Shown here: positions 1 to 64,000 of the stretch, one piece after another
Layout: the number at the start of each line of letters is the position of its first letter
Position numbering within the stretch: the stretch's first letter is position 1
DNA from: an uncultured Actinomycetes bacterium
GTDB taxonomy: Bacteria > Actinomycetota > Thermoleophilia > RBG-16-64-13
Assembly (NCBI GenBank): GCA_903873715.1
Contig: CAIQPS010000168.1
Location: 3,939-67,938 of the forward strand
Direction: 5' to 3'
Length of the DNA stretch: 64,000 nucleotides
Notes under the pieces: generated by a model
What the model was told of the DNA's origin: nothing
Database searches by the model: none
Seen by the model: only the letters and a program-made list of their open reading frames with translations
Program-made: the position numbers and the translations under genes

Positions 1-483
1 GCCGAACAAGAAAATGGACCCGGTGATGTTGATGGGCATCGACATGACCCGTGGGAACGTGAGGCTCTCTCCGAGCGCCTGGCCCCCCACGGTGATCCCC
101 GGGACGAGCTTGCCGGTCTCCAGGGGATCGGTGAAGGTGCCCGCGAAGAACACCACCATGCAGATCACTATGAACGCCAGATAGAGATGGCCCCAGATCC
201 TTTTCTTGGTGATCAGATACAGGGTGCCGAGTCCCAGGAACCCCACCAGGGATGCAGCCAGGACGATGTAGATGCGATAGACGGTCGGGTCCCAGGACTG
301 GGAGTGTTCCGACCATGCCTCCATCGCGGCGGCGATGGTGTAGACGGCCATGCCCACAGTCCAGGCGGCCTGGTGGCGACGGCGCCGGCGCGCCCACTGC
401 CAGACAAGAAGCCCGGTGAAGACCGCCCCGATGATCGCGGTCGCGAGCGGCCAGGCCCAGTGAGACCAGAACTCTTCGGTCAT
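1..483 (-). CDS. integral membrane protein, 3' end cut by window edge
   Basis: Not in the ORF track because there is no stop inside the window. The minus frame is open from ATG 483-481 down to position 1. My translation is MTEEFWSHWAWPLATAIIGAVFTGLLVWQW...YRIYIVLAASLVGFLGLGTLYLI...HLYLAFIVICMVVFFAG, with several hydrophobic helices. No family recognised. Confidence 0.5.
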   Translation of the reverse strand, partial: MTEEFWSHWAWPLATAIIGAVFTGLLVWQWARRRRRHQAAWTVGMAVYTIAAAMEAWSEHSQSWDPTVYRIYIVLAASLVGFLGLGTLYLITKKRIWGHLYLAFIVICMVVFFAGTFTDPLETGKLVPGITVGGQALGESLTFPRVMSMPINITGSIFLFG

Positions 484-552
484 GTTCCCCCCCATCGGTA
501 GACGGCACCATGGTACCTCAGGCGCCGGTGGGTCCGGCGGGACACGTGACGG

Positions 553-587
553 CAAAAGAACGGGGCCGCCTCTCGCGAGGCGGCCCC
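553..587 (-). terminator. intrinsic terminator after 637-2595
   Basis: 11-bp perfect stem GGGGCCGCCTC(562-572)/GAGGCGGCCCC(577-587) with loop TCGC. On the minus strand it is followed by GTTCTTTTGCC (plus caaaagaa 553-560). Confidence 0.55.
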
Positions 588-636
588 GGACCGATCCGCT
601 TCGGGCCCGGACATGCCGGGCCGCGACGTCTATGTG

Positions 637-2595
637 TTACAGATCGGCTTCGAGCGTGAGGACGATGGCCCCGGTGTACGCCGGAGCGCCCGGGACGATC
701 GTGGTCTCGGTGCCGTCGACGGTCATGACCACGTGATAGCCGGCGGGAGCGACGATCTCAGAATCGGCGTCCACAGTCAGGCTGGTCAGGTAGCTGGTGT
801 CCGTGACGGTCCACACCGAATCGGCCAGCACGACGATGACGCCGTTGTTGATGGCCGCGCACGGGGTGTTGGTGATTTCGCCGAGCAGTTCGTAGTCCTC
901 GGCGCCGATGTCGGTCTGGCTGTGCTGCGCGCGGCTGGCGGAGATCACACCCTCGACCGTCGATTCGGTGAAGGTGAGAGCCATGTTCTGCGCCGCGGGC
1001 GGCGGGCCGGGCTCCGACACGGTGGAGGCGGCCGGCGGAGGTGGAGGCGGCGGCCCCATGGCCGGTTCGCCGAACGCGTTGAAGAAGTCGCCCACGAGCG
1101 CGATGTGGGAGAAGCTCGCCGCAGCCGCGTTGTCGGTGGAGGTGAGGTCCCAACCCGCGACCGGGGCCGGCGGCCACGAAGGCTCGTGATAGACGCCGGT
1201 GTTGGTCATGGCCGGGAAGACCGGGCCCGGATCGTCATCGTTCATGAACTGGAAGATGACGCCGTTGCCGGGGTTGATCTGGGCGCCTTCGGAGCCGTCC
1301 ACCTGCAGGTCGATCGGGGCACCCTTGTCGAGGAAGCTGGTCTCAGCGGTGTTGAACACCGTACCGCCGCCGATATAGGCCGAGCCCTGGCCGTGCCACA
1401 TGATGCCGAAGTGCCCGGAGTTGACGACGGTGTGCTGCACGGGAAGAGCAGCCAGTTCGGCGTCGGAGAGGCCGAGGTTCAGGTCGGTGTTGAGATCGGC
1501 CACGGCGTCGCTGTCGCTGTCGTCGTAGTACAGCGCGCCACCCCGGTTGATGGCCGCATAGGTCGCGACGTTGAGGGTCGTGCCCAGGAAGCGCTCGGTC
1601 GCGTTGCCGATCGCGTACGAACCGTAGCCGTCCTTGCCGGTGATGGCCACGGTGTCGTTGATGGCGGTGAGGATCATGTCCAGACCGTCGTCCGTGGACA
1701 GGACGCCCCAGCCTTCGGCGCCGATGTACGAGTTGATGTAGGCGGCCTTGGTGTTGGTGCCGAGGATGTTCGTGGCGCGGTTGTTGCCCGACAGCCGCAG
1801 CATCCACGGGACGGAGCGCATCGAGTTCTGGTCGACGCTCGGGACGTAATCGGCCGGCAGGACGCCGTCGTACGTCTGGATGTAGGAGTTCTTGACCACG
1901 ACATTGCTGCCGCCGGTGGCGATGACGCCGGTCCGGACGACGCCGCGGTTGATGATCTCCGCGTTGTCGAGGGTGAGGCGCGTGGAGGAGCCGGTGGCCA
2001 CGACACCCGCGCCGTAGCCGGCGAAGTCGCTCCTGCCGTTGCCGGTGAGCCTGATTTTCAGGTTACGGATGACCCTGTCCCCGCCGGCCACATACAGGCC
2101 GTTGAAGTTCTGGCCGGTCGACCGGATGACGACGTTGTTGTATGGGTCCATCTTCTTGCCGATGACGGCCGCGAGGACGGATTTGCCCGCGACGAAGCCG
2201 GAACCGCCGAAGTAGAGGGCCTGACGGAAGGGATACGTGTACGACTTGTAGTCGACCGGGTTGCCCTGGGTCACCACGAGCCAGACCTCGCCCTTGTAGG
2301 TGGCAGGTCCTTTGATCTCGGTGATGGGCGTACCGTCGGTGGTCTTGAGGAAGCCTCCGGTCTCGACCCCGTTGACGACGAGCGTCAAGGCGAAGCCGGC
2401 TTTGGCCGAGAGAACCGCTCCAGGAGCGATGGTGAGCGTCTTCGCGACCACGGTCTGCGTGATCTCCGTGGAGGTCGCATAGCTCAGGAACGCTTTGCTC
2501 TGGGTGGCCAACGCCGTAGAAGAAAGAGCGAAGAGCGCCACGACGAGCACAGCCACGAACAGAGCCAGGATCAGCGATCGGTGTTTTCTGGTCAT
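637..2595 (-). CDS. secreted or anchored protein, beta-helix-like body with proline linker
   Basis: 652-aa ORF with ATG 2595 preceded by GGAG. N-terminus MTRKHRSLILALFVAVLVVALFALSSTALA is a signal peptide or anchor. The body is G/N/T/V-rich with short strand-like repeats (VIRNLKIRLTGNG, NVVVKNSYIQ), followed by a PPPPPPP linker and a C-terminal domain. The fold call is an impression only. Confidence 0.6.
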   Translation of the reverse strand: MTRKHRSLILALFVAVLVVALFALSSTALATQSKAFLSYATSTEITQTVVAKTLTIAPGAVLSAKAGFALTLVVNGVETGGFLKTTDGTPITEIKGPATYKGEVWLVVTQGNPVDYKSYTYPFRQALYFGGSGFVAGKSVLAAVIGKKMDPYNNVVIRSTGQNFNGLYVAGGDRVIRNLKIRLTGNGRSDFAGYGAGVVATGSSTRLTLDNAEIINRGVVRTGVIATGGSNVVVKNSYIQTYDGVLPADYVPSVDQNSMRSVPWMLRLSGNNRATNILGTNTKAAYINSYIGAEGWGVLSTDDGLDMILTAINDTVAITGKDGYGSYAIGNATERFLGTTLNVATYAAINRGGALYYDDSDSDAVADLNTDLNLGLSDAELAALPVQHTVVNSGHFGIMWHGQGSAYIGGGTVFNTAETSFLDKGAPIDLQVDGSEGAQINPGNGVIFQFMNDDDPGPVFPAMTNTGVYHEPSWPPAPVAGWDLTSTDNAAAASFSHIALVGDFFNAFGEPAMGPPPPPPPAASTVSEPGPPPAAQNMALTFTESTVEGVISASRAQHSQTDIGAEDYELLGEITNTPCAAINNGVIVVLADSVWTVTDTSYLTSLTVDADSEIVAPAGYHVVMTVDGTETTIVPGAPAYTGAIVLTLEADL

Positions 2596-2943
2596 TCGAT
2601 GAACTCCGTGTGATTGGCGGCCCCAGGGCCGCCGGATGTTTTCCCCGCCTCGTGATACCCCATGGTTATGGCCTTCCGCTGCTCCTACCCCCTTTCAGAG
2701 CCCCCCAGCCGGTCCCTGTCGGCTCTCCTGCGAGACCGGCACCGATGTCGCGGGCGGTCCGGATGAGCCTCGATGGGCTGTTCCATGAGGCGTTCCGGTC
2801 GCGGCCAAGCGCGCCCGCCCGACCAGTCTATGACAAGCGGCCCCATTAGCGCAATAGGCAAATCCGTTTATCCAATCGACTCGATACCTCCCTGCCGGGC
2901 ACCGCACGGGTATATCCTTCTGGGCAGTGTCCAGGTCCTTCGG

Positions 2944-3750
2944 ATGGAGGTATCAGACGTGGCAGGACCGAGCCTTCCCGACGCGCTCGCGGGGTTCCCG
3001 GCCCTGCGGGAGCGGATCGCCTCCGCCAAGCCGGCGCTCTTCCTCGACCTGGACGGCACACTCGCACCCATCGCCGCCCGGCCCGACATGGTGGAGGTAC
3101 CGGCGGAGACCCTGGAGACCGTCGACCGCCTCGCCAGACTCTGCCCCGTGGCCGTGGTCTCCGGACGCGGCCTCGAGGACCTCAAGGACAAGATCGGACT
3201 GCGCTCCGTGTACTACGTGGCCGACCACGGCTTCCAGATCGAGGGGCCGCTGCGCGACCGGGTGGTGTTCGAGATGGGCCGGGAATCCCGGCCGCAGATC
3301 GAGCAGGCGGCGCGGCAGCTCCACCGCACCCTGGAAGGGATCGAGGGGGCGCTGGTCGAGGAGAAGGGCCTGTCGCTCTCGGTCCACTACCGTCTCACCC
3401 CGGAGGCCAAGCACCCCGCCGTGTTCCGGGCCGTGGCCGACGTCGCGGAGATGTTCCCGGCACTCCGGGTGACCGAGGGCAAGCTGGTGTACGAGTTCCG
3501 CCCGCCGGGCGCCTGGGACAAGGGCAAGGCGCTGCTCTGGCTGCTCGACCATCTCGGCGGCCACGGAGGACACCTCCCCATCGCCCTGGGCGACGACCTC
3601 ACCGACGAGGACATGTTCGCTGCGGTGGAGGGCTCCGGCGTCGGCGTCATCGTCGGCGATCCCGGCCGCCCCACGCGGGCCTCCTACCGGGTGGACGACC
3701 GCATGGCGGCCGCCCGCCTGCTGGAAGCGATCGGAGGGCTGCTGGTCTAG
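2944..3750 (+). CDS. otsB: trehalose-6-phosphate phosphatase (HAD-IIB)
   Basis: HAD motifs LFLDLDGTLAPI, VAVVSGRG, KGKALLWLL and ALGDDLTDEDMF, plus the EEKGLSLSVHYR cap segment typical of trehalose phosphatases. Start moved to ATG 2944 (MEVSD) because the upstream 57 codons of the track ORF are R/P-rich filler. Confidence 0.8.
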   Translation: MEVSDVAGPSLPDALAGFPALRERIASAKPALFLDLDGTLAPIAARPDMVEVPAETLETVDRLARLCPVAVVSGRGLEDLKDKIGLRSVYYVADHGFQIEGPLRDRVVFEMGRESRPQIEQAARQLHRTLEGIEGALVEEKGLSLSVHYRLTPEAKHPAVFRAVADVAEMFPALRVTEGKLVYEFRPPGAWDKGKALLWLLDHLGGHGGHLPIALGDDLTDEDMFAAVEGSGVGVIVGDPGRPTRASYRVDDRMAAARLLEAIGGLLV

Positions 3751-3874
3751 CCGGCGCGGCCGGAGTCGGCGCGGCCGTCACGGCCATCCGCTTCCTCAGA
3801 GGCGGGGTTGAAGGTACTATCGAGTCTCCGCAGACTCATCCCGTTAACGGGTCTGCCAAGGATTGGAGACTTTC

Positions 3875-4270
3875 ATGCAGGCTGAGGTGAGCTTCCCGAG
3901 CCCGACTCGGATCCAAGCGACGAGCAAAGGCTTGACCGTTGAGGTCGGTCCGCCGCCGGACCGGGGCGGGGACCCAGAATCCTACGGCCCCTTCGACATC
4001 CTGCTGTGCTCGCTCGCCACCTGCACCGGCTTCCAGGTCGCGGACTTCTTGCGGGAACGCGGGTTCGACACCTCGGCGGCGGGGGTACGCATCCAGGCGG
4101 AGCGCGGCGCGGAGTCCCATCTGCTGGAGAGCGTGTCCATCGAGATCGTGGTGCCGTCCGATTTCCCGGAGAAGTACCGGGAGGCCATCATCCGGGCCGC
4201 CGGGCTCTGCTTCATAAAACAGCAACTCGGCAGCAAGCCCGAGATCAGCACGACCGTCACGGGGATCTGA
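3875..4270 (+). CDS. OsmC/Ohr family peroxiredoxin-like protein
   Basis: Shows the two conserved Cys regions of the OsmC fold (LLCSLATCTGFQV and AAGLCFIKQQL) and is about 131 aa. ATG 3875 has GGAGAC 4-5 nt upstream; the track start at 3863 is a TTG. Confidence 0.75.
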   Translation: MQAEVSFPSPTRIQATSKGLTVEVGPPPDRGGDPESYGPFDILLCSLATCTGFQVADFLRERGFDTSAAGVRIQAERGAESHLLESVSIEIVVPSDFPEKYREAIIRAAGLCFIKQQLGSKPEISTTVTGI

Positions 4271-4279
4271 GGCGGAGAC

Positions 4280-4948
4280 ATGAGCATGGAAGTCGGCAAG
4301 GCGCTGTGGGAGCGGCGCACCGTGCGAGCGTTCCTCCCCGACCGGGTCCCCCGCGAGACCTTGGAGGCCATCCTCACCGACGCGCTGCGCACCCCCTCCT
4401 GGGCGAACACCCAGCCGTGGGAGATCTTCGTGGCCGCCGGCGAGCCGCTCGAGCGCATCCGCAAGATCTGGGACGAGCGCACCCAGGCCAAGATCCCGAC
4501 CGACACGGACATACCGTTCCCGAACTTCAAGCCGGAACATCGCGAGCGGATCAAGGAGTTGACGGCCGGCCGGGCGGCAGTGCGGGACATGAGCACCGAG
4601 GACCCGGCATTCCACCGCGATTTCCATCTGGCGAACCGCCGCTTCTTCGACGCGCCGTGCGCGGTCTATCTGTGCATGGACCAGAGCCTCGGTGCATGGT
4701 CGATATTCGACCTGGGAGCCATCTGCCAGAGCATCTGCCTGGCCGCCCAGGACCACGGGGTCGACTCGGCCATCGCCATCAACCTGGTCATCTACCCGGA
4801 CGTGCTGCGCAGCGAGCTGCAGATCCCCAGGGATCTCGCGATCGTGATAGGCATCGCGCTGGGCTATGTCGATCATGCAGGGCCGGAAGACGCCTTCCGG
4901 AGTGAGCGCCGCCCGCTGGGCGAGGCGGTCAAGTTCGTGGGCCTCTAG
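4280..4948 (+). CDS. nitroreductase family protein
   Basis: N-terminal RRTVRAF...TPSWANTQPWEIFV signature of the FMN nitroreductase fold; 222 aa. An alternative start at ATG 4286 has better SD spacing. Confidence 0.8.
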   Translation: MSMEVGKALWERRTVRAFLPDRVPRETLEAILTDALRTPSWANTQPWEIFVAAGEPLERIRKIWDERTQAKIPTDTDIPFPNFKPEHRERIKELTAGRAAVRDMSTEDPAFHRDFHLANRRFFDAPCAVYLCMDQSLGAWSIFDLGAICQSICLAAQDHGVDSAIAINLVIYPDVLRSELQIPRDLAIVIGIALGYVDHAGPEDAFRSERRPLGEAVKFVGL

Positions 4949-4986
4949 CCGTTCGGGCGGGGGCGGTCAAACACAGGAGGGGGAAC

Positions 4987-5760
4987 GTGTCCAAGTTGGC
5001 GGGCAAGACGGCGGTCGTAACCGGCGCCGCGTCGGGGATAGGGCTGGCGGCGGTCAAGCTGTTCGCGGAGGAAGGGGCGAACGTCCTGGCCATCGACCGG
5101 GATGCGGCCACGCTCGAGAAGGCGGTCGCAGGGCTGGCGCCCCAGGTGGCGGCCTTCGCCGCGGACGTCACCGACGAGACGGCTTTGGCGGCTGCGATGG
5201 CCGAAGCCGCGCAGCGCTTCGGCGGCATCGACGTCGTCGTACCCAATGCCGGCATCTTCGGGCAGCACGCCCGTATCGAGGACTGCCCCATCGACATGAT
5301 GAACAAGGTGCTGGAGATCAACGTCAGCGGCGTGGTGGCCACCATCAAGCACGCGGTCCCCTACCTCAAGAAGCGGGGGGGCGGGGCCATCGTCATCACG
5401 TCGTCCGTGGGTGCCCTCGTCGGCAACCCGGGCAGCGTGGCCTACGCCTCCAGCAAGCACGCCCTGACGGCGGTCATGAAGGTCGCCGCCATCGAGCTGG
5501 CGCCGTACAAGATCCGGGTCAACACGGTCAACCCCGGCCTGGTCGACACGCCCATGATCCACGCCATCGAGACGGACCTCGCCCCGGGCGACCGGGCCAA
5601 GGGCCGCGCCATCCTCGAGGACGCCACCCTCATGAAGCGGTACGTCGAGCCCTCCGAGGTGGCCGGGCTCATGCTCTTCCTGGCATCGGACGCCGGCAGC
5701 TTCTGCACGGGCGCCATGTACCTCATCGACGGCGGCATGCAGTACTTCGTCCAGCAGTGA
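4987..5760 (+). CDS. short-chain dehydrogenase/reductase (SDR)
   Basis: TGAASGIGLA cofactor motif, NAGI, catalytic S...YASSK (YxxxK). GTG start with AGGAGGGGG upstream. Confidence 0.85.
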   Translation: MSKLAGKTAVVTGAASGIGLAAVKLFAEEGANVLAIDRDAATLEKAVAGLAPQVAAFAADVTDETALAAAMAEAAQRFGGIDVVVPNAGIFGQHARIEDCPIDMMNKVLEINVSGVVATIKHAVPYLKKRGGGAIVITSSVGALVGNPGSVAYASSKHALTAVMKVAAIELAPYKIRVNTVNPGLVDTPMIHAIETDLAPGDRAKGRAILEDATLMKRYVEPSEVAGLMLFLASDAGSFCTGAMYLIDGGMQYFVQQ

Positions 5761-5788
5761 GCCGGACGGCGGAAAAGGGGCGCAGATC

Positions 5789-6331
5789 ATGAACGGCATA
5801 GACCCGTCGACCTTCGACCCTCTGGCCTACCCCATCGACCGCGCCTGGTTCGAGCGGCCGGACAGCATCCACGGCATCTCCCACATCCGCCGGGTGCTCA
5901 TCCACGCCCAGGCCATCTCCGCCGCGCGGGATATCGACCCGGACTGGTTCGAGTCGCTGGTGCTGGCCGCGGCCTGGCACGACATCGGCCGCACCCACGA
6001 CGGCTGGGAACCGGAGCACGGCCCCAACAGCGCGGCCAAGGTGAAAGCCCTGGGCCTGGACCGGGGCGTCCACCCGTTCATCCTGGCCCGGACCCTCTTC
6101 GCCATCGAGTGGCACTCGGTGGCTGACCGGCACGCCCTCGACCACGCGCTCACCATGGACCCGGGTCACCGGCCGGAAGTGGGCACTCTCCTCCGCGTGC
6201 TGTGGTTGCTGAAGGATGCAGACGGGCTGGACAGGGTCCGCATCAACGACCTGGACCCCGGACAGCTCCGCTACGAGGAGTCGCTCGGATTCGTCGAGCG
6301 CGCCGGCCGGTTGCTGCTCGAGTTGCCCTAG
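5789..6331 (+). CDS. HD-domain metal-dependent phosphohydrolase-like protein
   Basis: HGISHIRRV ... AAWHDIGR fits the H...HD metal-binding pattern; 180 aa. Confidence 0.6.
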   Translation: MNGIDPSTFDPLAYPIDRAWFERPDSIHGISHIRRVLIHAQAISAARDIDPDWFESLVLAAAWHDIGRTHDGWEPEHGPNSAAKVKALGLDRGVHPFILARTLFAIEWHSVADRHALDHALTMDPGHRPEVGTLLRVLWLLKDADGLDRVRINDLDPGQLRYEESLGFVERAGRLLLELP

Positions 6332-6384
6332 CCGAACGCGCCCGGACCGCCCGCGGCCTGGGCCCACGAGAAGGAGACCACACC

Positions 6385-6810
6385 ATGCCGCACCCCGGCC
6401 CCGGCCCCGGCGCAGACCCCGCGGACCCCGCGCCCTCCGCCAAGGAGACAGTCCTGGCCTTCTACGACGCCGCCCTCAACGAGAAGGACGAGGAGAAGGC
6501 CCGGCTCTACATGGGCGACACCTATATCCAGCACAACCCCCACGTGCCCGACGGCCCGGAGGGCCTGTTCCGCTTCATCCAGTTCCGGCGCGAGCGCTAT
6601 CCGTCTGCCCGCAACGAGGTCAAGCGGGTTATCGCCGAAGGCGACCTGGTGGCCCTCCACGTCCACTCGGTGGTGGTCCCGGGGACGCCCGGCCGCCAGA
6701 TCGTGGACATCTTCCGGGTCGAGGACGGCAAGGTGGTGGAGCACTGGGACGTGATCCAGGCCATCCAGGAAGAGCTCTTCCCGCCTATCAACGACAACGG
6801 GTTGTTCTGA
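6385..6810 (+). CDS. SnoaL-like / NTF2-fold protein
   Basis: YIQHNPHVPDGPEG ... GDLVALH ... VDIFRVEDGKVVEHWDVIQ matches the SnoaL-like aldol-condensation family pattern. ATG 6385 is preceded by AAGGAG (6371-6376). The upstream part of the track ORF is R/P-rich. Confidence 0.75.
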   Translation: MPHPGPGPGADPADPAPSAKETVLAFYDAALNEKDEEKARLYMGDTYIQHNPHVPDGPEGLFRFIQFRRERYPSARNEVKRVIAEGDLVALHVHSVVVPGTPGRQIVDIFRVEDGKVVEHWDVIQAIQEELFPPINDNGLF

Positions 6811-6855
6811 CCCGCTGCGTCACCGGAAGCAGGTTCGCCGCGGCCGGCGGAGCGG

Positions 6856-8277
6856 TCAGCGGCGCGCCGCCGCGGTCTTCGGCGGCCCCACCAGCGACGC
6901 CCCGATCCCTGCCGCGCACAGCACAGTGAAGATGGTGAACCCGATCCTGATGGTCGTCAGCAGCGGCGCGTGGACGGCTGCGTCGGCGTGCTCCAGCTTG
7001 AGCGGTCCGACGTAGATGGCTATGAGCATGGTGGCCACTCCCAGGCTCAGGTTCATGCCCGCCTGCCGCAACGCGCTGATGGTCGCCGAGGCGGTCCCCA
7101 CCCGGGTCTTGTCGACGCTCTGCATGATCGTGTAGGTGATGGGCGTCGAGAAGAACGCGAACCCGAGGCCGAGCCCGCAAAGGGCGAGCACGACGTACCA
7201 GTAGGGAGTGCTCGCGGTCAGGAAGATGAGGGCGAACAGCGCCAGCACGCAGATGCTCATGCCCGCCGAAGCCACGTAGCGGGCGGAAAGGCGGTCGGAC
7301 AGCCGGCCCGCCACCGGCGAGAAGACGGTCTGCACGAGACTCCCGGCCGAGATGAGGAGCCCGGCCATCCGCGGATCGAGGCCTCTGATGACTATGAAGT
7401 AGTAGCTCATGAGCAGGCTCATGGCCGCCGTCGCGGCGTAGTTCACGAGCACGGCGCCGTTGGAGAAGGCGAAGACCCGGTTGCGGCGCAGGAGATCCAT
7501 CGGCAGGAGCGGGTCTCCGGCACGCCCTTCCCACCACAGGAAGCCGGCCAGCACCAGCACTCCCACGGGCACCAGGACGGCGCCCGCGATGCGTGGCAGC
7601 AGCGAAAAGCCTATCAGGAGCGCGACCAGGCCCGCGGCGTAGAGGAGCGTGCCGGCCAGGTCGAAGCGGCCGTTCGCGGGCTCCCTCCATTCGAGGTGCC
7701 GCAGTTTCCACAGGGGGACGATCACGGTGATGAGGTTCACGGCGGCCAGCAGGGCGAAGAAGCCCCGCCATCCGATGCTGTCGAACATGAGCCCGCCCAG
7801 GAACGGGCCGGCGGTGACTCCCAGATAGACGCCGGCGACCGTCCATCCCAGGGCCCTCCCCCGCGTCTGGACCGGATAGGCGAGCACCACGAGCGCCGGT
7901 GCCGTCACCGAACCGATGCCCAAGCTGATGCCGGCTAGCATGCGCAGCACCAGCAGCACCCCCGCGGAGGGGGCCAGGGCGCTCGCGAAGGAGACCACCG
8001 TCGAGAGGGCGGTGCCCGCGATGTAGAAGCGCATCCGGCCGCATCTGTCGGCAAGACGCCCCACGGGCAGCAGCACCGCGGCGGACACGAGGACCATCGC
8101 CAGGGAGATCCAGGTGAGGTACACGGCGGAGACGCCGAAGTCCTTGTTGATGGTGGTCAGTCCGACGTTGATGCCGGACGACATGAACGTGACCACGAAC
8201 CCGCCGAACGCCGACATCACCAGCACCAGGATGCGCTCGGAAGGAAGGAGTTGCTCTGGGGTCGGTCCGGTTCTCAT
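6856..8277 (-). CDS. MFS transporter, DHA2-like (about 14 TM)
   Basis: 473 aa, hydrophobic throughout, with MFS motif A LPVGRLADRCGRMRF between TM2 and TM3. Confidence 0.85.
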   Translation of the reverse strand: MRTGPTPEQLLPSERILVLVMSAFGGFVVTFMSSGINVGLTTINKDFGVSAVYLTWISLAMVLVSAAVLLPVGRLADRCGRMRFYIAGTALSTVVSFASALAPSAGVLLVLRMLAGISLGIGSVTAPALVVLAYPVQTRGRALGWTVAGVYLGVTAGPFLGGLMFDSIGWRGFFALLAAVNLITVIVPLWKLRHLEWREPANGRFDLAGTLLYAAGLVALLIGFSLLPRIAGAVLVPVGVLVLAGFLWWEGRAGDPLLPMDLLRRNRVFAFSNGAVLVNYAATAAMSLLMSYYFIVIRGLDPRMAGLLISAGSLVQTVFSPVAGRLSDRLSARYVASAGMSICVLALFALIFLTASTPYWYVVLALCGLGLGFAFFSTPITYTIMQSVDKTRVGTASATISALRQAGMNLSLGVATMLIAIYVGPLKLEHADAAVHAPLLTTIRIGFTIFTVLCAAGIGASLVGPPKTAAARR

Positions 8278-8425
8278 CGTCTATCAGGCTACCAGCAACG
8301 CGGCGCGGCGTCCGGCGGGGGCGTCCCAGGCAACGTCCGGCGGGTGCGGCCGGCGGCACAGCACCTGGGGCCGCACCGCGGATCGCGCGGAAGCCGGGTG
8401 ACTGGTCGGCTACAATCGCGGGGTC

Positions 8426-10297
8426 ATGACAGAACCCCAGGACACGGACCTTCCTGCGGCACTCTCGCCGGGCGAGCCGCCGCTCCGCGCAGCGGCGGTG
8501 GTGCTCGCCGCGGGCTTCTCCTCCCGCATGGGCAGCCTCAAGCCGCTGCTTCCCCTTGGAGCGGCGACGGCACTGGAGCGGGTGGTGGGGTCTTTGCGCG
8601 AGGCCGGCATCCGAGACATCGTGGTGGTCACAGGCCACCAGGCAGAGTCGGTCACCCCGCTGATCGAACGCCTCGGCGCGATGCGCGCGCACAACGCGGG
8701 CTACGAGGCGGGGATGTTCTCGTCGGTGCGGACCGGAGTGGCCGCGCTGCCGGCGGATATGGCCGCCTTCTTCGTCCTGCCCGTCGATTGCCCCCTCGTC
8801 ACTCCCCAGGCGCTGCGCTCGGTGCTCGACCGCTTCGCAGCCGGCGATGCCGAAGTGGTGTATCCCACCTGTCTCGGCCGCCGCGGCCACCCGCCGCTGC
8901 TGTCGGCGCGGTACGCGGCCCCACTTCTGGCCGCCGATCCCGGCGGCAACCTGCAGGCCTTCCTCGCCACGAAGGGTGGCCGTGAGGCGGAGGCCGACGT
9001 GCGAGACCTCACCGTCCTCCTCGACATGGACACGCCGGAGGCCTACCAGGCCCTCGCCCACTTCGCCGGCGCCCTCGACGCTGCGCGGGACCGGGCGGCC
9101 GGAGGCTCGGGCACCGAGCCCTCCCTCACCGCCGACGATGCGCTCTTCCTGCTGGCCGCCGCCGAGACTCCCCGGAACGTGGTGCGGCACTGCCGGACCG
9201 CGGCCGCGGTCGGGGAAGCGGTCGCCGAAGCCTTGAAGGCGCACCTGCCCGCCCTCGACGTGGACCTCGTCCGCGCGGGCTGCCTGCTGCACGACATCGC
9301 CAGGCTCCTGCCCCATCACGCCCGCTTGGCCGCCGAGATCCTTGCCGACCTTGGTCTGCCCCGCCTTGCGCAGGTGGTGGGGGAGCACATGGTCATCGAC
9401 CCGGCGCTGCCGAAAGGCCCGGGCATCACCGAGGCCGAACTCGTCTACCTCGCCGACAAGACCGTCACCGAGGGCGAGGTCGTCGGGCTGGCCGAAAGGC
9501 AGGCCCGGACCATCCGCAAGATGAGACCGGATGCGCAGACGGCGGGCCACATCGGCGAGCGCATCGCCGAGGCCCGCACCATCGCCGGCAAGGTGTCGGC
9601 GGTCCTGGGGCGGCCGGTGGACGACCTGCTGGCCGAAGTCCGCCTCCCCCCGGAAGCGGTGCCGGCCACCATGCGCGTCTACCTGGTGAGGCACGCCCGT
9701 CCGGAAGGCCCCGAGGGCCGCCGGTTCCACGGGCAGGCGGACTCCATCCTCGGCGGCCCGGGCGAGCAGCAGGCCCACACCCTGGCCGGCAGGCTCATGG
9801 GGCTCACAGGCGGCGCCTGCTTCGACGCCATCTACTCCAGCGACCTCGCCCGGGCGCGCCGCACCGCGGAGATCGTCTCCGGTGACTGTGGGGGCCGGGT
9901 GCACGCGGAGCCCTGGCTGCGCGAGATCGACGCGGGCCTCTGGGAAGGCCTCACCTGGGACGAGGCTCGGGCGCTGACACCGGCCGAGCATGCGGCCAGG
10001 GAGGCGGACCTCGTGGGAACGCCGTTCCCCGGCGGGGAGAGCTTCAAGGACCTCCGAGACCGCGTGGTCCCCGGGTTCGAGGCGCTTCTGGCGGACGCGC
10101 TGTCGGCTGGCCACCGGCGGGTGCTGATCGTTGGGCACAAGGGAGTCAACAGGGTGCTCCTGGCCCACGTCCAGGGCCTCCCCCTAGCGGACGTGTTCGC
10201 GATCGAGCAGGACTATTGCGCGGTCACGCTCTTGAAGGTGGAGCGAACGGGAGACGGCGTAGGCGGACGCGGGCGCATCACGGTGCGCGGCTGCTGA
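8426..10297 (+). CDS. three-domain fusion: MocA/MobA-like nucleotidyltransferase + HD domain + histidine phosphatase (PGAM-like)
   Basis: N-terminal AAVVLAAGFSSRMGSLKPLLPLG ... VLPVDCPLV is MobA/MocA-like. The middle has LLHDIARL ... GEHM, HD-like. The C-terminal RVYLVRHARPEG ... LREIDAGLWEG ... IVGHKG is a histidine phosphatase. Single 623-aa frame with no internal stops. Confidence 0.75.
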   Translation: MTEPQDTDLPAALSPGEPPLRAAAVVLAAGFSSRMGSLKPLLPLGAATALERVVGSLREAGIRDIVVVTGHQAESVTPLIERLGAMRAHNAGYEAGMFSSVRTGVAALPADMAAFFVLPVDCPLVTPQALRSVLDRFAAGDAEVVYPTCLGRRGHPPLLSARYAAPLLAADPGGNLQAFLATKGGREAEADVRDLTVLLDMDTPEAYQALAHFAGALDAARDRAAGGSGTEPSLTADDALFLLAAAETPRNVVRHCRTAAAVGEAVAEALKAHLPALDVDLVRAGCLLHDIARLLPHHARLAAEILADLGLPRLAQVVGEHMVIDPALPKGPGITEAELVYLADKTVTEGEVVGLAERQARTIRKMRPDAQTAGHIGERIAEARTIAGKVSAVLGRPVDDLLAEVRLPPEAVPATMRVYLVRHARPEGPEGRRFHGQADSILGGPGEQQAHTLAGRLMGLTGGACFDAIYSSDLARARRTAEIVSGDCGGRVHAEPWLREIDAGLWEGLTWDEARALTPAEHAAREADLVGTPFPGGESFKDLRDRVVPGFEALLADALSAGHRRVLIVGHKGVNRVLLAHVQGLPLADVFAIEQDYCAVTLLKVERTGDGVGGRGRITVRGC

Positions 10298-10305
10298 GAC
10301 GCTCC

Positions 10306-11265
10306 CTACTGCACCGCCCCGGCTATCTCGAAGAAGTCCACGTTGATGTAGGTGTCGGTCGCCGCCGTGCTCTTGAGCCCGGTCCACCTGATGGTGACCA
10401 CGTGGGTGCCCATCTTCAACTGGTCGGTGGTCCAGACCTTCTGCTGCCACACCTCTTCCTCGCTGTAGAGGTCGATGGTGACGGGGTCCTTGTCGTCCAC
10501 GATCACCCGAGCCTTGCCGTAGGCGGGCCCCTGCTTGGCGTACCAGTCGAGCCGGATTCCCTTGAAGGTCACCGTCACCGAGGACTTGGAGACCTTCGTG
10601 ATGATGAAACTCCCCCCGGATGCGTCCGGCTTCTTCACGGTGCTCCAACTGCCGGTGTAGTCGAGGTGGGAGTCGCTCTGCTGATAGTCGCCCACCAGGG
10701 CCCCGATCACCTGGATCCCGTCGATGTTGATGCTGGTGCCTTTGGACGCGGTGCGCTTCTTGCCGGTCCATTTGATCTTGACCGTATGATCGCCGAACGG
10801 GAGGATCTTCGTGTCCCAGACCATGTGGCGCCACATGACCGTCTGCGAGTAGAGGTCCACGGTATCGCTGGGAGCGTCGTCGACGCTCACCAGGGCCTTG
10901 CCGTAGACGTCGGACGTCTTTGCCAGCCACCCGCAGTAGGTTCCGACGAAGTGGAACGTCACAGTGGCGCCGGTCTTGTCGACGTATTCGAAGGCGCCGC
11001 CGGAAGCCGCGGCCGCCGAGGAGTATGTCCAACCGCCCGCGTACTTGATGCCGGGGGTGTTCTGGTCGTAGTCGACCGCGGTCCAATCGTCGACGGGCGA
11101 GGTCGATGTGGTGGATGCGGAGGCCGCCGCCTTCTTGGTGGTCTTGGTGGTGGATGCGGCCTTGGTGGTGCTTGTGGTCGGACCGGCCGGCGAACATGCG
11201 GTGGCAAGCAGCGACAGTGCGAGGATGACAGCCGCACCCATGACCACCATCTTGCCCGTGCCCAT
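10306..11265 (-). CDS. lipoprotein with two tandem carbohydrate-binding-module-like domains
   Basis: Signal plus lipobox-like LSLLATAC, then a T/A/K-rich linker. Two roughly 125-aa internal repeats follow: ...YAGGWTY..ASGGAFEY..ATVTFHFVG..GKALVSVDD..VDLYS... and ...YTGSWST..ASGGSFII..SSVTVTFKG..GKARVIVDD..IDLYS... Confidence 0.65.
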   Translation of the reverse strand: MGTGKMVVMGAAVILALSLLATACSPAGPTTSTTKAASTTKTTKKAAASASTTSTSPVDDWTAVDYDQNTPGIKYAGGWTYSSAAAASGGAFEYVDKTGATVTFHFVGTYCGWLAKTSDVYGKALVSVDDAPSDTVDLYSQTVMWRHMVWDTKILPFGDHTVKIKWTGKKRTASKGTSINIDGIQVIGALVGDYQQSDSHLDYTGSWSTVKKPDASGGSFIITKVSKSSVTVTFKGIRLDWYAKQGPAYGKARVIVDDKDPVTIDLYSEEEVWQQKVWTTDQLKMGTHVVTIRWTGLKSTAATDTYINVDFFEIAGAVQ

Positions 11266-11390
11266 ACCTCACCCCCGCCGGCCCGCGCTCGAGCGAGCGC
11301 ACGCGCCCACTATAGCGGACTGAAGCGTGGACGCAAGAGCCCTGGACCGTGGTAGATTCGGGCGAGGAAATCGATCGGAAGGGGGGCGTG

Positions 11391-12170
11391 ATGGGCCGCG
11401 TACAGGACAAGGTGGCTATCGTCACGGGAGGATCCACCGGGCTGGGCAGGGCCACAGCCGAACTGCTGGCGGCTGAGGGCGCTAAAGTGGTCATCGCCGA
11501 CGTACAGGACGGCCTGGGTTCGGCCGTCGCGCAGGATATCGCCGCCTCGGGCGGCGCGGCGCACTACTACCACATGGACGTCACCGCCGAAGCGGAGGTG
11601 GCCCAGGTCTGCGCCGACATCTTCGCCAAGTTGGGCAGCATCGACATCCTCGTGAACAACGCGGGCATCACCGGGGCCCCCAAGCCCACCCACGAGATAA
11701 CCGTCGAGGAATGGGACAAGGTGCTGAACGTCGATGCCAAAGGCGTCTTCCTGTGCACCAAGCACGCCGTCCCCTACATGAAGCAGAGCGGCGGGGGCAG
11801 CATCGTCAACATCTCCTCGGTCTACGGTATCGCCGGCGGCATGGACGTCCCGCCGCCGTTCCTCTATCACGCGGCCAAGGGCGCGGTCCGGGTGATGTCC
11901 AAGTCGGACGCCATCTGCTACGCCGCGGACAAGATCCGCGTGAACTCCATCCACCCCGGTTGGCTCTGGACCCCGATGCTGGAGAACGTGGGCAAGGATT
12001 CCACCGAGGGCCCGGAAGCGTTCCACGCCCGCATCCTCAGCCGGCTGCCTCTCGGGCACTACGGCGAGCCGCTGGACGTGGCATACGGCGTGCTCTACCT
12101 GGCGTGCGACGAGTCCAAGTTCGTCACCGGCACGGAGCTGGTGATCGACGGGGGGTATCTCGCCTGGTAG
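11391..12170 (+). CDS. short-chain dehydrogenase/reductase (SDR)
   Basis: VTGGSTGLGRA, NNAGI, YHAAK catalytic motif. ATG 11391 follows GGAAGGGGGG. Confidence 0.85.
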   Translation: MGRVQDKVAIVTGGSTGLGRATAELLAAEGAKVVIADVQDGLGSAVAQDIAASGGAAHYYHMDVTAEAEVAQVCADIFAKLGSIDILVNNAGITGAPKPTHEITVEEWDKVLNVDAKGVFLCTKHAVPYMKQSGGGSIVNISSVYGIAGGMDVPPPFLYHAAKGAVRVMSKSDAICYAADKIRVNSIHPGWLWTPMLENVGKDSTEGPEAFHARILSRLPLGHYGEPLDVAYGVLYLACDESKFVTGTELVIDGGYLAW

Positions 12171-12225
12171 ACGGGCCTCTGGGGCTTACCCCTCGCCGCC
12201 CAGTCCTCACCCGTGGCCCAAGTGG

Positions 12226-12252
12226 AAAAGCCCCGCCGCAATGGCGGGGCTT
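12226..12252 (-). terminator. intrinsic terminator after the 12285-15320 gene
   Basis: 10-bp stem AAGCCCCGCC(12228-12237)/GGCGGGGCTT(12243-12252). On the minus strand it runs into TTTTCC. Confidence 0.55.
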
Positions 12253-12284
12253 CCTAGGGAGGGAGGCCTGTAGTCGGGGGCCTA

Positions 12285-15200
12285 TCAGGCCAGAGCCATC
12301 ACCGTCTTGTCTTCGGGCGCGCTCTGTCGCGCGGTCACACGGGCTGAGCGCAGCACTTCGGGGCGGACTTTCTCCACCTGGATAAGGCAGGAGTTGGCCG
12401 CCGTCGCGTGCGACTTCTCGATCTGCATGCGGCTGGGCGTGAGGATGTTCACGCAACCGCCCCGGTCGTCGGAGTGCCCCGGGACGCCCACCGGGTCGTA
12501 CACCGCCGACGACTCGTATGAGTGGATCAGGCCCGGGCGCACCCGCTCGGTGATGACCGCGGCGCAGAAGACGCCACCGCGGTCGTTGTAGAGGCGGATT
12601 ACGTCGTGCTGCTTGATGCCCCGCTCGGCGGCGTCGGCCGGGTTGATGCGGGCGATCCAGTAGTGGTAGCCGTCGATCTCGATGCGGTGGTCGGTCACGT
12701 CGTTGAGCGCGGCGCCTTTGCCGTCGTGGTGCGTGTGGAACGAGAAGCGCGGGTGCGGCGTGATGAGCTGCAGCGGGTACTTCTCGAACAACTCCGTAGC
12801 GTGCGGGCCCTCCCACGATTCGCGCCAGGTCATGATCGGCGGGCGCTCGGGATCGTCCGGGTCGAAGCGCTTGAGGCTGCTCGACTCGAACTCCAGGCGG
12901 CCGGTCTGGGTCTGCAAGCCGCGCTTCCACTCCTCTTTGTAGTCGCCAGGCAGAGGGCTGAGTTCCGGGACGTCCTTGAGCCGGTCCTCGGCGAACCAGT
13001 TGTACGAGACGGGGTCGCGGTTCTCCTCGGGCAGTGGCGGCACCACGTAGTAGCCCTTCCGGATGAACTCCTTCCAGGAGATCACGCGCGGCAGGTCGGT
13101 GGCTTCGAAGAGGCGGCGGCACCATTCGATCTCGGTGCTGCCCTCGGAGAAGGCGTTCCCGAGGCCGAGGCGCTCCGCCAACTGCAGGAAGATCTGGAAG
13201 TCCGGCTTGGATTCCCCGAGCGGCTCGATGCACTTGTGCTGCATCACGGCCACGCGGTGGTTGCTCTGCGTGAACGCGTGCTCCGCGTACCCGCCCGGGT
13301 TGGCGAACTCACCGATGTCGAAGCGCTCGAAGTTGGTGCAGGCCGGCAGGATGACGTCTGCGAACTTGGCCTCCCCTTCGAACCAGATGGACTGGTTCAC
13401 GACGAACTCCAGGTTCTCCGAGGAGTACATGCGGGCGTAGCGGTTGGTATCCACCATCGTCCCGATGTGGGATCCGCCGAACTTGTAGTACATCTTCACC
13501 TGGGAGTGGCCCGGCGCGGGATAGCTGAATTTCCCGAACTGCGCCTCGATGGTCTTGCCGTCGTTCATGTACGCCTCGGCCTTACCCTCGAGTATAGCTT
13601 CAGGGATACGCAGCCGCGGGATGGCCTGCTTCACGGGGTTCATGCTCACGAGCTGCGGCATCCGCTGATACATGTGCAGCGAGAGGCCGGTGGCATCGAG
13701 GTCGCCGGACATGCCGCCCTCGGCGTAGCCCGGGAAGTAGAAGCGGGTGTCGAGCGGGGCGCCCTGCTGCAGGCAGCCCATGTTGATGCCCGGCTTCCCG
13801 AGGCCCTGCATGGCCATGAGATACACCATCCCCCGGGCCCAGTCGGTCCCGGTAGCGGTGCGGCAGGCGCCGCCGAAGCCGACGTAGCCGCCCGGAGCCA
13901 GGTAGGTCTTCTTGCGGCCCCACTCGCGGGCCAGCGCGCGCACGTCCTTGGCGGGCACGCCGGTCTCGGCTTCCTGCCACTCGGGCGTCTTGGCGATGCC
14001 GTCGTCCTCGCCCAGCACGTACGCCTTCCAGGCGTCGAACCCGGAGGTGCGCTCGAACACGTACTTCTTGTCGTACAGGTTCTCGGTGATCCACACGTAG
14101 GCGATGGCCAGGATCATGGCGCTGTCGGTGCCCGGTTTGGGCGCCAGCCACTTCCCGCCCAGCCAGCCGGCGGTGTGGTTGAAGTACGGGTCGATGTGGA
14201 CCATCGGGATGCCCAACTCCTTGAGCCAGCGCCGGCGGACGGTCCCTTCCTGGGCGCCATACACGCCGCTCGTGGACTCCGGGTCGCTCGACCAGAACAC
14301 CACCATCTCGGCGTTCTTGAGCAGGTCCTCGACGGTGCTGAAGGTCTCGCCGCCGCCCAGGCGGGTGCTCTGGCCCCAGTGGTGCACGGCGCCCCAATAC
14401 CACCCCTCCCAGCTGTCCGGGTTGTGGGCGATGGGCGTCCAGCCGATGGAGTTGAAGAACCGGATGCGGGCCGACAGCCAATAGCCGATGGCGCCCCAGT
14501 TCTGATGGGAACCGGAGCCGTTCATGATGGCGCCGGGGCCGTGGTCGCGCTTCACGCGCTTGATCTCAGCAGCGACGATGTCGAGGGCCTCGTCCCAGCT
14601 GATGCGCTCGTAGCCGGAGATGCCGCGGTTCTGCGGGTTGCGCTCGCCGTTGGGGTCGAAGTCCACGCGTTTCATCGGATAGAGCAGCCGGTCCGGCGAG
14701 TAGATGAGCGACTTCCAGCTGAGGGTGTGCGGGCTCACCGTCGTCTTGCTGGGCGGGGTGAACTCCTTGCCCCGGGCCTTGATGGTCCACGGCTTGGCGT
14801 CTTGCTCGTCGAACTCGATGGGGGTCACGCGTACGATCTTGCCGTCCTTCACGTAGACGAACACCGGGCCGCCGTTGGAGTTGTTGGTGTAGCGGACGGT
14901 GCCGTCCTTCATCTTGATGCCGTACTCGTTGCCGGCGGACAGCATCAGGGTCATGGTGGTGGTGAACCAGGTGACGAGATGGTCGGTGCCGGCCACCTCG
15001 AGCTGGAACGTCTTGGCGGCGGAGAGGAACTCGAGCTGGTCGCGCTTGGGCCGCAGCACGCGCGCGGCCACCGAGGCGTCCTGGAACGTCATGACCACGT
15101 CGGCGTTCGGATGGATGCCGCGCCTGGACGTGACCTTGCCGTCCTGGAAGATGTAGTAGCGGGCCTGCGAGTTGTCGCGGATCCGGACCTGGGCCACCAG

Positions 15201-15320
15201 GTTCTCCTTGGCCAGCCAATCACGCACCTGCGGGAAGCGCCGCGACTGCACGCGCAGCGCCTGAGCGAGGCCCCAGGTGGTGACCGCGAACTGGACCTTG
15301 TGGATGAGATTCGCCGCCAT
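12285..15320 (-). CDS. molybdopterin (bis-MGD) enzyme large subunit, pyrogallol transhydroxylase / resorcinol hydroxylase family, with extra ~140-aa N-terminal SCP2-like domain
   Basis: From residue ~140 on there is block-by-block similarity to what I recall of Pelobacter acidigallici AthL: GGPVFVYVKDGKIVR, FTPP, YPMKRVDFDPNGERNPQNRG, YERISWDEA, NPDSWEGW, VFWSSDPE, ILPACTNFER, HPRFSFH, YNDRG, HSYES..YDP..DRGGC. There is no N-terminal Cys cluster and no Tat signal. The ATG overlaps the stop of the small subunit (ATGA at 15320-15322). Confidence 0.85.
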   Translation of the reverse strand: MAANLIHKVQFAVTTWGLAQALRVQSRRFPQVRDWLAKENLVAQVRIRDNSQARYYIFQDGKVTSRRGIHPNADVVMTFQDASVAARVLRPKRDQLEFLSAAKTFQLEVAGTDHLVTWFTTTMTLMLSAGNEYGIKMKDGTVRYTNNSNGGPVFVYVKDGKIVRVTPIEFDEQDAKPWTIKARGKEFTPPSKTTVSPHTLSWKSLIYSPDRLLYPMKRVDFDPNGERNPQNRGISGYERISWDEALDIVAAEIKRVKRDHGPGAIMNGSGSHQNWGAIGYWLSARIRFFNSIGWTPIAHNPDSWEGWYWGAVHHWGQSTRLGGGETFSTVEDLLKNAEMVVFWSSDPESTSGVYGAQEGTVRRRWLKELGIPMVHIDPYFNHTAGWLGGKWLAPKPGTDSAMILAIAYVWITENLYDKKYVFERTSGFDAWKAYVLGEDDGIAKTPEWQEAETGVPAKDVRALAREWGRKKTYLAPGGYVGFGGACRTATGTDWARGMVYLMAMQGLGKPGINMGCLQQGAPLDTRFYFPGYAEGGMSGDLDATGLSLHMYQRMPQLVSMNPVKQAIPRLRIPEAILEGKAEAYMNDGKTIEAQFGKFSYPAPGHSQVKMYYKFGGSHIGTMVDTNRYARMYSSENLEFVVNQSIWFEGEAKFADVILPACTNFERFDIGEFANPGGYAEHAFTQSNHRVAVMQHKCIEPLGESKPDFQIFLQLAERLGLGNAFSEGSTEIEWCRRLFEATDLPRVISWKEFIRKGYYVVPPLPEENRDPVSYNWFAEDRLKDVPELSPLPGDYKEEWKRGLQTQTGRLEFESSSLKRFDPDDPERPPIMTWRESWEGPHATELFEKYPLQLITPHPRFSFHTHHDGKGAALNDVTDHRIEIDGYHYWIARINPADAAERGIKQHDVIRLYNDRGGVFCAAVITERVRPGLIHSYESSAVYDPVGVPGHSDDRGGCVNILTPSRMQIEKSHATAANSCLIQVEKVRPEVLRSARVTARQSAPEDKTVMALA

Positions 15321-16204
15321 CAGCGCTCGCCTCCTACCATGATCGTGCCGAGGTTGACGCTCTCGCCCAGCTTCACGGCGATCCGGGCGGGACCGTGGCC
15401 GTTGGAGGCCACCTCCACCACGTACTCGCCCGATCCGGACTTGAGGCCGTCGAACTTGAAGTCGCCGAAGGCGTCGGTGAGGACCGTCTGTACGGTCTCC
15501 TCGCCGGCGCCCGCCGCGCCGTCTGCGGCACTGCCGGCCGCGTGCTTGAGGGTGGCCGCCCGCCCGGAGGCACAGTCGACGATCCCGTTGTGCTCCACCG
15601 CCACGCTCCCCGCGATGAAGCAGGACTCGAAGCGGGTCAGATTCTTGTAGCCCACCGCGGTGTGTTCCGGATCGCCCGGGTGCAGCGCCTCCACCCCATC
15701 GGCCGCCGCGCGCTTCGCGAACTCGTGATCGGTCTCCCAGACGAAGGACAGCGCGCCCGGACCGCAGGCCTGCACGCAGCGTGGCTTGGTCCAGCCGCTG
15801 TCAAGGAGATGGGCGCAGAGCGTGCACTTCTGGGCGACGCCGCTCTCCTCGCTCCACGCGATCATGCCGTAGGGGCAGGCCTTGACCAGTTCCTCGCGGC
15901 CGGCCGCCTTCTCCGGGTCGATGAGGACGATGCCGTCGGCGCGCTTGCCGATGGCGCCGTCCGACCGCGGCACGCACGGCGCGTCGGCGCAGTGCGTACA
16001 CATCGTGGGCCGGTAGGTCACGTCTATGAGCGGATACTGCCCGCGTTCCCGGTAGGGGATCTCTATCCAGCGCTCGCCGAGAGGTGACTGCGACTTGGCA
16101 TAGCCCGGCCAGTCGTTGCCGGCGTGTTCGTCTTTGCAGGCCAGGAAGCAGTTGTTACACCCCTGGCACAGAGCGACGTCGATGACGAGATGTGGCTTCT
16201 TCAC
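15320..16204 (-). CDS. Fe-S small subunit of transhydroxylase-type molybdoenzyme (ferredoxin domain + C-terminal beta-sandwich)
   Basis: Cys motifs CQGCNNCFLAC, CTHCADAPC, CPYG, CTLCAH...RCVQAC. The C-terminal ~90 aa (TDAFGDFKFDGLKSGSGEYVVEV) resembles a carboxypeptidase-regulatory/Ig-like domain, as in the P. acidigallici beta subunit. GTG start with GGGAG upstream. Confidence 0.85.
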   Translation of the reverse strand: MKKPHLVIDVALCQGCNNCFLACKDEHAGNDWPGYAKSQSPLGERWIEIPYRERGQYPLIDVTYRPTMCTHCADAPCVPRSDGAIGKRADGIVLIDPEKAAGREELVKACPYGMIAWSEESGVAQKCTLCAHLLDSGWTKPRCVQACGPGALSFVWETDHEFAKRAAADGVEALHPGDPEHTAVGYKNLTRFESCFIAGSVAVEHNGIVDCASGRAATLKHAAGSAADGAAGAGEETVQTVLTDAFGDFKFDGLKSGSGEYVVEVASNGHGPARIAVKLGESVNLGTIMVGGER

Positions 16205-16221
16205 TGCGGCTCCCGAGAGCT

Positions 16222-16245
16222 AAACTACCGACCAGTAGGTAGCTT
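16222..16245. promoter_or_regulatory. 24-bp imperfect palindrome, operator candidate (site 1)
   Basis: AAACTACCGACCAGTAGGTAGCTT; 18/24 positions are self-complementary. It lies 18 bp upstream of the small-subunit start codon. Confidence 0.45.
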
Positions 16246-16284
16246 AACACGCCAGAACCGCTCTCGGAAGAGCACCGCGGCTAT

Positions 16285-16308
16285 AAACTACCGATTGGTA
16301 GGTAGTTT
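16285..16308. promoter_or_regulatory. 24-bp imperfect palindrome, operator candidate (site 2)
   Basis: AAACTACCGATTGGTAGGTAGTTT; 20/24 identical to site 1, with centre-to-centre spacing of 63 bp. Confidence 0.45.
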
Positions 16309-16384
16309 CACCGTGGCAGCCACTTGGATCGGGGCGCTGAGGGAAGAGGACTCGATTCTCCGCGGCAGCGACGGCCGCGCGGGG

Positions 16385-17260
16385 TCAGTCGCGGCCGATG
16401 AGCTCCACCGCGGCCTGGATATGCGCCGGCGAAGTGCCGCAGCACCCGCCGATGAGCCGCGCCCCGGCACGCAGACACTCCTGCATACCGTTGGCGAAGT
16501 CGGCCGGCGCCAGATCGAACACCAGGTCGCCGTCCACCATCCGCCCTTTGCCGGCGTTGGCCTGAGCGATGATCGGCAGGTCGGTGGCTTCACGCATCAT
16601 GGCGACCAGTTGCGCCATCTCGAGCGGGTCCACGCCTCCGCAGTTCGCGCCGACCACCGTGGCGCCCGCCTCGGTGAGGCCCTCGGCGCATCGTTTGGCG
16701 GTGTCCCCCATGACGGTGCGGCCCTGGTTGTCGGAGGTGTTGAACGCGATGGAGGCGATAACCGGCAGATCGCAGGCCTCACGGATGGCCCGCACGGCGC
16801 AGACCGCCTCGCGCAGGTCGAACATGGTCTCGACTATGATGCCGTCCACTCCTCCCTCGGCCAGGATCGCGGCCTGCTCCTTGAAGGCAGCGAGGGCGTC
16901 CTCCTCGGGCAGCGTTCCGTAGGGCTTCAGCATCTTGCCGGTCGAGCCCATGTCGCCGAGGACGTAGCAGGCACCAGCAGCCGCTTCCTTGGCCAAACGG
17001 ACACCGGCGAGGTTCACCTCGCGCACATCCACCGCCACGTTGTGCGACTCGATGTTGGTGCGGTTCATCGTGAGCGTGTTGGTGATGAGCAGGTCCACTC
17101 CCGCCGCGACGTACCGTTTGTGCACGGTGAGCACGGCGTCCGGGTTGGTGATCGTGTTCTGCCCGCCCATCTCCAGACCCATCTGCCCGAGCTGGGTGCC
17201 CATGGCCCCGTCGAGGAAGATGGCCGTCCTGCTGCTGTTGAGAAGATCGATGATGCTCAT
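16385..17260 (-). CDS. homocysteine S-methyltransferase domain protein (stand-alone MetH/BHMT-like Hcy-binding module)
   Basis: LDGAMGT, VVGANCG and C-terminal GGCCGTSPAHI zinc-thiolate motifs of the S-methyl_trans fold; 291 aa. Confidence 0.8.
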   Translation of the reverse strand: MSIIDLLNSSRTAIFLDGAMGTQLGQMGLEMGGQNTITNPDAVLTVHKRYVAAGVDLLITNTLTMNRTNIESHNVAVDVREVNLAGVRLAKEAAAGACYVLGDMGSTGKMLKPYGTLPEEDALAAFKEQAAILAEGGVDGIIVETMFDLREAVCAVRAIREACDLPVIASIAFNTSDNQGRTVMGDTAKRCAEGLTEAGATVVGANCGGVDPLEMAQLVAMMREATDLPIIAQANAGKGRMVDGDLVFDLAPADFANGMQECLRAGARLIGGCCGTSPAHIQAAVELIGRD

Positions 17261-17291
17261 GCCGTAAGTCTAGCAGGCGGCCGGGGACTGC

Positions 17292-17588
17292 TCACGACCG
17301 GCCCGACCGCTCGATCAGCCCGGCACGCACCCAGACGAACACGCCGACGCCGACTACGATCGCGCCCACGGGAACGACCACCTCGTACACCACGGTAGGG
17401 ACGTCGGCTCCGCCGAACCAGCGCACGACGAGATACGCCCCCAGCGCGCCGAACACAGCGGCGGACAGGGCGGCCAGGAGACTGACGAGAACGGTGTGTG
17501 TGCTCCGACGGTCCACTATGAGCCGGATATTAGCAGGGCCGTCACCCTGAGGACGGCAAACGCGCCGACTGCCGTGTAACATCCGCAT
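17292..17588 (-). CDS. small two-helix membrane protein (start uncertain)
   Basis: VLVSLLAALSAAVFGALGAYLVV and VVVPVGAIVVGVGVFVWV are hydrophobic helices. The N-terminal ~25 codons are doubtful. Confidence 0.35.
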   Translation of the reverse strand: MRMLHGSRRVCRPQGDGPANIRLIVDRRSTHTVLVSLLAALSAAVFGALGAYLVVRWFGGADVPTVVYEVVVPVGAIVVGVGVFVWVRAGLIERSGRS

Positions 17589-17630
17589 GGCAGTTCTCGC
17601 GCGGCGCTGGGGCGCCTTTCGGAGGTAGAG

Positions 17631-17900
17631 ATGACCAAGTGGGAATACAAGACCGTGATCGTCGAACGGTCCGGTACCAAGGAAGATTTCAGCTTCAACT
17701 GGAGCTACGGCCCGTGGGAGACGCGGATAGGCGAGGTCAAGACCCCACTCCTGGTGTCTCTCGGCGAACTGGGCAACGACGGCTGGGAATTGGCCGGGGT
17801 GCTCCCCACGGACATGTGGGGTGAGGCCGGACGGGGCGGAGGCTCGGCCGGCGTGCGGGCCATCGCCTCGCTGCTGCTGTTGAAGCGGCCGCTGCCTTAG
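17631..17900 (+). CDS. DUF4177-like small protein
   Basis: MTKWEYKTVIV ... GNDGWELAGVLP matches the DUF4177 pattern. GGAGG lies 5 nt upstream of the ATG. Confidence 0.65.
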   Translation: MTKWEYKTVIVERSGTKEDFSFNWSYGPWETRIGEVKTPLLVSLGELGNDGWELAGVLPTDMWGEAGRGGGSAGVRAIASLLLLKRPLP

Positions 17901-17951
17901 ACCGGCTTCAGTGGAACGTGGGGCCGCCGCGCGGCGCGCTCCGCTCCGCGC

Positions 17952-18620
17952 CTAGTGCCTGAAGCGGCAGGTCTCCTGCACGTCGCAGAACTCGCAGGGT
18001 GACCGGACCTCAGTTGATTCGTAGCCCGGTCCGATGCCCACCATCAGCGACGCCGACTTCTGGGGCACCAGGATCCCCGAGTCGGTGACCCGCACCCCGA
18101 CACTCTCGACTCCCAGCATCCGCCCTATGACGATCTGATCGGCGAGCGGCCACCCGGAAAGCTGGCCCGGGGCCAGTTCCGCGCTCACACCCCAGCCCCT
18201 TCGGGCGGCCTCTTCCTCGGCGAGACCATGAGCCTTGTGTATCAGCAGGCCCACACCGTAGACCCCGGCCGCGTCGAGCATGTAGGCATCCAGTGCCTTG
18301 CCCGCCGCCTGAAGGGCCCTGCTCTCCTCTTCTATGGCCGGCCCGACGGTCACCAGCCCGAGGAAGACCTCGACCGCCTCGTCCAGCAGGTCGGCATGCC
18401 GTCCGAGGCGGAACACCGCCTCCCCCACCTGGGCCTGGTGCTTCTCCAGGAGCTTCACCGGCAACCAGTCGTAGACGATGGCCGGGCGGACCAGCGGCCG
18501 CGCCCGCTCCAAGGCGGCCCGAGCCGCGCCCTGCATCGAGGGCCGCTTGAGCGCCCCGCCCTGCTCCTCGAAGAAGAGCTCCTCCTCCATGGGAAGCTCG
18601 AAACCGGTGAGGATCGTCAA
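17952..18620 (-). CDS. MetH activation-domain-like protein (vitamin B12-dependent methionine synthase activation region family), C-terminal Cys cluster
   Basis: Size, the GILVPQKSASLMVGIG segment and the C-terminal CEFCDVQETC resemble stand-alone Met_synt_B12-type proteins; this is from recall and only moderately sure. The proposed start is TTG 18620, preceded by GGAGGAG and overlapping the upstream stop as TTGA. Confidence 0.5.
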   Translation of the reverse strand: MTILTGFELPMEEELFFEEQGGALKRPSMQGAARAALERARPLVRPAIVYDWLPVKLLEKHQAQVGEAVFRLGRHADLLDEAVEVFLGLVTVGPAIEEESRALQAAGKALDAYMLDAAGVYGVGLLIHKAHGLAEEEAARRGWGVSAELAPGQLSGWPLADQIVIGRMLGVESVGVRVTDSGILVPQKSASLMVGIGPGYESTEVRSPCEFCDVQETCRFRH

Positions 18621-20326
18621 CGCTGCTCCTCCATCTGATCTGCGATCCACGCGTCCACCCGCTCCGCCAGGACGTCCAGCGGGAGCGCTCCCCCGTCGAG
18701 CAGGCGGTCGTGGAAGGCCCGGATGTCGAACCTGGAGCCCAACGTCGCCTCCGCCTTCTGGCGCAGACGGAGTATCTCCAACTCTCCCAGCTTGTAGGTG
18801 AGCGCCTGGGCGGGTATCACGATATAACGGTCGACCTCAGCCTGAAGGTCGGGCTCGTCCTCGTCGGAATGTGCCCGGAAATAGTCCAGCATCTGCTCGC
18901 GGGACCAGTGCATGTGATGCACTCCGGTGTCGAGCACCAGCCGCACAGCCCGTAGCAGCTCGTTGGAGAGCCGCCCGTAGTCCTGCTCCGCCGTCTCGTA
19001 GAAGCCGGCCTCCTTGCCCAGGCGCTCCGAATAGAGGGCCCAACCTTCGGTGTAGGCACCGTAGTAGCCGTGCTGCCGGAACGGGGGCAGCGGGGGCAGA
19101 CACTCCGCGATGGCCACCTGCAGATGGTGCCCCGGCACCCCTTCGTGGTACGCGACGGCCTCCACACCTATGAGCGAGCGCTTCTCGTAGTCGCCGGTGT
19201 TCACGTACACCACCCCAGGGCGCGTGCCGTCCGGAGTCCCCGAGTGGTACTCGGCCGCAGCCGCTTCCTTCTCGCGGTACTTCTGGACGGGCCGCACATC
19301 CAGGGGGATGCACGGGAGCAGCCCGAACATCTCAGGCAACCGCGCTTCCATCTGCCCGATGTACCGTTTCTGCAGATCGATGAGCTGCTGCGGCGACGAG
19401 GCGAAGTACTTCTTGTCGGTCTTGAGCGCCTCTCGCATGGCGCCGAGGTCCGCGTATCCCAGCCGGGTGGCGATGGCCGCCTGCTCGGCCTCTATCCGGG
19501 CCACCTCTTGGAGGCCGAGCTCGTGTATCTCGTCCGGGTCCATGTCGGTGGTGGTGAGGTAGCGGATGAGGAACCGGTAGCGGCGCTCCCCGTCGGGAAG
19601 GGACCAGGCGCCGAGTTCCGTCCGGCCTTGGGGCGCGTATTCCTCGCGGATGAACTCCATGAGCTTCAGGTACGCGGGTCTGACGTGCTCGTCCACCACC
19701 GCGACGATATCGGCGCAGAGGCTCTCGCGGTCGGCCGGCTCGAACGTCGCCGGGATCTCGGCGGCCGGGCGGCCGAAGACGTTGTCCAACCCCGCGGGCT
19801 CTGCGATATTCCCGCACTGCTCGACCGTCTTCTCCAGCAGATAGCGCGGCTGCACCAGTCCGTCTCTGACGCCCTGCCGCATCAGATCCATCATCTGGTC
19901 GAGCACGCGGGGCAAGCCGCGCAGCCTGGCGAGGTAGTTCTCGTAGTCCTTGACGGTCGCGAAGGGCATGTAGGTGACGAACTGGGCGAGCAGCAGGTGC
20001 AGTCCGTCCAACTGGTCCACCGGCATCTCGAAGCCCTTGAACTCCAGGTCCTCGAGAGTCTCCTTGAGGTCCCGGAGCATCAGGCGATGGTCGAGGCCTT
20101 CCTGTTCGGGGAACCCGGTCGGATCGACTGCCTCAAAACGGGCGAGCCAGGCGCCGGCATCGCGCTTGTGCTGCTCCATGTGCTCCAGGGAGATGTCGCT
20201 CCAGAGGTGATCGTAGCGGTGGTCGCCGATCATGGTTGCGAACTCCGGGGATTCCCGCAGGTCGTGTTCCCACTTCTCGGCCACCAGGGCCCGGAGCTGT
20301 GCGCGTCGCTGTTCTAGTGTGTCCAT
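18617..20326 (-). CDS. DUF885 family protein (metallopeptidase-like HExxGH)
   Basis: HEGVPGHHLQ motif and overall DUF885-like layout. Start set at ATG 20326 (MDTLEQRRAQL); the 184 upstream codons of the track ORF are R/G/P filler. Confidence 0.8.
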   Translation of the reverse strand: MDTLEQRRAQLRALVAEKWEHDLRESPEFATMIGDHRYDHLWSDISLEHMEQHKRDAGAWLARFEAVDPTGFPEQEGLDHRLMLRDLKETLEDLEFKGFEMPVDQLDGLHLLLAQFVTYMPFATVKDYENYLARLRGLPRVLDQMMDLMRQGVRDGLVQPRYLLEKTVEQCGNIAEPAGLDNVFGRPAAEIPATFEPADRESLCADIVAVVDEHVRPAYLKLMEFIREEYAPQGRTELGAWSLPDGERRYRFLIRYLTTTDMDPDEIHELGLQEVARIEAEQAAIATRLGYADLGAMREALKTDKKYFASSPQQLIDLQKRYIGQMEARLPEMFGLLPCIPLDVRPVQKYREKEAAAAEYHSGTPDGTRPGVVYVNTGDYEKRSLIGVEAVAYHEGVPGHHLQVAIAECLPPLPPFRQHGYYGAYTEGWALYSERLGKEAGFYETAEQDYGRLSNELLRAVRLVLDTGVHHMHWSREQMLDYFRAHSDEDEPDLQAEVDRYIVIPAQALTYKLGELEILRLRQKAEATLGSRFDIRAFHDRLLDGGALPLDVLAERVDAWIADQMEEQR

Positions 20327-20355
20327 TGCGGGAGGATACCCTGTCGAAGGCCACA

Positions 20356-20390
20356 TCAAAAAGGAAAGGCCCCTATCGGGGCCCTTTCTG
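20356..20390 (-). terminator. intrinsic terminator ending the 28.6-20.4 kb minus-strand operon
   Basis: On the minus strand GAAAGGGCCCC-GATA-GGGGCCTTTC is followed by CTTTTTGATG. Confidence 0.6.
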
Positions 20391-20424
20391 CAAGAAGTGC
20401 ACGCGTCTAAGGCCGCGTTCCCGG

Positions 20425-21345
20425 TCAGTCCTTCACCCAGGGAGTCCCACCACCGGCGGAGGTCAGCCGGTTGAACAGGTGTATCCCCTGCAGCTTGCCC
20501 GAGAACATGCGGACGGCCTGGCAGTTGACGGCGACGGCCGGCATCTCGGTGAGCATCTTCCGGCCGGCGAACATGTCGGGCCGCAGGGTCTTGTAGTGCA
20601 TCTGGATCATCTGAGCCGGCACGAAGCAGGACTCGGTCGCCTTGGTGACGACATACGGCGAGACGAACCCGGGGATCACCCCGATGGCCACGGCCACGCC
20701 CTGCTCCTCGTCGACCACCACGACCCTGGCTTTGGGATCGCTGGGCCGGCCGGGGCCAAGCCCCGCCGGGATCGGCACGTGCTCGTCGGTCTCCCGTTCC
20801 TGGATCTCGCCGGTCATGAGCAGGTCGATGTACTCCGGATCCTCGAGGACCACCCCTCCGACCTCCATGAGCAGGCAATCGGGGGTGGCTTCCGGCGCGG
20901 GCGCGTCACCGTCGAAGACGGCCTTGCCCAGAGCCAGCAGTTCCTCCCGGGTGGCCCTGCCGCCTTCCGGGATGGGAGCCGTCCAGCCGTTCGGCTCTTT
21001 GCCGACCTCGTCGGCCAGCATCACGAAGCCGGACTCGGCGCGCGAATGCGAGCTGTAGAGCTCCAGCTCACTGATCTTCCCGCCTTCGACCTTGAGCCGG
21101 GCCCAGAACGCCACCGAGGTACCGCCCTCGTCCACACAAGCGGTGAAGAACATCTGCCCGGTCTGTTCGTCGCAGAAGCACTGCCCCATCTGCCGGACGC
21201 CGGTGACGGCGCGCCACGCGGTCATCATGTTCAGCGAGCCGGGGATGGAGTTCTCGGTGGCGGCGTAGGTGTCGGCGAGGGGTAGCATGCCCGGGTCGCG
21301 AGCGATCATGGACTTGAGAAGCAGGTCGGCGTAGTCCTTGAGCAT
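20425..21345 (-). CDS. hypothetical protein (N-terminal part NTF2-like in pattern)
   Basis: ATG 21345 (MLKDYADLLL) has AGGAGA 4 nt upstream. The segment ...VAFWARLKVEGGKISELELY resembles the terminal strands of NTF2 folds. No family recognised for the rest. Confidence 0.5.
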   Translation of the reverse strand: MLKDYADLLLKSMIARDPGMLPLADTYAATENSIPGSLNMMTAWRAVTGVRQMGQCFCDEQTGQMFFTACVDEGGTSVAFWARLKVEGGKISELELYSSHSRAESGFVMLADEVGKEPNGWTAPIPEGGRATREELLALGKAVFDGDAPAPEATPDCLLMEVGGVVLEDPEYIDLLMTGEIQERETDEHVPIPAGLGPGRPSDPKARVVVVDEEQGVAVAIGVIPGFVSPYVVTKATESCFVPAQMIQMHYKTLRPDMFAGRKMLTEMPAVAVNCQAVRMFSGKLQGIHLFNRLTSAGGGTPWVKD

Positions 21346-21374
21346 CGGGTTCTCCTGGGATGATGGTCGGTCGA

Positions 21375-22850
21375 TCAACAATCTGCGAAAGAGGCGGCAC
21401 TCGTGCCGGCGATGTATCCGGAAGTGAAGGCGAATCCGAGAGTGGTGCCGGGAAGCCCCCAGTGGACCACCCAGCCGCTGGTGTTGTCGCCCGTGGCCCA
21501 GAGGCCGGCCACCGGGCTGCCGTCCAGCTTGCGGACGGCCATGCTGCCGTCCACCTTGGCGCCACCCTCACTGCCGTGGCAGAAGCGCGCGCCCAGCACA
21601 CCGTAGAAGGGCGGGGTGCGGAGCGGCCGCAGGAACTCGGCCGGCTTGACGAAGTCGGAGTCGCGGCGCTCATCGCAGAGGGAGTTGTACCGGTCTATGG
21701 TGGCCTGCAGCTCCACTGCCGGCACGCCGATCTGCTCGGCCAGTTCCTCCACCGAACCAGCGATGGCGGCGGTGCGGCGCGTCCAGGCCGCTTCTTTGAC
21801 GATCTCCGTTGGCAGCGGTTTGAGCCACTCTGTGCCGTTCATGGCCGCCTGCCTCGGGCTCGGCTCCGCCACTATATGGGCCATGGTGTCCGCATCGAAC
21901 AGCGCCCACAACAGCGACTGCGGCTGCTTCTGGATGGCCCAACCGGCCATCACGCTGAGGCTCTCGTTCACGAAGCGCTCGCCGTTGGTGTTGACCCAGA
22001 GCATCTCGGGCCGGTGCACGGCCTCGTGAAGGCTGTGGGACCAGGGATGGTGCCCGGGCGCGATGACTCCCGAATCCATGTCGTCGCCGAACAGTAGGCC
22101 TATCTCCTCGGCCATCGCTTGGCCGTCTCCGGTCTGGGATCCCAGGCACAGGAGGTTGATGGGTCCCTCGTTCTGGAACTCGTCTGGGCAATAGCGGCGC
22201 ATCATCTCTTCATTGGCGGCGAACCCGCCGGCCGACAAGATCACGCGCGGCGCCTGCACTTCGATCTCGCCGTCGGGGCCGGTCGCCAGCACGCCCCGCA
22301 CGGCGGTCCCGTCCTCGCTCAGGAGGATCTTCGCGGCCCGCGTCTTCAGCCGGATGTCGATGCTCAAGCGGCGGGCCTCCTCAGCCAGCAGGTCGCCGAT
22401 GAAGTGTCCCAGAAAGCCGGGGCCGCGCGCCGGGTCGGACACCTTGTAGTCCCCCTTGCGCTCCTTGAAGCACAGAGTCGAGAACCTGCGGCCCCCGACG
22501 TCGAAGCCGTTGACGTCGAACTTCAGCCCCTTGGCGATGAGCCAGCGAACCATGTCCGGATACGTATCGACGAACGAGTGGATGAGTTTCGGGTCGAGCG
22601 TCCACTTGCCGGCCTGCATCAGGCCACCGAACGTCTGGTCGCGCCATTCGTTCAGGTCGCCGTCCAGGCCGATCGGGTCGCCCAGACCGAGCATCACCAC
22701 GGCCAGCCAGGCGTTGCCGCCGGTGCGGCCTGTCTTCTCGAGGATGGTGACCCGCTCGAGTCCCAGTTCGCGGGCACGGACGGCCGCGGCGAGGCCGGAG
22801 CCGCCGCCGCCGATGATCACCAGGTCTGTCTCAATAACTGAAGGTTTCAT
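21375..22850 (-). CDS. FAD-dependent oxidoreductase, fumarate reductase / KstD-type flavoprotein family
   Basis: DLVIIGGGGSGLAAA dinucleotide motif, ...ILSAGGFAAN..., C-terminal GLWATGDN. Overlaps the upstream gene by 20 nt. Confidence 0.85.
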   Translation of the reverse strand: MKPSVIETDLVIIGGGGSGLAAAVRARELGLERVTILEKTGRTGGNAWLAVVMLGLGDPIGLDGDLNEWRDQTFGGLMQAGKWTLDPKLIHSFVDTYPDMVRWLIAKGLKFDVNGFDVGGRRFSTLCFKERKGDYKVSDPARGPGFLGHFIGDLLAEEARRLSIDIRLKTRAAKILLSEDGTAVRGVLATGPDGEIEVQAPRVILSAGGFAANEEMMRRYCPDEFQNEGPINLLCLGSQTGDGQAMAEEIGLLFGDDMDSGVIAPGHHPWSHSLHEAVHRPEMLWVNTNGERFVNESLSVMAGWAIQKQPQSLLWALFDADTMAHIVAEPSPRQAAMNGTEWLKPLPTEIVKEAAWTRRTAAIAGSVEELAEQIGVPAVELQATIDRYNSLCDERRDSDFVKPAEFLRPLRTPPFYGVLGARFCHGSEGGAKVDGSMAVRKLDGSPVAGLWATGDNTSGWVVHWGLPGTTLGFAFTSGYIAGTSAASFADC

Positions 22851-23532
22851 TGAACGTCTCGTATGGTTCGGGGAGCCGGGGCAACAACTCGGGCATCACG
22901 TAGGGGCTGAACATCTTGTACATCTCAAACTTCTCGTCCGGCTCGGGTACGCCGGGCGGCATCACCATGGCGGCAGCCCCCTCACCCTGCCCGGAGATGA
23001 TCGGCTGCCCCATCGGGACGCCGAAATCGGTGAACATCGCCAGGTGCCACATCTTCCATTCGCCGTCTTCCTTGGCGAAGTCCACGCCGTAGCGTTCCCA
23101 CATCCACCAGGCCTGCAGCTTCGGGAACGGCAGGGTGACCACGCCCGGAGTGAGCCAGACACCCTTGGCCGTCCGCCCATCGCCTGCGATCTCGATGACC
23201 GGGGTGGTCTGGGCGTGGATGGCCATGACCCCCAGGCCGAAGTTCTCTTCCTTGACCTCGATGCCCGGGAACTCCTTGGCGAGCGCCTCGAGGAAGGCCC
23301 GGTTTATCGCCGGTCCAGCGTCCACGTACGACCCCTTGACGCTCTCGTGACCCACCCATTTGCCGAAGTTCATGGCGAAGGTGGGTCCGGGCGTCTGCTT
23401 GACCCAGTTGAGCTCCAGTTCGTCCGCGTGCCTGCCGGCCGCGTGATAGTAGGCGTGGCGGCTCATGCAGTTCTGGACTTCGAGCATGTCCAGCGCCTTC
23501 TGCGCCTTCTGCTCGGGTGTCAGCTCTCTCAC
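22831..23532 (-). CDS. NTF2-like (SnoaL_4-type) protein with C-terminal extension
   Basis: Paralogue of 41483-42154, sharing TPVIE.A.DG.TAKGVW..PG and W.W..YG.DF.KE.G.WK blocks. GTG start. Confidence 0.6.
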   Translation of the reverse strand: MRELTPEQKAQKALDMLEVQNCMSRHAYYHAAGRHADELELNWVKQTPGPTFAMNFGKWVGHESVKGSYVDAGPAINRAFLEALAKEFPGIEVKEENFGLGVMAIHAQTTPVIEIAGDGRTAKGVWLTPGVVTLPFPKLQAWWMWERYGVDFAKEDGEWKMWHLAMFTDFGVPMGQPIISGQGEGAAAMVMPPGVPEPDEKFEMYKMFSPYVMPELLPRLPEPYETFNETFSY

Positions 23533-23579
23533 GGCTCTCTCCGATCGGCCACGGGGGGGCGGGGCAAGACGGGGCGGGA

Positions 23580-24276
<697 letters not shown>

Positions 24277-24287
<11 letters not shown>

Positions 24288-25053
24288 CTGCAGCCCCCTT
24301 CCCAAGGTAGGCCTCGCAGACTTCCGGATGCGAGGTCACATAGTCCGGATCCCCTTCGCACAACTTCTCGCCGAAGTTCATGCAGACCAGCCGGTCGCAC
24401 ACGCTGCGCACCACGCGCATGTCGTGTTCCACCACGACCACGGTGACGCCCCGCTTACGCACCTGGTGGATGTGGGAGATCATCATGTCCGATTCGCTCG
24501 GGTTCATCCCCGTGGCAGGTTCGTCGAGCAGGAGCACCTTCGGCTCGGAGGCCAGCGCGATCGCGACACCCAGCGCCTTCTGATGCCCGTGCGGCAGGTT
24601 CTCCGGCCGGTCGTTGGCGAGGTGGGCGATGCCGAGGAACTCCAGGATCTCGATGGCCTTGGCCACCAGTTCCTTCTCCTCGCTGCGGGCACCCTTGGTC
24701 CGGAACACGCTGGCGGTCAAACTCGCATCGTGCGACTTGTGGAACCCGACCAGTACGTTGTCCAGCACCGTCATCCCGCGGAAGGTGAGGGACTGCTGGA
24801 AGGCCCGGGCGATACCGGCCCGCGCGATCTTGTACGGGTGGTGGTTGGTGATGTCGTGGCCATCGAAGACGACGGTGCCGCTCGTCACGGGCAGGAAGCC
24901 GCTGATGAGGCCGAACACCGTGCTCTTGCCGGCGCCGTTGGGGCCGATGAGGCCCAGGATCTCGCCCTGCTCGACCTGGAGGTCCAGACTGTTGACGGCT
25001 ACGAGGCCGCCGAAACGCTTGGTCAGCGCCTTGGTCTCGAGGATGAGGGTCAT
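24277..25053 (-). CDS. ABC transporter ATP-binding protein, LivG-like
   Basis: GPNGAGKST, HGHQKALGVAIAL, LLLDEPATG. ATG 25053 overlaps the permease stop (ATGA). Confidence 0.9.
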
Positions 25054-26978
25054 TTGGCCCCCTCTCGGTCGACCGGCACCGGTACCGGAGTGCCCGCCCG
25101 CCGGAGCGGCTTGCTGACCCAGCGCCACGCAGCCATGAGCCGGGCGTCCTGGGAGCCGATGATGCCGCTCGGCATGAACATGATCACGAGGATGATGATG
25201 CAGGCCGTGATGATGGGCTCGTAGCTGCCGGCGACGCGGAGCAGTTCCGGCAGGAAGGTCATGAAGAGCGCCCCCACGATGGGACCTGCGACCAGATACC
25301 CCAGACCGCCCACGAACGCGACGATCTGGAAGTTGATGCCGATGAACGGCCCGAAGGTGACCGGCTGGATGGCGCCGAGGTAGCAAGCGTAAGCCGTACC
25401 GAGCAGCGCCGGGATCACCGACATGATGGCGAAGTTGATGACGCGGTATCCGAACGGATCGATACCGACCGATTCGGCCAGTTTCTGGCTACTGCCCAGA
25501 CCCAGCCACGAGCGCCCGGTCCAGGCTTTGGTGAACGCCAGCATGATGATCATCCCGATGATGGCGAAGGCCAACACCAGGTAGTAGTAGGAGGCCTTGG
25601 AGCCGAAGTGGAGGAAGCCCAGGTTCTCGATGCCCGGGATGCCTGTGAGCCCCGACTGCTTGCCGAAGAGCTCGAAGGTCCCGAAGGCCACCGGGACGAT
25701 GGACGAGAACACGATGCCGAACATCATCCCGCTCATGCCGGCGAAGCGGCAGATGACCCCGCCGAGGATAAGGGCGAGTACGAACGAGATGATGACCGCC
25801 AGAGGCAGCGCCTGCCAGAAGGTGAGGCCGCCCTTGACCATCAGCAGACCCGTCGCGTAGGCGCCGATGCCCCAGAAGGCCGCGGCCGCGACGTTGATCA
25901 TCCCGGAGCGCATGCCGAAGGTGAACGTCATGCCGGTGACGGCGAAGATCACCACCAGGATCATCAGGTGCATGTAGTACGAGTTGTGGACCACCTGCGG
26001 CAGGATGATGGCGAGCACCAGTATGGCCAGCGGAACGATGACCGTCTTGCGCCCCGGAAGCGACTTGATCCTGGAGCCGGTGAGCGAGCCCACGCCGTCG
26101 ATCGGGTCGGGGGGCGGGCTGCCGAAGAGACCGCCGGGCCGGAAGAAGAAGAATATGCCGACCACGGCGAAGAAGATTATCTGCCCCACGCCGGCACTCA
26201 CGTAGAACTGGCTGAACGCCAGCACGATGCCGAGCAGGATCCCGGACATGATGGAGCCGATCATGCTCCCCACCCCGCCCAGGATGATCACCAGGAGGAC
26301 CATGAAGCCGGCCGAGCCCATGGTGATGTCGATGCCGAGGATAGGAGCCATGAGGCCGCCGGCGAAACCGACGAGACCCAGGCCCACCGCGATGGTGGTT
26401 ATGAACACTTTCTCGGAGTTCACACCCAGCAGCGCGGCGACGTCGGGATTGAACGCCACCGTCCTCATGCCGCGGCCGATGCGGGTGCGGCTGAGGAAGA
26501 AGTGGAGGATCAGGAGGATGGCCACACTGATGAGGATCACGGCCACGCGGTCGAGGCCGATGACCACCCCGGCGATCTTCCAGTGGCCCTTGAAGATCGG
26601 GGTGATGCCCCTGGGGCTGGTGCCGAACAGGTGCAAGACCACCTGGGTGAGCAGCGTCACCAGCATGATGGAGGCGATGAGCACCCGGAGCATCGCCTGC
26701 TCCCCGGTACGTATCTTTCGCATCACCACCAGGTACAGGAAGACGCCGCCGGCAGCCGTCGCCACCGTGGAGATCGCCACGCTGCCGAAGTACGGGAGAC
26801 CGGCCTGCACGGTGAGCCACCAGGTGGAGTACGCGCCCAGCGCGTAAAACATCCCGAAGGTGATGAAGAAGATGCCGGTGACCGACAGGATGAGGTTGAA
26901 GCCGGACGCCATGAAGACGTAGACCAGCCCGATGGCTATGCCGTTGAAGATCAGCTGGAAGAATACGCTTGGTGTCAC
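25050..26978 (-). CDS. fused LivH-LivM type ABC permease
   Basis: 642 aa and hydrophobic throughout. The N-terminal half is LivH-like (FQLIFNGIAIGLVYVFMASGFNLI) and the C-terminal half LivM-like, in one frame without a stop. Confidence 0.85.
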   Translation of the reverse strand: MTPSVFFQLIFNGIAIGLVYVFMASGFNLILSVTGIFFITFGMFYALGAYSTWWLTVQAGLPYFGSVAISTVATAAGGVFLYLVVMRKIRTGEQAMLRVLIASIMLVTLLTQVVLHLFGTSPRGITPIFKGHWKIAGVVIGLDRVAVILISVAILLILHFFLSRTRIGRGMRTVAFNPDVAALLGVNSEKVFITTIAVGLGLVGFAGGLMAPILGIDITMGSAGFMVLLVIILGGVGSMIGSIMSGILLGIVLAFSQFYVSAGVGQIIFFAVVGIFFFFRPGGLFGSPPPDPIDGVGSLTGSRIKSLPGRKTVIVPLAILVLAIILPQVVHNSYYMHLMILVVIFAVTGMTFTFGMRSGMINVAAAAFWGIGAYATGLLMVKGGLTFWQALPLAVIISFVLALILGGVICRFAGMSGMMFGIVFSSIVPVAFGTFELFGKQSGLTGIPGIENLGFLHFGSKASYYYLVLAFAIIGMIIMLAFTKAWTGRSWLGLGSSQKLAESVGIDPFGYRVINFAIMSVIPALLGTAYACYLGAIQPVTFGPFIGINFQIVAFVGGLGYLVAGPIVGALFMTFLPELLRVAGSYEPIITACIIILVIMFMPSGIIGSQDARLMAAWRWVSKPLRRAGTPVPVPVDREGAK

Positions 26979-27007
26979 TGCCTCATCCTCTGTCGAGAGA
27001 AGGAATC

Positions 27008-27035
27008 CCCCCGGGGCCCGAACGGGCCCCGGGGG
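27008..27035 (-). other. intercistronic stem-loop between binding-protein and permease genes
   Basis: 12-bp perfect stem CCCCCGGGGCCC/GGGCCCCGGGGG with a 4-nt loop. Confidence 0.5.
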
Positions 27036-27073
27036 AACTGTACGACTGGGTCAGGCCGCTTGCGCGACTGAGA

Positions 27074-28447
27074 CTACTTGGTGCCCCAGCAGGTGAGCGC
27101 CAGTTTCTCGGCCTCTTCCATGGTGACGGCCTTGAAGTTGGTGGCTTTGCCGCCCATGAGGGTGCAGTCCGCGTATTCCTGGATGAGGCACACGGTGCGG
27201 TCCGGAACGCCGGCGTCCGCGCGAGGCATCATCTTGGATTTGCCGTGCGGGCCGTCCCAGGCCAGGGCCGCGCCGAGGGCGTCCGCCATGGCGGTGGTGT
27301 CGGCCGAGCCGGCCTTCTCGAGGGCCGCTTTGAAAGCGTAGAAGGTGTCGATGTCGAAGCTCGGGTCGTCCCATTTGCCGTACTTTTTGGTGTACAGGTC
27401 GACGACTTCCTTGCACACCGGGTTCGGCGTGTCGGTGTCCCAGCTCATGAGACCGACGATCGTACCGTCGAGTTCGGTGAGCGGGATGGTGGTGTTGAGT
27501 TCGCCCAGGGAGACCTCAGCGGTGATGGTGACGAAGGCCTTGGAGCCGGCCGCCGCGAGGGCGCGGTACATCTGGCCGAACATGACCGGGGAACCACCGA
27601 TGATCACGCAGTCGCCGTTGATGGCGCTCGCCTTGGTGGCAACGGCGCTGAAGTCGGTGGTGCTGGCCGCGAAGGTCACGCTCTCGAACGTCTGGCCGAG
27701 GGCGGTGAGGGTGGCGGTGACGTCTTTCATCTGGTTCTGGCCGGGCGGGTCGTCCGGGAAGATGAGGACGTACTTGCTGATGGCAGAGCCCTTGTAGGTC
27801 GGCAGCCAGCCAAGGCGGACCGGAGCTTCGGTCGGGAGCTTGCTGGTGACGTAAGTGTACTTGTACTCGGGCTTGTAGACGTCCTTGAGCGGGGTACCCA
27901 CGCAGGCGAGGACCTTGGCGGCCTCGGTGACGGGAGCCCAGTTGGAGACGGTCTGGTCGCCGAAGATGACCGAGACTTTGTCCTGGCTGATGAGGCGCTC
28001 GACGGCCGAACGGGCGGTGTTCGGGTCCGACTTGGTGTCGTAGCTGATGAGTTCCATCTTGTAGGCGGTGTCGCCCACTTTGATGCCACCGTTGGCGTTG
28101 TAGCCCTCGACCACGGCTTCGAGCACCTTGCGGGTGTTGACCAGCGGCGGGATGGCGAAGTCGGTGAGGTTACCGATCTTGATGGTGGCCTCTTTGGTGG
28201 TGGCGGCGGCGGCCGTGGTGGTCGTCTCGCCGGCGGCAGCCGTGGTGGCCGTCGTGGCAGCCGTGGTCTCGGTCGCAGCCGCGGTGGTCGTGGTGGCTTC
28301 GCTGCTGCCGCAAGCGGCAAGCGCTCCGCCCAGGCCGCCGGCGACGGCTACGGTCGCGCCGGCCACACCTGCGAGTTTGAGGAACTGGCGGCGGCTGACG
28401 GTCCGCTCTTCCGCCTGTTCGGTGATCTTCGGATCCTGATCGCTCAC
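27074..28447 (-). CDS. Tat-signal lipoprotein, LivK-type (type I) periplasmic substrate-binding protein
   Basis: SRRQFLKLAG twin-arginine motif, lipobox LAAC, T/A-rich linker, then a ~370-aa binding-protein body. Confidence 0.85.
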   Translation of the reverse strand: MSDQDPKITEQAEERTVSRRQFLKLAGVAGATVAVAGGLGGALAACGSSEATTTTAAATETTAATTATTAAAGETTTTAAAATTKEATIKIGNLTDFAIPPLVNTRKVLEAVVEGYNANGGIKVGDTAYKMELISYDTKSDPNTARSAVERLISQDKVSVIFGDQTVSNWAPVTEAAKVLACVGTPLKDVYKPEYKYTYVTSKLPTEAPVRLGWLPTYKGSAISKYVLIFPDDPPGQNQMKDVTATLTALGQTFESVTFAASTTDFSAVATKASAINGDCVIIGGSPVMFGQMYRALAAAGSKAFVTITAEVSLGELNTTIPLTELDGTIVGLMSWDTDTPNPVCKEVVDLYTKKYGKWDDPSFDIDTFYAFKAALEKAGSADTTAMADALGAALAWDGPHGKSKMMPRADAGVPDRTVCLIQEYADCTLMGGKATNFKAVTMEEAEKLALTCWGTK

Positions 28448-28510
28448 TGAGAAACCCCCTCTGCTTCCTTTTCGATTCCCTGTGTGGTCGCTGTGGACTG
28501 GACGGTTTTC

Positions 28511-28530
28511 GATAGAGCGCTCGCTCTATC
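28511..28530. promoter_or_regulatory. inverted repeat in the leader of the ABC operon
   Basis: GATAGAGCG-CT-CGCTCTATC, with 9-bp arms. Confidence 0.35.
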
Positions 28531-28595
28531 TGAGACCGGAACTCCCTGGAAGTCGTTTGTCCCTGAGATCGCCCCCCTGCCCCAACGTGGTCGCC

Positions 28596-28624
28596 ATGCT
28601 ACAAGATGGCCTCCATCGTGTCAA
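28596..28624 (-). promoter_or_regulatory. sigma-70-like promoter for the ABC operon
   Basis: On the minus strand: TTGACA (28624-28619), 17-nt spacer, TAGCAT (28601-28596), with an A-rich tract upstream. This is the only markedly AT-rich patch nearby. Confidence 0.4.
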
Positions 28625-28675
28625 CATTTTTTAATGGAGTTACGTTCTGAATACTCCTAATTCTTTACCAATGAA

Positions 28676-29611
28676 TCAAAGAGCTGCCGGGATCCCCGTG
28701 ACCTTCTGCGCGGCCTCATGAAGCGCCGGCCCGAACTTGTCCATGTACGGCCTGAGATCCACCTCCCCGCTCACCGCGGCGATGATGGCGAAGAACAGGA
28801 ACAACTGGGCCCGCATCAACTCTTCGGCCGTGAACTTGTCGTCCCACGAGGCCCGCATGGTCGTGCTCCGGTACGCCCCGTACATGCTGTACACGAGCAG
28901 TTCCTCGCGCACGGGCAGCGGCGGGGAATCCGGCTTGCGAACCTTGGCAAAGTCCCGCAGCACGTTGATGGTGATGTCGTCCCACACCTCGGCGACATGC
29001 CGCGCCGTTTCCGGCGGAAGTGGGCTCTCGGTCCGGATGGCCTCGGTGAGGGCGCTGCTGAGGTGCGTCCATGTGCCGTTCACACCCAGCCCGCGCACCA
29101 CGTTCTCGCCGATCTCGGTCTCGTCCACCACGTCGGGCGCGAGAGGCAAGGGCACCGACGCCTTGAAACATTCCAGCAAAAGGTCGAATTTACTGGGAAA
29201 ATGACGGTAGAAGATGTGCGGGTTGATGCCCATCTTCTGGATGACCGTCATGACATGAGTGCCCCTGTATCCATTGGCCTCGAACTCCTGGCTCGCAGCC
29301 TCGATGATCGCGGCGCGCACCCGTTCCGTCTCCAGAAGCGCCAGATCCACGTCGTTCTGCCGGGCCTCCTCCAGCTCCGGCTCGAGAGCCTGTTTGATCT
29401 CCGGGAGCGAGTAGCCCCTGTGCTTCAGTTCGCCGATCTTCCAGAGAAGCTCCACGTGATGCTCGCCGAACAAAGACCGGCCCGTGGCCGTCTTCTGAGG
29501 TTCGGGGAGCAGACCCTGGCGGATGTAGAAGTAGATGGTCGTGCGCGGCACGCCCGTCCGCTTCTCGAGTGCAGAAGTTGTCAACGCCGCTGTGATTTCG
29601 TTCCCCCCCAT
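28676..29611 (-). CDS. transcriptional regulator with MerR-type HTH fused to a TetR-family module
   Basis: N-terminal LEKRTGVPRTTIYFYIRQGLLPEP...GYSLPEIK is MerR-like. Then comes AAIIEAASQEFEANGYRGTHVMTVIQKMGINPHIFYRHFPSKFDLL, a TetR_N HTH, followed by a helical ligand domain. Confidence 0.75.
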   Translation of the reverse strand: MGGNEITAALTTSALEKRTGVPRTTIYFYIRQGLLPEPQKTATGRSLFGEHHVELLWKIGELKHRGYSLPEIKQALEPELEEARQNDVDLALLETERVRAAIIEAASQEFEANGYRGTHVMTVIQKMGINPHIFYRHFPSKFDLLLECFKASVPLPLAPDVVDETEIGENVVRGLGVNGTWTHLSSALTEAIRTESPLPPETARHVAEVWDDITINVLRDFAKVRKPDSPPLPVREELLVYSMYGAYRSTTMRASWDDKFTAEELMRAQLFLFFAIIAAVSGEVDLRPYMDKFGPALHEAAQKVTGIPAAL

Positions 29612-29760
29612 GAGACCGGCTGTACCACGTCCGCAGGCACGGATGCCCAGGTGCTCGGGCCATCCTATACGAGGTCAGGCCTCGGGTCAACATTCTTTAT
29701 CGACATTCCGTAAGGTATAGTGGCGACGACCGATGGGCGACCACGAGCGAGGTGATCAGC

Positions 29761-30447
29761 ATGACTCTGGACACGAGCGCCGCTATCCTGCAGAGACGGG
29801 CCATCCGGAAGTACAAGCCCGAGCAGGTCCCGGACGACCTTCTCAAGGAGATACTGGCCGAGGCGCGCTGGGCCCCATCCGCCACGAACACCCAGTCGAC
29901 AGAGGTGTACGTCATCCAGGAAGGACCGCTGGCGAAGCTCAAGGCGGAACTGCGGCAGTACGCCGAGTCCGAAGTGGAGCCGAAGCCCGACTTCCCGCCC
30001 GCACCGGGGCTGCCTCCCGCCCTGGCCGCGCGCCAGCAGGCGCTGTTCCAGGCCCGCATGTCGTTCATCGCGGAAGAGGAAGCCAAGTTGGGCATCAAGC
30101 CCGCCGACCCACCGGTCTCCCCCATGGTCGCCGGGGCCGCGTTGTTCGGCGCTCCCACGGTGCTGGTGCTGGCGTTCGACCGCGGCGTCTCGGACCATTA
30201 CGGCTGCTACGACGGCGGCCTGTTCACCATGGCTCTATGCCTGGCCGCCGAGTCGCGCGGCTTGGGCACGTGCGTCACGACGAGCAACGTCCGCTATCCC
30301 GACATGCTGCGCAAACTCCTCCCCGGCTCGGAGAACCAGAAGATGCTGGCCCTCATAGCCATCGGCTATCCCGACCACGAGGCGCCCATCAACCGCTTCC
30401 CGCGGACGCGGATAGCCGTGGACGAGTTCGTGACGTTCGTGCGGTAG
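29761..30447 (+). CDS. nitroreductase family protein
   Basis: RRAIRKY...ARWAPSATNTQS signature. ATG 29761 has GAGGTG 7 nt upstream; the track start at 29752 is a GTG. Confidence 0.8.
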   Translation: MTLDTSAAILQRRAIRKYKPEQVPDDLLKEILAEARWAPSATNTQSTEVYVIQEGPLAKLKAELRQYAESEVEPKPDFPPAPGLPPALAARQQALFQARMSFIAEEEAKLGIKPADPPVSPMVAGAALFGAPTVLVLAFDRGVSDHYGCYDGGLFTMALCLAAESRGLGTCVTTSNVRYPDMLRKLLPGSENQKMLALIAIGYPDHEAPINRFPRTRIAVDEFVTFVR

Positions 30448-30474
30448 GAACCTTCCCGCATCATCGGGTGATGA

Positions 30475-30512
30475 GAAGGGCCCCGGAGAGACCTCCGGGG
30501 CCCTTCGTTCTT
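30475..30512 (+). terminator. strong hairpin between convergent genes
   Basis: 14-bp stem GAAGGGCCCCGGAG/CTCCGGGGCCCTTC with loop AGAC, followed by GTTCTT. Confidence 0.5.
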
Positions 30513-30553
30513 GCCGCCGAGTCGGGGCGCCGCGCCGGTGGGCCGCGCCGGTG

Positions 30554-32203
30554 CTACTTCGCCGGCTCGTACTCCTCCGGGATGTAGTTGTACATCCGGT
30601 CTCCGATGTCGTTCGGATCGTAGTGCTCCTTGATCTTCCGCTGGAAGATGAAGGTGAAGGGCTGCTTGGCCGCGGCCCACTTCTTGAAGGTGCGGTCGTC
30701 GGAGTGGCCCATCTCCAGGTACATGGCTTCCTTGCCCGGCGGGTAGCCGATGGAGAGCGCATCGGTGATGGCATCCTCCATGTGCTTGATGCCGGCGCGG
30801 GTGGAGGCTTCGTCGTTGGGGTCGTAGGAGACGAACTGTTCCAGACCCACGCCGCCGCCGCCCGGATACGAGCTGCCGGGGCCCATCATCGCGTCGCCGC
30901 CGCACTGCACCAGAAGGCCGTCCTTGGCATCGCGCGCCAGACCGGCCTGAGCCGTGGGGATGTAGCCTTTGACCCAGTCCGGGGTGCCTATCTGCATCCA
31001 GCTGCCGATGTAGCCACCTACCCACACGAAGTTGATGTGCTTGTGGCCCAGGCGCTGCAGGTAGACGTTGGTGAACTCGGCCATGTCCTTGTCGCAGAAG
31101 CGCTCGACCTTCCAGCAGCCGGTCTCGGCCAGGACGTCGTCGAGGATCTGGTCCTGCAACTCGATGTCGGCGACCGACCGGCCGGACAGCACTATCTGGA
31201 AGGAGATGCGCATCTCCTCGGTGAGTTCCGCTATCTCGGGGTCGGCCACCATGGCCGGGACGTCGCTGAGCTTCTTGGTGGGATCCGTGTACATGAGCCA
31301 GAAGGCGGGAGCCAGGTCGGCGCCGGCCAGGTTGAACTGGCGGTGGAAGATGAAGCCCAGCTCGTTGTCGTAGATCTTGTAGTAGAGGTCGGCCCAGCGG
31401 TCCCAGTCCGGCGCGGCCAGGGTGTAGGCGCGCTGGGTCTCGTCGACGGGCAGCCGGTACGCGGGGATGGTGCCGGTCACCGGCCAGTCGGTGCGGCCCG
31501 ACCAGTGCACCAGTTTGATGGCGCACCGGGTGAACACGCCCAGGCCGCCGCGCTGCCCGAGGGCGCCACGGATGACGCCGCGCACGGACGGGCCGGGGCC
31601 TTCCGAGTTGAACCAGCCGTCACCGGAGCCGAGCGAGCCGCTGCGGACGATCTCGCCCGCCGGGGTGATCCACTCCATGCCGAGCACGTTCTCGGCGTGC
31701 CCACCCATGTAGTAGGCGCCGGGCCCCATCCCCATGTACGCGCACGCCGCCGCCACCACCGAGCACGAGCACCCTGCCCCGATGATGTTGCAGGTCCAGC
31801 CGCGCTTGATGGCTTCCGCGTGCAGCTGCGCGTGGATGACGTACGGCTCCACGATGGCGATGCCGTTCTTCTCGTCGATCTCGATCTTGTTCATGCGCCG
31901 CATGTCGAGCTGCATGGTGTCTTTGTCGTCGTACATGGGCGCGGCCCAGTGGTACCAGCCCGTGCTGTGCGGCTTCACCTTGATCTTGTACTTGTTGGCC
32001 AGCTTGACGATGGCCTGGACTTCCTCGGTGGAACCGGGCATGACCACCGCCACCGGGCGGGGCATGAAGTGCGACAGCTCCGGGCGCACCAGTTCGGCCA
32101 GCCACTGGAAGGCGTAGGAATCCATGACCGCCGGGTTGCGGCTGACGTTCTCCTTGCCGACGATGGCCTCGAGAGCGGCATATGCTTCGTCAGAGATAGG
32201 CAT
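30554..32203 (-). CDS. FAD-binding oxidoreductase (PCMH / FAD_binding_4 type), long form
   Basis: N-terminal ...AVVMPGSTEEVQAIVKLANKYKIKVKPHSTG... is typical of the GlcD/VAO-type FAD domain; 549 aa. Confidence 0.75.
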   Translation of the reverse strand: MPISDEAYAALEAIVGKENVSRNPAVMDSYAFQWLAELVRPELSHFMPRPVAVVMPGSTEEVQAIVKLANKYKIKVKPHSTGWYHWAAPMYDDKDTMQLDMRRMNKIEIDEKNGIAIVEPYVIHAQLHAEAIKRGWTCNIIGAGCSCSVVAAACAYMGMGPGAYYMGGHAENVLGMEWITPAGEIVRSGSLGSGDGWFNSEGPGPSVRGVIRGALGQRGGLGVFTRCAIKLVHWSGRTDWPVTGTIPAYRLPVDETQRAYTLAAPDWDRWADLYYKIYDNELGFIFHRQFNLAGADLAPAFWLMYTDPTKKLSDVPAMVADPEIAELTEEMRISFQIVLSGRSVADIELQDQILDDVLAETGCWKVERFCDKDMAEFTNVYLQRLGHKHINFVWVGGYIGSWMQIGTPDWVKGYIPTAQAGLARDAKDGLLVQCGGDAMMGPGSSYPGGGGVGLEQFVSYDPNDEASTRAGIKHMEDAITDALSIGYPPGKEAMYLEMGHSDDRTFKKWAAAKQPFTFIFQRKIKEHYDPNDIGDRMYNYIPEEYEPAK

Positions 32204-32215
32204 GATCCCCCCTTC

Positions 32216-33535
32216 CTACAAAGACTGCTCGAGGAGCTCGAGCACGTCGTAGATCTTCAGGTCACCGGCCGGGGCGCCCTCCGCGGCCGCAGCCGCCACC
32301 GCCTCGGCGAAGTTCTTCTCGCAGCCGGAGCAGGCGCTCACCAGCGCTTCAGCCCCGGTGCTCTTGGCTTCCTCCACCCGCACGCCGGCGGTCCAGGCGT
32401 TGAACTCCGGATAAGCCTCACGCACGTTGCCGCCGGCACCACAGCACCAGGCAGCTTCGCGGCTGCGCTCCATCTCGATCAGTTCGATGCCGGGGATGGC
32501 CTTGAGGACGTCGCGCGGGGCGTCATAGACGCCGCCCGCGCCGTTGTAGCGCGGCCGCGGCGGGTCGTAGACCACCGCCTGGCCGTAGATCTTCACTTCC
32601 TTGCCGTCCCAGGCCTCGTAGTCCTCGCCCTGGCGGCCGAGGTGGCAGGGGTCGTGATAGGTGACGCTGAGTGACACGCGGCGCGCCGGTCTCAGCGCGC
32701 CGGCCTTGAGCAGCCGGTCGGCCATCTGGGTGGTATGGAGGATCTCCGGGACCTCGAGACCGGCCGCCGCCGCCACTTCCGGATAGAGCCGCTTGAACGT
32801 CCAGAAACAGGTGGCGCAGGGAGTAACGACCGTCTTGACGCCGGCCGCCGCCCACTTCTCCAGGTTGGCCTTGGCACCGGCCGCGAAGTCGTCGCGGTAG
32901 CCCATGTCGTAGGCCTTGCCGGTGCAGCATGCCTCGGCCGGGTCGACGGCGAAGTCGAGGCCGCCGGCCGTGAGGACCTTCGCCGCCGCCTGCACCTTGG
33001 AGCGCAGCGTGGGGTCGAACGAGTAGCGGCAGCCTGCGTGGAAGAGCACCGGCGCCGCGGCGCCAGCCGCGGCGCCGCCGGGGGCCAGTTCCTTGAGGCC
33101 CAGCCCCTCGGTCCAGCCGCGGCGGGCGGCCTGCGGCAGCCCGGCGAAGTTACCGGCCGACCGCAGGTTGCCGATCAGCTTCGGAAAAGCCGCCGGGACC
33201 TTGCCCTGCTCGTTCAGCGTCCGCCGGAACTCCTTGATGCCGGCCAGCGGCTCCATGTCGTAGCGGCAGACCTTGCAGGCCACGTCGCAGTTGCCGCACA
33301 GCTGGCATTTGAACGCGATGTCGACGACGTCGTCGTCCACCTCGCTCCGCCCCTGCATGAGCGACAGCATGGTGATGAGCCGCCCGCCCGCGGAATACGA
33401 GTGGAACTTGTTGTAGTCGACGCTGGGGCAGCCCTTCGCGTAGTCGTGGCTCTTCACCAGGTCGAAGGGGATCCATTTGCAGTACGAGCAGCGGGTGCAC
33501 CGCAGGGCGTCCGCTTTGAAGTCTTCGAGTGCCAT
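32216..33535 (-). CDS. (Fe-S)-binding protein with two CCG domains (GlcF/GlpC/HdrD-like)
   Basis: CTRCSYCKWIP and CQLCGNCDVACKVC ferredoxin-type motifs, plus Cys-rich CCG-type segments (PCATC, HDPCHL, WCCGAGG, ACSGC). ATG 33535 follows AAAGGAGGGAG. Confidence 0.8.
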   Translation of the reverse strand: MALEDFKADALRCTRCSYCKWIPFDLVKSHDYAKGCPSVDYNKFHSYSAGGRLITMLSLMQGRSEVDDDVVDIAFKCQLCGNCDVACKVCRYDMEPLAGIKEFRRTLNEQGKVPAAFPKLIGNLRSAGNFAGLPQAARRGWTEGLGLKELAPGGAAAGAAAPVLFHAGCRYSFDPTLRSKVQAAAKVLTAGGLDFAVDPAEACCTGKAYDMGYRDDFAAGAKANLEKWAAAGVKTVVTPCATCFWTFKRLYPEVAAAAGLEVPEILHTTQMADRLLKAGALRPARRVSLSVTYHDPCHLGRQGEDYEAWDGKEVKIYGQAVVYDPPRPRYNGAGGVYDAPRDVLKAIPGIELIEMERSREAAWCCGAGGNVREAYPEFNAWTAGVRVEEAKSTGAEALVSACSGCEKNFAEAVAAAAAEGAPAGDLKIYDVLELLEQSL

Positions 33536-33558
33536 GGTTCGGTCTCCCTCCTTTCGAC

Positions 33559-35028
33559 CTAGAAGCAGAGCTTGCTGGGGTTGAGGATGTTGTTCGGGTC
33601 GAGGATGGCCTTCACCGTGCGCAGCGCGTCCTTGGCGGCGGCGTCGCGGTTGTAGACCGGGTCGGCCCACTCGCCGTACGGCCGGGAGAAGTAGGCGCCC
33701 TCGGCCATCAACCGGGTGCTCGCGTCGCTGTAGAGCGCGCGGGTCCTGGCGGCGTCGGCCTTGTCATCGGCGGCGTACGGGAGGCTGAACTCCATGTGAT
33801 AGGACACGCCCTGGTGCTGCGGCTGCAGGTAGACGCCCACATCCGCCACCGGGTACTTGTGCGCCACCGCGGCGTCCACCATGGTGGCCAGGTAGCCGGG
33901 AGCGTTCTCGAGCACGGTGTGGAAGAAGATGTCGGCCACGGCGCCCTTGGCGCGCAGCTTCCAGTGCGGCTCGGGCGCCACACCCTCGAGCGCCGCCTCG
34001 ATGCGGCTCTTGGCCACGCCGGGTACCGCGTTCTGCAGCTTCAGGCCGCGCGCCGCCACCTCCGCCGCGATGTCCTGCTCGGCCACGGCCACGCGCTGTT
34101 CGGGACGAAGGGCGCGGCCGGCTATGCCGATGATGAGGGTCCACGCTGGGAGGGAGGCGCGGAGCGCGACAGCCTCCGCGCCGTCGGCGGCCACCAAGGC
34201 CGCCAGGTAGGTGCCGTTCACGATGAGGAGCTCGTCACCCACGCGCAGCCGGGTCAGGCGGTACGACAGGTCCACCAGGTCGTCGAGCGTGTCGGTGGTG
34301 ACGAACATGGTCTTCTTCGCGCCGGGTATGAGCTGCACCCGTACCGACGCCCAGGTGACGATGCCCAGAGTGCCCTGAGCGCCGGTCAGTAGCCGGAAGA
34401 AGTCCGTCTGAGCGGGGCCCTTGGGATCCGTCAACCTGCGGCCGGCGTTCCACTGCGCATCGATGTCGAGCACCGAGTTGCCCGACTCGCCGGTGGAGAA
34501 CCTGGTCCCGTCGCCCCAGACCACCCCCATGTTGCGGAGCGGCTCCGGAAGCGCGTAGTTCATGCGCGGGACGAGGGTGGGCTGCCGCTCGAGCAGACTC
34601 GCCACCACCGACTTGTCGGCCCGCGGCGCGAGCGGGGACACGAGCATGAGCCCCTCGGCGGCCAGCGCCGGCCGCAACTGCTCGTAGGTCACGCCCGGCT
34701 CGATGACGGCCATGCGGTCGCGCACGTCGATCTTGAGGACCCGGTTCATGCGGGACAGATCCACCATCACGGCGCCCGGCGCGCTGGGGACGGTGTCGCC
34801 GTAGAAGTGCGGAGCACCCGAACTCACCGGCACCAGCGGCGTACCGGTCTGGTTCGCCCACACCACCAGCGCCTGCACCTCGTCCTCGCTCCCCGGCCGC
34901 ACGACGGCCTTGGGCCTGATTGGCAGGACGAAGCTCTGATCGGCGGCGTACGACTCCAGGACAGCAGGGTCGTCGAAGACGTTGGCGTCCCCCACCACCC
35001 CGCTGAGCGCTTGTTTCAACCCTTCCAC
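33559..35028 (-). CDS. FAD-binding oxidoreductase, GlcD-like
   Basis: AVVRPGSEDEVQALVVWANQTGTPLVPVSSG FAD_binding_4 signature; 489 aa. Confidence 0.8.
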   Translation of the reverse strand: MEGLKQALSGVVGDANVFDDPAVLESYAADQSFVLPIRPKAVVRPGSEDEVQALVVWANQTGTPLVPVSSGAPHFYGDTVPSAPGAVMVDLSRMNRVLKIDVRDRMAVIEPGVTYEQLRPALAAEGLMLVSPLAPRADKSVVASLLERQPTLVPRMNYALPEPLRNMGVVWGDGTRFSTGESGNSVLDIDAQWNAGRRLTDPKGPAQTDFFRLLTGAQGTLGIVTWASVRVQLIPGAKKTMFVTTDTLDDLVDLSYRLTRLRVGDELLIVNGTYLAALVAADGAEAVALRASLPAWTLIIGIAGRALRPEQRVAVAEQDIAAEVAARGLKLQNAVPGVAKSRIEAALEGVAPEPHWKLRAKGAVADIFFHTVLENAPGYLATMVDAAVAHKYPVADVGVYLQPQHQGVSYHMEFSLPYAADDKADAARTRALYSDASTRLMAEGAYFSRPYGEWADPVYNRDAAAKDALRTVKAILDPNNILNPSKLCF

Positions 35029-35129
35029 GCGTTGGACCCCCTTAGGTTACTCAACGGTACGTAACGTGCGATTAGAATACTATAGTACCGGTACAAGTGC
35101 GAACGCGACCCTCAAGACGACGATGCGAG

Positions 35130-36368
35130 CTAGTTGACGGTCCAGGTCTCCGTGCGGGTGACCGGGAGGCCGCGCTTCCCACATTCCGCCACGAAGGCGT
35201 CACGCGCAGCGCGAGGCAACTCCTCCGGGCACACCAGGCCGGTCGCCCCGATGCGGTCCTCGACGATGAGTTCCGCGTAGATGGAGGCCGGCGTGCTGGT
35301 GCCGTAGGAGACGCTGGTGGCTCCCGGGATGCGCTCGTTCACCCATTTGATGTCGGGCGGGAAGATGGCGTACACGATCGACGCCGGCTTCCCGTTCTTC
35401 TCCCCTATGCAGTCCACCGTGACCACCCCGGTGTCGGTGATGGCGCCGGAGAGCGCGATCTTGGCCAGTTCGTCCATGGGCGGGTTGGGCGGCAGCGTGG
35501 CCACGAACACGTCGATGGGGCGGATCTGGGAGCCATCCTTGAGCGTCACCGGCACCTTGCTGGTCATCCCCGAGCCGACGAGGGCGAGGTCCGCGTCGAT
35601 GCCCTCCTCCGGGCCGCCCATCTTGAAGTCCACGTAGCGCAGGCCCTTGTCGCCCAACGCCTTGGGCAGCAGCCGCGGCAGCGTGCTCACTTCCTCGTGG
35701 TCGTGGCAGATGACCGCCCCTATCCCGAACGGGGCCGGGAACGAGTAGCGCTCCCGCCGTCCGAAGATCTCCACCCGTTTGAACTCGCCATCCTCGTAGA
35801 GGAGCGGCGGCTGCGCGCAGTCGGTGTAGTAGGTCTCCTGCGACCACACCTGGAGCGGCACCGGCGAATCGAAGATGGCGTAATCCTTGATGCGGATCTC
35901 GGAGCACCGGTCGAGGTCCTCGTAGCCGTTGGCGGCGAGGGTGTTCGTGAAGCCCGGGTCCATCCCGGTGCTGAGCAGCGCGAGCAGTCCTTTTTGCTCG
36001 AATTCTTTCGCCAAGGTCAGCTGCTCGAGGAACGCCTCGTCGATAGTCTTGGTGCGGGTCTGTCCGGACGCCATGTCCTGGTAGGCGGCGCCGGCCTGCA
36101 GGCAGGCGCGCATGATGGCCATGTTGAACTCGGGGATGACGGCGTTGACCACGAGCCCCGCGCCTACGGCGGCGGCCGCCACGGCGGCGGTATCACTCGC
36201 GTCGAGGAAGATCGGCCGCGTCTTGCCGCCGCCCACCTGGCCGGCCACGAGACGGGCGCGCGCCTCGTCGTAGTCGCCGAGGACGATCTCCGTGACCGCG
36301 GGGTTCTGCGCCAGATTCCAGGTGAGAACGTGCCCCTGCATCCCCGCGCCCACGATGACCACCTTCAT
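35130..36368 (-). CDS. saccharopine dehydrogenase family NAD(P)-binding protein
   Basis: MKVVIVGAGMQG Rossmann start behind GGAGGGG. The length and ...LLSTGMDPGFTN... segment fit Sacchrp_dh. Confidence 0.75.
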   Translation of the reverse strand: MKVVIVGAGMQGHVLTWNLAQNPAVTEIVLGDYDEARARLVAGQVGGGKTRPIFLDASDTAAVAAAAVGAGLVVNAVIPEFNMAIMRACLQAGAAYQDMASGQTRTKTIDEAFLEQLTLAKEFEQKGLLALLSTGMDPGFTNTLAANGYEDLDRCSEIRIKDYAIFDSPVPLQVWSQETYYTDCAQPPLLYEDGEFKRVEIFGRRERYSFPAPFGIGAVICHDHEEVSTLPRLLPKALGDKGLRYVDFKMGGPEEGIDADLALVGSGMTSKVPVTLKDGSQIRPIDVFVATLPPNPPMDELAKIALSGAITDTGVVTVDCIGEKNGKPASIVYAIFPPDIKWVNERIPGATSVSYGTSTPASIYAELIVEDRIGATGLVCPEELPRAARDAFVAECGKRGLPVTRTETWTVN

Positions 36369-36426
36369 GGTGCCCCTCCGTTCCGTCGAGATCGTAGTCC
36401 ACTGCCCGTCCAGCATAGCGATTCTC

Positions 36427-37617
36427 TTACTCGCGTACCTGCACCATTAGTTTGAACGCCCCGCCCAGGTCGCGTTCGTCGAGGAGGTTGCGCAGCACGG
36501 TCGCCTGCCGGTCGGCCTCGATGTCGTCGAGTCCCATGTCTCCAGCCGCGAGAGCCTCCAGCACATCCTCGGCGCCTCCGGCCCGCAGAAGTGCCGACAT
36601 GGTCCCGAACAGCACCGTCTCGAAGCCGTGGCGCCGGCTGTGCAGGTCGAGCGCGGCGAAATCGACGTCCGCAGTGAGGTCCTGCCGGCCCGGCCTGGCC
36701 AGGACGTCGGTGACCAGGCGCTGTTTGAAGTAGCCGCGCACGGTCTGACGGCGCAACCTTCGCCCCTCGAGCCCCCAACTCTCTCCCTCGTAGGGGACGC
36801 CGGGGAACCACTCGCCGTAGTCGATGTTGACGAAGCTTCCCGACGGCATGACCGCGGCCACCCCGGCCAGCAAGCGGTCCATCCCGGGGAAGACCTCGAT
36901 GACGCCGTCCTCGGTGAACGCTGCCAACCGCGCGGGGTCGACGGTACCGAAGAGTGTCTCCAGCTCGGCGACCGCCTCGGCGGTCACCGGCCCCCAGAAC
37001 TGCTCCAACCCGGACGCCCCCGCCCGCACGTACGACTCGCCGAGCCCCGCGGCATCGACCCGCACCAGATGCACCGGCAGGGTGTCGACGAACTCGTTGC
37101 CCACTATCACTGCCGGCCTCGTGCCGGCGCACGCCTCCGCGAGCGATGGTCCCCAGGCCACATCCCAGCCGGACACCGTGAAGGCCGTCAGCGCAGCGGC
37201 CTGCGTGCATTGCAGCCCCCCGCTCACCTCCACCGCCCGGTACGCGACCAAGTCCTTCAGTCCGGGCCTGGCCTCCTGCCAAAGACTGAGGAGTTCGCCG
37301 GCCAGGTGTCCCTCACCCCCGCCCAGCTCGACGACGCTCAACCGGCCTGTCCGGCCGGCCTCGCCGTCTCCGGACGGCGCACCGTCCGCGCCGAGCGCCG
37401 CGTCCAGCAGGTCGGTGACCAGCCGGGCGACGGTGCGGTTGAAGAAGGGCGACAGCCCCGGCGCGGTGTTGAAGTCTCCGCCGTGGCCGAGGATGCGGTC
37501 GGTGCGGCAGTAGTAGCCGAGCGATGGATGGGTCAGCGCCAGCTCCATGAAGCGGGCGAAGGTCACCCGGCCTCCCTCGGCGGCGATCGCCTCGGGGATG
37601 GAGGCGGGCTCGCTCAC
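36427..37617 (-). CDS. SAM-dependent methyltransferase, DUF185 / MidA (NDUFAF7-like) family
   Basis: GDFNTAPGLSPFF, VELGGGEG and VGNEFVDTLPVH blocks. The GTG start overlaps the upstream stop (GTGA). Confidence 0.75.
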   Translation of the reverse strand: MSEPASIPEAIAAEGGRVTFARFMELALTHPSLGYYCRTDRILGHGGDFNTAPGLSPFFNRTVARLVTDLLDAALGADGAPSGDGEAGRTGRLSVVELGGGEGHLAGELLSLWQEARPGLKDLVAYRAVEVSGGLQCTQAAALTAFTVSGWDVAWGPSLAEACAGTRPAVIVGNEFVDTLPVHLVRVDAAGLGESYVRAGASGLEQFWGPVTAEAVAELETLFGTVDPARLAAFTEDGVIEVFPGMDRLLAGVAAVMPSGSFVNIDYGEWFPGVPYEGESWGLEGRRLRRQTVRGYFKQRLVTDVLARPGRQDLTADVDFAALDLHSRRHGFETVLFGTMSALLRAGGAEDVLEALAAGDMGLDDIEADRQATVLRNLLDERDLGGAFKLMVQVRE

Positions 37618-38225
37618 CTGCCGCCGGCAGCCAGGGCCGCGACCACCTGCCTGAAATATTCGAGCGGCTGCGCCCCTACCACCTTCGGCCCATCGGCGAA
37701 GAAATAGGTGGGCACGCCGGTGACGCCCAGCCGGCGGGCTTCCTCCTCGGCGGCCCGGCGGCGGTCCGCATAAGTGCCGTTCGCGAGCGCCCCGCTGAGG
37801 GCGGCGCCGTCGAGCCCCACTCCCTCGGCGATGCGCATCAGCACCTCGATATCGCCGATATCCTCACCTTCCGCGAAGTACGCGGCCAGAGTGCGGCGGT
37901 GGAAGTCGTGGAACTTTCCGGCATCCCGGGCGAACTCGGCGGCCTCGCAGGCCAGCCGGGTGTTGGACAGCCGCCCCTGGGGTTCGAACGGCAACCCCAG
38001 TTCCTCGGCGCGCCGGCGAAGTGGGTCGAGATGCCGCGCGGCCCCGGGGCCGAACAACTTCTCCAGCGACATGCCTTCGGGCGGCGTCTCGGGATGGATC
38101 TCGTAGCTCAGCCACTCGTCTTCGAGTGGGAACTCCTCTTTCAGCTTATCGACAATACCCGTGCCGATATAGCAGAACGGTCATATGTAGTCGGAGAAGG
38201 CCCTGACGTGGATCGGTACGCTCAT
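37614..38225 (-). CDS. DsbA/FrnE-family thiol-disulfide oxidoreductase with in-frame TGA at the first CxxC cysteine (candidate selenoprotein, or pseudogene)
   Basis: The track splits it into 38181-38585 (...MSVPIHVRAFSDYI*) and 37614-38072. My in-frame read across the gap is MSVPIHVRAFSDYI-TGA-PFCYIGTGIVDKLKEEFPLEDEWLSYEIHPETPPEGMSLEKLF..., the canonical sDY.CPFCYiG N-terminus of FrnE-like DsbA proteins. The total is 203 codons. ATG 38225 overlaps the upstream stop (ATGA). Confidence 0.55.
38147..38169 (-). promoter_or_regulatory. candidate bacterial SECIS-like stem-loop
   Basis: The mRNA UAUCGGCA-CGGGUAU-UGUCGAUA lies 12-34 nt after the UGA. It has an 8-bp stem with one G-U pair and a 7-nt loop with G at its second position. 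Confidence 0.3.
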
Positions 38226-38545
38226 TTGAACTGCCCCCATTCGGGATCCGCGGCGCCGGCGCGGCCGTGGATCATATTGCCTCGCGCATCGCGGCCGAGC
38301 TCCGGAGGGGTCTCGTAGAGCTCGTCGAGCGCCTCCGCGGCCGCTTCGAGACTCAGAGAATACGGGTAGGGATAGTTGCCCGCCACCGGCCGTCCCGCCT
38401 TGCTCTCGATGCGGAAACAGCCGTAGTCCATGCGGCTCTCGTCGCGGGCCCGGGACTTGCGGAGCACCAGCCCCATCGAGGCAGCCATGCGGCGCACGCG
38501 GGCTTCGTTGCGCTTCTGTTCGGCGGCTGTGAGGTCGTCGGCCAT
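38222..38545 (-). CDS. small hypothetical protein
   Basis: ATG 38545 follows GAGGAGGA. The sequence is MADDLTAAEQKRNEARVRRMAASMGLVLRKSRARDESRMDYGCFRI... Only the C-terminal 107 codons of the 221-aa track ORF look coding. Confidence 0.5.
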   Translation of the reverse strand: MADDLTAAEQKRNEARVRRMAASMGLVLRKSRARDESRMDYGCFRIESKAGRPVAGNYPYPYSLSLEAAAEALDELYETPPELGRDARGNMIHGRAGAADPEWGQFK

Positions 38546-38653
38546 CGTGCGATCCTCCTCGGGAGAATGCGATGCAACTCGGCATACGATACCAGCCCTG
38601 AGACGGCTACAATCGTATCGGAACAGACCACCGACCAGAGAGGAGCCCCCCGG

Positions 38654-38944
38654 ATGCCCGTCAACCTCTCTATCAAGAACGTCCCCGACGACGTGGCCCG
38701 AGGCCTCCACAACCGCGCGGCCCGTAACAACCGGACGATCCAGCAAGAACTTCTCGCCATCCTCAAGGATGCGGCGAAGGATCAGGAAGACGTCAGCCTG
38801 GACGTCCTTTTGGCCAACGCTCAGAAGAAGAAGCCCACGCTCGACGAGCGGACCTCCCGGGTGCTCGCCGATGAGGACGCAAAGCACGAGCAGACGGCCA
38901 AGAGGTTCGCCGACCTGCTCGGGTCGCCGGACGACGAGGACTGA
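38654..38944 (+). CDS. ribbon-helix-helix (Arc/FitA-like) DNA-binding protein, antitoxin-like
   Basis: MPVNLSIKNVPDDVARGLHNRAARNNRTIQQELLAIL is a typical FitA/Arc RHH N-terminus, followed by an acidic tail. ATG 38654 lies behind GAGAGGAG. Confidence 0.65.
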   Translation: MPVNLSIKNVPDDVARGLHNRAARNNRTIQQELLAILKDAAKDQEDVSLDVLLANAQKKKPTLDERTSRVLADEDAKHEQTAKRFADLLGSPDDED

Positions 38945-39024
38945 CCGGCCGCGCGGCGGCTAGGCGCGCCGCGCCAGGGACCGCTCAGCGCGCCGTCGTC
39001 CGGGCCGGCGCCGAAAGGAAGCCG

Positions 39025-40593
39025 CTATAAGCCGGCGGCGTGCCGCCCCGCTATCCAGGCGAACGTGAAGGCGTGGCCGATCCCGCTGCCTTCTATCTGT
39101 GGCGGATAGACCATCCCGTAGAAGCTGCCGGCGTTGTTGCCCACCGCGTACAGACCGGGGATGACCCGGCCCTTCTTGTCGAGCACCTTCATCTCGGCGT
39201 TGACCTTCACGCCTCCGCGCGTGCCGGTGATGGCCGCACCGATGCCGGCCGCGTAGAACGGCGGCGTGTCGATGGGCTGCATCCAGACAGGTTCCTTGAG
39301 ACAGTCGTCGTCGTGACCCTTGGCGCACAACTCGTTGTAGCGGGCGACCGTCGCGAGCAGGTTCTCGAGCGGCACGTCGATCTTCGCCGCGAGCTCCTCG
39401 AGGCTGTCGGCGCGCACCGTGACGCCTTCGCGTAGGTCTATCTCCAGTTGCTCCGGGGTGTTCCGCGACGCCGGGGTCTTCTCCGGGATCATCGGGAACT
39501 TCGTCTGCCAGGCACCGTCCCACAGGGCCCAGACCCGGCCCTCGGGCATGCCGAGGGCGGCCACCGCGTTCTGCTGGAACGGCAGGTTCTCGCTGGCGTA
39601 GCGGTAGCCGGCGATGTCCACGTAGAGCATGGGCATCGACGCGACGGCCGGGCACCACCACCAGTCCATGTAGAGCGCGTAGAACGGGTCGTCGGGGTGC
39701 ATGTTCCGGCCGGTGATGGTCTGCCCGGGGAACACGTCGCCGGCCACGATCTCGTCCATGTCGGCACCGGCCCAGATTGCCATCTTGTGGCCGTCGCCGG
39801 TGCAGTACTTGTTGGAGAAGTTGTTGACGTTCTTGGCGAGATGGGGGCAGTAGACCGACACCATCTCCTCGTCGTTGATGAAGTCGCCGGCGGCCAGGAT
39901 GACGCCCTTGGCGGCCGTGACCTTCAGGTAGTCGCCGTTCGCGTCGCGGGCGATGACGCCGGTCACGCGGCCGGACGCGTCGCGGACGAGTTGCTCGGCG
40001 GTGGTGTTGTAGTGGTAGACGGCGCCACATTCCTGAGCGTGCTGCACCATGGGCGCCATCCAGTCGACGTTCTCGCCCTCCTCGAAGGTCTTGCCCATCC
40101 GGTGGAGCACGCAGTACTCGTTCCAGAACTGGTTGGGACGTACGAGCGACCGCTCGAGGCCGGCGCCGGTGATGCCGCCGGTGTCCACCGACCGCACTTC
40201 CACGCCTTTGTCGGCCAGGATGTCGGTGAGCCAATCGGCGACTTCGGCGCTGTGGCGCAGCCAGAGAGCAGTGAGCGGCAAGCGGCCCTGGAAGGCCATC
40301 GTCGAGCCCCAGGTGTCGAGCATGATCCGCTCGCTCAACTCCTGCGAAAGCTCGACCCCCACCGCTTTCTGCGCTTTGGTGCCGAACGCGGCGAACCCGC
40401 CGGTCCGATGGGTCCCGAACGTCGGGCCCTTCTCGAGCACCCGCACGCTGGCCCCCATCTCGGCGGCTTTCATGGCCGCGGGGGTGCCGGAGATACCGGC
40501 GCCGACGACCACCACGTCGCAGGCCACAGTCTCCGCGATGGCGGAGTCGGGGATGGGCTCGGGGGCTATCTCGAACGAATGGGGTCCGCGCAC
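39025..40593 (-). CDS. FAD-dependent oxidoreductase, fumarate reductase / KstD-type flavoprotein family
   Basis: DVVVVGAGISGTPAA, ILAAGDF, GLYAVGNNAG. Start set to GTG 40593, 7 nt after GGAGG; the track start 40626 is also a GTG. Confidence 0.8.
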   Translation of the reverse strand: MRGPHSFEIAPEPIPDSAIAETVACDVVVVGAGISGTPAAMKAAEMGASVRVLEKGPTFGTHRTGGFAAFGTKAQKAVGVELSQELSERIMLDTWGSTMAFQGRLPLTALWLRHSAEVADWLTDILADKGVEVRSVDTGGITGAGLERSLVRPNQFWNEYCVLHRMGKTFEEGENVDWMAPMVQHAQECGAVYHYNTTAEQLVRDASGRVTGVIARDANGDYLKVTAAKGVILAAGDFINDEEMVSVYCPHLAKNVNNFSNKYCTGDGHKMAIWAGADMDEIVAGDVFPGQTITGRNMHPDDPFYALYMDWWWCPAVASMPMLYVDIAGYRYASENLPFQQNAVAALGMPEGRVWALWDGAWQTKFPMIPEKTPASRNTPEQLEIDLREGVTVRADSLEELAAKIDVPLENLLATVARYNELCAKGHDDDCLKEPVWMQPIDTPPFYAAGIGAAITGTRGGVKVNAEMKVLDKKGRVIPGLYAVGNNAGSFYGMVYPPQIEGSGIGHAFTFAWIAGRHAAGL

Positions 40594-40635
40594 CAGGTCA
40601 CCTCCAGGTCGTCGGCCGGCTCGCACAGTCGGCCG

Positions 40636-41469
40636 TCAGGCCACCTTGCCTTCCATCTCCTTGTACAACTGCGGCAGGATGCGGCCCAGGTTGGCGAACT
40701 CCTGGACGTCGTGCAGGAACAGGCCCTGGACGGCCTCCTCGGGGATGCGCATGCCCGGGGGCAGCATCAGCACGGGCTTCTTGTCGACGATCTGGTAACC
40801 CACCCAGAAGCGGTTACGCACCTCGATGCCCTCGTCGGTCTTGCGGACCAGGTGGACGAACGCCACCGGCAGGCCGGGGCCGTCCTTGGGATCGTCCACG
40901 CCGCGGGCCATCACGTTGGCCGCAGCCAGCGCCTCGGCGTACGGCGGCCGGTAGGCGTCCATGTCGAAGCCGAACTCTTCGGGCGTCAGGAAGGTGATGT
41001 CCACGGCGTTGAAGATGCCCCCGCCGATGTCCTCCACCACGTGATGGGTGAGGCCCTGGAACTTCTGAGTGAGCGGCGTGGCGGGGTCGAGCACCTTCGC
41101 GCGGGCGTCGGGGTCGAGCCGGGCCGACACGTGCATCTCCGGATACCAGAGCTTGTAGCGGAGGTCCTCCAGACCGTGCCAGGCGAACCACCAGTCGATC
41201 ATCTCGGGGGTGGCGCCTTTCATGGGATGGCGGAGGGCCACGCAGCCGCTGCCGTCCGGCATGACGCAGTAGCCGTTCTCGCCGGTGGTGTAGCCGGGTC
41301 TGAGCAGGTCGTTCGCGTCGTGGATGTCGTCGGCCTTGGCCGGGTCGAGCGGCTTGAGGTCCTTGAGCATCTCGGCGTGATGCGGCGCCGGCGGGGCCGA
41401 CGGCAGGTAGTAGTACTTGGCGTACGGCTGGGCCTTCTCGGCCTCGGTGAGCTCTATGCGTTCGGCCAT
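40636..41469 (-). CDS. DAPG hydrolase / phloretin hydrolase family protein (C-C hydrolase of acylphloroglucinols)
   Basis: 277 aa. It carries MIDWWFAWH, VHLVRKTDEGIEVRNRFWVG and C-terminal LHDVQEFANLGRILPQLY (H and E four residues apart). From recall these match PhlG/Phy family blocks and zinc ligands. Confidence 0.65.
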   Translation of the reverse strand: MAERIELTEAEKAQPYAKYYYLPSAPPAPHHAEMLKDLKPLDPAKADDIHDANDLLRPGYTTGENGYCVMPDGSGCVALRHPMKGATPEMIDWWFAWHGLEDLRYKLWYPEMHVSARLDPDARAKVLDPATPLTQKFQGLTHHVVEDIGGGIFNAVDITFLTPEEFGFDMDAYRPPYAEALAAANVMARGVDDPKDGPGLPVAFVHLVRKTDEGIEVRNRFWVGYQIVDKKPVLMLPPGMRIPEEAVQGLFLHDVQEFANLGRILPQLYKEMEGKVA

Positions 41470-41482
41470 CTCGGTCCCTCCG

Positions 41483-42154
41483 CTAGACGATGTAGTCGGT
41501 GGACGGGTCGTACGTGTCGTGCGGCGCGGGCGGCACCGGCACCAGTTCCATCACCGCGTTCGGCGAGTACATCCACACGTAGGAGGACTTCCGGTTCGGC
41601 TTCCACTCGTCCGGCAGACCGGGCGGGAAGATGTCGCCGATGTCCCCGGGATCGCCGGCCGGCGGCGCCGTCCACGGCACCTCGAACGGCGTGATGATGT
41701 TCAGGTAGACGTGCAGGTTGCGGATCTTCCAGCCGTCGGCCTCTTTGATGAAGTCGCAGCCGTAGGTGCCCCACACCCACATGGCGGTGAGCTTGCCGCC
41801 GAGCACCCGGGCCTCGTGGCCGGGCGACATCCACACACCCTTGGCGGTCTTGCCGTCCTTGGCCACCTCGATCACCGGGGTGGCGAGCATGTGCTGCATC
41901 ATCTGCCCTTCGATGGGCACGCCTATCTTGGACGTCCAGTTGTGGAAGCCGTGGAAGCAGCGGTACCCCGCATCCATGCCGTCCCACACGCCCAGCGGGC
42001 CGATCTCCACCTTCTGCGGCACCGTCTTGGCGAACAACTCCACCGTCTCGGTGAACATGTTGGCCGTGGTCAGGTACTCGTACATGCCCATGAGGTTGGT
42101 GATCTCATGGACGTCGTTGAGCTTACGGACCAACGCGCCCAGATCTTCAGACAT
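41483..42154 (-). CDS. NTF2-like (SnoaL_4-type) protein with C-terminal extension
   Basis: Paralogue of 22831-23532 (ATPVIEVAKDGKTAKGVWMSPG, MWVWGTYGCDFIKEADGWK). Confidence 0.6.
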   Translation of the reverse strand: MSEDLGALVRKLNDVHEITNLMGMYEYLTTANMFTETVELFAKTVPQKVEIGPLGVWDGMDAGYRCFHGFHNWTSKIGVPIEGQMMQHMLATPVIEVAKDGKTAKGVWMSPGHEARVLGGKLTAMWVWGTYGCDFIKEADGWKIRNLHVYLNIITPFEVPWTAPPAGDPGDIGDIFPPGLPDEWKPNRKSSYVWMYSPNAVMELVPVPPAPHDTYDPSTDYIV

Positions 42155-42187
42155 CTCGCTCTCCTTCTCTTAGCAGCTCCGCCGACC

Positions 42188-43033
42188 TCAGGCCTTCTCG
42201 AGGGCGACCGCCGGCAGCGTCAGGCTGGCGGCCGTCGGCGCGGCTTTGCGCTCCACCGGCTTGTAGCCGGCGGCTTGGATGGCCACGGTGTACTCGGCGC
42301 CCGGCTCCAGCTTGTCCACGAGGAAGTCGCCGTAGTTGTTGGTCACGGCCGTCGCGACCGCGGCGCCGTCCTTGGAGATGGTCACTTCGCAACCCTCGGC
42401 GCAGTCGCCGTTGTCGGCGAAGTAGGCGCTGCCGGCCACGAAGACCTTGGTCCAGCGGTACATGTTCTTGTAGTAGACCCGGGGCGTGGTGCCCAGTTCC
42501 GGCTTGCTGACCTCGAGACCGTCGGCGGCCACGCGGGCGGCCATCTCGGCGTCTTCGGCCATGACGAACTGCATGGCTCCGGTCGGGCACGCCTGGGAGC
42601 AGCGGGGCTGGGTCCATCCCTGGTCCACCAGGTGCGCGCAACCGGTGCACTTCTGGGCCACGCCGGCGTCGGCGTTCCAGGAGATGGCGCCGTAGGGGCA
42701 GGAATCCACGAGAGCCTCGTTCCCCTTGGCCTTCACCGGGTCGATGATGACGATCCCGTCCTCACGCTTGTAGATGGCGCCGGCGCTCGCATCCACACAG
42801 GGAGCGGCGTCGCAGTGCATGCATATGCCGGGCTTGTGGACCACCTGGATCTGCGGGAACTGGCCGCGCTCCTTGCGCTCGATCTCGAGCCAGCGGGCGC
42901 CTTCCCACGGCTGGGCCACGGAGAACGGCGCCCAGTCGTTGCCGGTGAACTCGTCCTTGTCGGCCATGAAGCAGCAGTTGCAGTCGTTGCAGAGGGCCAG
43001 GTCGATGACCATGTTCCATTTCTTGGCCATCAC
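42188..43033 (-). CDS. Fe-S small subunit of transhydroxylase-type molybdoenzyme
   Basis: CNDCNCCFMA, CMHCDAAPC, CPYG, CTGCAH...RCSQAC. KPELGTTPRVYYKNMYRW closely matches the block I recall from the P. acidigallici beta subunit. C-terminal beta-sandwich (NNYGDFLVDKLEPGAEYTV). The start overlaps the large-subunit stop (ATGA). Confidence 0.85.
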   Translation of the reverse strand: MMAKKWNMVIDLALCNDCNCCFMADKDEFTGNDWAPFSVAQPWEGARWLEIERKERGQFPQIQVVHKPGICMHCDAAPCVDASAGAIYKREDGIVIIDPVKAKGNEALVDSCPYGAISWNADAGVAQKCTGCAHLVDQGWTQPRCSQACPTGAMQFVMAEDAEMAARVAADGLEVSKPELGTTPRVYYKNMYRWTKVFVAGSAYFADNGDCAEGCEVTISKDGAAVATAVTNNYGDFLVDKLEPGAEYTVAIQAAGYKPVERKAAPTAASLTLPAVALEKA

Positions 43034-45639
43034 GCCACCCCCTTGTCCAGAGACGCGTCGTACTTCTCGATCTGGATGAGACAGGAGTTGTTCGCCATCC
43101 CCGAGGACATCGGAGTGATGAACCGCGAGGACGAGAGGACGTTCACGCAGCCACCGCGGTCGGACGACTCGCCCGGCGTCCCGATGGGGTCGTACTCGGC
43201 GCAGGACTCGTAGGAGTGAGCCACGCCCGGCGCCATCCGCTCGGTCACCTGCACGGAGAGGATCACGGACCCGCGGTCGTTGAACGCCCGGATGAGGTCG
43301 CCGTCGGCGATGCCGCGGGCGGCGGCGTCGGTGCTGCTGACCCGCATGATCCAGTAGTAACGGCCGTCGCTGTGCAGGACGCGGTGGTCCTTGATCTCGT
43401 TGGTCCAGCTGTCCTTGGCGTCGTTGTGGGTGTGGAAGGTGAAGCGCGGGTGCGGCATGATCAGCTGCAGCGGGTACTTGGCCTTCAGGTCGGTGGTGCG
43501 GTGGCCCTCCCAGCTCGGGATGTACTGCGGCCCCATCACCGGGCGCTCGGGGTCGACCAGGCCGGTGGCCTCAGCGCGCTTGAGGCTGTTGCTGACGAAC
43601 TCGATCTTGCCGGACTGCGTCTGCAGGCCCTTGTTCTGGACGACCTCCCAGGGAGCCGGGCCCCAGTCGGGGGTGTCGCGCTCCCGGTCTTCGGCGAACC
43701 AGCGCATGCCCGGAGTGGACTTACGGTCGGCCGGGCGGGGCGGCACCACGTAGTAGCCCTTCTTGACGAAGTCGTCCCAGGTGGTGACGGTCGGCAGGTC
43801 GGTGGCGTCGAAGGTGGCCTTGACCCAGCCGAGCTCGTCGCGGCCCATGGTGTACATGCCCTCGAGGCCCAGCCGGGCGGCGATGCCGCGGAAGATCTCG
43901 TAGTCGGATTTCGACTGGCCCAGCGGCTCGATGGCCTTGTGCTGCAGCACGATGATGCGGTGGTTGCACATCTGGGAGCTCTGGGTCACATAGCCGTTGG
44001 CCAGCGCCCACTCACCGATGTCCCAGCGCTCGAAGTTGGTGCAGGCCGGGAGGATGACGTCGGCGAACTTGGCCTCGCCCTCCATCCAGATGGCCTGGGA
44101 CACCACGAACGGCACTTTACCCTCGCGGTAGGCCTTCACGTGCTTGTTGGTCTCGGTCATGGTGCCGAAGAACGAGCCGCCGAAGCGATAGTACATCTGG
44201 GCCATGGAGTAGCCGGGCGCCGGATACTGGAACTTGTGGAACTGCGCCTCGATGTGCGACCCGGTGAAGCCCTTGCCGTACCACTCGTTCGGCTGGTGCA
44301 TCATGATCTCGGGGGTGCGCAGACGGTAGCCGATCGACCCTTCGGCCGAGCGGTGCGGCAGCGAGAAGGCCCCGCCCCGCGGGAACATCCGGTAGGCGAA
44401 GTCCTTGCCGGCGGCGCTGTTGCCCAGGTCGCCGGAGATGCCGCCCTCGGTGTAGCCGGGGAAGAAGAAGGTGTCGTCCTGGGGCGGGCCGTAGCTGGTG
44501 CTCCACAGGTTGCTGCCCGGCGTGCCCAGGGCCTGCATGGTGGCGAGCGCGATCATCGCCCGCGGCCACTCGGCTCCGGTCGCCTGCCGGGCGGCGCCGC
44601 CCAGGCCGGCGAGGCCGCCCGCGGCCAGCATGGTCTTTTTGGAGGCCCACTCCCGGGCCAGCGCCCGGATGTCGCGGGCCAGCACGCCCGATTCAACCTC
44701 GGCCCATTCCGGGGTCTTCGGCTGGCCGTCGCTCTTGCCCAGCACGTAGTCCGTCCACTCCTCGAAGCCGACGGTCTTAGTGGCCACGTATTCCTTGTCG
44801 TACGTGCCTTCGGTGAGCCAGGTGTGAGCGATGGCCAGGGCCAGCGGCACGTCGGTGCCCGGCCGCGGGGCCAGCCACTTGTCCCCGATCTGGCCGGCGG
44901 TGTGGTTGAAGTACGGGTCGATGAAGATCATCTTCACGCCCAGGCCCTTGAGCCACCGCCGCCACGGCAGCGACTCGTAGCCCGCGTACACCCCGCCCTG
45001 CGTGGTGTCCGGGTCCGACGACCAGAAGACGATCATGTCCGTGTTCTTGAGCGAGTCCTCGAGCAGGTCGTAGCCCTCGAGGTTGCCGAGACGATGGGTG
45101 TTGCCCCACATGTGGGCGCCACCCCACAGCCACCCCTCCCAGCTGTCCGGGTTGGCCTCGATGTAGCTCATGCCCACCGCGTTGAGGAAGCGCTGGTAGC
45201 AGCTGAAGCGGTAGCCGACGTTGCCCCACATCTGATGGGAGCTGGGCTGGGTGAAGATGGCGCAGGGGCCGAACTCGCGCTTGACCCGGATGATCTCCTC
45301 GGCCACCATGTCCCAGGCTTCTTCCCAACTGATGGGCTCGTACCCGGACGTCCCGCGGTTGCCGATGTTACGGGCGCCCTTCGGGTCGAAGTCGACGCGC
45401 TTGAGCGGCGTGAGGATGCGCTTGGGCGAGTACACGATCGACCGGTGTCCGACGGTCCAGGGGCTCACGAGCGCCTTGCGCGGCGGCGTGAACTTCTTGC
45501 CCCGGGCATCGATCACCCACGAGGGCGAGTCGGTGTTGTCGAACTCCAAGGGGACCAGGCGGACGATCTTGCCGTCCTCCACGTCCACGAAGACCGGACC
45601 CCCGGTGGTGCAGTTGGTGAAGCGTTGCACCTCTCCCAT
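43030..45639 (-). CDS. molybdopterin (bis-MGD) enzyme large subunit, pyrogallol transhydroxylase / resorcinol hydroxylase family
   Basis: 869 aa (P. acidigallici AthL is about 875). It starts MGEVQRFTNCTTGGPVFVDVEDGKIVR. Blocks SSHQMWGNVGYR, NPDSWEGWLWGG, VFWSSDPD, ILPACTNFERWDI, MPHPRFTFH, YWIMRV..DA.ARGI..GDLIRAFNDRGSV, HSYESCAEYDP..DRGGCVN. No Fe-S Cys cluster and no Tat signal. Confidence 0.9.
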   Translation of the reverse strand: MGEVQRFTNCTTGGPVFVDVEDGKIVRLVPLEFDNTDSPSWVIDARGKKFTPPRKALVSPWTVGHRSIVYSPKRILTPLKRVDFDPKGARNIGNRGTSGYEPISWEEAWDMVAEEIIRVKREFGPCAIFTQPSSHQMWGNVGYRFSCYQRFLNAVGMSYIEANPDSWEGWLWGGAHMWGNTHRLGNLEGYDLLEDSLKNTDMIVFWSSDPDTTQGGVYAGYESLPWRRWLKGLGVKMIFIDPYFNHTAGQIGDKWLAPRPGTDVPLALAIAHTWLTEGTYDKEYVATKTVGFEEWTDYVLGKSDGQPKTPEWAEVESGVLARDIRALAREWASKKTMLAAGGLAGLGGAARQATGAEWPRAMIALATMQALGTPGSNLWSTSYGPPQDDTFFFPGYTEGGISGDLGNSAAGKDFAYRMFPRGGAFSLPHRSAEGSIGYRLRTPEIMMHQPNEWYGKGFTGSHIEAQFHKFQYPAPGYSMAQMYYRFGGSFFGTMTETNKHVKAYREGKVPFVVSQAIWMEGEAKFADVILPACTNFERWDIGEWALANGYVTQSSQMCNHRIIVLQHKAIEPLGQSKSDYEIFRGIAARLGLEGMYTMGRDELGWVKATFDATDLPTVTTWDDFVKKGYYVVPPRPADRKSTPGMRWFAEDRERDTPDWGPAPWEVVQNKGLQTQSGKIEFVSNSLKRAEATGLVDPERPVMGPQYIPSWEGHRTTDLKAKYPLQLIMPHPRFTFHTHNDAKDSWTNEIKDHRVLHSDGRYYWIMRVSSTDAAARGIADGDLIRAFNDRGSVILSVQVTERMAPGVAHSYESCAEYDPIGTPGESSDRGGCVNVLSSSRFITPMSSGMANNSCLIQIEKYDASLDKGVA

Positions 45640-45685
45640 CAGCTGTCCCTCCCTGATCGATGCCGCCGCAAACCGGCCTCAGCGT

Positions 45686-45712
45686 AACTAACTGAGCATT
45701 AGGTAGCAACTT
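45686..45712. promoter_or_regulatory. operator-like motif related to the 16.2-kb sites
   Basis: AACTAACTGAGCATTAGGTAGCAACTT shares AACTA.C...TAGGTAGC..CTT with site 1 at 16222. It lies in the divergent region between the molybdoenzyme operon and the TetR-type gene. The symmetry is weak. Confidence 0.25.
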
Positions 45713-45817
45713 AACGTACAATCAGTATGGTGTCAATCGGCGGCCCGGCTTGTAGTAGAGTAGGAGCGGCCGCGGCCGGTGCCCACCGGCCGGCAGGGTG
45801 ACCGAGGAGGAGCGGGA

Positions 45818-46696
45818 TTGGGCGTTTCAGTCAGGATGAACACGGAGGCTCGCAAACAGGAGATAGTCCGCGCCGCCCTCGAGACCATCGCCGAGCATGG
45901 CATCGAGGGGGCCACCGTGTCCCGCATCGCCAAGGGCGCCGGGATCACTTCGGCCGCGCTGTACTCTCACTTCGAGAACCGCCAGGCCATCCTCTTCGCC
46001 GCCCTCGATGTCGTCTACGACCAGGTCTTCGACAGCTTCCAGGCCAGCACGAGCGACGATCCCGTGGAGCGGATCCGTCAGATCTTCGAGAAACACGCGG
46101 ACAAGGTGCGCGACCAGGACCCCACCAGCCACGCCCACCTCTTCTTGGAGTTCGTGGCGTCGGCGCCGGAGGAGGGTCTGCGGGACGCCATCCGCGAGAA
46201 GGAGTTCGCCACCGCCTCCTACCTGGCGTCGATCGTCGAAGAGGCGCAGCAGCGGGAACGTCTCCCCCAGGACATCGACCCGGAGCTCGTCGCCTGGCTC
46301 ATCGCCGGATGGGCCTGGACCGGCGACGTCGCCAGTTCCATGGGCTTCAACGGCATCTGGTACGAGCGGGTATCGCCCCGGCTGATCGAATTCATCCTGG
46401 GGAGTCTCGCCGGAGGGGCGGGCGAGAGGGTGCCGGTCGCGCAGGCGCCGGCTCACTCGTTGCGGGAGGCCACGGTGGACGGTCTGCCTGAAGGTGCCGT
46501 CTTCACCCTCGAGGAGACTGCGGCCATCCTCAAGGTCGCCGAGGGAGCGGTCGAGCAGATGATCGCAGAGAAGCAACTCAAGTCCGTCCGGATAGCCGGC
46601 GCGGTCCGCATCCCCCGGCGGGCGCTGTTCGCCTGTCTGCGCGGCATGACCGCAGAGGAGTTCGACGCCTTCCTCGAGACCCGGACGCGCGCGTGA
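45818..46696 (+). CDS. TetR-family regulator with extra C-terminal excisionase/MerR-superfamily-type HTH
   Basis: The TetR_N HTH is IVRAALETIAEHGIEGATVSRIAKGAGITSAALYSHFENRQAIL. The C-terminal FTLEETAAILKVAEGAVEQMIAEKQLKSVRIAGAVRIPRRAL resembles HTH_17. TTG 45818 follows GAGGAGGAG; the alternative is ATG 45836. Confidence 0.75.
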   Translation: MGVSVRMNTEARKQEIVRAALETIAEHGIEGATVSRIAKGAGITSAALYSHFENRQAILFAALDVVYDQVFDSFQASTSDDPVERIRQIFEKHADKVRDQDPTSHAHLFLEFVASAPEEGLRDAIREKEFATASYLASIVEEAQQRERLPQDIDPELVAWLIAGWAWTGDVASSMGFNGIWYERVSPRLIEFILGSLAGGAGERVPVAQAPAHSLREATVDGLPEGAVFTLEETAAILKVAEGAVEQMIAEKQLKSVRIAGAVRIPRRALFACLRGMTAEEFDAFLETRTRA

Positions 46697-47916
46697 CGCG
46701 GCGCGGGCCCGGGACCGGCCTGGCTCTGTCCCTGATGCTGTTCATGGCCGTCCATGCCATGTTCATGTCGGTCATACCCATCGTCACCGACGACCTACAG
46801 AAGGGGTTCTCCTTCTCGGCTTCGCAGATCGGCCTGTTGACCTCGCTCTACATGGTGGCGTTCGCTCTCGGGTCCATCCCGATGGGCATCCTGGGCTCGC
46901 GATGGGGCGGGAAGGTCTTGCTCGCAGGTGTGGCCGTCATGGCGCTCGGAGCAGTCTTGTTCGCCTTCAGTTCGTCATATCCCTGGTTCATCGCCGCCCG
47001 CTTCGTTCAGGGCATCGGCGCCTCCGCCACCCTGCCCGTGGTCAACATGCTCGTCTCGCAGACGTTCGCCCCCACGGAGCGGGCCAAGGCCCTGGGGGTC
47101 TTCGGGGCCGGACTCGGCGTTGGGGTGATAGCCGGGCTGTTCGGCCTTCCCGGCCTCGCGGCGCACGGAGGCTACCGCGCGGTCTTCCTGGCTGTCGCGG
47201 GCGTGGCGCTCGTGGTGGGGATCGTCAACCTGGCGCAAAAGGCCCTCCGCCGCCATCCGCCCGGACGGCCGGAGTCGTTCTCGGTGGTCATCCGGCGTTC
47301 GGCCGGCATGGTGCGCAACCGCCGCCTTCTGCTCCTCATCGTGGTCAACATCGGCGCCTCGGGGATCATCGTGGGGCTGGTAGCGTGGACGCCCGCGTTC
47401 CTCCACGACATGCGCGGCGCGAGTCTCGCCGTCGCCGCGTACGTGAGCGCCGGGATCGGGGCCGCTCAGCTCATCGGCAACCCACTGGGCGCACGGTTGA
47501 TGCTCCACTGGGGCAAAGGGGCCATGTACGTGGTCTCGTTGGCGGCGATGGCGGTCTCGGCGGCCGTCATACCCCTCGTGCCCGGACTTGGAGCCGGCTT
47601 GGTGTTCATCCTCGTGGCGGGGTTCTTCAGCATGGCGGTCTTCCCCGCGATCCTTGCAGGGGCGGCCGACACCGCGCATCACCCCGACGACATCGGCCCG
47701 GCGACCGGCCTGCTGAACCTCACGAACCTTGTCGGGACCCTGCTCGCCCCCTGGCTGTTCGGCGTGCTCCTCGACACCTTCGGGGCGGGGCCGGAAGAGT
47801 CCGGTTTCAGGTCCGGCTATCTGCTGCTGGCGCTGTTCGCGCTCGTAGGCGTCGTGGGCGGAGTGGCCCTGACGGCCGCGTGGCGCAGAGCCGCCGCGGC
47901 GGAGCCTGCCGCCTGA
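46693..47916 (+). CDS. MFS transporter (12 TM)
   Basis: 407 aa and hydrophobic, with motif-A-like GILGSRWGGKVLL. The GTG start overlaps the regulator stop (GTGA). Confidence 0.8.
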   Translation: MTRRGPGTGLALSLMLFMAVHAMFMSVIPIVTDDLQKGFSFSASQIGLLTSLYMVAFALGSIPMGILGSRWGGKVLLAGVAVMALGAVLFAFSSSYPWFIAARFVQGIGASATLPVVNMLVSQTFAPTERAKALGVFGAGLGVGVIAGLFGLPGLAAHGGYRAVFLAVAGVALVVGIVNLAQKALRRHPPGRPESFSVVIRRSAGMVRNRRLLLLIVVNIGASGIIVGLVAWTPAFLHDMRGASLAVAAYVSAGIGAAQLIGNPLGARLMLHWGKGAMYVVSLAAMAVSAAVIPLVPGLGAGLVFILVAGFFSMAVFPAILAGAADTAHHPDDIGPATGLLNLTNLVGTLLAPWLFGVLLDTFGAGPEESGFRSGYLLLALFALVGVVGGVALTAAWRRAAAAEPAA

Positions 47917-47940
47917 TCTTCAGCCCGGGTCGGTGGGAAG

Positions 47941-48909
47941 CTACTCCGGGTCGGTGGCGCTGATAGCGACCGCAGGCTGAGGCGCGTTGCGCCGCCACCC
48001 CGCCAAAGCCAGCCCTATGATGCCGACGAGAGCGACCGCCATCCCGATGAGCTTCTGGGTGGCCGGCACCGACGAGAACACCACGTAGTTGAAGATGGTC
48101 ACCAGGATGGCGTTCGAGCCGATGATCGCGGTGGCCGGGCCTCCAGGGCCCTTCGTCACCGCCAGCTTGAGACACAGCATCCCCAACCCCAGCGTGAGGC
48201 CCGCCAGGATGGCCCAGAGGATCAACTTGGGCTCCTGCATCCCCGGCAGATGGCCGTAGCGGATGAGGCAGTAGCCGATGGCCAGCACGCCGCACACGCC
48301 CGCCGACAGCCACAGTATGGAGACGGCCGTCACGGAGTTGCTGCCGTAGTGGCCCGCGTACTTCAGCAGGAAGTTGGTGATCCCGAAGAGCACCAGCGTG
48401 GCGATGCCGTAGAGCAGCGCGTGAGTGCTCGCCGCGGAGCCGGCGGCCACCGCCATCACGACGATGCCGCCGACGATGACCACCATCCCCAGCAACTGCT
48501 TGTAGTTGAGCTTCTCGCGGAGCATCACGAAGGCTCCGAGGGCCACCAGCATCGAGTTGCCGGACGTTATGGCCACCACCGGACCACGCGAGCTCGGATC
48601 GCTGGCAAGACCGAGCTTGAGGGTGAGCATCCCCGCCGAGAGCGTGACGCCTGCGACCGCGGCTATCCATATGAACTTGCGGGAAGGGATGCCCTTGTAA
48701 CCGCGGCCCGTGGTCTTGAACATCACCGCGGCGACGACACCCACGAAGCCCATGGTGATCCACAGGACGAACGGCGCCGTGATGGGGGTGTCGGGGTTCT
48801 TGTCGCTCCATTCCACCAAAGCACCGAGGAGCGAGTTGGTGATGCCGTAGCAGAGGAACGAGCCGAGGGCGTAGGCCACCCAGACAGGGAAACGGGGTTT
48901 GGCACTCAT
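47941..48909 (-). CDS. DMT-superfamily-like membrane transporter (about 10 TM)
   Basis: 322 aa in two similar 5-helix halves. No precise family recognised. Confidence 0.65.
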   Translation of the reverse strand: MSAKPRFPVWVAYALGSFLCYGITNSLLGALVEWSDKNPDTPITAPFVLWITMGFVGVVAAVMFKTTGRGYKGIPSRKFIWIAAVAGVTLSAGMLTLKLGLASDPSSRGPVVAITSGNSMLVALGAFVMLREKLNYKQLLGMVVIVGGIVVMAVAAGSAASTHALLYGIATLVLFGITNFLLKYAGHYGSNSVTAVSILWLSAGVCGVLAIGYCLIRYGHLPGMQEPKLILWAILAGLTLGLGMLCLKLAVTKGPGGPATAIIGSNAILVTIFNYVVFSSVPATQKLIGMAVALVGIIGLALAGWRRNAPQPAVAISATDPE

Positions 48910-49036
48910 GGTGGTTTCCAGTGGAAGCTCTGGGGCGCTTCCGGTCGTGGTTGCGATTCCCGCTGAGACTAGGCATTCGGGGCGTCGATGTCAAATCTCA
49001 GCGGGGGATGTACGCCTATAGGGATACAATCGCGCA

Positions 49037-49939
49037 ATGAAAGCCGCCGCCCGACCCCGTGCCGCGTACCTGCCCGCCGTGGCGCTGGCCTTCCTGGCGT
49101 TGGTGTGGGGATACAACTGGGTGGTCATGAAGGTGGCCGTGCAGTACGCCGACCCGTTCGTCTTCTCCGCCCTGCGGAACTTCCTGGGTGGCCTGGCCCT
49201 CTTCGCCATCGTGGCGCTGCGCGGCGGGCCGTTCCGGCCCCCGCTGCCCCTCTGGCTGCTCACCGTGTTCGCGATCCTGCAGACGAGCATGTCCGGGGTG
49301 ACGATCTGGGCGCTGCAACTGGGGAGCGCCGGCAAGACCTCCATCCTCACCTACACGATGCCGTTCTGGATCCTCTTCATCGCCTGGCCGGTTCTGGGGG
49401 AGCGGATCCGGGGGGTGCAATGGGCGGCCGTGATCCTGGCGCTGGGCGGGCTGGTGTTCGTCCTCGAGCCGTGGGGGCTGCGAGGGCTGGCCGCGGGCCT
49501 GCTGGCCCTGTGGGGCGGCATCTGCTGGGCCATCGCTTCGGTGCTGCTCAAGGTCATCCGCAGGCGCTACCAGGTGGAGATCCTCTCTCTCACGGCCTGG
49601 CACACGTTGATAGGCTCCATCCCCCTGGTGGTGGCGGCGTTCTTCACCGCCGACCGCTGGCCTGTCTGGAATGGGACGCTCGTGGCCGCCATCGTCTACA
49701 ACGTCATCGTGGCCAGCGCGGTCGCCGGTCTGCTATGGCTGTACGTGCTGAGCAGCATGCCCGCCGGCGTCGCGGGCATCAGCAGCCTGGCCATCCCGGT
49801 CGTGGGCGTCCTATCCGCGTGGATCCAGCTGGGCGAGCGGCCGAGCACGGCCGAGGCCGTGGGAACAGGGCTGATAGTGGCGGCCCTCGCTGTGATGACG
49901 GCGCGCGGGCTTCGCGCCGCGCGCCAGACCGGCCCGTAG
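49037..49939 (+). CDS. EamA/DMT family transporter
   Basis: 300 aa with two EamA-like halves (LALVWGYNWVVMK..., ICWAIASVLLK...). Confidence 0.8.
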   Translation: MKAAARPRAAYLPAVALAFLALVWGYNWVVMKVAVQYADPFVFSALRNFLGGLALFAIVALRGGPFRPPLPLWLLTVFAILQTSMSGVTIWALQLGSAGKTSILTYTMPFWILFIAWPVLGERIRGVQWAAVILALGGLVFVLEPWGLRGLAAGLLALWGGICWAIASVLLKVIRRRYQVEILSLTAWHTLIGSIPLVVAAFFTADRWPVWNGTLVAAIVYNVIVASAVAGLLWLYVLSSMPAGVAGISSLAIPVVGVLSAWIQLGERPSTAEAVGTGLIVAALAVMTARGLRAARQTGP

Positions 49940-49965
49940 CCCGCCAGGCGGCCGGACCCGTCCGG

Positions 49966-50847
49966 CTAGCGGCCGCCCCCGGCAGGCCCGTGTTTCACGA
50001 ACGTGCCGTCCTCGAGTTCGCGCCACGCGACGTCGAGTTCATACGGGGAGTTCATCACGATGGGCCCTCGCCAGGCGATGGGCTCGCGCAGCGGCAGGCC
50101 TGAGGCCAGCAGGAAGCGGGCGCCACCCGGCCCCGCCGTGGCGGCGACGGCATCGCCGTCGCCGAACAGGACGATCCGGCCTGGGTCGGCCACCAGCGGC
50201 TCGCCTGAGGCCCCGCCGCCGAACCACGCTTCACCCTCGAACAGGTAGGCGAAGGCCGTGTGCCCCGCGGGCGCCGGGTGTTCCCAGGCCGCTCCGGACT
50301 CCAGCCGCACGTCCAGATACTCCGGGTCCGCGAAGATGTCGGCCACCGGCCCGGTCACCCCTCCCACCCGTCCGGCGATGACCCGCACGCGGGCTCCCGC
50401 CTGCTCGACCTCGGGGATCTGCGCCGCGGTGAGACCCTGGTAACGGGGGTCGGTCATCTTGTGCGCCGCCGGAAGGTTCAGCCACAACTGGAAGCCGCCC
50501 ATGCGGCCGCGGGCGTCGCCCCGGGGCATCTCCTGATGGATGATGCCGCTGCCCGCCGTCATCCACTGCACGTCGCCGGCCCCGATGGTCCCTTCGTTGC
50601 CCAGGGAATCGCCGTGATCAACCTCACCCTCGAGTACGTAGGTGATGGTCTCGATGCCCCTATGGGGATGCCAGGGGAATCCCCGCCGGTAATACTCGGG
50701 GTCGTCGCCGCGGAAGTCGTCCATCATCAGGAACGGGTCGAACTGCGTCTCGTCGCCGTTGCCGAAGGCCCGGTTGAGCCGGACCCCGGCGCCCTCCAGC
50801 GTGGGCCGGCTGCGGCGCGCGAAGGCCACGGGGCGTATCGTCGTCAT
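49966..50847 (-). CDS. pirin family protein (bicupin)
   Basis: FPWHPHRGIETITYVLEGEVDHGDSLGN metal-binding motif; 293 aa. The start overlaps the upstream stop (ATGA). Confidence 0.85.
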   Translation of the reverse strand: MTTIRPVAFARRSRPTLEGAGVRLNRAFGNGDETQFDPFLMMDDFRGDDPEYYRRGFPWHPHRGIETITYVLEGEVDHGDSLGNEGTIGAGDVQWMTAGSGIIHQEMPRGDARGRMGGFQLWLNLPAAHKMTDPRYQGLTAAQIPEVEQAGARVRVIAGRVGGVTGPVADIFADPEYLDVRLESGAAWEHPAPAGHTAFAYLFEGEAWFGGGASGEPLVADPGRIVLFGDGDAVAATAGPGGARFLLASGLPLREPIAWRGPIVMNSPYELDVAWRELEDGTFVKHGPAGGGR

Positions 50848-51773
50848 GAGAGCTCCTTCAAAGTGGCGTCCACCTGCTCGGCGTCCTCTTTCAGCTTCAT
50901 GGCGCAGGCGCTCAGAGACTCCCGTTCGTCCGGCGCCAGATCGAATCCCACTATCTCGCTGATGCCCGAGGCCCCGATCCGGGCCGGCACCCCCACGCTG
51001 AGGCCACTCAGACCGTATTCTCCGTCGAGCACGGCAGACACGGGGATCACGTCCCCAGTATCCCCAACGATGGCCTCCACCATGCGCGCCAGACCCACCG
51101 CGCAGGTCCAGCCGTTGGTGCGGCCCGTTTCCTTCTGCAGTTCCTCGACCCGCTTGAACGCCCGCGGGCGCGCTTCACGGATCGCCTCTTTCTCTTCCTC
51201 CGTGAAGGAGACCGGCCGCCCCCCGATGCGGACGCTGCTGAACAGCGGCACCTGTAGGGGCCCGTGCTCGCCGAGGACCGTCCCCTCCACGTCGCCCACC
51301 TCGGCCCCTTTGGCCGCGGCCACGAACTCGCGGAAGCGCAGGGAATCGTTGAGCGAGTAGCCGAGGATCTGCCGGCGCGCGAAGCCGCCGGCGCGCCAGG
51401 TCGCATAGTTGAGGGGATCCACCGGGTTGGTGGCGGTGATCACCACGGCTTCGGGGCAATGGGCCCGGATGTGCCCGGCGAGCTCCCGCAGCAGAAGGAC
51501 GTTGCCGGCCAGCATCCCGACGCGGTCCCCCGTGTGCGGCACGCCGGCCGCGTTGATGACGATGTCCGAACCGGCAAGGTCGGCGTAGCTCCCGGCCTTC
51601 ACGCGCACTCCCAGCATCGAGACGGCCGTCCGCATGTCGAGGGCGTGCTGCTCGGCGAGGGCTGCGCGGCGCCCACCGACGAGGACCACCTCGTCCGCCA
51701 GCCGTAGAGTGGCGATATGGAACGCCGCGGCCGACCCGACCCAGCCGCCACCGCCCAGGACCACGAGCTTCAC
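50844..51773 (-). CDS. lactate/malate dehydrogenase family 2-hydroxyacid dehydrogenase, atypical specificity loop
   Basis: MKLVVLGGGGWVG Rossmann start, ITATNPVD, LNDSLRFR, GEHG catalytic His block. The loop reads AGVPHTGDRVGML, with His where LDH has Gln and MDH has Arg. Confidence 0.75.
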   Translation of the reverse strand: MKLVVLGGGGWVGSAAAFHIATLRLADEVVLVGGRRAALAEQHALDMRTAVSMLGVRVKAGSYADLAGSDIVINAAGVPHTGDRVGMLAGNVLLLRELAGHIRAHCPEAVVITATNPVDPLNYATWRAGGFARRQILGYSLNDSLRFREFVAAAKGAEVGDVEGTVLGEHGPLQVPLFSSVRIGGRPVSFTEEEKEAIREARPRAFKRVEELQKETGRTNGWTCAVGLARMVEAIVGDTGDVIPVSAVLDGEYGLSGLSVGVPARIGASGISEIVGFDLAPDERESLSACAMKLKEDAEQVDATLKELS

Positions 51774-51831
51774 CGAGGGCCTCCCGCCGCCTGCTGCGCC
51801 CGGGTTGGCGCCATGCTACTCACGCCCCCCG

Positions 51832-52248
51832 TCAGGCGGTCGGCTGGATGACCTCGACGAGCGCCCCGTCGGGCCCCAGGAGGAAGGCCGCCCGCGAACC
51901 GGGTGCGTCGAACGGGCCCATCGCGATGGTGCCGCCGTGCTCCTCGAGTCGCGCCAATACCGCGTCCAGGTCCCGGGTCTGGAAGCACATGTGCTTGTTA
52001 CCCGTGGTCCGGATATCCTCGTTCGGGACGCTCCGTTCGGACGACGCCGCCTTGCCCTCGTCGTGCTGGAACAGCTCGATGGAGAAGTCGCCGCTCTTGA
52101 TGAACGCGATGTGCACGCCGAACTTCGCCAGGAAGTCCTCTTTGCGATCGAGTTCGAACCCCAGCACCTTGTCGAACCACTCGATGGCGGCGTCGAGATC
52201 GCTGACGCTCATCCCGAAATGGTGCGGGAGCACGATGACGTCCTTCAA
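51832..52248 (-). CDS. VOC (glyoxalase/bleomycin-resistance/dioxygenase) family protein
   Basis: 138 aa; HHFGMSVSDLDAAIEWF...GF...IELF...HMCF pattern of paired beta-alpha-beta-beta-beta modules. Confidence 0.7.
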   Translation of the reverse strand: MKDVIVLPHHFGMSVSDLDAAIEWFDKVLGFELDRKEDFLAKFGVHIAFIKSGDFSIELFQHDEGKAASSERSVPNEDIRTTGNKHMCFQTRDLDAVLARLEEHGGTIAMGPFDAPGSRAAFLLGPDGALVEVIQPTA

Positions 52249-52272
52249 AGGATCCTCCTCGGTGTGGCCGGC

Positions 52273-53175
52273 TCAGGAGCGGCCGTCGGACATGGTCTGT
52301 TTCGGCACGTGCGTGCGCACGTAGGCTATGAGGGCGCGGGCCGCCGCCGACAGCGGGCGGTCCTGAGGATAGATGAGGTGCAGGTCGCGGGTCAGCGGGT
52401 CCTCGAAGGGGATGGCCGCCAAGCCGTCCAGCGAAGCCGGGCTGCACAGCGTGATCGGCATAGGCGCGATCCCCAGCCCCTTGCGCACCAGCTCCTTGTT
52501 CAGTTCAGGATAGTTGCAGCGCGACGAGACCTTGGGGGTCAGGCCGCGCTTGCGGAACGCCTCCACGATGAGGTTGCTCACGTGCAGTGTGGCCCGGGGC
52601 AGCAGGATGGTCTCGTTCGCAGCCTCCTTGAAGCTCACGACCGGCTTGCCCGCCAGCGGATGATCCTTGGGCACCACCAGCACCATCTCCTCGGTGAGCA
52701 GGTGGTACGCCGACACCCGGCTGGACCCCCACGGCGTCATGACCCCGCAGTCGAGCTCGCCGCTTATGACAGCCTCCTCGAGCTGAGCGTCGTCCCGTTC
52801 CATGAGGTCGATGCTCATCCCAGGGTAGGCGGCTATGAACGGCGCCAGCAGAGGGATGAGGATGTGGGCCATGACCATCGGCACGGCTCCGAAATGCACG
52901 GTGCTCGGGCCTCCCCCGGCCTGTTCCCGGATGATCCCGATGGCATCCTCGGTGCGGGTGACGATGGCATTGGCGAGCGGCAGGAGCAGTTCCCCGGCGG
53001 TGGTGAGTTCGACGTGCCGGCCGTAGCGGACGAAGAGCCGCGCGTCGAGCATCTCCTCCAGACGGGCGATCTGCCGGCTCACGGTCGATTGGGTCGAGTA
53101 GAGCTGCTCCGCGGCTTTGCTGAAGCTGCGGGCATCGGCGACGGTCGAGAACGTCTTGAGGAGATCCGTTTCCAT
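52273..53175 (-). CDS. LysR-family transcriptional regulator
   Basis: LKTFSTVADARSFSKAAEQLYSTQSTVSRQIARLE wHTH plus a ~200-aa substrate-binding domain. Confidence 0.85.
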   Translation of the reverse strand: METDLLKTFSTVADARSFSKAAEQLYSTQSTVSRQIARLEEMLDARLFVRYGRHVELTTAGELLLPLANAIVTRTEDAIGIIREQAGGGPSTVHFGAVPMVMAHILIPLLAPFIAAYPGMSIDLMERDDAQLEEAVISGELDCGVMTPWGSSRVSAYHLLTEEMVLVVPKDHPLAGKPVVSFKEAANETILLPRATLHVSNLIVEAFRKRGLTPKVSSRCNYPELNKELVRKGLGIAPMPITLCSPASLDGLAAIPFEDPLTRDLHLIYPQDRPLSAAARALIAYVRTHVPKQTMSDGRS

Positions 53176-53245
53176 CGAATGGATATGTTATCGCGTCTCC
53201 GGGCGATAGAATCATCCCGGTGCTCCACTCACCACGACTCCGGGG

Positions 53246-54658
53246 GTGCCGGTGTCCGGGCTCGATATCCGTACGCTGATCGCAGTCCTTGCGCTCGTCA
53301 ACGTGTTCCTTGGCGTCGTCATGGTTCTGTACTGGCGCAGCCAGCGCGTGTATCCGGGATTCGCCCTGTGGACGTGGTGCAACGTCTCCCTGGCACTCGT
53401 CTGGATACTCTTCTTCCTCAGGGGCCGCATCCCGGCGGGGGTCTCGATCGTCGTTCCCAACGCGCTGGCAGTGACCGCGGCCACCCTTCGCCTGGAAGGG
53501 GTCAGGAGATTCCTTGGGCGCCCCAGGTTCGACTTCCGCATGCTCGCGGTGCCGGTGGTGGCCCTCGCCGCCGTGGTGGTCACGACCTGGGTGCATCCGG
53601 ACGCGTACATCCGGACGGCGGTCACACTCCTTCCCATAACCGCCCTCGTGGGGGCGATGGCCTGGCTGGCGTTGTCACGGGCACCCGCCGAAGACCGCCG
53701 CACATACTGGACGATCGGGCTTCTCTGGATCCTGTACGGCGTGTTGCTCTGCTCCCGGTCGGTCTACTGGCTCGTCGTGCGCCAGGGGAACCCCCTGCTG
53801 GAACCGATCGATCTCAACACCGTCTTCTACGTGGCCAGCATCCTCTTCGACATCGCCTGGACGGTCGTGTTCCTGGTGATGGTCAACAACAGGACCGGCC
53901 ACGAACTGGACGAAGCCCGTGAAGCAGCCGAACAGGTGCTGCACAGCCGGCGGCTCGAGAGTCTGGGCACGATGGCGGCCGGCGTCGCACACGACTTCAA
54001 CAATCTCCTGACCGTTGTCCAGGGGAACCTGGACCTGGCCTTGGAGGCGCTGCCGAAGCGGTCCGAGGCGCAGGGGTACATCGACGAGGCCATCACCGGG
54101 GCGCATAGAGCAGCCGAGTTGACCACGAGACTGAGGTCCTATGCCGGAGGAGACGTCTACAGGTTCAAGGAAGTGGACGTCCACCGGCTCGCAGAGGAGA
54201 GCGTGGCCGGCGTCGCCTCCCTGGTGCCCGAAGGGGTGGAGATGGTGTTGTCACCGAGCCCCGCAGAGTGCACCGTCACCGGAGACCCCGACCACCTCCG
54301 CCAGGCATTGATGTTCATCCTGGCTAACGCGCTCGAGTCTTACCGGCTGCCCGCGTCCGGACGGACCGTCGTGCGCACGGGATCCGCCTATTTCGATAAG
54401 GCGCGCCTCGCAACGAGTAGCACCGAGACGAAGCCCGCGCCGGGGACCTACGCGTTCGTGGAGGTCGCGGACAGCGGCTCGGGCATGGACGCCGCCACAG
54501 CCGCGCGCATGTTCGACCCGTTCTTCTCCACCAGGTTCACAGGGCGCGGCCTCGGACTGGCGGCTGTTCTCGGCGTGGTCCAGGGGCACAGGGGAGCGAT
54601 ATTCGTGCACAGCGAGGCCAGCAAGGGCACCACCGTCACGATCGCCCTGCCCGCCTAG
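53246..54658 (+). CDS. membrane sensor histidine kinase
   Basis: About 6 N-terminal TM helices, H-box MAAGVAHDFNNLL, and ATPase boxes DSGSGMD and GRGLGLA. No adjacent response regulator. Confidence 0.8.
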   Translation: MPVSGLDIRTLIAVLALVNVFLGVVMVLYWRSQRVYPGFALWTWCNVSLALVWILFFLRGRIPAGVSIVVPNALAVTAATLRLEGVRRFLGRPRFDFRMLAVPVVALAAVVVTTWVHPDAYIRTAVTLLPITALVGAMAWLALSRAPAEDRRTYWTIGLLWILYGVLLCSRSVYWLVVRQGNPLLEPIDLNTVFYVASILFDIAWTVVFLVMVNNRTGHELDEAREAAEQVLHSRRLESLGTMAAGVAHDFNNLLTVVQGNLDLALEALPKRSEAQGYIDEAITGAHRAAELTTRLRSYAGGDVYRFKEVDVHRLAEESVAGVASLVPEGVEMVLSPSPAECTVTGDPDHLRQALMFILANALESYRLPASGRTVVRTGSAYFDKARLATSSTETKPAPGTYAFVEVADSGSGMDAATAARMFDPFFSTRFTGRGLGLAAVLGVVQGHRGAIFVHSEASKGTTVTIALPA

Positions 54659-56769
54659 ATCTGCCGGGCAGCCGCCCATCCGGCGGCCACCGCGTCCACC
54701 ATCATGCCCGCTTCGCGGCAATCCCCCACGGCGAAGACCTGCGCCACCTTGCCCTCCAACTCCTTCACCAGGTCGCCGTTGGGATCCACGGGCGCGGTGG
54801 GGATCACGGTGTCGGCGGGGATCTCCTGGACCGTACCGTCCGCCTGGGTGAAGGCGTCGCCCTTCTCGGTGAGGTGGATGTCGGAAGCGCCGGTGTGGAT
54901 ACCCACGCCCTTTTTGAGGAACCACTCGAACAACGGACCGAAGCGGAAGTCGATGACCCCCTCCCCGATGTGGTCGGAGGTCTCGACGATGCTCACCGAG
55001 CGGCCCCGCTTGAGCATGAACTCGGCTATCTCGCAGCCGTGGAAGCTCCCGCCAATGACCACCACCCGCTTGCCGGCGGGCAACCAGAGGTGAGTCAGCT
55101 TGTCGAGCACGCCGGGGCCGACGAGGTTCAGAAGCGGTTTCACCTGGTGGTGCAACCGCGGCGCTGTCATGACCTTCGGCGAGCGGGAGCCCGAGGTGCG
55201 GACCTCCGGCGCAACCAGCTTTCCGCCGGTCGCCACGATGACGGCGTCCGGAGCCATGGCCAGAACGTCGGCGGCGGTGACCTTGAAGCCCAACCTTAGG
55301 TTTACTCCTTGGCGGCGGAGCTCGGCCCGCAGATAGTCGATCCATGGCGGCAATCCCTCGGGATGCGCGCCTTTCACCAGCGCGGCCAACGGAACCAGGC
55401 CGCCAAGCCTGCTGCTCTTCTCGAACAGCGTCACCTGGTGTCCCCGGGCGGCGGCTTCGCGCGCCGCCTCCATCCCAGCGGGCCCTCCCCCGACCACGAC
55501 CACCTTCTTGCGCTCCGCCGCCGGCGGGGTGTCGTAGTCCGCGAAGGTCTTGCCGCCCATGTGGGCGTTCACCCGGCAGTGCCGGTCCATGCCGCGGCTC
55601 TGGTCGAGGCAGGTGCCGCACCCGGTGCACGGCAGCACCTCTTCGCGCTTGCCGGCCTTGATCTTGTTGGGCAGCTCGGGGTCGGCCTGCAGAGGACGGG
55701 TCATGACGATGAAGTCCGCACTCTTCTGCTGCAGATACTTCTCGCCCAGTTCCGGCGACACCTTGCCCACGATCATAACCGGGATGTCCACCACCCGCTT
55801 CATGGCCTCGGTGAGGTGGACGTTCGCCCCGGCGCCGTGCAGGTCGGGGTTGTATTCCTTGGGGAATTCCTTCATGGGGATGGGGGATTCCGGATAGAAC
55901 AGATAGTCGGGGAAGAAGCCGCCCACGTGCTGGCCCAGCCAGTGGTTACGGATCTGCAGGGCGTCGGCCCCGGCCGCCTCCACCAGCGTGGCGATCTCGA
56001 GCGCCTGCTGGTGAGTCAGGCAGGCTTTGTCGTCGATACCGGCCAGCCGCCCCATCTCGAAACCGTTGAGGAGCACCGACAGAGCGAAGTCCGGCCCGGC
56101 CAGACGTTTGATCTCGCGCACCACGGTGAGCAGCAGACGCGCCCGGTTCTCGAGGCTGCCGCCGTATTCGTCCTCGCGCCGGTTCCAGAAGGGCGACAGG
56201 AAGTTGTGGAACAGATGGCTGCTGCCGGCGTTCAGTTCGAGGCCGTCGAAGCCGGCCTTCTGGACACGCAGCCCCGCCGCCACGATCTTCTCGATGATCG
56301 CCTCGATCTCGGGGACGGACAGCGCCCGCGGGACGTCGTTGTGGAAGTCGCCTGGAGCGTCGAGCTTGACCGGCGAGGCGCCGATGGGCGGGCCGTCGAA
56401 CATCGTGGGAGTACTGAAGCCCATGGGCGACTGCCAGGGCCCGTCGTGCCAGAACTGCATGAACGTGGGACAGCCGTACTTGTGCACCGCGTCGGCGAGT
56501 TCGCAGAGCCCGGGCAGGAAACGGTCGTCGTCGACGCGATAGCGCTCGTGCCAGCGGGTGCCGTACGGGTAGTCGACGTCCGGCGATTCGATTATCAGCA
56601 GACCGACGCCGCCCCGGGCCAGCGAGCCGTAGTAGGCGAGAGCCTGCTCGCTCATGTGGGTGTCGTCCTCGTGCCAGTAGCACATGGAGGCTGCGCTCTT
56701 CACGATACGGTTGCGCGTGCGCACCGGGCCGATCTGACCCGGCTCCATGAGCTTGTCGAACCCCGCCAT
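54655..56769 (-). CDS. OYE-like FMN / [4Fe-4S] / FAD enoate reductase (2,4-dienoyl-CoA reductase family)
   Basis: N-terminal TIM-barrel OYE blocks (RNRIVKSA, FMQFWHDG, ELNAGSSHLFHNFLSP), the CTGCGTCLD...HCRVN cluster motif, and C-terminal VVVVGGGPAGMEAA plus VVVIGGSFHGCE dinucleotide motifs; 704 aa. Confidence 0.85.
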   Translation of the reverse strand: MAGFDKLMEPGQIGPVRTRNRIVKSAASMCYWHEDDTHMSEQALAYYGSLARGGVGLLIIESPDVDYPYGTRWHERYRVDDDRFLPGLCELADAVHKYGCPTFMQFWHDGPWQSPMGFSTPTMFDGPPIGASPVKLDAPGDFHNDVPRALSVPEIEAIIEKIVAAGLRVQKAGFDGLELNAGSSHLFHNFLSPFWNRREDEYGGSLENRARLLLTVVREIKRLAGPDFALSVLLNGFEMGRLAGIDDKACLTHQQALEIATLVEAAGADALQIRNHWLGQHVGGFFPDYLFYPESPIPMKEFPKEYNPDLHGAGANVHLTEAMKRVVDIPVMIVGKVSPELGEKYLQQKSADFIVMTRPLQADPELPNKIKAGKREEVLPCTGCGTCLDQSRGMDRHCRVNAHMGGKTFADYDTPPAAERKKVVVVGGGPAGMEAAREAAARGHQVTLFEKSSRLGGLVPLAALVKGAHPEGLPPWIDYLRAELRRQGVNLRLGFKVTAADVLAMAPDAVIVATGGKLVAPEVRTSGSRSPKVMTAPRLHHQVKPLLNLVGPGVLDKLTHLWLPAGKRVVVIGGSFHGCEIAEFMLKRGRSVSIVETSDHIGEGVIDFRFGPLFEWFLKKGVGIHTGASDIHLTEKGDAFTQADGTVQEIPADTVIPTAPVDPNGDLVKELEGKVAQVFAVGDCREAGMMVDAVAAGWAAARQI

Positions 56770-56853
56770 TCCCGACCCCCGTCCCCAGATGGTGCCGCCC
56801 GATTGGGCAAGACATCATACCATTATGGTTCCGGGCGCGGCAACGCCGGGCGG

Positions 56854-57228
56854 TCAGGCGTTCTCGGCCATCTTCCTCCGTTGCACCCGGCGGGTGCCGA
56901 TGCACAGGCCACAGCCCTTGCACTGCCCGCCGTTCTCGCCGCCGATGCCGTAGTGGAGCCGCAGGCGCCTCTCTCCGTCCCGGTCGAGAGGCGCGTCGCC
57001 CTCCAGGGCGGGCCCGGTCTCCACGTAGCCGCGCGGATAGGGGAAGACGAGGCGGTCGCCGGACTCGCGGATGTCGTCGCCGGGCAGCAGCATCCTGCGG
57101 GGGCCCTCCATCTCCACGACGATCCAGGACGTGCCGAACTTGCGCCGCTCGTAGCCGGCACCGGCTATCACCCCGATAGAGGCGCCGTTGACGTCGAAGA
57201 GCTGCCGGCCGGTCCAGTCCATGGGCAC
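56854..57228 (-). CDS. PRC-barrel-like small protein with C-terminal CxxCxxC
   Basis: GRQLFDVNGASIGVIAG...SWIVVEM...RMLLPGDDI...DRLVFPY fits the PRC-barrel pattern, with a CKGCGLC tail. Confidence 0.45.
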   Translation of the reverse strand: MPMDWTGRQLFDVNGASIGVIAGAGYERRKFGTSWIVVEMEGPRRMLLPGDDIRESGDRLVFPYPRGYVETGPALEGDAPLDRDGERRLRLHYGIGGENGGQCKGCGLCIGTRRVQRRKMAENA

Positions 57229-57333
57229 TATGCTAGCAGGCGCCGGCGAAGGGCTGCTGCGCGGCGCGTCGGACCCGGCCGCTCGCGATCCCGCGGCACG
57301 GGCGCCGCGGACGGCCGTCGGCCGCTCGCGGGG

Positions 57334-58689
57334 TCAGCCGCGCCAGTCCCGCCCGGTGTCGATCATCGCCTTGAGGTTGGCCGCTTTCGCATCGTCCAGC
57401 GACGCGCCGTTGCGCAGGAAGAACCCTCCGTCACGGGCGCAGGTATCCAACAGCCGGGTCACGTACTCTTCCACCTCGCCCGGCGTGGCCAGCGCCAACA
57501 GCGCCGACGGCACGTTCCCCGCGATGCATCCCTGTCCGGCAAGCGCCTGCTTGGCCAGAGCCATGTCGGTCTGGTCGAACCACCACAGGACCGTCCCCGC
57601 CGGGATGTCACGGTCCGCGATGACCTCGAGGCGCTTGTTGTAGCTGCCCTGCACGAACATCACCGGGACGATGCCCTGCTCCACCAGGCCGAGGATCACG
57701 GCCTTGAGGGTCGGCCAGTAGAATTCCTGGAAATCGGGCACGGACATGAAGCTGTCCGCCCCCTTGTGCAGCCAGAAGAAGATCAACGGGGCCTGCGCGT
57801 GAGCGGTCTGGCGCACGCACGAGTCGATCATCAGGGGGACGAACCGTTCGACAGCGGCCAGTATCTTCTCCGGCTGCCGGAAGCGGTCGATCATGACGCC
57901 TTTGGTCCCACGCAGAGTGTCGGCCAGGATGTCGTAAGGGGCTTTGCCGGAGCCGCCGAGTTCCGGCGGGATGCCCAGCCTGCCTGCGGCGTCGGCATCG
58001 GCGGCCTTGGTGGCGCCGAGCCAGGCAAGCGAGTCTTTGGCCGCGTCGGCCAACCGCTGCACGGATTCGGCCACCGCCGGGTTGGCGAACGGCAGGATGT
58101 TGAAGGGCATGCCCCCGGCTTCCATGAGATCGGAGAACGGCCCGAGCGTGCCCAGCGGCGCGAACGCCGAGCCGAAGCGGGGCAGAAGCACCCGGCGGAA
58201 GTAGTTCTCGGGATCCGCTATGAGGGCGTCGTACTCCTCCGCCTTCATATACTCGCCCTCGAGGTACTGCCAGGGCGTCTCGTCGGGCAGGCCGTTGCCG
58301 GGCCAATCCACGAACTGCAGCCCGAGTCTCTCGAACACGCCTCCCGGAGCTACCGGCCGGGCCTGGAAATCGGGCAGGAAGTCCTCGTGATACCTGCGCA
58401 GGGCCGCGGCGCACTTGCCGTAGTCGTGCATGGACTCCTTCTTGGTGAGCCCACTGTGCTTGCCCACGTAGAAACCGACCGCCGCGCCCACCGGCACGCG
58501 GGCCGGCTTCTTGAGCGTGATGGCGTCGATGAGCAGCTGCACCCGGTCCTGATAGGCCTGCCGCGCCTCGTCGCTCGCGAACTCGACGTCGTGTCCCGCT
58601 TTCCAGCGTGCGAAGCGGCGCTCCCGGCGCTCCTGCCAGCTCAGCGCATGCCAGCCGTCGAACATGGGATCGGGCGCGCCCCAGGCCAT
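57334..58689 (-). CDS. uroporphyrinogen decarboxylase (URO-D) family protein, MtaA/CmuA-like methyltransferase candidate
   Basis: 451 aa. The general URO-D-fold layout (N-terminal ...ERRERRFARWKAG...RVPV..., C-terminal ...GFFLRNGASL...) is recognised by pattern only. It directly abuts the upstream gene. Confidence 0.55.
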   Translation of the reverse strand: MAWGAPDPMFDGWHALSWQERRERRFARWKAGHDVEFASDEARQAYQDRVQLLIDAITLKKPARVPVGAAVGFYVGKHSGLTKKESMHDYGKCAAALRRYHEDFLPDFQARPVAPGGVFERLGLQFVDWPGNGLPDETPWQYLEGEYMKAEEYDALIADPENYFRRVLLPRFGSAFAPLGTLGPFSDLMEAGGMPFNILPFANPAVAESVQRLADAAKDSLAWLGATKAADADAAGRLGIPPELGGSGKAPYDILADTLRGTKGVMIDRFRQPEKILAAVERFVPLMIDSCVRQTAHAQAPLIFFWLHKGADSFMSVPDFQEFYWPTLKAVILGLVEQGIVPVMFVQGSYNKRLEVIADRDIPAGTVLWWFDQTDMALAKQALAGQGCIAGNVPSALLALATPGEVEEYVTRLLDTCARDGGFFLRNGASLDDAKAANLKAMIDTGRDWRG

Positions 58690-60078
58690 TCAGACTCCTT
58701 CTGGATCGATCGTGCAGGGGATGGTGGTGACGTCGACTCGTTCGTTGCGATCGCGATCGACGTATGGGAAGCGGGAGACGGTCGCTCGGATCTCCCTTTG
58801 CCGCATGCCGGGATCGCCCCACACGACCGAGACCTCCGTCCCGGGCCGGGCGGACTCGGTGTCCAGCGAGCAGAGTGAGAGCATCTCCCGGAAATGGTGG
58901 CTGTAGGTGCGGCCCGAGCTGACGCCCACCAGCGCCCCGTCCCTCACCACCCGGTCGGCGTAGAGCACCGGGACGCCACCCTCCTGGGCCTCGTGGATGG
59001 GCTCCATCGGCATGAACGGCTCTCCCGGCCGGAACTGCGACGCGTGGACATCCAGGATGTCCTCGGCGTCCCACACCAGCGTGACCATGGTCCGGCGCTG
59101 CTCTGCCGCGCGCTGCTCGAGCGCGGCGCGGCCGGTGAAGTCGTGGTCGAACTTGACCGCCTTGCCCCATCCGAGCTCGAGGGGATCGCGGTAGCGCGGC
59201 TCCATGTCCGCCCCCATGCTCCCCCGCAGGCGCATCCCCGGGCGGTCGCCGCGGCTGTTGGCCCGCGTCCACGCCGTGAACCCCTGGTCATCCCCCCAGG
59301 CCACGGGGAAATGGACGAACGCCTGCGGGAAGCCGCCCGGCGTGTGGTTCATGCGGTAGGCCGTCAGGCCCAGCTTCTCGAGCCCGAAGGCCGCTCCGGC
59401 GTCCACCAGCGCCTGGTAGACCCGCGCCGCGTCGCCCATGACGCCGTTGACCTCGTACGCGAGAGTGCCGGCCATCCCCAGGCGGATCACCCGCACCGTC
59501 GCCCCGGCCACGGCGCTCATCCGGTGGCGTCCGAAGGCCACATCGTGCAGACACTCGCGCGCCGCGGTCTCGAGCACCTCGAGCGACCGCGGGCCGGCGA
59601 GCTGGAAGGTGAACCGGCCGTCGACGGACTCGCCACGAGCGTCGTAGTCACCGGTCTGCAGCCGGTAGACGGCGTAGGGAGCGAGGTAGGTGGTGATGAA
59701 CTCGTCCTCCGCCACGCGCAGCAGCACGCCGTGGGCCATGACGCGACCCCGCTCGCTGCACATGATGGCGTGCTTCATCGCCCCGACAGGGAAGTTCGAG
59801 AAACCGTTGACGCAGGTCTCCGAGAAGAAGCGAAGCGCATCGGGCCCGGCGACCCGGTAGCAGGGCTGCGGGTTCAGCCCGGCGTGCAGGTAGCAGCTCT
59901 CCATCGCGGCCACCTGCTCCTGGCGCCAGCCGCCGTACTCCAACGGCACCGCCGTACCGTAGCCCAGGTTGGTGCGGCTGAAGCAGTAGGAATCTACGGC
60001 AGGGTCGTAGGGCGCGTAGGGGAAAAGGGGCAGTTCCTGCATCGCACGACCCTCCGCACGGCCCTCCACCTGCGTCAT
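58690..60078 (-). CDS. GcvT-fold tetrahydrofolate-dependent O-demethylase, LigM-like
   Basis: VKFDHDFTGRAALE, MVTLVWDAEDILDVHASQF and RLGMAGTLAYEV blocks parallel the Sphingobium LigM sequence as I recall it (FVKFDHDFIGRDALE, KVTLAWNGDDM..IYASLF). The alternative start ATG 60042 has a better SD. Confidence 0.7.
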   Translation of the reverse strand: MTQVEGRAEGRAMQELPLFPYAPYDPAVDSYCFSRTNLGYGTAVPLEYGGWRQEQVAAMESCYLHAGLNPQPCYRVAGPDALRFFSETCVNGFSNFPVGAMKHAIMCSERGRVMAHGVLLRVAEDEFITTYLAPYAVYRLQTGDYDARGESVDGRFTFQLAGPRSLEVLETAARECLHDVAFGRHRMSAVAGATVRVIRLGMAGTLAYEVNGVMGDAARVYQALVDAGAAFGLEKLGLTAYRMNHTPGGFPQAFVHFPVAWGDDQGFTAWTRANSRGDRPGMRLRGSMGADMEPRYRDPLELGWGKAVKFDHDFTGRAALEQRAAEQRRTMVTLVWDAEDILDVHASQFRPGEPFMPMEPIHEAQEGGVPVLYADRVVRDGALVGVSSGRTYSHHFREMLSLCSLDTESARPGTEVSVVWGDPGMRQREIRATVSRFPYVDRDRNERVDVTTIPCTIDPEGV

Positions 60079-60085
60079 CCCGGCG

Positions 60086-60781
60086 TCAGACCCCGAGCCA
60101 CTTCTGCTTGACTTCCTCGTTGTTTCGCAAGTCCTCGGGCAGGCCGTCCCACACCACCGAGCCTTTGCTGATCACGTAGACGTAGTCCGCGGCGTTCAGG
60201 GCCATGTTGAAGTTCTGCTCGGCGAGGAACACCGTGAGCTTGCCCTTGAGCTCGCAGATGATCTGGCCGATCTGCTTGACCACGAGCGGCGCCAATCCTT
60301 CGGACGGCTCGTCCATGATGAGCAGCTCCGGGTTGGCCATGAGCGCCCGGGCGATCGCCAGCATCTGCTGCTCACCGCCGCTCAACAGGTTGCCGGGGAA
60401 GTTGGAACGCTCCCGCAGGATGGGGAACTGCTCGTACACCCGCTCGAGGTTCCAGGCGCCTTCGCGCCGGTTGTCCCGCGCGGCTATCTCCAAGTTCTCC
60501 TTGACGCTCAGCGACGGGAAGATGCCCCGGCCCTGCGGCACGATGCCGATGCCCTTCTTGGCGATGCGGTGCGGCTCCAGGCCGTTGATGGGCTCGCCGT
60601 TGAAGCGGATGGTGCCGTCGATCGGCGGGGCCAGCCCCATGATGGAGCGGATGATGGTGGTCTTGCCCATGCCGTTGCGACCCAGCATGGCCACGGAACT
60701 CCCCTGCGGCACCTTGAGAGAGAGGTCCCAGAGGACGTGCCGTTCCCAGTAAAACGTGTTGATGTTCTCGAGCTCTAGCAA
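60086..60781 (-). CDS. ABC transporter ATP-binding protein, LivF-like
   Basis: GRNGMGKTT, LSGGEQQMLAIA, LLIMDEPSEG. The TTG 60781 start lies behind AGGAAG and overlaps the LivG-like stop. Confidence 0.9.
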   Translation of the reverse strand: MLELENINTFYWERHVLWDLSLKVPQGSSVAMLGRNGMGKTTIIRSIMGLAPPIDGTIRFNGEPINGLEPHRIAKKGIGIVPQGRGIFPSLSVKENLEIAARDNRREGAWNLERVYEQFPILRERSNFPGNLLSGGEQQMLAIARALMANPELLIMDEPSEGLAPLVVKQIGQIICELKGKLTVFLAEQNFNMALNAADYVYVISKGSVVWDGLPEDLRNNEEVKQKWLGV

Positions 60782-61530
60782 CTTTCTTCCTCGTTCCCCA
60801 GGTAGATCTCTCTCACCTTCGGATTCGCGCTGATCTCGGCCGGCAGCCCCTTGGCGAAGATCTGGCCGAAGAAGAGCACCATGATGCTGTCCGCAAGGTT
60901 GAACACCAGGTCCATGTCGTGGGCGCAGAAGATCAACGTGGTGTTCTCCCCGGCAAGCTTGCGGATGACGTCGGCGAACACCGCCGCTTCTGCGGTCGGC
61001 AGGCCGGCGCTCGGCTCGTCGAGGAGCACCACCCGCGGCTTGCAGGTGAAGGCCGTCAGCAGTTCCACCAGCCGCTGCTCGCCGTAGGAAAGCGTGTGGA
61101 GCGGCTCGTTCCGCTTCTCCCACAGCCCGACGGTGTGCAGCAGGAGCTCGGCTTCCTCGGGCAGGCCCTTCCTCCGCTCGAGCGGCCGCCACATCTTCAG
61201 GTGGTTAGTGCTAGCCCCGTAGAGGGCCAGCATGAGGTTATCGGTCACGGAGAGGTGGAAGAACAGGTTGTTCACCTGATACGAGCGCCCCAGACCCATG
61301 TGGAGCCGCTTGTTGGGGGCGAGGCGTGTGATGTCCCTGTCGCCGAGGTGGACGCTGCCGCCGGTGGCCGACAACTGGCCGCCGATGACGTTGATGAGCG
61401 TGCTCTTGCCGGCGCCGTTGGGGCCGATGAGCGCCAGCTTCTCGCCTGGCTCGGCGGAGAAGGTCACCCCGTTGAGGACCTTGAGGCCCCCGAAGCTCTT
61501 CATGATGTTTTCGCCGCGGAGGATGCTCAC
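60775..61530 (-). CDS. ABC transporter ATP-binding protein, LivG-like
   Basis: GPNGAGKSTL, LSYGEQRLVELL, VLLDEPSAG. GTG 61530 lies behind GGAAGGAGG and overlaps the permease stop (GTGA). Confidence 0.9.
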   Translation of the reverse strand: MSILRGENIMKSFGGLKVLNGVTFSAEPGEKLALIGPNGAGKSTLINVIGGQLSATGGSVHLGDRDITRLAPNKRLHMGLGRSYQVNNLFFHLSVTDNLMLALYGASTNHLKMWRPLERRKGLPEEAELLLHTVGLWEKRNEPLHTLSYGEQRLVELLTAFTCKPRVVLLDEPSAGLPTAEAAVFADVIRKLAGENTTLIFCAHDMDLVFNLADSIMVLFFGQIFAKGLPAEISANPKVREIYLGNEEESC

Positions 61531-63479
61531 AGCTCGGCCTCCTTCCCTGCTACCTGCCCGGGCCCGGCGACATGGGTGCCTCCGAAGTGCACCTTCGCCC
61601 ACACGCTCGAGAGGTACCGGGAGAAGCCTCCCTTCACGAACATGACGCACAGCACGAACAGGCCACCAAGGATCAGAGGCCAACGCTCCTGCACGTACAC
61701 ACTCGAGTAGTGCTCCACCAGCACGATGGCGACGGCGCCGAGGGCCGGGCCCCAGAGGGTCCCGCCGCCGCCGATGATCACCATCAGCATGGGCAGCGCG
61801 GACATCTGCAGGGCGAAGTGATCGGGCACCATCGTCCCGTAGAACTGGGCGAACAGCGAGCCCGCCACGCCCGCGAAGACGCCGGCCAGGATGATAGCGG
61901 TGTACTTGATCATCCAGGTGTTGTAGCCGAGGCTCCGCATGCGCGACTCGTTCTCCCGCACCCCGATGAGGGTCTTGCCGAACGAAGAGTGGACGATCTT
62001 GTAGAGGATGAAGAAGCAGACGACGAACGCTATCAACACGAAGAAGTAGAACTTCAGCGGGGTCCAGTGTATGGCCCAGCCGAGATCCGGCTTCGTGACC
62101 CCCGGGAGGCCATCCTTGCCTCCGGTGAGGGACATCCACTTGTTGGCGATCGCGTAGAGAAGTTGCCCGAAGGCCATGGTGACGAGGAGGAAGTAGACCC
62201 CCGAGACCCGGAGGGTCAGGAAGCCGATGACCGCCGCCAGGAGCGCGCAGACCACGATAGTGATGATGAAGGCCGGCCAGAAGTTCGTGATACCCGTCTT
62301 CAGGATGAGGATGCCGAAGGTGTACCCGCCCATGCCGAAGAAGGCGGCGTGGCCGAAGGAGAGCAGCCCCGTGTAGCCCATGATCAGGTCGAGGCTCATT
62401 GCGAATATCGCGTAGATGAGCACCTTCGTGATCATGCTCTGCGTGAAGGTCCCCACGAACGGCGGCACGACCACAAGAAGCGCCAGCACGGCCACTATGG
62501 GCAGGTACTTCTTGAGGCGTTTCTGGACGGGGCTCTCGAGATAGACCGCACGGGGCGCGACCTTCTTCTTGCCGGGCTTCGAAGTGAAGGCCGACGCGCG
62601 CTCCAATGCCTCGTTCGAGTCGTGCGAGAACTTCCTGCCCAGCAGGCCGGCCGGGCGGACGAGCAGGATCACGATGAGGGCCACATACATGATGTAGCTC
62701 GAGAAGCTGGGGAAGTAAGCGGCACCGAACGAGTTGAGCAGCCCGAGGATGATCCCCCCGATGAGCGCGCCCTGCACCGACCCGGCACCCCCGATGACCA
62801 CGACGATGAGCGAGAGCAACAACCCTTGCCAGGCGTTGTTCAGGTTGGTGCCGATGATCTTGCCGCCCATGAACCCGGCCAGACCGGCCAGGACCGAGCC
62901 CAGAGCGAAGATGCCGGTGAACAGCACCTTGAGGTTGATGCCCAACTGGCTGGCGGTCTCCCTGCTGTCCATGCCGGCGCGCACCTTGGCGCCGACTTTC
63001 GTCTTGTCCTGGAACAACCAGAGCAGCACGGCCATGACAAGACCAAAGCCGATGATGAACAGCCGGTACGAAGCGACGTCGACGGCCCCGATGGTTATCG
63101 ACGAAGAGAGGAAGCCGGGAGTGGCGCCGGACTTCGGGAACGATCCCCATATCCATTGCGCGACGTTGACGAGGATGTAGATGAAACCGATGGTCAGGAG
63201 GACCTGGCTGGCCTCCTGCTTGTACAGGCGGCGCAGGAACCCGACCTCGAGGAGGAACCCGCCGAGGCCGGCCACCGCGATGGCGGCCAGGGCGCCGAAC
63301 AGGAAGTTGCTGTGCTGAGCGACCGTGAGCCCGACGAAGCCGCCCGCCATGAACAGGGCGCCGTGGGCCATGTTGACGATGCGCATGAGACCCATCGTCA
63401 TCGAGAGCCCGGTGGCCACGAGGAAGAGCACAAGCCCATACGAGAGGCCCAGCAGAAAGACTGAAAGAACCTTGTCCAT
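61527..63479 (-). CDS. fused LivH-LivM type ABC permease
   Basis: 650 aa in one frame, with a LivH-like N-half (LLGLSYGLVLFLVATGLSMTMG) and a LivM-like C-half. Same architecture as 25050-26978. Confidence 0.85.
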   Translation of the reverse strand: MDKVLSVFLLGLSYGLVLFLVATGLSMTMGLMRIVNMAHGALFMAGGFVGLTVAQHSNFLFGALAAIAVAGLGGFLLEVGFLRRLYKQEASQVLLTIGFIYILVNVAQWIWGSFPKSGATPGFLSSSITIGAVDVASYRLFIIGFGLVMAVLLWLFQDKTKVGAKVRAGMDSRETASQLGINLKVLFTGIFALGSVLAGLAGFMGGKIIGTNLNNAWQGLLLSLIVVVIGGAGSVQGALIGGIILGLLNSFGAAYFPSFSSYIMYVALIVILLVRPAGLLGRKFSHDSNEALERASAFTSKPGKKKVAPRAVYLESPVQKRLKKYLPIVAVLALLVVVPPFVGTFTQSMITKVLIYAIFAMSLDLIMGYTGLLSFGHAAFFGMGGYTFGILILKTGITNFWPAFIITIVVCALLAAVIGFLTLRVSGVYFLLVTMAFGQLLYAIANKWMSLTGGKDGLPGVTKPDLGWAIHWTPLKFYFFVLIAFVVCFFILYKIVHSSFGKTLIGVRENESRMRSLGYNTWMIKYTAIILAGVFAGVAGSLFAQFYGTMVPDHFALQMSALPMLMVIIGGGGTLWGPALGAVAIVLVEHYSSVYVQERWPLILGGLFVLCVMFVKGGFSRYLSSVWAKVHFGGTHVAGPGQVAGKEAEL

Positions 63480-63565
63480 TAGCTGCTCCGCTTTCTCATG
63501 ACTGCTGCAGTTCCCCCTGTAGAGCGGCTCGAGATCCTATGCGGGGTCGTCTTCGATGTTTGCGT

Positions 63566-63630
63566 GCCGGGTGCGGGGCGGCTGCCCCGCACCCGGCTGC
63601 CACTTCGTGAGAGGCGTCTCCGCCTCTCAC
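63566..63630 (-). other. two tandem strong stem-loops between binding-protein and permease genes
   Basis: Hairpin 1 has 14-bp arms GCCGGGTGCGGGGC/GCCCCGCACCCGGC (63566-63597). Hairpin 2 has 10-bp arms GTGAGAGGCG/CGCCTCTCAC (63607-63630). Both are flanked by CTTCGATGT (63551-63559) / ACATCGAAG (63629-63637). Confidence 0.5.
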
Positions 63631-63637
63631 ATCGAAG

Positions 63638-64000
63638 CTACTTCAGGCCGGTGGGCGGGACAGCCTCGTAGGCCTTGACGGTCGCGTACTTGTAGATGGT
63701 CCCTTTGCCGGGGACGTCGAAGCCGATGACCTTCATGATCCAGACGTTCTTGGTCGCAGCCTGGTCGCCAGGAGCGAAGAACTCGGGACCTTCGGGGCCG
63801 GTGAACTTGACGGCGAGCAGAGCTTTGCTGAGAGCGTCGCCGGTGAGGTCACCCTGGATGGTGGCGGCGGCGGCCAGGAAGCCCTGGACGGCCTGCACGG
63901 TGCAGGAGTAGCCGGCGTCTCCGGGAGGCCCGTAGGGCAGCGACGGAGCGATGCCGTTGGCGAAGTCGACGCTGGCCTGATCCTTGGAATCCGGGTCCCA
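63638..64000 (-). CDS. LivK-type substrate-binding protein, 5' end beyond window
   Basis: The track shows only 63638-63898. I checked that the same frame stays open to position 64000 (...WDPDSKDQASVDFANGIAPSLPYGPPGDAGYSCTVQAVQGFLAAA...). It sits at the head of a Liv-type operon. Confidence 0.7.
   Translation of the reverse strand, partial: WDPDSKDQASVDFANGIAPSLPYGPPGDAGYSCTVQAVQGFLAAAATIQGDLTGDALSKALLAVKFTGPEGPEFFAPGDQAATKNVWIMKVIGFDVPGKGTIYKYATVKAYEAVPPTGLK

Follow-up and report, generated by a model that had tools for sequence, protein, structure and literature searches.

The pyrogallol-phloroglucinol transhydroxylase of Pelobacter combines a Mo-bisMGD large subunit with an Fe-S small subunit, and Arg153 of the large subunit reportedly binds substrate. 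Within the Ser-ligated MopB enzymes, the transhydroxylase shares the RhL/PgtL branch with resorcinol hydroxylase and 3,5-dihydroxybenzoate hydroxylase (PMC10100899). Two gene pairs of this type lie in the window, by which we mean the whole 64,000-nucleotide stretch analysed here, and a sequence-only reading had singled out the second pair for its longer large subunit and inverted gene order, both of which are borne out by the ORF table:

12285–15320, minus strand: large (alpha, Mo-bisMGD) subunit gene, long form, 1011 aa
15320–16204, minus strand: small (beta) subunit gene, 294 aa, GTG start
16224–16306, no strand assigned: two palindromes resembling operators, ACTACC-N8-GGTAGT/C, within the 180-bp intergenic stretch that precedes the small-subunit gene
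42188–45639, minus strand: comparator, a Pelobacter-type short pair in the order large then small, the large subunit keeping Arg153
43030–45639, minus strand: large subunit of the short pair (short paralogue), 869 aa
42188–43033, minus strand: its small-subunit partner, 281 aa

The small subunit encoded with the long form contains a 4Fe-4S dicluster ferredoxin part (Pfam Fer4_11, 1.2e-22), followed at its C-terminus by a carboxypeptidase-regulatory-like beta-sandwich that scores under the Pfam cut-off (CarboxypepD_reg, 1.8e-05); it is 50% identical to the counterpart adjoining a long form in GTDB locus L004. The short paralogue is 59% identical to the Pelobacter protein and 55% to the long form. 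Two palindrome matches were found within the whole window (16224–16243 and 16287–16306), against 0.6 expected by chance; with 12 of 100 shuffles giving at least two, the count alone is weak, and the palindromes are notable by their tandem placement upstream of the operon, not by their number. The region is the probable promoter/operator of the two-gene operon. The exact long-form protein is already deposited in NCBI/ENA, where it belongs to a 90% cluster of 25 members, mostly 986–1038 aa long; among the 15 members listed, two are shorter fragments (588 and 591 aa).

Translation start of the long frame

The junction between the small-subunit stop and the large-subunit start reads GCTGATGGCG. 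The stop TGA (15322–15320) and the ATG (15320–15318) share a single base (TGATG), so that the proposed coupling of the two genes stands, while the ATGA overlap in which it had been read does not. Two features frame the extension:

15330–15335, minus strand: Shine-Dalgarno AGGAGG, 9 nt upstream of the large-subunit ATG, inside the small-subunit gene end
14901–14924, minus strand: linker YGIKMKDG, residues 133–140, joining the last SCP2-like helix to the first catalytic strand

As originally described, the roughly 136 residues ahead of the homologous part run in the same frame without a stop. With a GC3 of 0.956, versus 0.935 in the remainder of the long gene, and a reading frame kept in over 200 orthologues, this extension is not simply GC-rich DNA that happens to lack stop codons. 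The notion that it is untranslated, with Met137 as the true start and the upstream frame open by chance, is essentially refuted. Long spurious open frames are common in high-GC genomes, and the Pelobacter protein begins at a point corresponding to about residue 138; set against this are the GC3 value, the AGGAGG ahead of the first ATG, with no comparable Shine-Dalgarno ahead of Met137, the lack of conservation of Met137, and a domain that is kept in frame across phyla and folds confidently. Within the linker, position 137 is Met in just 37% of non-redundant long forms and G134 and G140 are kept; residues 134–140 were modelled with pLDDT below 50, and the linker stays in frame in L001, an orthologue with 63% identity, even though that locus has an assembly frameshift.

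The extension is predicted to adopt an SCP2-type fold

Modelling with AlphaFold2, using a 58-sequence alignment, gave a confident domain (pLDDT 86.2, pTM 0.79):

14925–15320, minus strand: predicted N-terminal SCP2-fold domain, residues 1–132 (AlphaFold2 model, Foldseek, conservation)

The predicted helices span residues 2–28, 30–36, 82–88, 95–103 and 113–132, and the predicted strands residues 41–47, 53–59, 62–67, 75–79 and 107–111. In a Foldseek search of the PDB with this model, ranks 1–36 were all SCP2-fold proteins (probability 1.0), headed by UbiJ-SCP2 (6h6p, E 6.6e-7), with target-normalised TM scores of up to 0.69 among the matches. The SCP2-like pattern first noticed in the translated extension thus finds support in the model, from which we suggest with good confidence that residues 1 to about 132 adopt an SCP2-type fold. 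Sequence models hardly detect this relationship, giving weak but in-register signals: Pfam SCP2 weakly matched 10 of 42 members of the N-domain family, the window's own sequence giving no match, and Alkyl_sulf_C weakly matched 3 of 42. No Pfam or NCBIfam family covers the domain and our literature search found no paper describing it, in agreement with the earlier suspicion that such a domain on a bis-MGD enzyme was undescribed. Judged from the reading frame, extension and bis-MGD catalytic subunit are predicted to be one polypeptide.

Across 97 non-redundant long forms, Q44, D49, R54, G61, S65, G68, A101, K103, G111 and W118 are near-invariant, and the domain is rich in conserved aromatic residues that form an aromatic-rich core. 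It also occurs in P0144, a complete ORF, with an unrelated NAD-binding dehydrogenase as fusion partner.

Long forms make up a large clade

The sequence-only reading had proposed a database search for other large subunits with this N-terminal domain, and had asked whether orthologues carry a stop between the two parts. In a species-level scan of GTDB genomes, domain and catalytic part occurred in a single stop-free frame in 80/80 of the best loci, and the best 120 of 5364 protein homologues were all long forms (970–1025 aa, query cover 95–99%). All nine family genes on PLSDB plasmids were long forms as well, one of them split by an IS element. In a neighbour-joining tree, 44 non-redundant long forms were monophyletic with the short forms outside, on a small short-form sample (n=7) and a long-form sample biased towards the query. 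The fusion, at first taken to be peculiar to the window's second pair, thus appears from sequence comparison to mark a large clade, monophyletic in this tree and already abundant in public databases. Since related enzymes share the domain in their hundreds, across many bacterial phyla, and the sole crystallised family member lacks it, that member is not representative of long forms.

The reversed gene order fared differently from the fusion with which it had been associated. Among the 76 GTDB loci where a small-subunit gene could be located, large precedes small with a single exception, and the small-then-large order appears to be a lineage quirk limited to the window protein's close actinobacterial relatives.

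Catalytic machinery and substrate pocket

Residues 141–984 of the long form align with the Pelobacter large subunit (4v4c_A, 1036 bits), the similarity opening at chain residue 4, and similarity to the short paralogue opens at G140/T141, close to the residue ~137 given initially. The catalytic part comprises:

14706–14870, minus strand: AhtL-like first domain, residues 151–205 (PF21423, 6.6e-32)
13170–14690, minus strand: molybdopterin oxidoreductase domain, residues 211–717 (PF00384, 7.1e-34)
12399–12773, minus strand: molybdopterin dinucleotide-binding domain, residues 850–974 (PF01568, 1.3e-14)
14400–14423, minus strand: NPDSWEGW, residues 300–307, aligning with Pelobacter N172–W179
14478–14480, minus strand: Trp281 codon at the Pelobacter Arg153 position, a pocket substitution marking long forms

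Both paralogues keep NPDSWEGW and the SSH/GSH histidine, as first read from the sequence: Pelobacter D174 and the Mo ligand S175 are matched by D302 and S303, and H144 by the His of 'GSGSHQ'/'SSHQ'. The S175 equivalent is present in 201/201 long forms and that of D174 in 199/201, and His144, Tyr404 and Tyr560 (Pelobacter numbering) are likewise kept. Position 153 is Trp in 113 of the 201 long forms, Tyr in 83, Phe in four, Leu in one and Arg in none; it is Arg in the window's short paralogue and in Pelobacter. Two further pocket positions are altered in all long forms, His154 to Leu or Ile and Trp354 to Phe, Leu or His; the window protein has Leu282 and Phe482 there.

These substitutions bear on whether the domain is purely structural, serving folding, stability, oligomerisation or cofactor shielding with no ligand bound, a reading that we consider quite unlikely. 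Its faster evolution relative to the core (median identity 37% vs 68%) would fit such a role, as would the SCP2-like auxiliary domains of MycE/SpnK (Foldseek ranks 37–49), which also build oligomers. However, presence of the domain correlates perfectly with the pocket substitution, its near-invariant polar residues and aromatic-rich core argue for more than scaffolding, and its fusion to P0144 suggests a portable function.

Gene context and proposed function

In Dehalobacter sp. DCM, genes for an SDR, a 3HCDH, a cyclase, a BKACE and a thiolase lie directly upstream of the long large-subunit gene and its small partner, and in Moorella the pair is adjoined by 3HCDH, BKACE and SDR genes; these neighbours are of the PGR/TfD/DPGC/TAL families of PMC10470551. 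Each of these families turns up no further than 5 kb away in a maximum of 10 of the 80 GTDB loci, among them the closest relatives of the window locus (L004, L005, L008 and L048). It is through this context in anaerobes (Dehalobacter, Moorella and the actinobacterial relatives) that the clade is linked to the phloroglucinol pathway. Genes for a cyclase, a 3HCDH or a BKACE are absent from the window, where the neighbouring SDR gives no more than a moderate match to the Dehalobacter reductase-type SDR (104 bits), with no phloroglucinol reductase among its top PDB matches. Because contexts differ across the clade, a single function for all members is unlikely.

Some of these contexts touch on the bulky or lipophilic substrate suggested earlier. 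In a strong form of that proposal, the domain would bind an alkyl or polyprenyl tail and present the ring to the Mo site; alkylresorcinols, acylphloroglucinols or prenylated quinol precursors, phenolic lipids in place of free pyrogallol, would be candidates. In aerobic Proteobacteria, OmpW or FadL-type outer-membrane channel genes lie near the pair on 4/4 annotated plasmids, two of which also have acyl-CoA synthetase genes there. At three Clostridia loci a polyprenyl synthetase gene apparently shares the operon of the long form, and the replacement of Arg153 by Trp, Tyr, Phe or Leu, with the changes at 154 and 354, points indirectly the same way. UbiJ-SCP2, the top structural match, binds polyprenyl quinone intermediates. 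In the window protein's own subclade, however, the neighbours belong to the phloroglucinol pathway and act on small, hydrophilic, unsubstituted phenols; the near-invariant polar residues R54, K103, D49, Q44 and S65 are atypical of a generic lipid cavity, and the surroundings of the gene in the window showed neither prenyltransferase nor ubi/men genes. We therefore regard this proposal as unlikely for the window protein, with some indirect support elsewhere in the clade.

Rather improbable, too, is a membrane-association or quinone-coupling module, which would make the enzyme an acceptor-dependent hydroxylase resembling resorcinol hydroxylase, with electrons going from its Fe-S subunit to a quinone. 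Resorcinol hydroxylase is reported to associate with the membrane while lacking predicted transmembrane helices; in 21 of 97 long forms the N-terminal helix is strongly hydrophobic (Kyte-Doolittle mean over 19 residues above 1.6), and VOC-family and FAH-family genes, also present in aerobic proteobacterial contexts, would fit ring cleavage of a hydroxylated product. Yet the helix is modelled at pLDDT 85–92, suggesting that it packs into the domain and is not a free anchor, and the median hydrophobicity of 1.15 is under the transmembrane range. Fermenters and acetogens moreover carry long forms beside the redox-neutral phloroglucinol pathway, with no further electron-transfer partner encoded at the Dehalobacter and Moorella loci.

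Taken as a whole, the following explanation seems to us the probable one; the data show the architecture, the predicted fold, its conservation, the clade and the gene contexts, while the reaction and, still more, the role of the domain are inferences. The minus-strand frame 12285–15320 would encode, as one polypeptide, the Mo-bisMGD large subunit of an enzyme of the pyrogallol-phloroglucinol transhydroxylase type, with the Fe-S small subunit co-produced from the same two-gene operon. An SCP2-fold domain of about 130 residues would have been gained once, at the N-terminus of the widespread long-form clade, and be tethered to the core by an 8–10-residue linker, with the catalytic machinery kept and Arg153 always swapped for an aromatic or aliphatic residue. 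For the window protein's subclade we infer that the most likely reaction is conversion of a pyrogallol-type substrate to phloroglucinol, which would feed the reductase/cyclohydrolase/dehydrogenase/lyase pathway. The SCP2-like domain would most likely be an accessory ligand-binding or capping module for the aromatic substrate or a cosubstrate, by analogy with alkylsulfatases, UbiJ and the MycE/SpnK methyltransferases, in which SCP2-fold domains have such roles; the conserved aromatics and near-invariant Q44, D49, R54, S65 and K103 are consistent with ligand binding. A point against this explanation is that the Pelobacter enzyme works without the domain. In DMSO-reductase-family subunits the N-terminus lies near the Fe-S partner and need not be near the substrate funnel.

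Comparison with known systems

The long form resembles the Pelobacter transhydroxylase end to end (residues 141–984 against chain residues 4–866, about 55% identity), in its Pfam architecture (PF21423, PF00384, PF01568), in the equivalents of Ser175, Asp174, His144, Tyr404 and Tyr560, in a small-subunit partner with 4Fe-4S dicluster motifs and a C-terminal beta-sandwich, and in having neither a Tat signal nor an N-terminal Fe-S motif. It differs in the ~137 extra N-terminal residues predicted to form the SCP2-fold domain, in the window protein's exchanges of Arg153 for Trp, His154 for Leu and Trp354 for Phe, in the order small then large, and in its separate clade in the neighbour-joining tree. 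Resorcinol hydroxylase RhLS/RehLS of Aromatoleum anaerobium and DbhLS of Thauera aromatica AR-1, both two-subunit enzymes, likewise act on polyphenols but, unlike a transhydroxylase, are net oxidative hydroxylases needing an electron acceptor.

For the N-terminal domain, UbiJ SCP2 (PDB 6H6P/6H6O/6H6N) and related UbiT-type SCP2 proteins are the best structural match (target-normalised TM 0.68, 21–23% identity over about 116 columns). UbiJ is, however, a separate accessory protein of ubiquinone synthesis, whereas in the window the domain forms part of a Mo enzyme and has no ubi genes nearby; sequence profiles fail to link the two. The N-terminal auxiliary domains of the sugar O-methyltransferases MycE/SpnK (3SSM, 8IAA) are much weaker matches (E 3e-3 to 0.1, TM 0.3–0.38) with another catalytic partner. 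Alkylsulfatases (SdsA1 2CG2, Pisa1 2YHE/4AXH, YjcS 4PDX) share with the long form the fusion of an SCP2-fold module to a catalytic domain (E 5e-6 to 4e-4); their module, which recruits alkyl substrates, is instead C-terminal to a metallo-beta-lactamase-type hydrolase.

Two transhydroxylase-type gene pairs with opposite gene order

Two gene pairs for transhydroxylase-type molybdenum enzymes lie in the window, and the ORF table bore out all four genes of an earlier, sequence-only reading in coordinates and length.

Transhydroxylase-type genes of the window (ORF table)
12285-15320, minus strand: long large subunit (long form), 1011 aa
15320-16204, minus strand: small subunit partner of the long form, 294 aa
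43030-45639, minus strand: short large subunit (short paralogue), 869 aa
42188-43033, minus strand: small subunit partner of the short form, 281 aa

The inverted order described in that reading also held, since on the minus strand the first locus runs from small to large and the second from large to small. The overlap of stop and start, by contrast, had been read as ATGA and is instead TGATG: at the small/large junction of the long-form operon, GCTGATGGCG, stop and start have one A in common. An AGGAGG sequence stands 9 nt 5' of the long-form ATG, and the two genes are translationally coupled.

Both large subunits consist, according to Pfam, of an AhtL-like first domain followed by Molybdopterin and Molydop_binding domains, offset by ~137 residues in the long form (PF21423, 6.6e-32; PF00384, 7.1e-34; PF01568, 1.3e-14), in which Pfam gave no match to Molybdop_Fe4S4, the N-terminal Fe-S motif. 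Both small subunits combine Fer4_11 with a carboxypeptidase-regulatory-like C-terminal part; in the long-form partner these scored 1.2e-22 and, for CarboxypepD_reg, 1.8e-05, the latter under the Pfam cut-off. Small subunits of this family end in a beta-barrel domain, and that of the Pelobacter enzyme, the crystallised pyrogallol-phloroglucinol transhydroxylase, carries three [4Fe-4S] clusters. Among PDB sequences, residues 141-984 of the long form align with residues 4-866 of the Pelobacter pyrogallol hydroxytransferase large subunit (4v4c_A) at 1036 bits, compared with at most 251 bits for DMSO/TMAO reductases. The catalytic part of the long form clearly belongs to the transhydroxylase family, a Ser-ligated branch of the DMSO-reductase/MopB superfamily, Arg153 excepted.

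The extension is part of the same polypeptide

A word-indexed first search with residues 1-140 found four proteins, three of which seemed to be separate ORFs of ~120-135 aa, as if the N-terminal domain (N-domain) had a stand-alone gene. We rejected this candidate: the three contigs, from frameshift-ridden long-read assemblies, are syntenic with the window and hold many frameshifts. At the homologous locus L001 (63% identity) the frame shifts exactly between 'VTWF' and the linker, which goes on in the next frame as 'LSVGNRYGVKMGDGVVRY', and in the homologous protein P0001 (90% identity) the junction of N-domain and catalytic part is read through without a break, which together argues for assembly errors and not for split genes.

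Coding composition over residues 1-137 (GC1/GC2/GC3 of 0.62/0.42/0.96) is indistinguishable from that of the remaining long-form gene (0.60/0.45/0.93), no Shine-Dalgarno-like sequence precedes the internal Met137, and a Met occupies this position in only 37% of relatives. An untranslated extension is thereby effectively excluded, and N-domain and catalytic part are one polypeptide, as the sequence-only reading had held. A Tat signal was also considered for 'SRRF' at residues 26-29 and rejected: the segment is predicted to be helical at pLDDT >85 and does not lead into a hydrophobic h-region.

The N-domain has a predicted SCP2 fold

We searched 1.84 billion cluster representatives exhaustively with a profile and obtained 562 relatives of the N-domain, 281 of them at E<=1e-10, and in those of sufficient length the transhydroxylase catalytic domain follows directly. 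AlphaFold2 with 4 sequences gave a model that was not usable (pLDDT 51); with 58 sequences the N-domain was modelled at pLDDT 86.2 and pTM 0.79. The predicted topology is helix, helix, four strands, two helices, strand and long helix, that is, an alpha/beta arrangement with a five-stranded sheet under helices and the element order expected of the SCP2 superfamily. Foldseek against the PDB returned 34 matches at E<=1e-3, and ranks 1-36 were all SCP2-fold proteins at probability 1.0. The best was UbiJ-SCP2 (6h6p; E 6.6e-7, target-normalised TM 0.68), and others were alkylsulfatase C-terminal SCP2-like domains, archaeal and Thermus SCP2-like proteins, and SCP2 of mammals, yeast and insects.

Sequence support for this relationship is weak but consistent. 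The window N-domain had no Pfam match at E<=1, SCP2 (PF02036) included; 10 of 42 family members matched Pfam SCP2, with a best E of 0.0013, and 3 of 42 matched Alkyl_sulf_C, while the homologous protein P0128 reached 16.7 bits against SCP2, under the cut-off of 21.3. The family profile matched an insect SCP2-like protein in the PDB over positions 40-120 at E 0.9, and hhalign against human SCP2 gave E 0.013 in the expected register. Model, structural matches and these signals together support, as a prediction, the SCP2 fold that the sequence-only reading had proposed for the extension: the N-domain would be an SCP2-superfamily member by predicted fold, yet under every curated sequence threshold. 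We regard this architecture and fold of the long form as highly probable.

Long forms are widespread and form one clade

Scanning GTDB, one genome per species, with a full-length alignment as query, we found at least 509 loci encoding a relative. Among the best 80, the match to the query runs from about residue 2-65 to ~984, most beginning within the first 30 residues, and N-domain and catalytic domain share one stop-free frame in all 80. Their taxa include Actinomycetota, Thermoleophilia, Chloroflexota, Desulfobacterota, Alpha-, Beta- and Gammaproteobacteria, and Firmicutes (Sporomusa, Peptococcaceae and Parasporobacterium paucivorans DSM 15970). In a collection of 5.8 billion proteins, the best 120 of 5364 matches are 970-1025 aa long, cover 95-99% of the query and include proteins of the cultured Dehalobacter sp. 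DCM and Moorella sulfitireducens. The domain is thus found on other molybdopterin large subunits, in all 80 best loci and the 120 best proteins. The best protein matches bear only the record names 'molybdopterin-dependent oxidoreductase', 'pyrogallol hydroxytransferase large subunit' and 'TMAO reductase', with no annotation of an N-terminal domain.

PLSDB contributed nine family genes on megaplasmids of Ensifer, Rhizobium, Burkholderia, Paraburkholderia, Cupriavidus, Salipiger and Sinorhizobium, eight of them plainly long. The ninth (L092, 7058-9001, Sinorhizobium terangae plasmid pCB3126_1) could pass for a short form and was rejected as such: an N-domain ORF lies 1.45 kb upstream, and an IS110-like transposase has inserted exactly between N-domain and catalytic part, splitting a long form into a 165-aa ORF and an 855-aa remainder.

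We placed 44 non-redundant long forms and the seven available short forms in a neighbour-joining tree built on the catalytic part, a sample biased towards the query. The long forms come out as one monophyletic group, with the Pelobacter enzyme, the window short paralogue and five further short forms outside it, which suggests that the N-domain was gained once. The genes pgthAB ('pyrogallol hydroxytransferase') serve as markers for anaerobic polyphenol turnover in surveys of peat, sediment, gut and ocean, and recent surveys using them leave the N-domain unmentioned; nor did open-access text yield literature linking SCP2 to the transhydroxylase family or to DMSO-reductase-type enzymes. The fusion is real, widespread and apparently undescribed, an accessory domain with a putative role on a known enzyme.

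A conserved N-domain accompanies a changed substrate pocket

Among 97 representatives at <70% identity, K103 is invariant, R54, G61 and G111 are conserved at 99% and Q44, D49, S65, A101 and W118 at >90%, and many conserved positions are aromatic (F11, F32, F56, F58, F79, F105 and F119). Median identity to the window long form is 37% in the N-domain and 68% in the core. The role of the N-domain may, less probably, be purely structural; its lower overall identity would favour this reading, and its near-invariant Arg and Lys speak against it.

The domain also forms the N-terminal part of a complete NAD_binding_2 dehydrogenase ORF of 424 aa (P0144; L084 159-1433, on a 1.6-kb metagenome contig), which argues for a portable module. 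The dehydrogenase part of P0144 and P0128 is of the NAD-binding 6-phosphogluconate-dehydrogenase type. Of the apparent other fusions only P0144/P0128 looks genuine; P0116, in which the N-domain is joined to a PAS-kinase, P0050 and P0152 were set aside as apparent chimeras or products of frameshifts.

In the catalytic part, the motif NPDSWEGW (residues 300-307 of the long form) aligns with Pelobacter N172-W179, D174 and S175 included, and the His of GSGSHQ with H144, in agreement with the sequence-only reading. The Pelobacter residues reportedly include a Mo-ligating Ser175 and, in the substrate pocket, Arg153. We compared these positions across 201 long forms.

Pelobacter active-site positions in 201 long forms (numbering by the 4v4c alignment)
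H144: kept in 201/201; H272 in the window long form
D174: kept in 199/201; D302 in the window long form
S175: kept in 201/201; S303 in the window long form
Y404: kept in 201/201; Y532 in the window long form
Y560: kept in 195/201; Y678 in the window long form
R548: kept in 201/201
R153: W 113, Y 83, F 4, L 1, Arg 0/201; W281 in the window long form
H154: Leu or Ile; L282 in the window long form
W354: Phe, Leu or His; F482 in the window long form

Arg153 is kept in the window short paralogue, as in Pelobacter, and the plasmid, Dehalobacter and Moorella proteins obey the long-form rule at these positions. With Arg153, His154 and Trp354 replaced in long forms, presence of the N-domain accompanies a less polar pocket.

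Gene context differs across the clade

Directly before the long pair of Dehalobacter sp. DCM lie genes for URO-D, CoA transferase, cupin, SDR, 3-hydroxyacyl-CoA dehydrogenase, cyclase, BKACE and thiolase, and 3HCDH, BKACE, SDR and cupin genes adjoin that of Moorella. These families are those of the Clostridium scatologenes phloroglucinol cluster, which comprises phloroglucinol reductase, dihydrophloroglucinol cyclohydrolase, a dehydrogenase and triacetate lyase (PMC10470551). Using the Dehalobacter proteins as queries, we counted them near long forms.

Dehalobacter-type genes within 5 kb of the long form (80 GTDB loci)
Reductase-type SDR, >=185 bits: 10/80 loci
Cyclase: 10/80 loci
3-hydroxyacyl-CoA dehydrogenase: 7/80 loci
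BKACE: 5/80 loci

The loci with such families include L004, L005, L008 and L048, the closest relatives of the window, so that phloroglucinol-pathway genes are linked to long forms in its own subclade. In the window itself the only such gene is an SDR (11349-12170) of moderate similarity to the Dehalobacter one (104 bits); PDB matches gave no support to the window SDR genes as phloroglucinol reductase, and we dropped that assignment. The pathway genes beside long forms of Dehalobacter, Moorella and the actinobacterial relatives point indirectly to the reaction from pyrogallol to phloroglucinol. The long form would then be a transhydroxylase-type catalyst yielding phloroglucinol, which for the window's subclade we hold to be fairly probable.

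In Moorella sulfitireducens (L086, 9001-20967), the long pair and another transhydroxylase-type large subunit stand on either side of the phloroglucinol-pathway genes, and at least three long-form proteins of this species are among the best matches listed. Two long pairs occur in tandem at L009 (3573-11524).

Aerobic Proteobacteria have VOC-family and fumarylacetoacetate-hydrolase-family proteins and TetR regulators beside the long pair. OmpW or FadL-type outer-membrane channels lie near it on all four annotated plasmids, and an acyl-CoA synthetase on two of the four; Ensifer canadensis (L088), Burkholderia stagnalis (L089), Paraburkholderia sp. PGU19 (L090) and Salipiger abyssi (L091) plasmids share a conserved set. 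This context, unlike the phloroglucinol cluster, suggests another, possibly hydrophobic, substrate. The substrate of long forms may, less probably, be one with a lipid tail, a reading against which the phloroglucinol-pathway linkage in the window's subclade speaks.

Less probably, the N-domain may serve membrane or quinone coupling. In three Clostridia the long pair heads a tight string of genes with overlapping stops and starts, which continues with a small gene (~145 aa) of unknown function, a polyprenyl synthetase gene and then genes resembling HdrC, HdrB and HdrA.

Clostridial loci with this operon
L076, 2804-10783: Parasporobacterium paucivorans
L079, 4928-12947: Oscillospiraceae MAG
L063, 4937-12949: Family XIII MAG

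An ABC1/UbiB-type kinase and a diacylglycerol-kinase-like gene lie upstream at L076. The N-terminal helix of the domain is strongly hydrophobic in 21 of the 97 representatives, with the median under the transmembrane range, and is modelled like the remaining domain (pLDDT 85-92). We discarded a link to quinone biosynthesis drawn from the polyprenyl-synthetase/HdrCBA operon, which is limited to 3/80 loci, and the window holds no ubiquinone or menaquinone biosynthesis genes of the kind that would accompany a UbiJ/UbiT-type association. Taken together, the differing contexts in anaerobes, aerobic Proteobacteria and Clostridia indicate that the clade is probably heterogeneous in function.

Apart from the window, only its close relatives among the actinobacteria (L001-L004) have the order small to large. 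At L005 (2900-9517) short-large, small and long-large genes are consecutive; at L008 and L048 a short pair lies a few kb upstream and the small-subunit gene is not beside the long form; at the remaining GTDB loci where a small-subunit gene was found, it is downstream of the large. The inverted order is a lineage-specific rearrangement without obvious functional message.

Other features of the window

Two copies of a palindrome, ACTACC-N8-GGTAG(T/C), lie 63 bp apart directly 5' of the small-subunit GTG (16224-16243 and 16287-16306) and look like tandem operators; no copy occurs upstream of the short operon, and no regulator gene adjoins the palindromes. Methyl-transfer genes are a homocysteine S-methyltransferase-type gene directly upstream of the long-form operon (16385-17260) and a URO-D-type gene (57334-58689), and L001 has B12-binding and URO-D genes (13580-15564), which hints at O-demethylation of methoxylated aromatics into the pathway. 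A 232-aa Cys-rich protein without Pfam match is also encoded near the long form (17952-18650).

Some 2 kb from the Mo-enzyme operon, 8426-10297 (plus strand) encodes a 623-aa fusion of MobA-like NTP transferase, HD and histidine phosphatase. Since MobA-type enzymes convert the cofactor to its guanine dinucleotide form, the fusion protein may be a dedicated maturation factor.

The short pair lies inside an apparent flavonoid/phloretin island (39025-47916), ordered short large, small, SnoaL-like (41483-42154), DAPG/phloretin-hydrolase-family (40636-41469; PF18089, 1.5e-70) and FAD_binding_2 oxidoreductase (39025-40626), and flanked by a divergent TetR+HTH_17 regulator and an MFS transporter. An FAD_binding_2 oxidoreductase stands beside a SnoaL_4-like protein twice (21375-22850 with 22831-23532; 39025-40626 with 41483-42154), which suggests a repeated two-protein module in this aromatic-catabolism region.

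Discussion

SCP2-fold domains elsewhere, those of alkylsulfatases, UbiJ and MycE/SpnK, have a ligand-binding or capping role. These precedents, the aromatic-rich core with invariant Arg/Lys and the strict co-occurrence with loss of Arg153 make an accessory ligand-binding or capping module the likeliest of the roles considered for the N-domain, one to which we give slightly less than even weight.

The pyrogallol-phloroglucinol transhydroxylase uses 1,2,3,5-tetrahydroxybenzene as cosubstrate. In a more specific and rather unlikely reading, the N-domain might be a built-in ligand holder capping the substrate funnel, either retaining the labile 1,2,3,5-tetrahydroxybenzene between turnovers or inserting its invariant Arg54 or Lys103 to replace the lost Arg153; for certain subclades, delivery of phenols with alkyl or prenyl substituents might be its task instead. 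Were the domain such a ligand holder, long forms would be self-sufficient and fit for oxic or dilute settings, such as those of soil Proteobacteria and marine Rhodospirillales; were phenols delivered, there would be an O2-independent, Mo-dependent hydroxylation route for phenolic lipids.

Independently of its role, the N-domain is a candidate for a new Pfam family in the SCP2 clan and offers experiments on localisation, substrate range and the handling of the cosubstrate a concrete starting point. In long forms one pocket residue differs systematically and gene contexts are of at least three kinds; with the extra domain, this means that carrying the annotation 'pyrogallol to phloroglucinol' over to every homologue may be an error in some of the clade.

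Mechanistic thinking on transhydroxylase-type Mo enzymes derives entirely from one crystal structure, that of Pelobacter, and most sampled relatives (the 80 best species-level loci, the 120 best protein matches and 9/9 plasmid genes) carry an unannotated domain of predicted SCP2 fold. If either variant of the ligand-holder reading were true, the enzyme crystallised from Pelobacter would be atypical of its family, a stripped-down form.

Follow-up and report, generated by a model that had tools for sequence, protein, structure and literature searches.

DsbA-like proteins of COG2761 carrying a UxxC motif have been recognised as a selenoprotein family since 2005 (Zhang, Fomenko and Gladyshev, PMC1088965), were documented also by Zhang et al. 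in 2006 (PMC1794560) and were counted in 41 genomes in 2016 (Peng et al., PMC5029168). DsbA-like selenoproteins are covered as well by a 2026 review, according to which bioinformatics is the only source of evidence for nearly all such families (PMC13188914). The carriers named in these papers are found in Anaeromyxobacter, Desulfovibrio, Desulfotomaculum, marine metagenomes and Asgard archaea (PMC1088965, PMC1794560, PMC5029168, PMC13188914). The original prediction for the locus studied here stated that DsbA-like UxxC selenoproteins had been reported from metagenome surveys, which is correct (PMC1088965). Our literature search on the use of selenocysteine (Sec) in Thermoleophilia, the class to which the present host belongs, returned nothing relevant.

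In this work we analysed a gene located within a stretch of 64,000 nucleotides (hereafter, the window) from an uncultured actinomycete. The comparative evidence described below indicates that this gene, with Sec predicted at an in-frame TGA codon, is very probably (we estimate a probability of about 0.9) intact and a member of the known UxxC selenoprotein family of DsbA-like proteins (COG2761/FrnE type).

Reading frame, predicted product and neighbouring genes

The features of the locus, all of them on the minus strand, are the following:

38222..38545, minus: upstream ORF of 107 aa with no assigned family (ORF finder; conserved as a neighbour only in loci L001 and L002)
37614..38225, minus: full predicted selenoprotein coding sequence, 203 codons, FrnE/DsbA-like thioredoxin fold (translation, PF01323 and FrnE match)
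38181..38183, minus: in-frame TGA, predicted Sec codon, residue 15, first CxxC position (read directly, and homologous TGA codons)
38172..38174, minus: codon TGC for the resolving Cys18 of UxxC (alignment of homologues)
38147..38169, minus: predicted bacterial SECIS hairpin, stem UAUCGGCA/UGUCGAUA, loop CGGGUAU (folds and cross-species pair counts)
37614..38072, minus: 152-aa ORF (P0001) from public gene callers, tail of the same frame (annotation artefact)
36427..37617, minus: downstream SAM-dependent methyltransferase, Methyltransf_28 (PF02636), GTG start (ORF finder and Pfam)

Translation from the ATG at 38225 gave MSVPIHVRAFSDYI, followed by TGA at 38183-38181, by PFCYIGTG and, further on, by a TGA stop codon at 37616-37614. 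The frame comprises 203 sense or Sec codons plus the stop and is open except for the single internal TGA, which occupies the position of the first Cys of a CPFC motif, as had been proposed from the sequence alone. The predicted product would have a mass of approximately 22 kDa, as deduced from the residue count, and a predicted active site U15-P-F-C18. Cys18 was aligned in every full-length homologue, this C being fixed in the motif pattern with which the target codon was located across loci.

The assignment of the product to the FrnE/DsbA family, also part of the original prediction, was borne out by a match to the Pfam domain DSBA (PF01323) over residues 7-194 (E 4.4e-29, 102 bits vs a cut-off of 25.6) and by a match to Deinococcus radiodurans FrnE (E 5e-26). 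The redox motif starts at residue 15, right behind strand beta-1, and so leaves no space for a signal peptide, as judged by reading the sequence itself. Periplasmic DsbA, the classical oxidant of exported proteins, was considered as a possible identity and rejected because the N-terminal signal peptide needed for export is missing. This absence and the analogy with FrnE suggest that the protein would function as a cytoplasmic disulfide reductase/isomerase.

The gene overlaps with both neighbours, in agreement with what had been claimed for it: an ATGA sequence (38222-38225) joins the stop codon of the 107-aa ORF to the start of the predicted selenoprotein gene, and a GTGA sequence (37614-37617) joins the stop of the latter to the GTG start of the methyltransferase gene. 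The 107-aa ORF yielded no match in either Pfam or NCBIfam. Synteny at the locus, including the linkage to the methyltransferase gene, was common only to L001 and L002, so the methyltransferase coupling is uninformative about function. Analysis of the gene neighbourhoods of the loci revealed no neighbour gene shared across phyla that might represent a conserved functional partner.

The TGA codon and the downstream hairpin in related genomes

We examined the homologous codon in the nearest 80 species-level genomes, which span at least eight phyla; the phyla and lineages sampled were Actinomycetota, Bacillota, Nitrospirota, Desulfobacterota-type, Chloroflexota, Dormibacterota, Eisenbacteria and Binatus. 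TGA was present in 64 of these genomes and TGC or TGT in the remaining 16, thus answering the question of whether orthologues carry Cys or TGA at this position. Among cultured bacteria, the TGA form occurs in Alicyclobacillus mengziensis S30H14, A. ferrooxydans TC-34 and Desulfitobacterium sp. Sab5. In sequence terms, the presence of TGA or Cys at one and the same codon constitutes a classic Sec/Cys pair, and at least seven switches between both states were counted on a neighbour-joining tree. Two additional close Cys forms, with TGC, were found beyond the 80 loci (L087 and L088).

The TGA was also retained in independent samples of the same species. One metagenome assembly (L081) was 100% identical to the window, and another (L082), 99.8% identical, corresponded to a distinct strain with four SNPs, only one of them inside the gene and synonymous. 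The loci L001 (from the MAG CAVTPV01) and L002 (from the MAG CAZWAR01), with protein identities of 68-71%, kept both the TGA and the hairpin. In addition, the 14 codons preceding the TGA were conserved at the protein level ([IV]R[IV]FSDY[IV]) and variable at third positions, which indicates that they are translated.

Database annotations of the homologues did not reflect this frame. Among the 66 best database homologues, 57 were N-terminally truncated calls starting beyond the motif, and three further homologues (P0002, P0039 and P0062) had been deposited with W at the site, one of them proven to have TGA.

The stem-loop originally described 12-34 nt past the UGA, with a G near the start of the loop, was confirmed. 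The hairpin UAUCGGCA-CGGGUAU-UGUCGAUA extends from 38169 to 38147 and contains 8 bp, including one G-U pair, and a 7-nt loop that starts at +20 and has G as its second base. The 2005 bSECIS model of Zhang and Gladyshev reportedly places the loop 16-37 nt from the UGA, with a G as the first or second base of the loop, and the present hairpin fits both features. Across the sequences compared, the loop started at +19 to +21, and 63 out of 64 had a G at one or other of its two initial positions. The core conserved across phyla corresponds to 38149-38167, and in the present sequence a lower stem lengthens it to 38140-38177.

Considered as a single sequence, this structure was unremarkable. The hairpin alone had a folding energy of -7.0 kcal/mol for its 23 nt, and a 71-nt fold was no more stable than shuffled controls (z = -0.56). 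A permissive Rfam scan of 37000-39000 identified no SECIS family, with only two chance matches (E 5.6 and 7.6). The evidence that the hairpin is more than chance is comparative, and comes from aligned sequences. The core pairs were kept in 59-62 of the 62 distinct Sec forms, in which the loop-closing pair (38162/38154 here) covaried, also at synonymous sites, among AU (35), CG (11), UA (9), GC (4) and UG (1). This covariation was not reached in any of 500 shuffles and was lower in every slid control. In distant Cys forms, by contrast, the upper pairs were broken in 9-11 of 13 cases, and the median core energy was +2.7 kcal/mol vs -4.9 kcal/mol in Sec forms (p 4e-8). These compensatory changes in Sec forms and the decay in distant Cys forms respond to the question of hairpin conservation raised with the original prediction. 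Synonymous sites in the stem appeared frozen as well, with GGC, ACG, ATT and GTC each found in 17 of 17 sequences; the Ile codon among them is ATT in a gene whose GC3 is otherwise about 0.84. The encoded G-x-G-I-V-D may be constrained at the protein level, which could account for part of the stem conservation. The RNAalifold consensus was weak (only four pairs, -0.35 kcal/mol), so that the structural case rests on the pair counts and on the contrast between Sec and Cys forms. The closest Cys forms, L087 and L088, still carry the hairpin, which means that the hairpin alone cannot tell the Sec state; such relic SECIS elements are visible in recently converted Cys forms.

Decoding of the UGA codon and alternative explanations

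The data point to a decoding process in which translation would begin at ATG 38225 and a SelB-GTP-Sec-tRNA(Sec) complex, tethered by the mRNA hairpin at 38169-38147, 11 nt past the UGA, would insert Sec at UGA 38183-38181 in place of termination. The expected product would be a 203-residue cytoplasmic thioredoxin-fold thiol-disulfide oxidoreductase, whose redox centre would pair Sec15 with Cys18 in a selenenylsulfide/selenol-thiol couple, where D. radiodurans FrnE has its CPWC motif. Sec is presumably inserted at this codon.

Genes for SelA, SelB, SelD and tRNA-Sec were found neither in the 64-kb window nor in the flanks, up to 6 kb per side, of the loci. ARAGORN detected tRNA-Sec neither in the window nor in loci L001-L060, the Pfam domains of SelA, SelB and SelD were absent from 42 window ORFs and three locus ORFs, and tblastn searches of the window and all loci with the E. 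coli SelA, SelB and SelD proteins matched only the SelB GTPase domain, in translation-factor-like genes. The host presumably possesses selA, selB, selC and selD. Regarding the genetic code, TGA terminates 24 of the 44 likely genes of the window, including the predicted selenoprotein gene itself and its upstream neighbour; TGA being an ordinary stop codon in these genes, the code is standard. The window was also scanned for further genes interrupted by TGA, an approach blind to those whose N-terminal piece is short. The same-frame junctions at 3848-4948, 51832-53187 and 56854-60171 corresponded to ordinary adjacent genes, and a fourth junction, at 40636, likewise separated two distinct genes.

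Several other explanations were weighed against Sec insertion. A nonsense mutation leading to a pseudogene, or a sequencing or assembly error converting TGC or TGT into TGA, would involve a single base, and it would be consistent with gene callers halting at the TGA and giving the 152-aa ORF only. The sequencing error, put forward as an alternative with the original prediction, was excluded by the two further same-species assemblies that keep the TGA, one of them from a distinct strain. Its occurrence in 64 species-level genomes, the in-frame conservation of the start codon and of the 14 codons upstream of the TGA, and the position of the gene between overlapping neighbours also argue against this explanation, which we consider hardly tenable. 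The sequence comparisons thus indicate that the in-frame TGA is real, and neither an error nor the mark of a pseudogene. It is just as hard to credit that the 152-aa ORF starting at ATG 38072 is a real, independently translated product: annotation pipelines do call it, but it would lose the first beta strand and the entire redox motif of the DSBA domain, because the Pfam match to the long form begins at residue 7. Furthermore, relatives do not share the internal ATG as a start, their truncated calls beginning at various positions, and the stretch from the TGA to this ATG is strongly conserved as protein.

A reassigned code, with UGA read as Trp or Gly, or a near-cognate readthrough that needs no SECIS and inserts Cys or Trp, would be in line with the W found at the site in the three deposited proteins (JGI W translations) and with the lack of Sec machinery in the window and the fetched flanks. 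We regard it as very improbable, given the use of TGA as a terminator in 24 of the 44 likely genes of the window and as a plain gene boundary at the three same-frame junctions; moreover, a CxxC enzyme would lose its activity if Trp or Gly replaced the nucleophilic Cys, and simple readthrough leaves unexplained a conserved, covarying hairpin at fdhF-like spacing. The gene could also be a decaying relic in a lineage that has recently lost Sec decoding, and be heading for loss or for TGA-to-TGC conversion. The frequency of Sec/Cys switches in the family, the persistence of the hairpin in close relatives that now have TGC, and the presumptive status of the Sec machinery in the host are compatible with this idea. 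Nevertheless, the ORF, start codon, SECIS and operon overlaps are all intact, the sole SNP that distinguishes its copies within the species is synonymous, and the maintenance of TGA and hairpin in L001 and L002 implies long-term conservation, which makes a relic unlikely. Altogether, an intact gene with Sec predicted at the TGA is the reading that we favour.

Significance and comparison with known systems

This reading leads to a correction of the annotation, as the active site is missing from the public 152-aa call and from those of most relatives, and some show Trp at the Sec position; NCBIfam has no model able to rescue the truncated calls. It also provides a clean, well-controlled case of a bacterial SECIS embedded in a coding sequence with covariation at synonymous sites, and points to the use of Sec among Gaiellales-like actinomycetes as well as in further soil phyla. 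To our knowledge, Thermoleophilia/Gaiellales, Dormibacterota, Chloroflexota and Eisenbacteria are not usually counted as Sec users. A broader proposal, which we offer as a tentative and rather doubtful one, is that the FrnE clade of the present gene is ancestrally and predominantly Sec-containing, common in soil lineages and systematically truncated in annotation. This idea derives from the prevalence of TGA (64 of 80), from the same SECIS register in at least eight phyla, and from repeated recent TGA-to-TGC changes with relic SECIS. If it were true, the use of Sec by soil bacteria would be substantially under-counted, and the present protein would be among its most widespread markers.

Among the systems compared, D. 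radiodurans FrnE (PDB 5cnw, 5cp1, 5e59 and others) aligned over residues 4-189 of the 203 of the present protein, with its CPWC motif aligned to U-P-F-C. Both proteins lack a signal peptide and both should be cytoplasmic. FrnE differs in having Cys in place of Sec and a length of 260 aa, with a C-terminal tail absent here; the extent of the alignment places most of its additional length at that end. Regarding the E. coli fdhF SECIS, a bacterial Sec insertion element defined by experiment, both hairpins begin 11 nt past the UGA, with the loop at +19 in fdhF and at +20 here, and the loops are G-rich (GGUC in fdhF, CGGGUAU here, GGUCG in Dormibacterota orthologues); the likeness is one of geometry only, as the sequences are not homologous and a bulged U is not evident here. 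The sole NCBIfam selenoprotein model matched was NF041057 (Rcas_1661 family thioredoxin-like (seleno)lipoprotein), which resembles the present protein in being thioredoxin-like with a Sec variant. Membership was rejected, as the match scored 33.8 bits vs a cut-off of 190 and covered only model positions 141-246, in the C-terminal half; in addition, NF041057 describes a lipoprotein, whereas the present protein is not one.

The closest correspondence was found with the DsbA-like family itself (COG2761/FrnE type, 'DsbA-like protein form 1'), in which the gene is placed by its domain, UxxC motif, Sec/Cys pair and hairpin. The published representative of the family is NIP15863.1. The family shares with the present gene the PF01323 domain, Sec as the first residue of CxxC, widespread Cys homologues, and a small hairpin directly past the UGA with a G in the apical loop. 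The locus reveals neither a new mechanism nor a new selenoprotein family; no essential difference from the DsbA-like family was observed, and what is new to it is a mis-annotated member from a high-GC, Gaiellales-like actinomycete.

The in-frame TGA and its conservation

Read on the minus strand from the ATG at 38225, the gene at 37614-38225 translates to MSVPIHVRAFSDYI, followed by an in-frame TGA (38183-38181) and then by PFCYIGTGIVDKL..., a frame that stays open until the TGA at 37616-37614 (203 codons overall). The output of the ORF finder for this gene was the 152-aa tail only (37614-38072). At its 3' end the gene shares GTGA with a downstream PF02636 methyltransferase, whose start codon is GTG, and at its 5' end its ATG overlaps the stop of an upstream ORF (ATGA):

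38222-38545, minus strand: 107-aa ORF, ATGA-coupled to the selenoprotein gene

This ORF had no Pfam or NCBIfam match, and of the relatives only the two closest MAGs keep it beside the selenoprotein gene (71-74% identity). The frame, the overlaps and a hairpin past the TGA had been described in the original prediction of a candidate selenoprotein; all were present in the sequence, and the analysis supports that interpretation.

The possibility that the TGA arose from a sequencing error or marks a pseudogene was weighed against independent assemblies and other species. The identical 152-aa tail protein is recorded on six contigs of the collection, and DNA was compared for two of them. Contig L081 was 100% identical to the window across 3140 nt, and contig L082 differed from it by 4 SNPs (99.8% identity), of which a single one lies in the selenoprotein gene (window 37680) and is synonymous; TGA was present in both. 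The comparison of orthologues proposed with the original prediction was carried out on one genome per GTDB species; among the 80 loci returned, the homologous codon was TGA in 64 and TGC/TGT in 16. TGA carriers belong to Actinomycetota (Thermoleophilia, Gaiellales), Bacillota (Alicyclobacillus ferrooxydans, A. mengziensis, Desulfitobacterium sp., a Clostridium), Nitrospirota, Desulfomonilia and other Thermodesulfobacteriota, Chloroflexota, Dormibacterota, Eisenbacteria and Binatus. In the ~14 codons from start to TGA the protein sequence [IV]R[IV]FSDY[IV] is conserved and third positions vary, indicating that the segment is under selection as translated sequence. These data indicate that the window TGA is neither a sequencing error nor a pseudogene. 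A reassigned genetic code was also ruled out, since TGA is the ordinary stop for 24 of 44 likely window genes, including the selenoprotein gene and its upstream neighbour.

The hairpin and Sec/Cys exchange

The hairpin UAUCGGCA/CGGGUAU/UGUCGAUA lies at 38169-38147, +12 to +34 past the UGA. Its pairs were counted in an indel-free alignment that combined the window with 63 loci carrying the TGA, each represented by 60 nt around this codon. The core consists of six pairs (alignment columns 20-25 with 33-38; window 38167-38149), and these were present in 59-62 of the 62 distinct sequences; the loop-closing pair was A-U in 35, C-G in 11, U-A in 9, G-C in 4 and U-G in 1. In 500 shuffles neither the covariation score nor the paired percentage ever came up to the observed value, all slid registers were only 26-46% paired vs 84% for the true register, and part of the covariation falls at synonymous sites. 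The stability of the single-sequence hairpin was no better than that of shuffles (z = -0.56), the RNAalifold consensus contained four pairs only, with negligible energy, and no Rfam family matched the hairpin. The encoded G-x-G-I-V-D may account for some of the stem conservation.

The stem codons GGC, ACG, ATT and GTC are each invariant (17/17) among the Actinomycetota-like sequences, the Ile codon being ATT although GC3 in the remainder of the window gene is ~0.84; at another Ile codon, 19 positions further on, all 17 sequences have ATC. In Nitrospirota the 5' partner is G, and the stem Ile codon position ends in C. GC content drops to 0.51-0.57 at 38050-38250 (window mean 0.67), overlapping the Sec codon and the SECIS, because A/T-ending codons are frozen within the hairpin and next to it.

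The two upper pairs were broken in 9 and 11 of 13 Cys-containing loci, and the median energy of the core hairpin was +2.7 kcal/mol in Cys loci vs -4.9 kcal/mol in Sec forms (Mann-Whitney p 4e-8). A G was found within the first two loop bases in 63/64 Sec forms, in which the loop starts at +19 to +21 past the UGA.

The neighbour-joining tree of 80 family members requires at least 7 Sec/Cys switches and groups the window with L001 (uncultured Actinomycetota MAG) and L002 (Gaiellales MAG). Two Cys forms, both TGC (P0003, L087:1501-2151; P0006, L088:252-860), lie inside an otherwise all-Sec Actinomycetota-like clade and retain the hairpin, including the anti-bias ATT codon, so that the hairpin alone is no proof of the Sec state. 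They look like recent TGA-to-TGC conversions carrying a relic SECIS, a pattern in agreement with published work that describes Sec/Cys exchange as dynamic (PMC1794560).

Among the 66 best database homologues, 57 gene calls were truncated at the N-terminus, starting past the motif, and three further proteins had W at the Sec site (JGI proteins P0002, at L083:417-1049, P0039 and P0062); for P0002 the DNA reads TGA. Public annotation of the Sec-FrnE family is systematically wrong. P0067, a 184-aa RefSeq 'DsbA family oxidoreductase' from Dehalogenimonas formicexedens, starts just past the motif, and most other calls in the family are shortened to about 165 aa. The FrnE clade of the window gene may be ancestrally and predominantly Sec and may occur widely in soil phyla, masked by the annotation.

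Gene neighbourhood

The order DAPG-hydrolase-like, FAD oxidoreductase, 107-aa ORF, selenoprotein and methyltransferase was common to L001 and L002 only, with flanking enzymes 85-92% and selenoproteins 68-71% identical to those of the window. Comparison of the loci revealed no neighbour common across phyla, and no general conclusion on function can be drawn from the translational coupling with the methyltransferase gene. A 96-aa FitA-like ribbon-helix-helix gene (antitoxin-type, PF22513), assigned from the Pfam annotation precomputed for the identical contig L081, lies between the selenoprotein operon and the FAD oxidoreductase gene, on the opposite strand, at 38654-38944 (+). In Dormibacterota (L056 and related loci, 1-3 kb on each side), the neighbours recognised by eye are GrpE- and DnaJ-like ORFs on one side of Sec-FrnE, and on the other a translational GTPase and an ORF resembling radical-SAM HemN/HemW; this arrangement may point to a proteostasis connection, in Dormibacterota only.

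Further genes of the window look like a phloroglucinol/pyrogallol-type polyphenol degradation region:

12285-15320, minus strand: large molybdopterin oxidoreductase with a PF21423 pyrogallol-hydroxytransferase large-subunit-like N-terminal domain
43030-45639, minus strand: second large molybdopterin oxidoreductase with the same PF21423 domain
40636-41469 and 41483-42154, minus strand: DAPG-hydrolase (PhlG-type, PF18089, E 1.5e-70) and SnoaL-like protein

At 54655-60078 (-), a GcvT-like aminomethyltransferase, a URO-D-like protein and a small ORF without family match follow one another in the same frame with only TGA between, the next gene being an Old-Yellow-Enzyme/pyridine-nucleotide-disulfide oxidoreductase fusion. 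The run may be a demethylase-type module; its TGA junctions were rejected as Sec codons and are ordinary stops.

Predicted mechanism and known relatives

With Cys put at the TGA, residues 7-194 matched Pfam DSBA (PF01323, E 4.4e-29). The redox motif begins at residue 15, straight after the first beta strand, leaving no space for a signal peptide; the protein should therefore be cytoplasmic, as FrnE is. No NCBIfam model covers it, and the sole selenoprotein model touched, NF041057, was discarded (33.8 bits vs a cut-off of 190).

The most probable reading (about 0.9) is SelB- and hairpin-dependent Sec insertion at UGA 38183-38181. SelB, bound to the hairpin, would bring Sec-tRNA(Sec) to this codon, and the 203-residue product would use a Sec15/Cys18 selenenylsulfide couple for cytoplasmic thiol-disulfide exchange, by analogy with FrnE. 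In selenoproteins generally, Sec lowers the pKa, raises nucleophilicity and protects against irreversible over-oxidation. The rival readings, namely error or pseudogene, other decoding, a decaying relic and an internal start, are, even jointly, improbable. With regard to the Sec machinery, no tRNA gene was found in the 64-kb window, no SelA, SelB or SelD domain in 42 scanned window ORFs and three ORFs at the locus, and no tRNA-Sec in loci L001-L060, and tblastn with E. coli SelA/SelB/SelD against the window and all loci matched only the GTPase domain of translation factors; as these searches covered <2% of a genome, the absence is uninformative rather than negative.

The original prediction had pointed to DsbA-like UxxC selenoproteins from metagenome surveys, and these correspond to the COG2761 family, one of several selenoprotein families first described from the Sargasso Sea in 2005; nine sequences were known then, and the SECIS predicted for them has a G in its apical loop (PMC1088965). 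Later members were found in Anaeromyxobacter dehalogenans, Desulfovibrio desulfuricans and Desulfotomaculum reducens (PMC1794560), and a 2016 survey of >5200 sequenced organisms counted the family in 41 (PMC5029168). A 2026 review lists "DsbA-like protein form 1, PF01323, UxxC" and describes such families as still functionally uncharacterised (PMC13188914). Judged by sequence, the window gene agrees with this already known family in every sequence-level criterion. Its nearest solved structure is FrnE of Deinococcus radiodurans (5cnw, 5cp1 and others; E 5e-26), whose CPWC aligns with the U/C-P-F-C of the window protein, and in E. coli fdhF the hairpin likewise starts 11 nt after the UGA, with its GGUC loop at +19.
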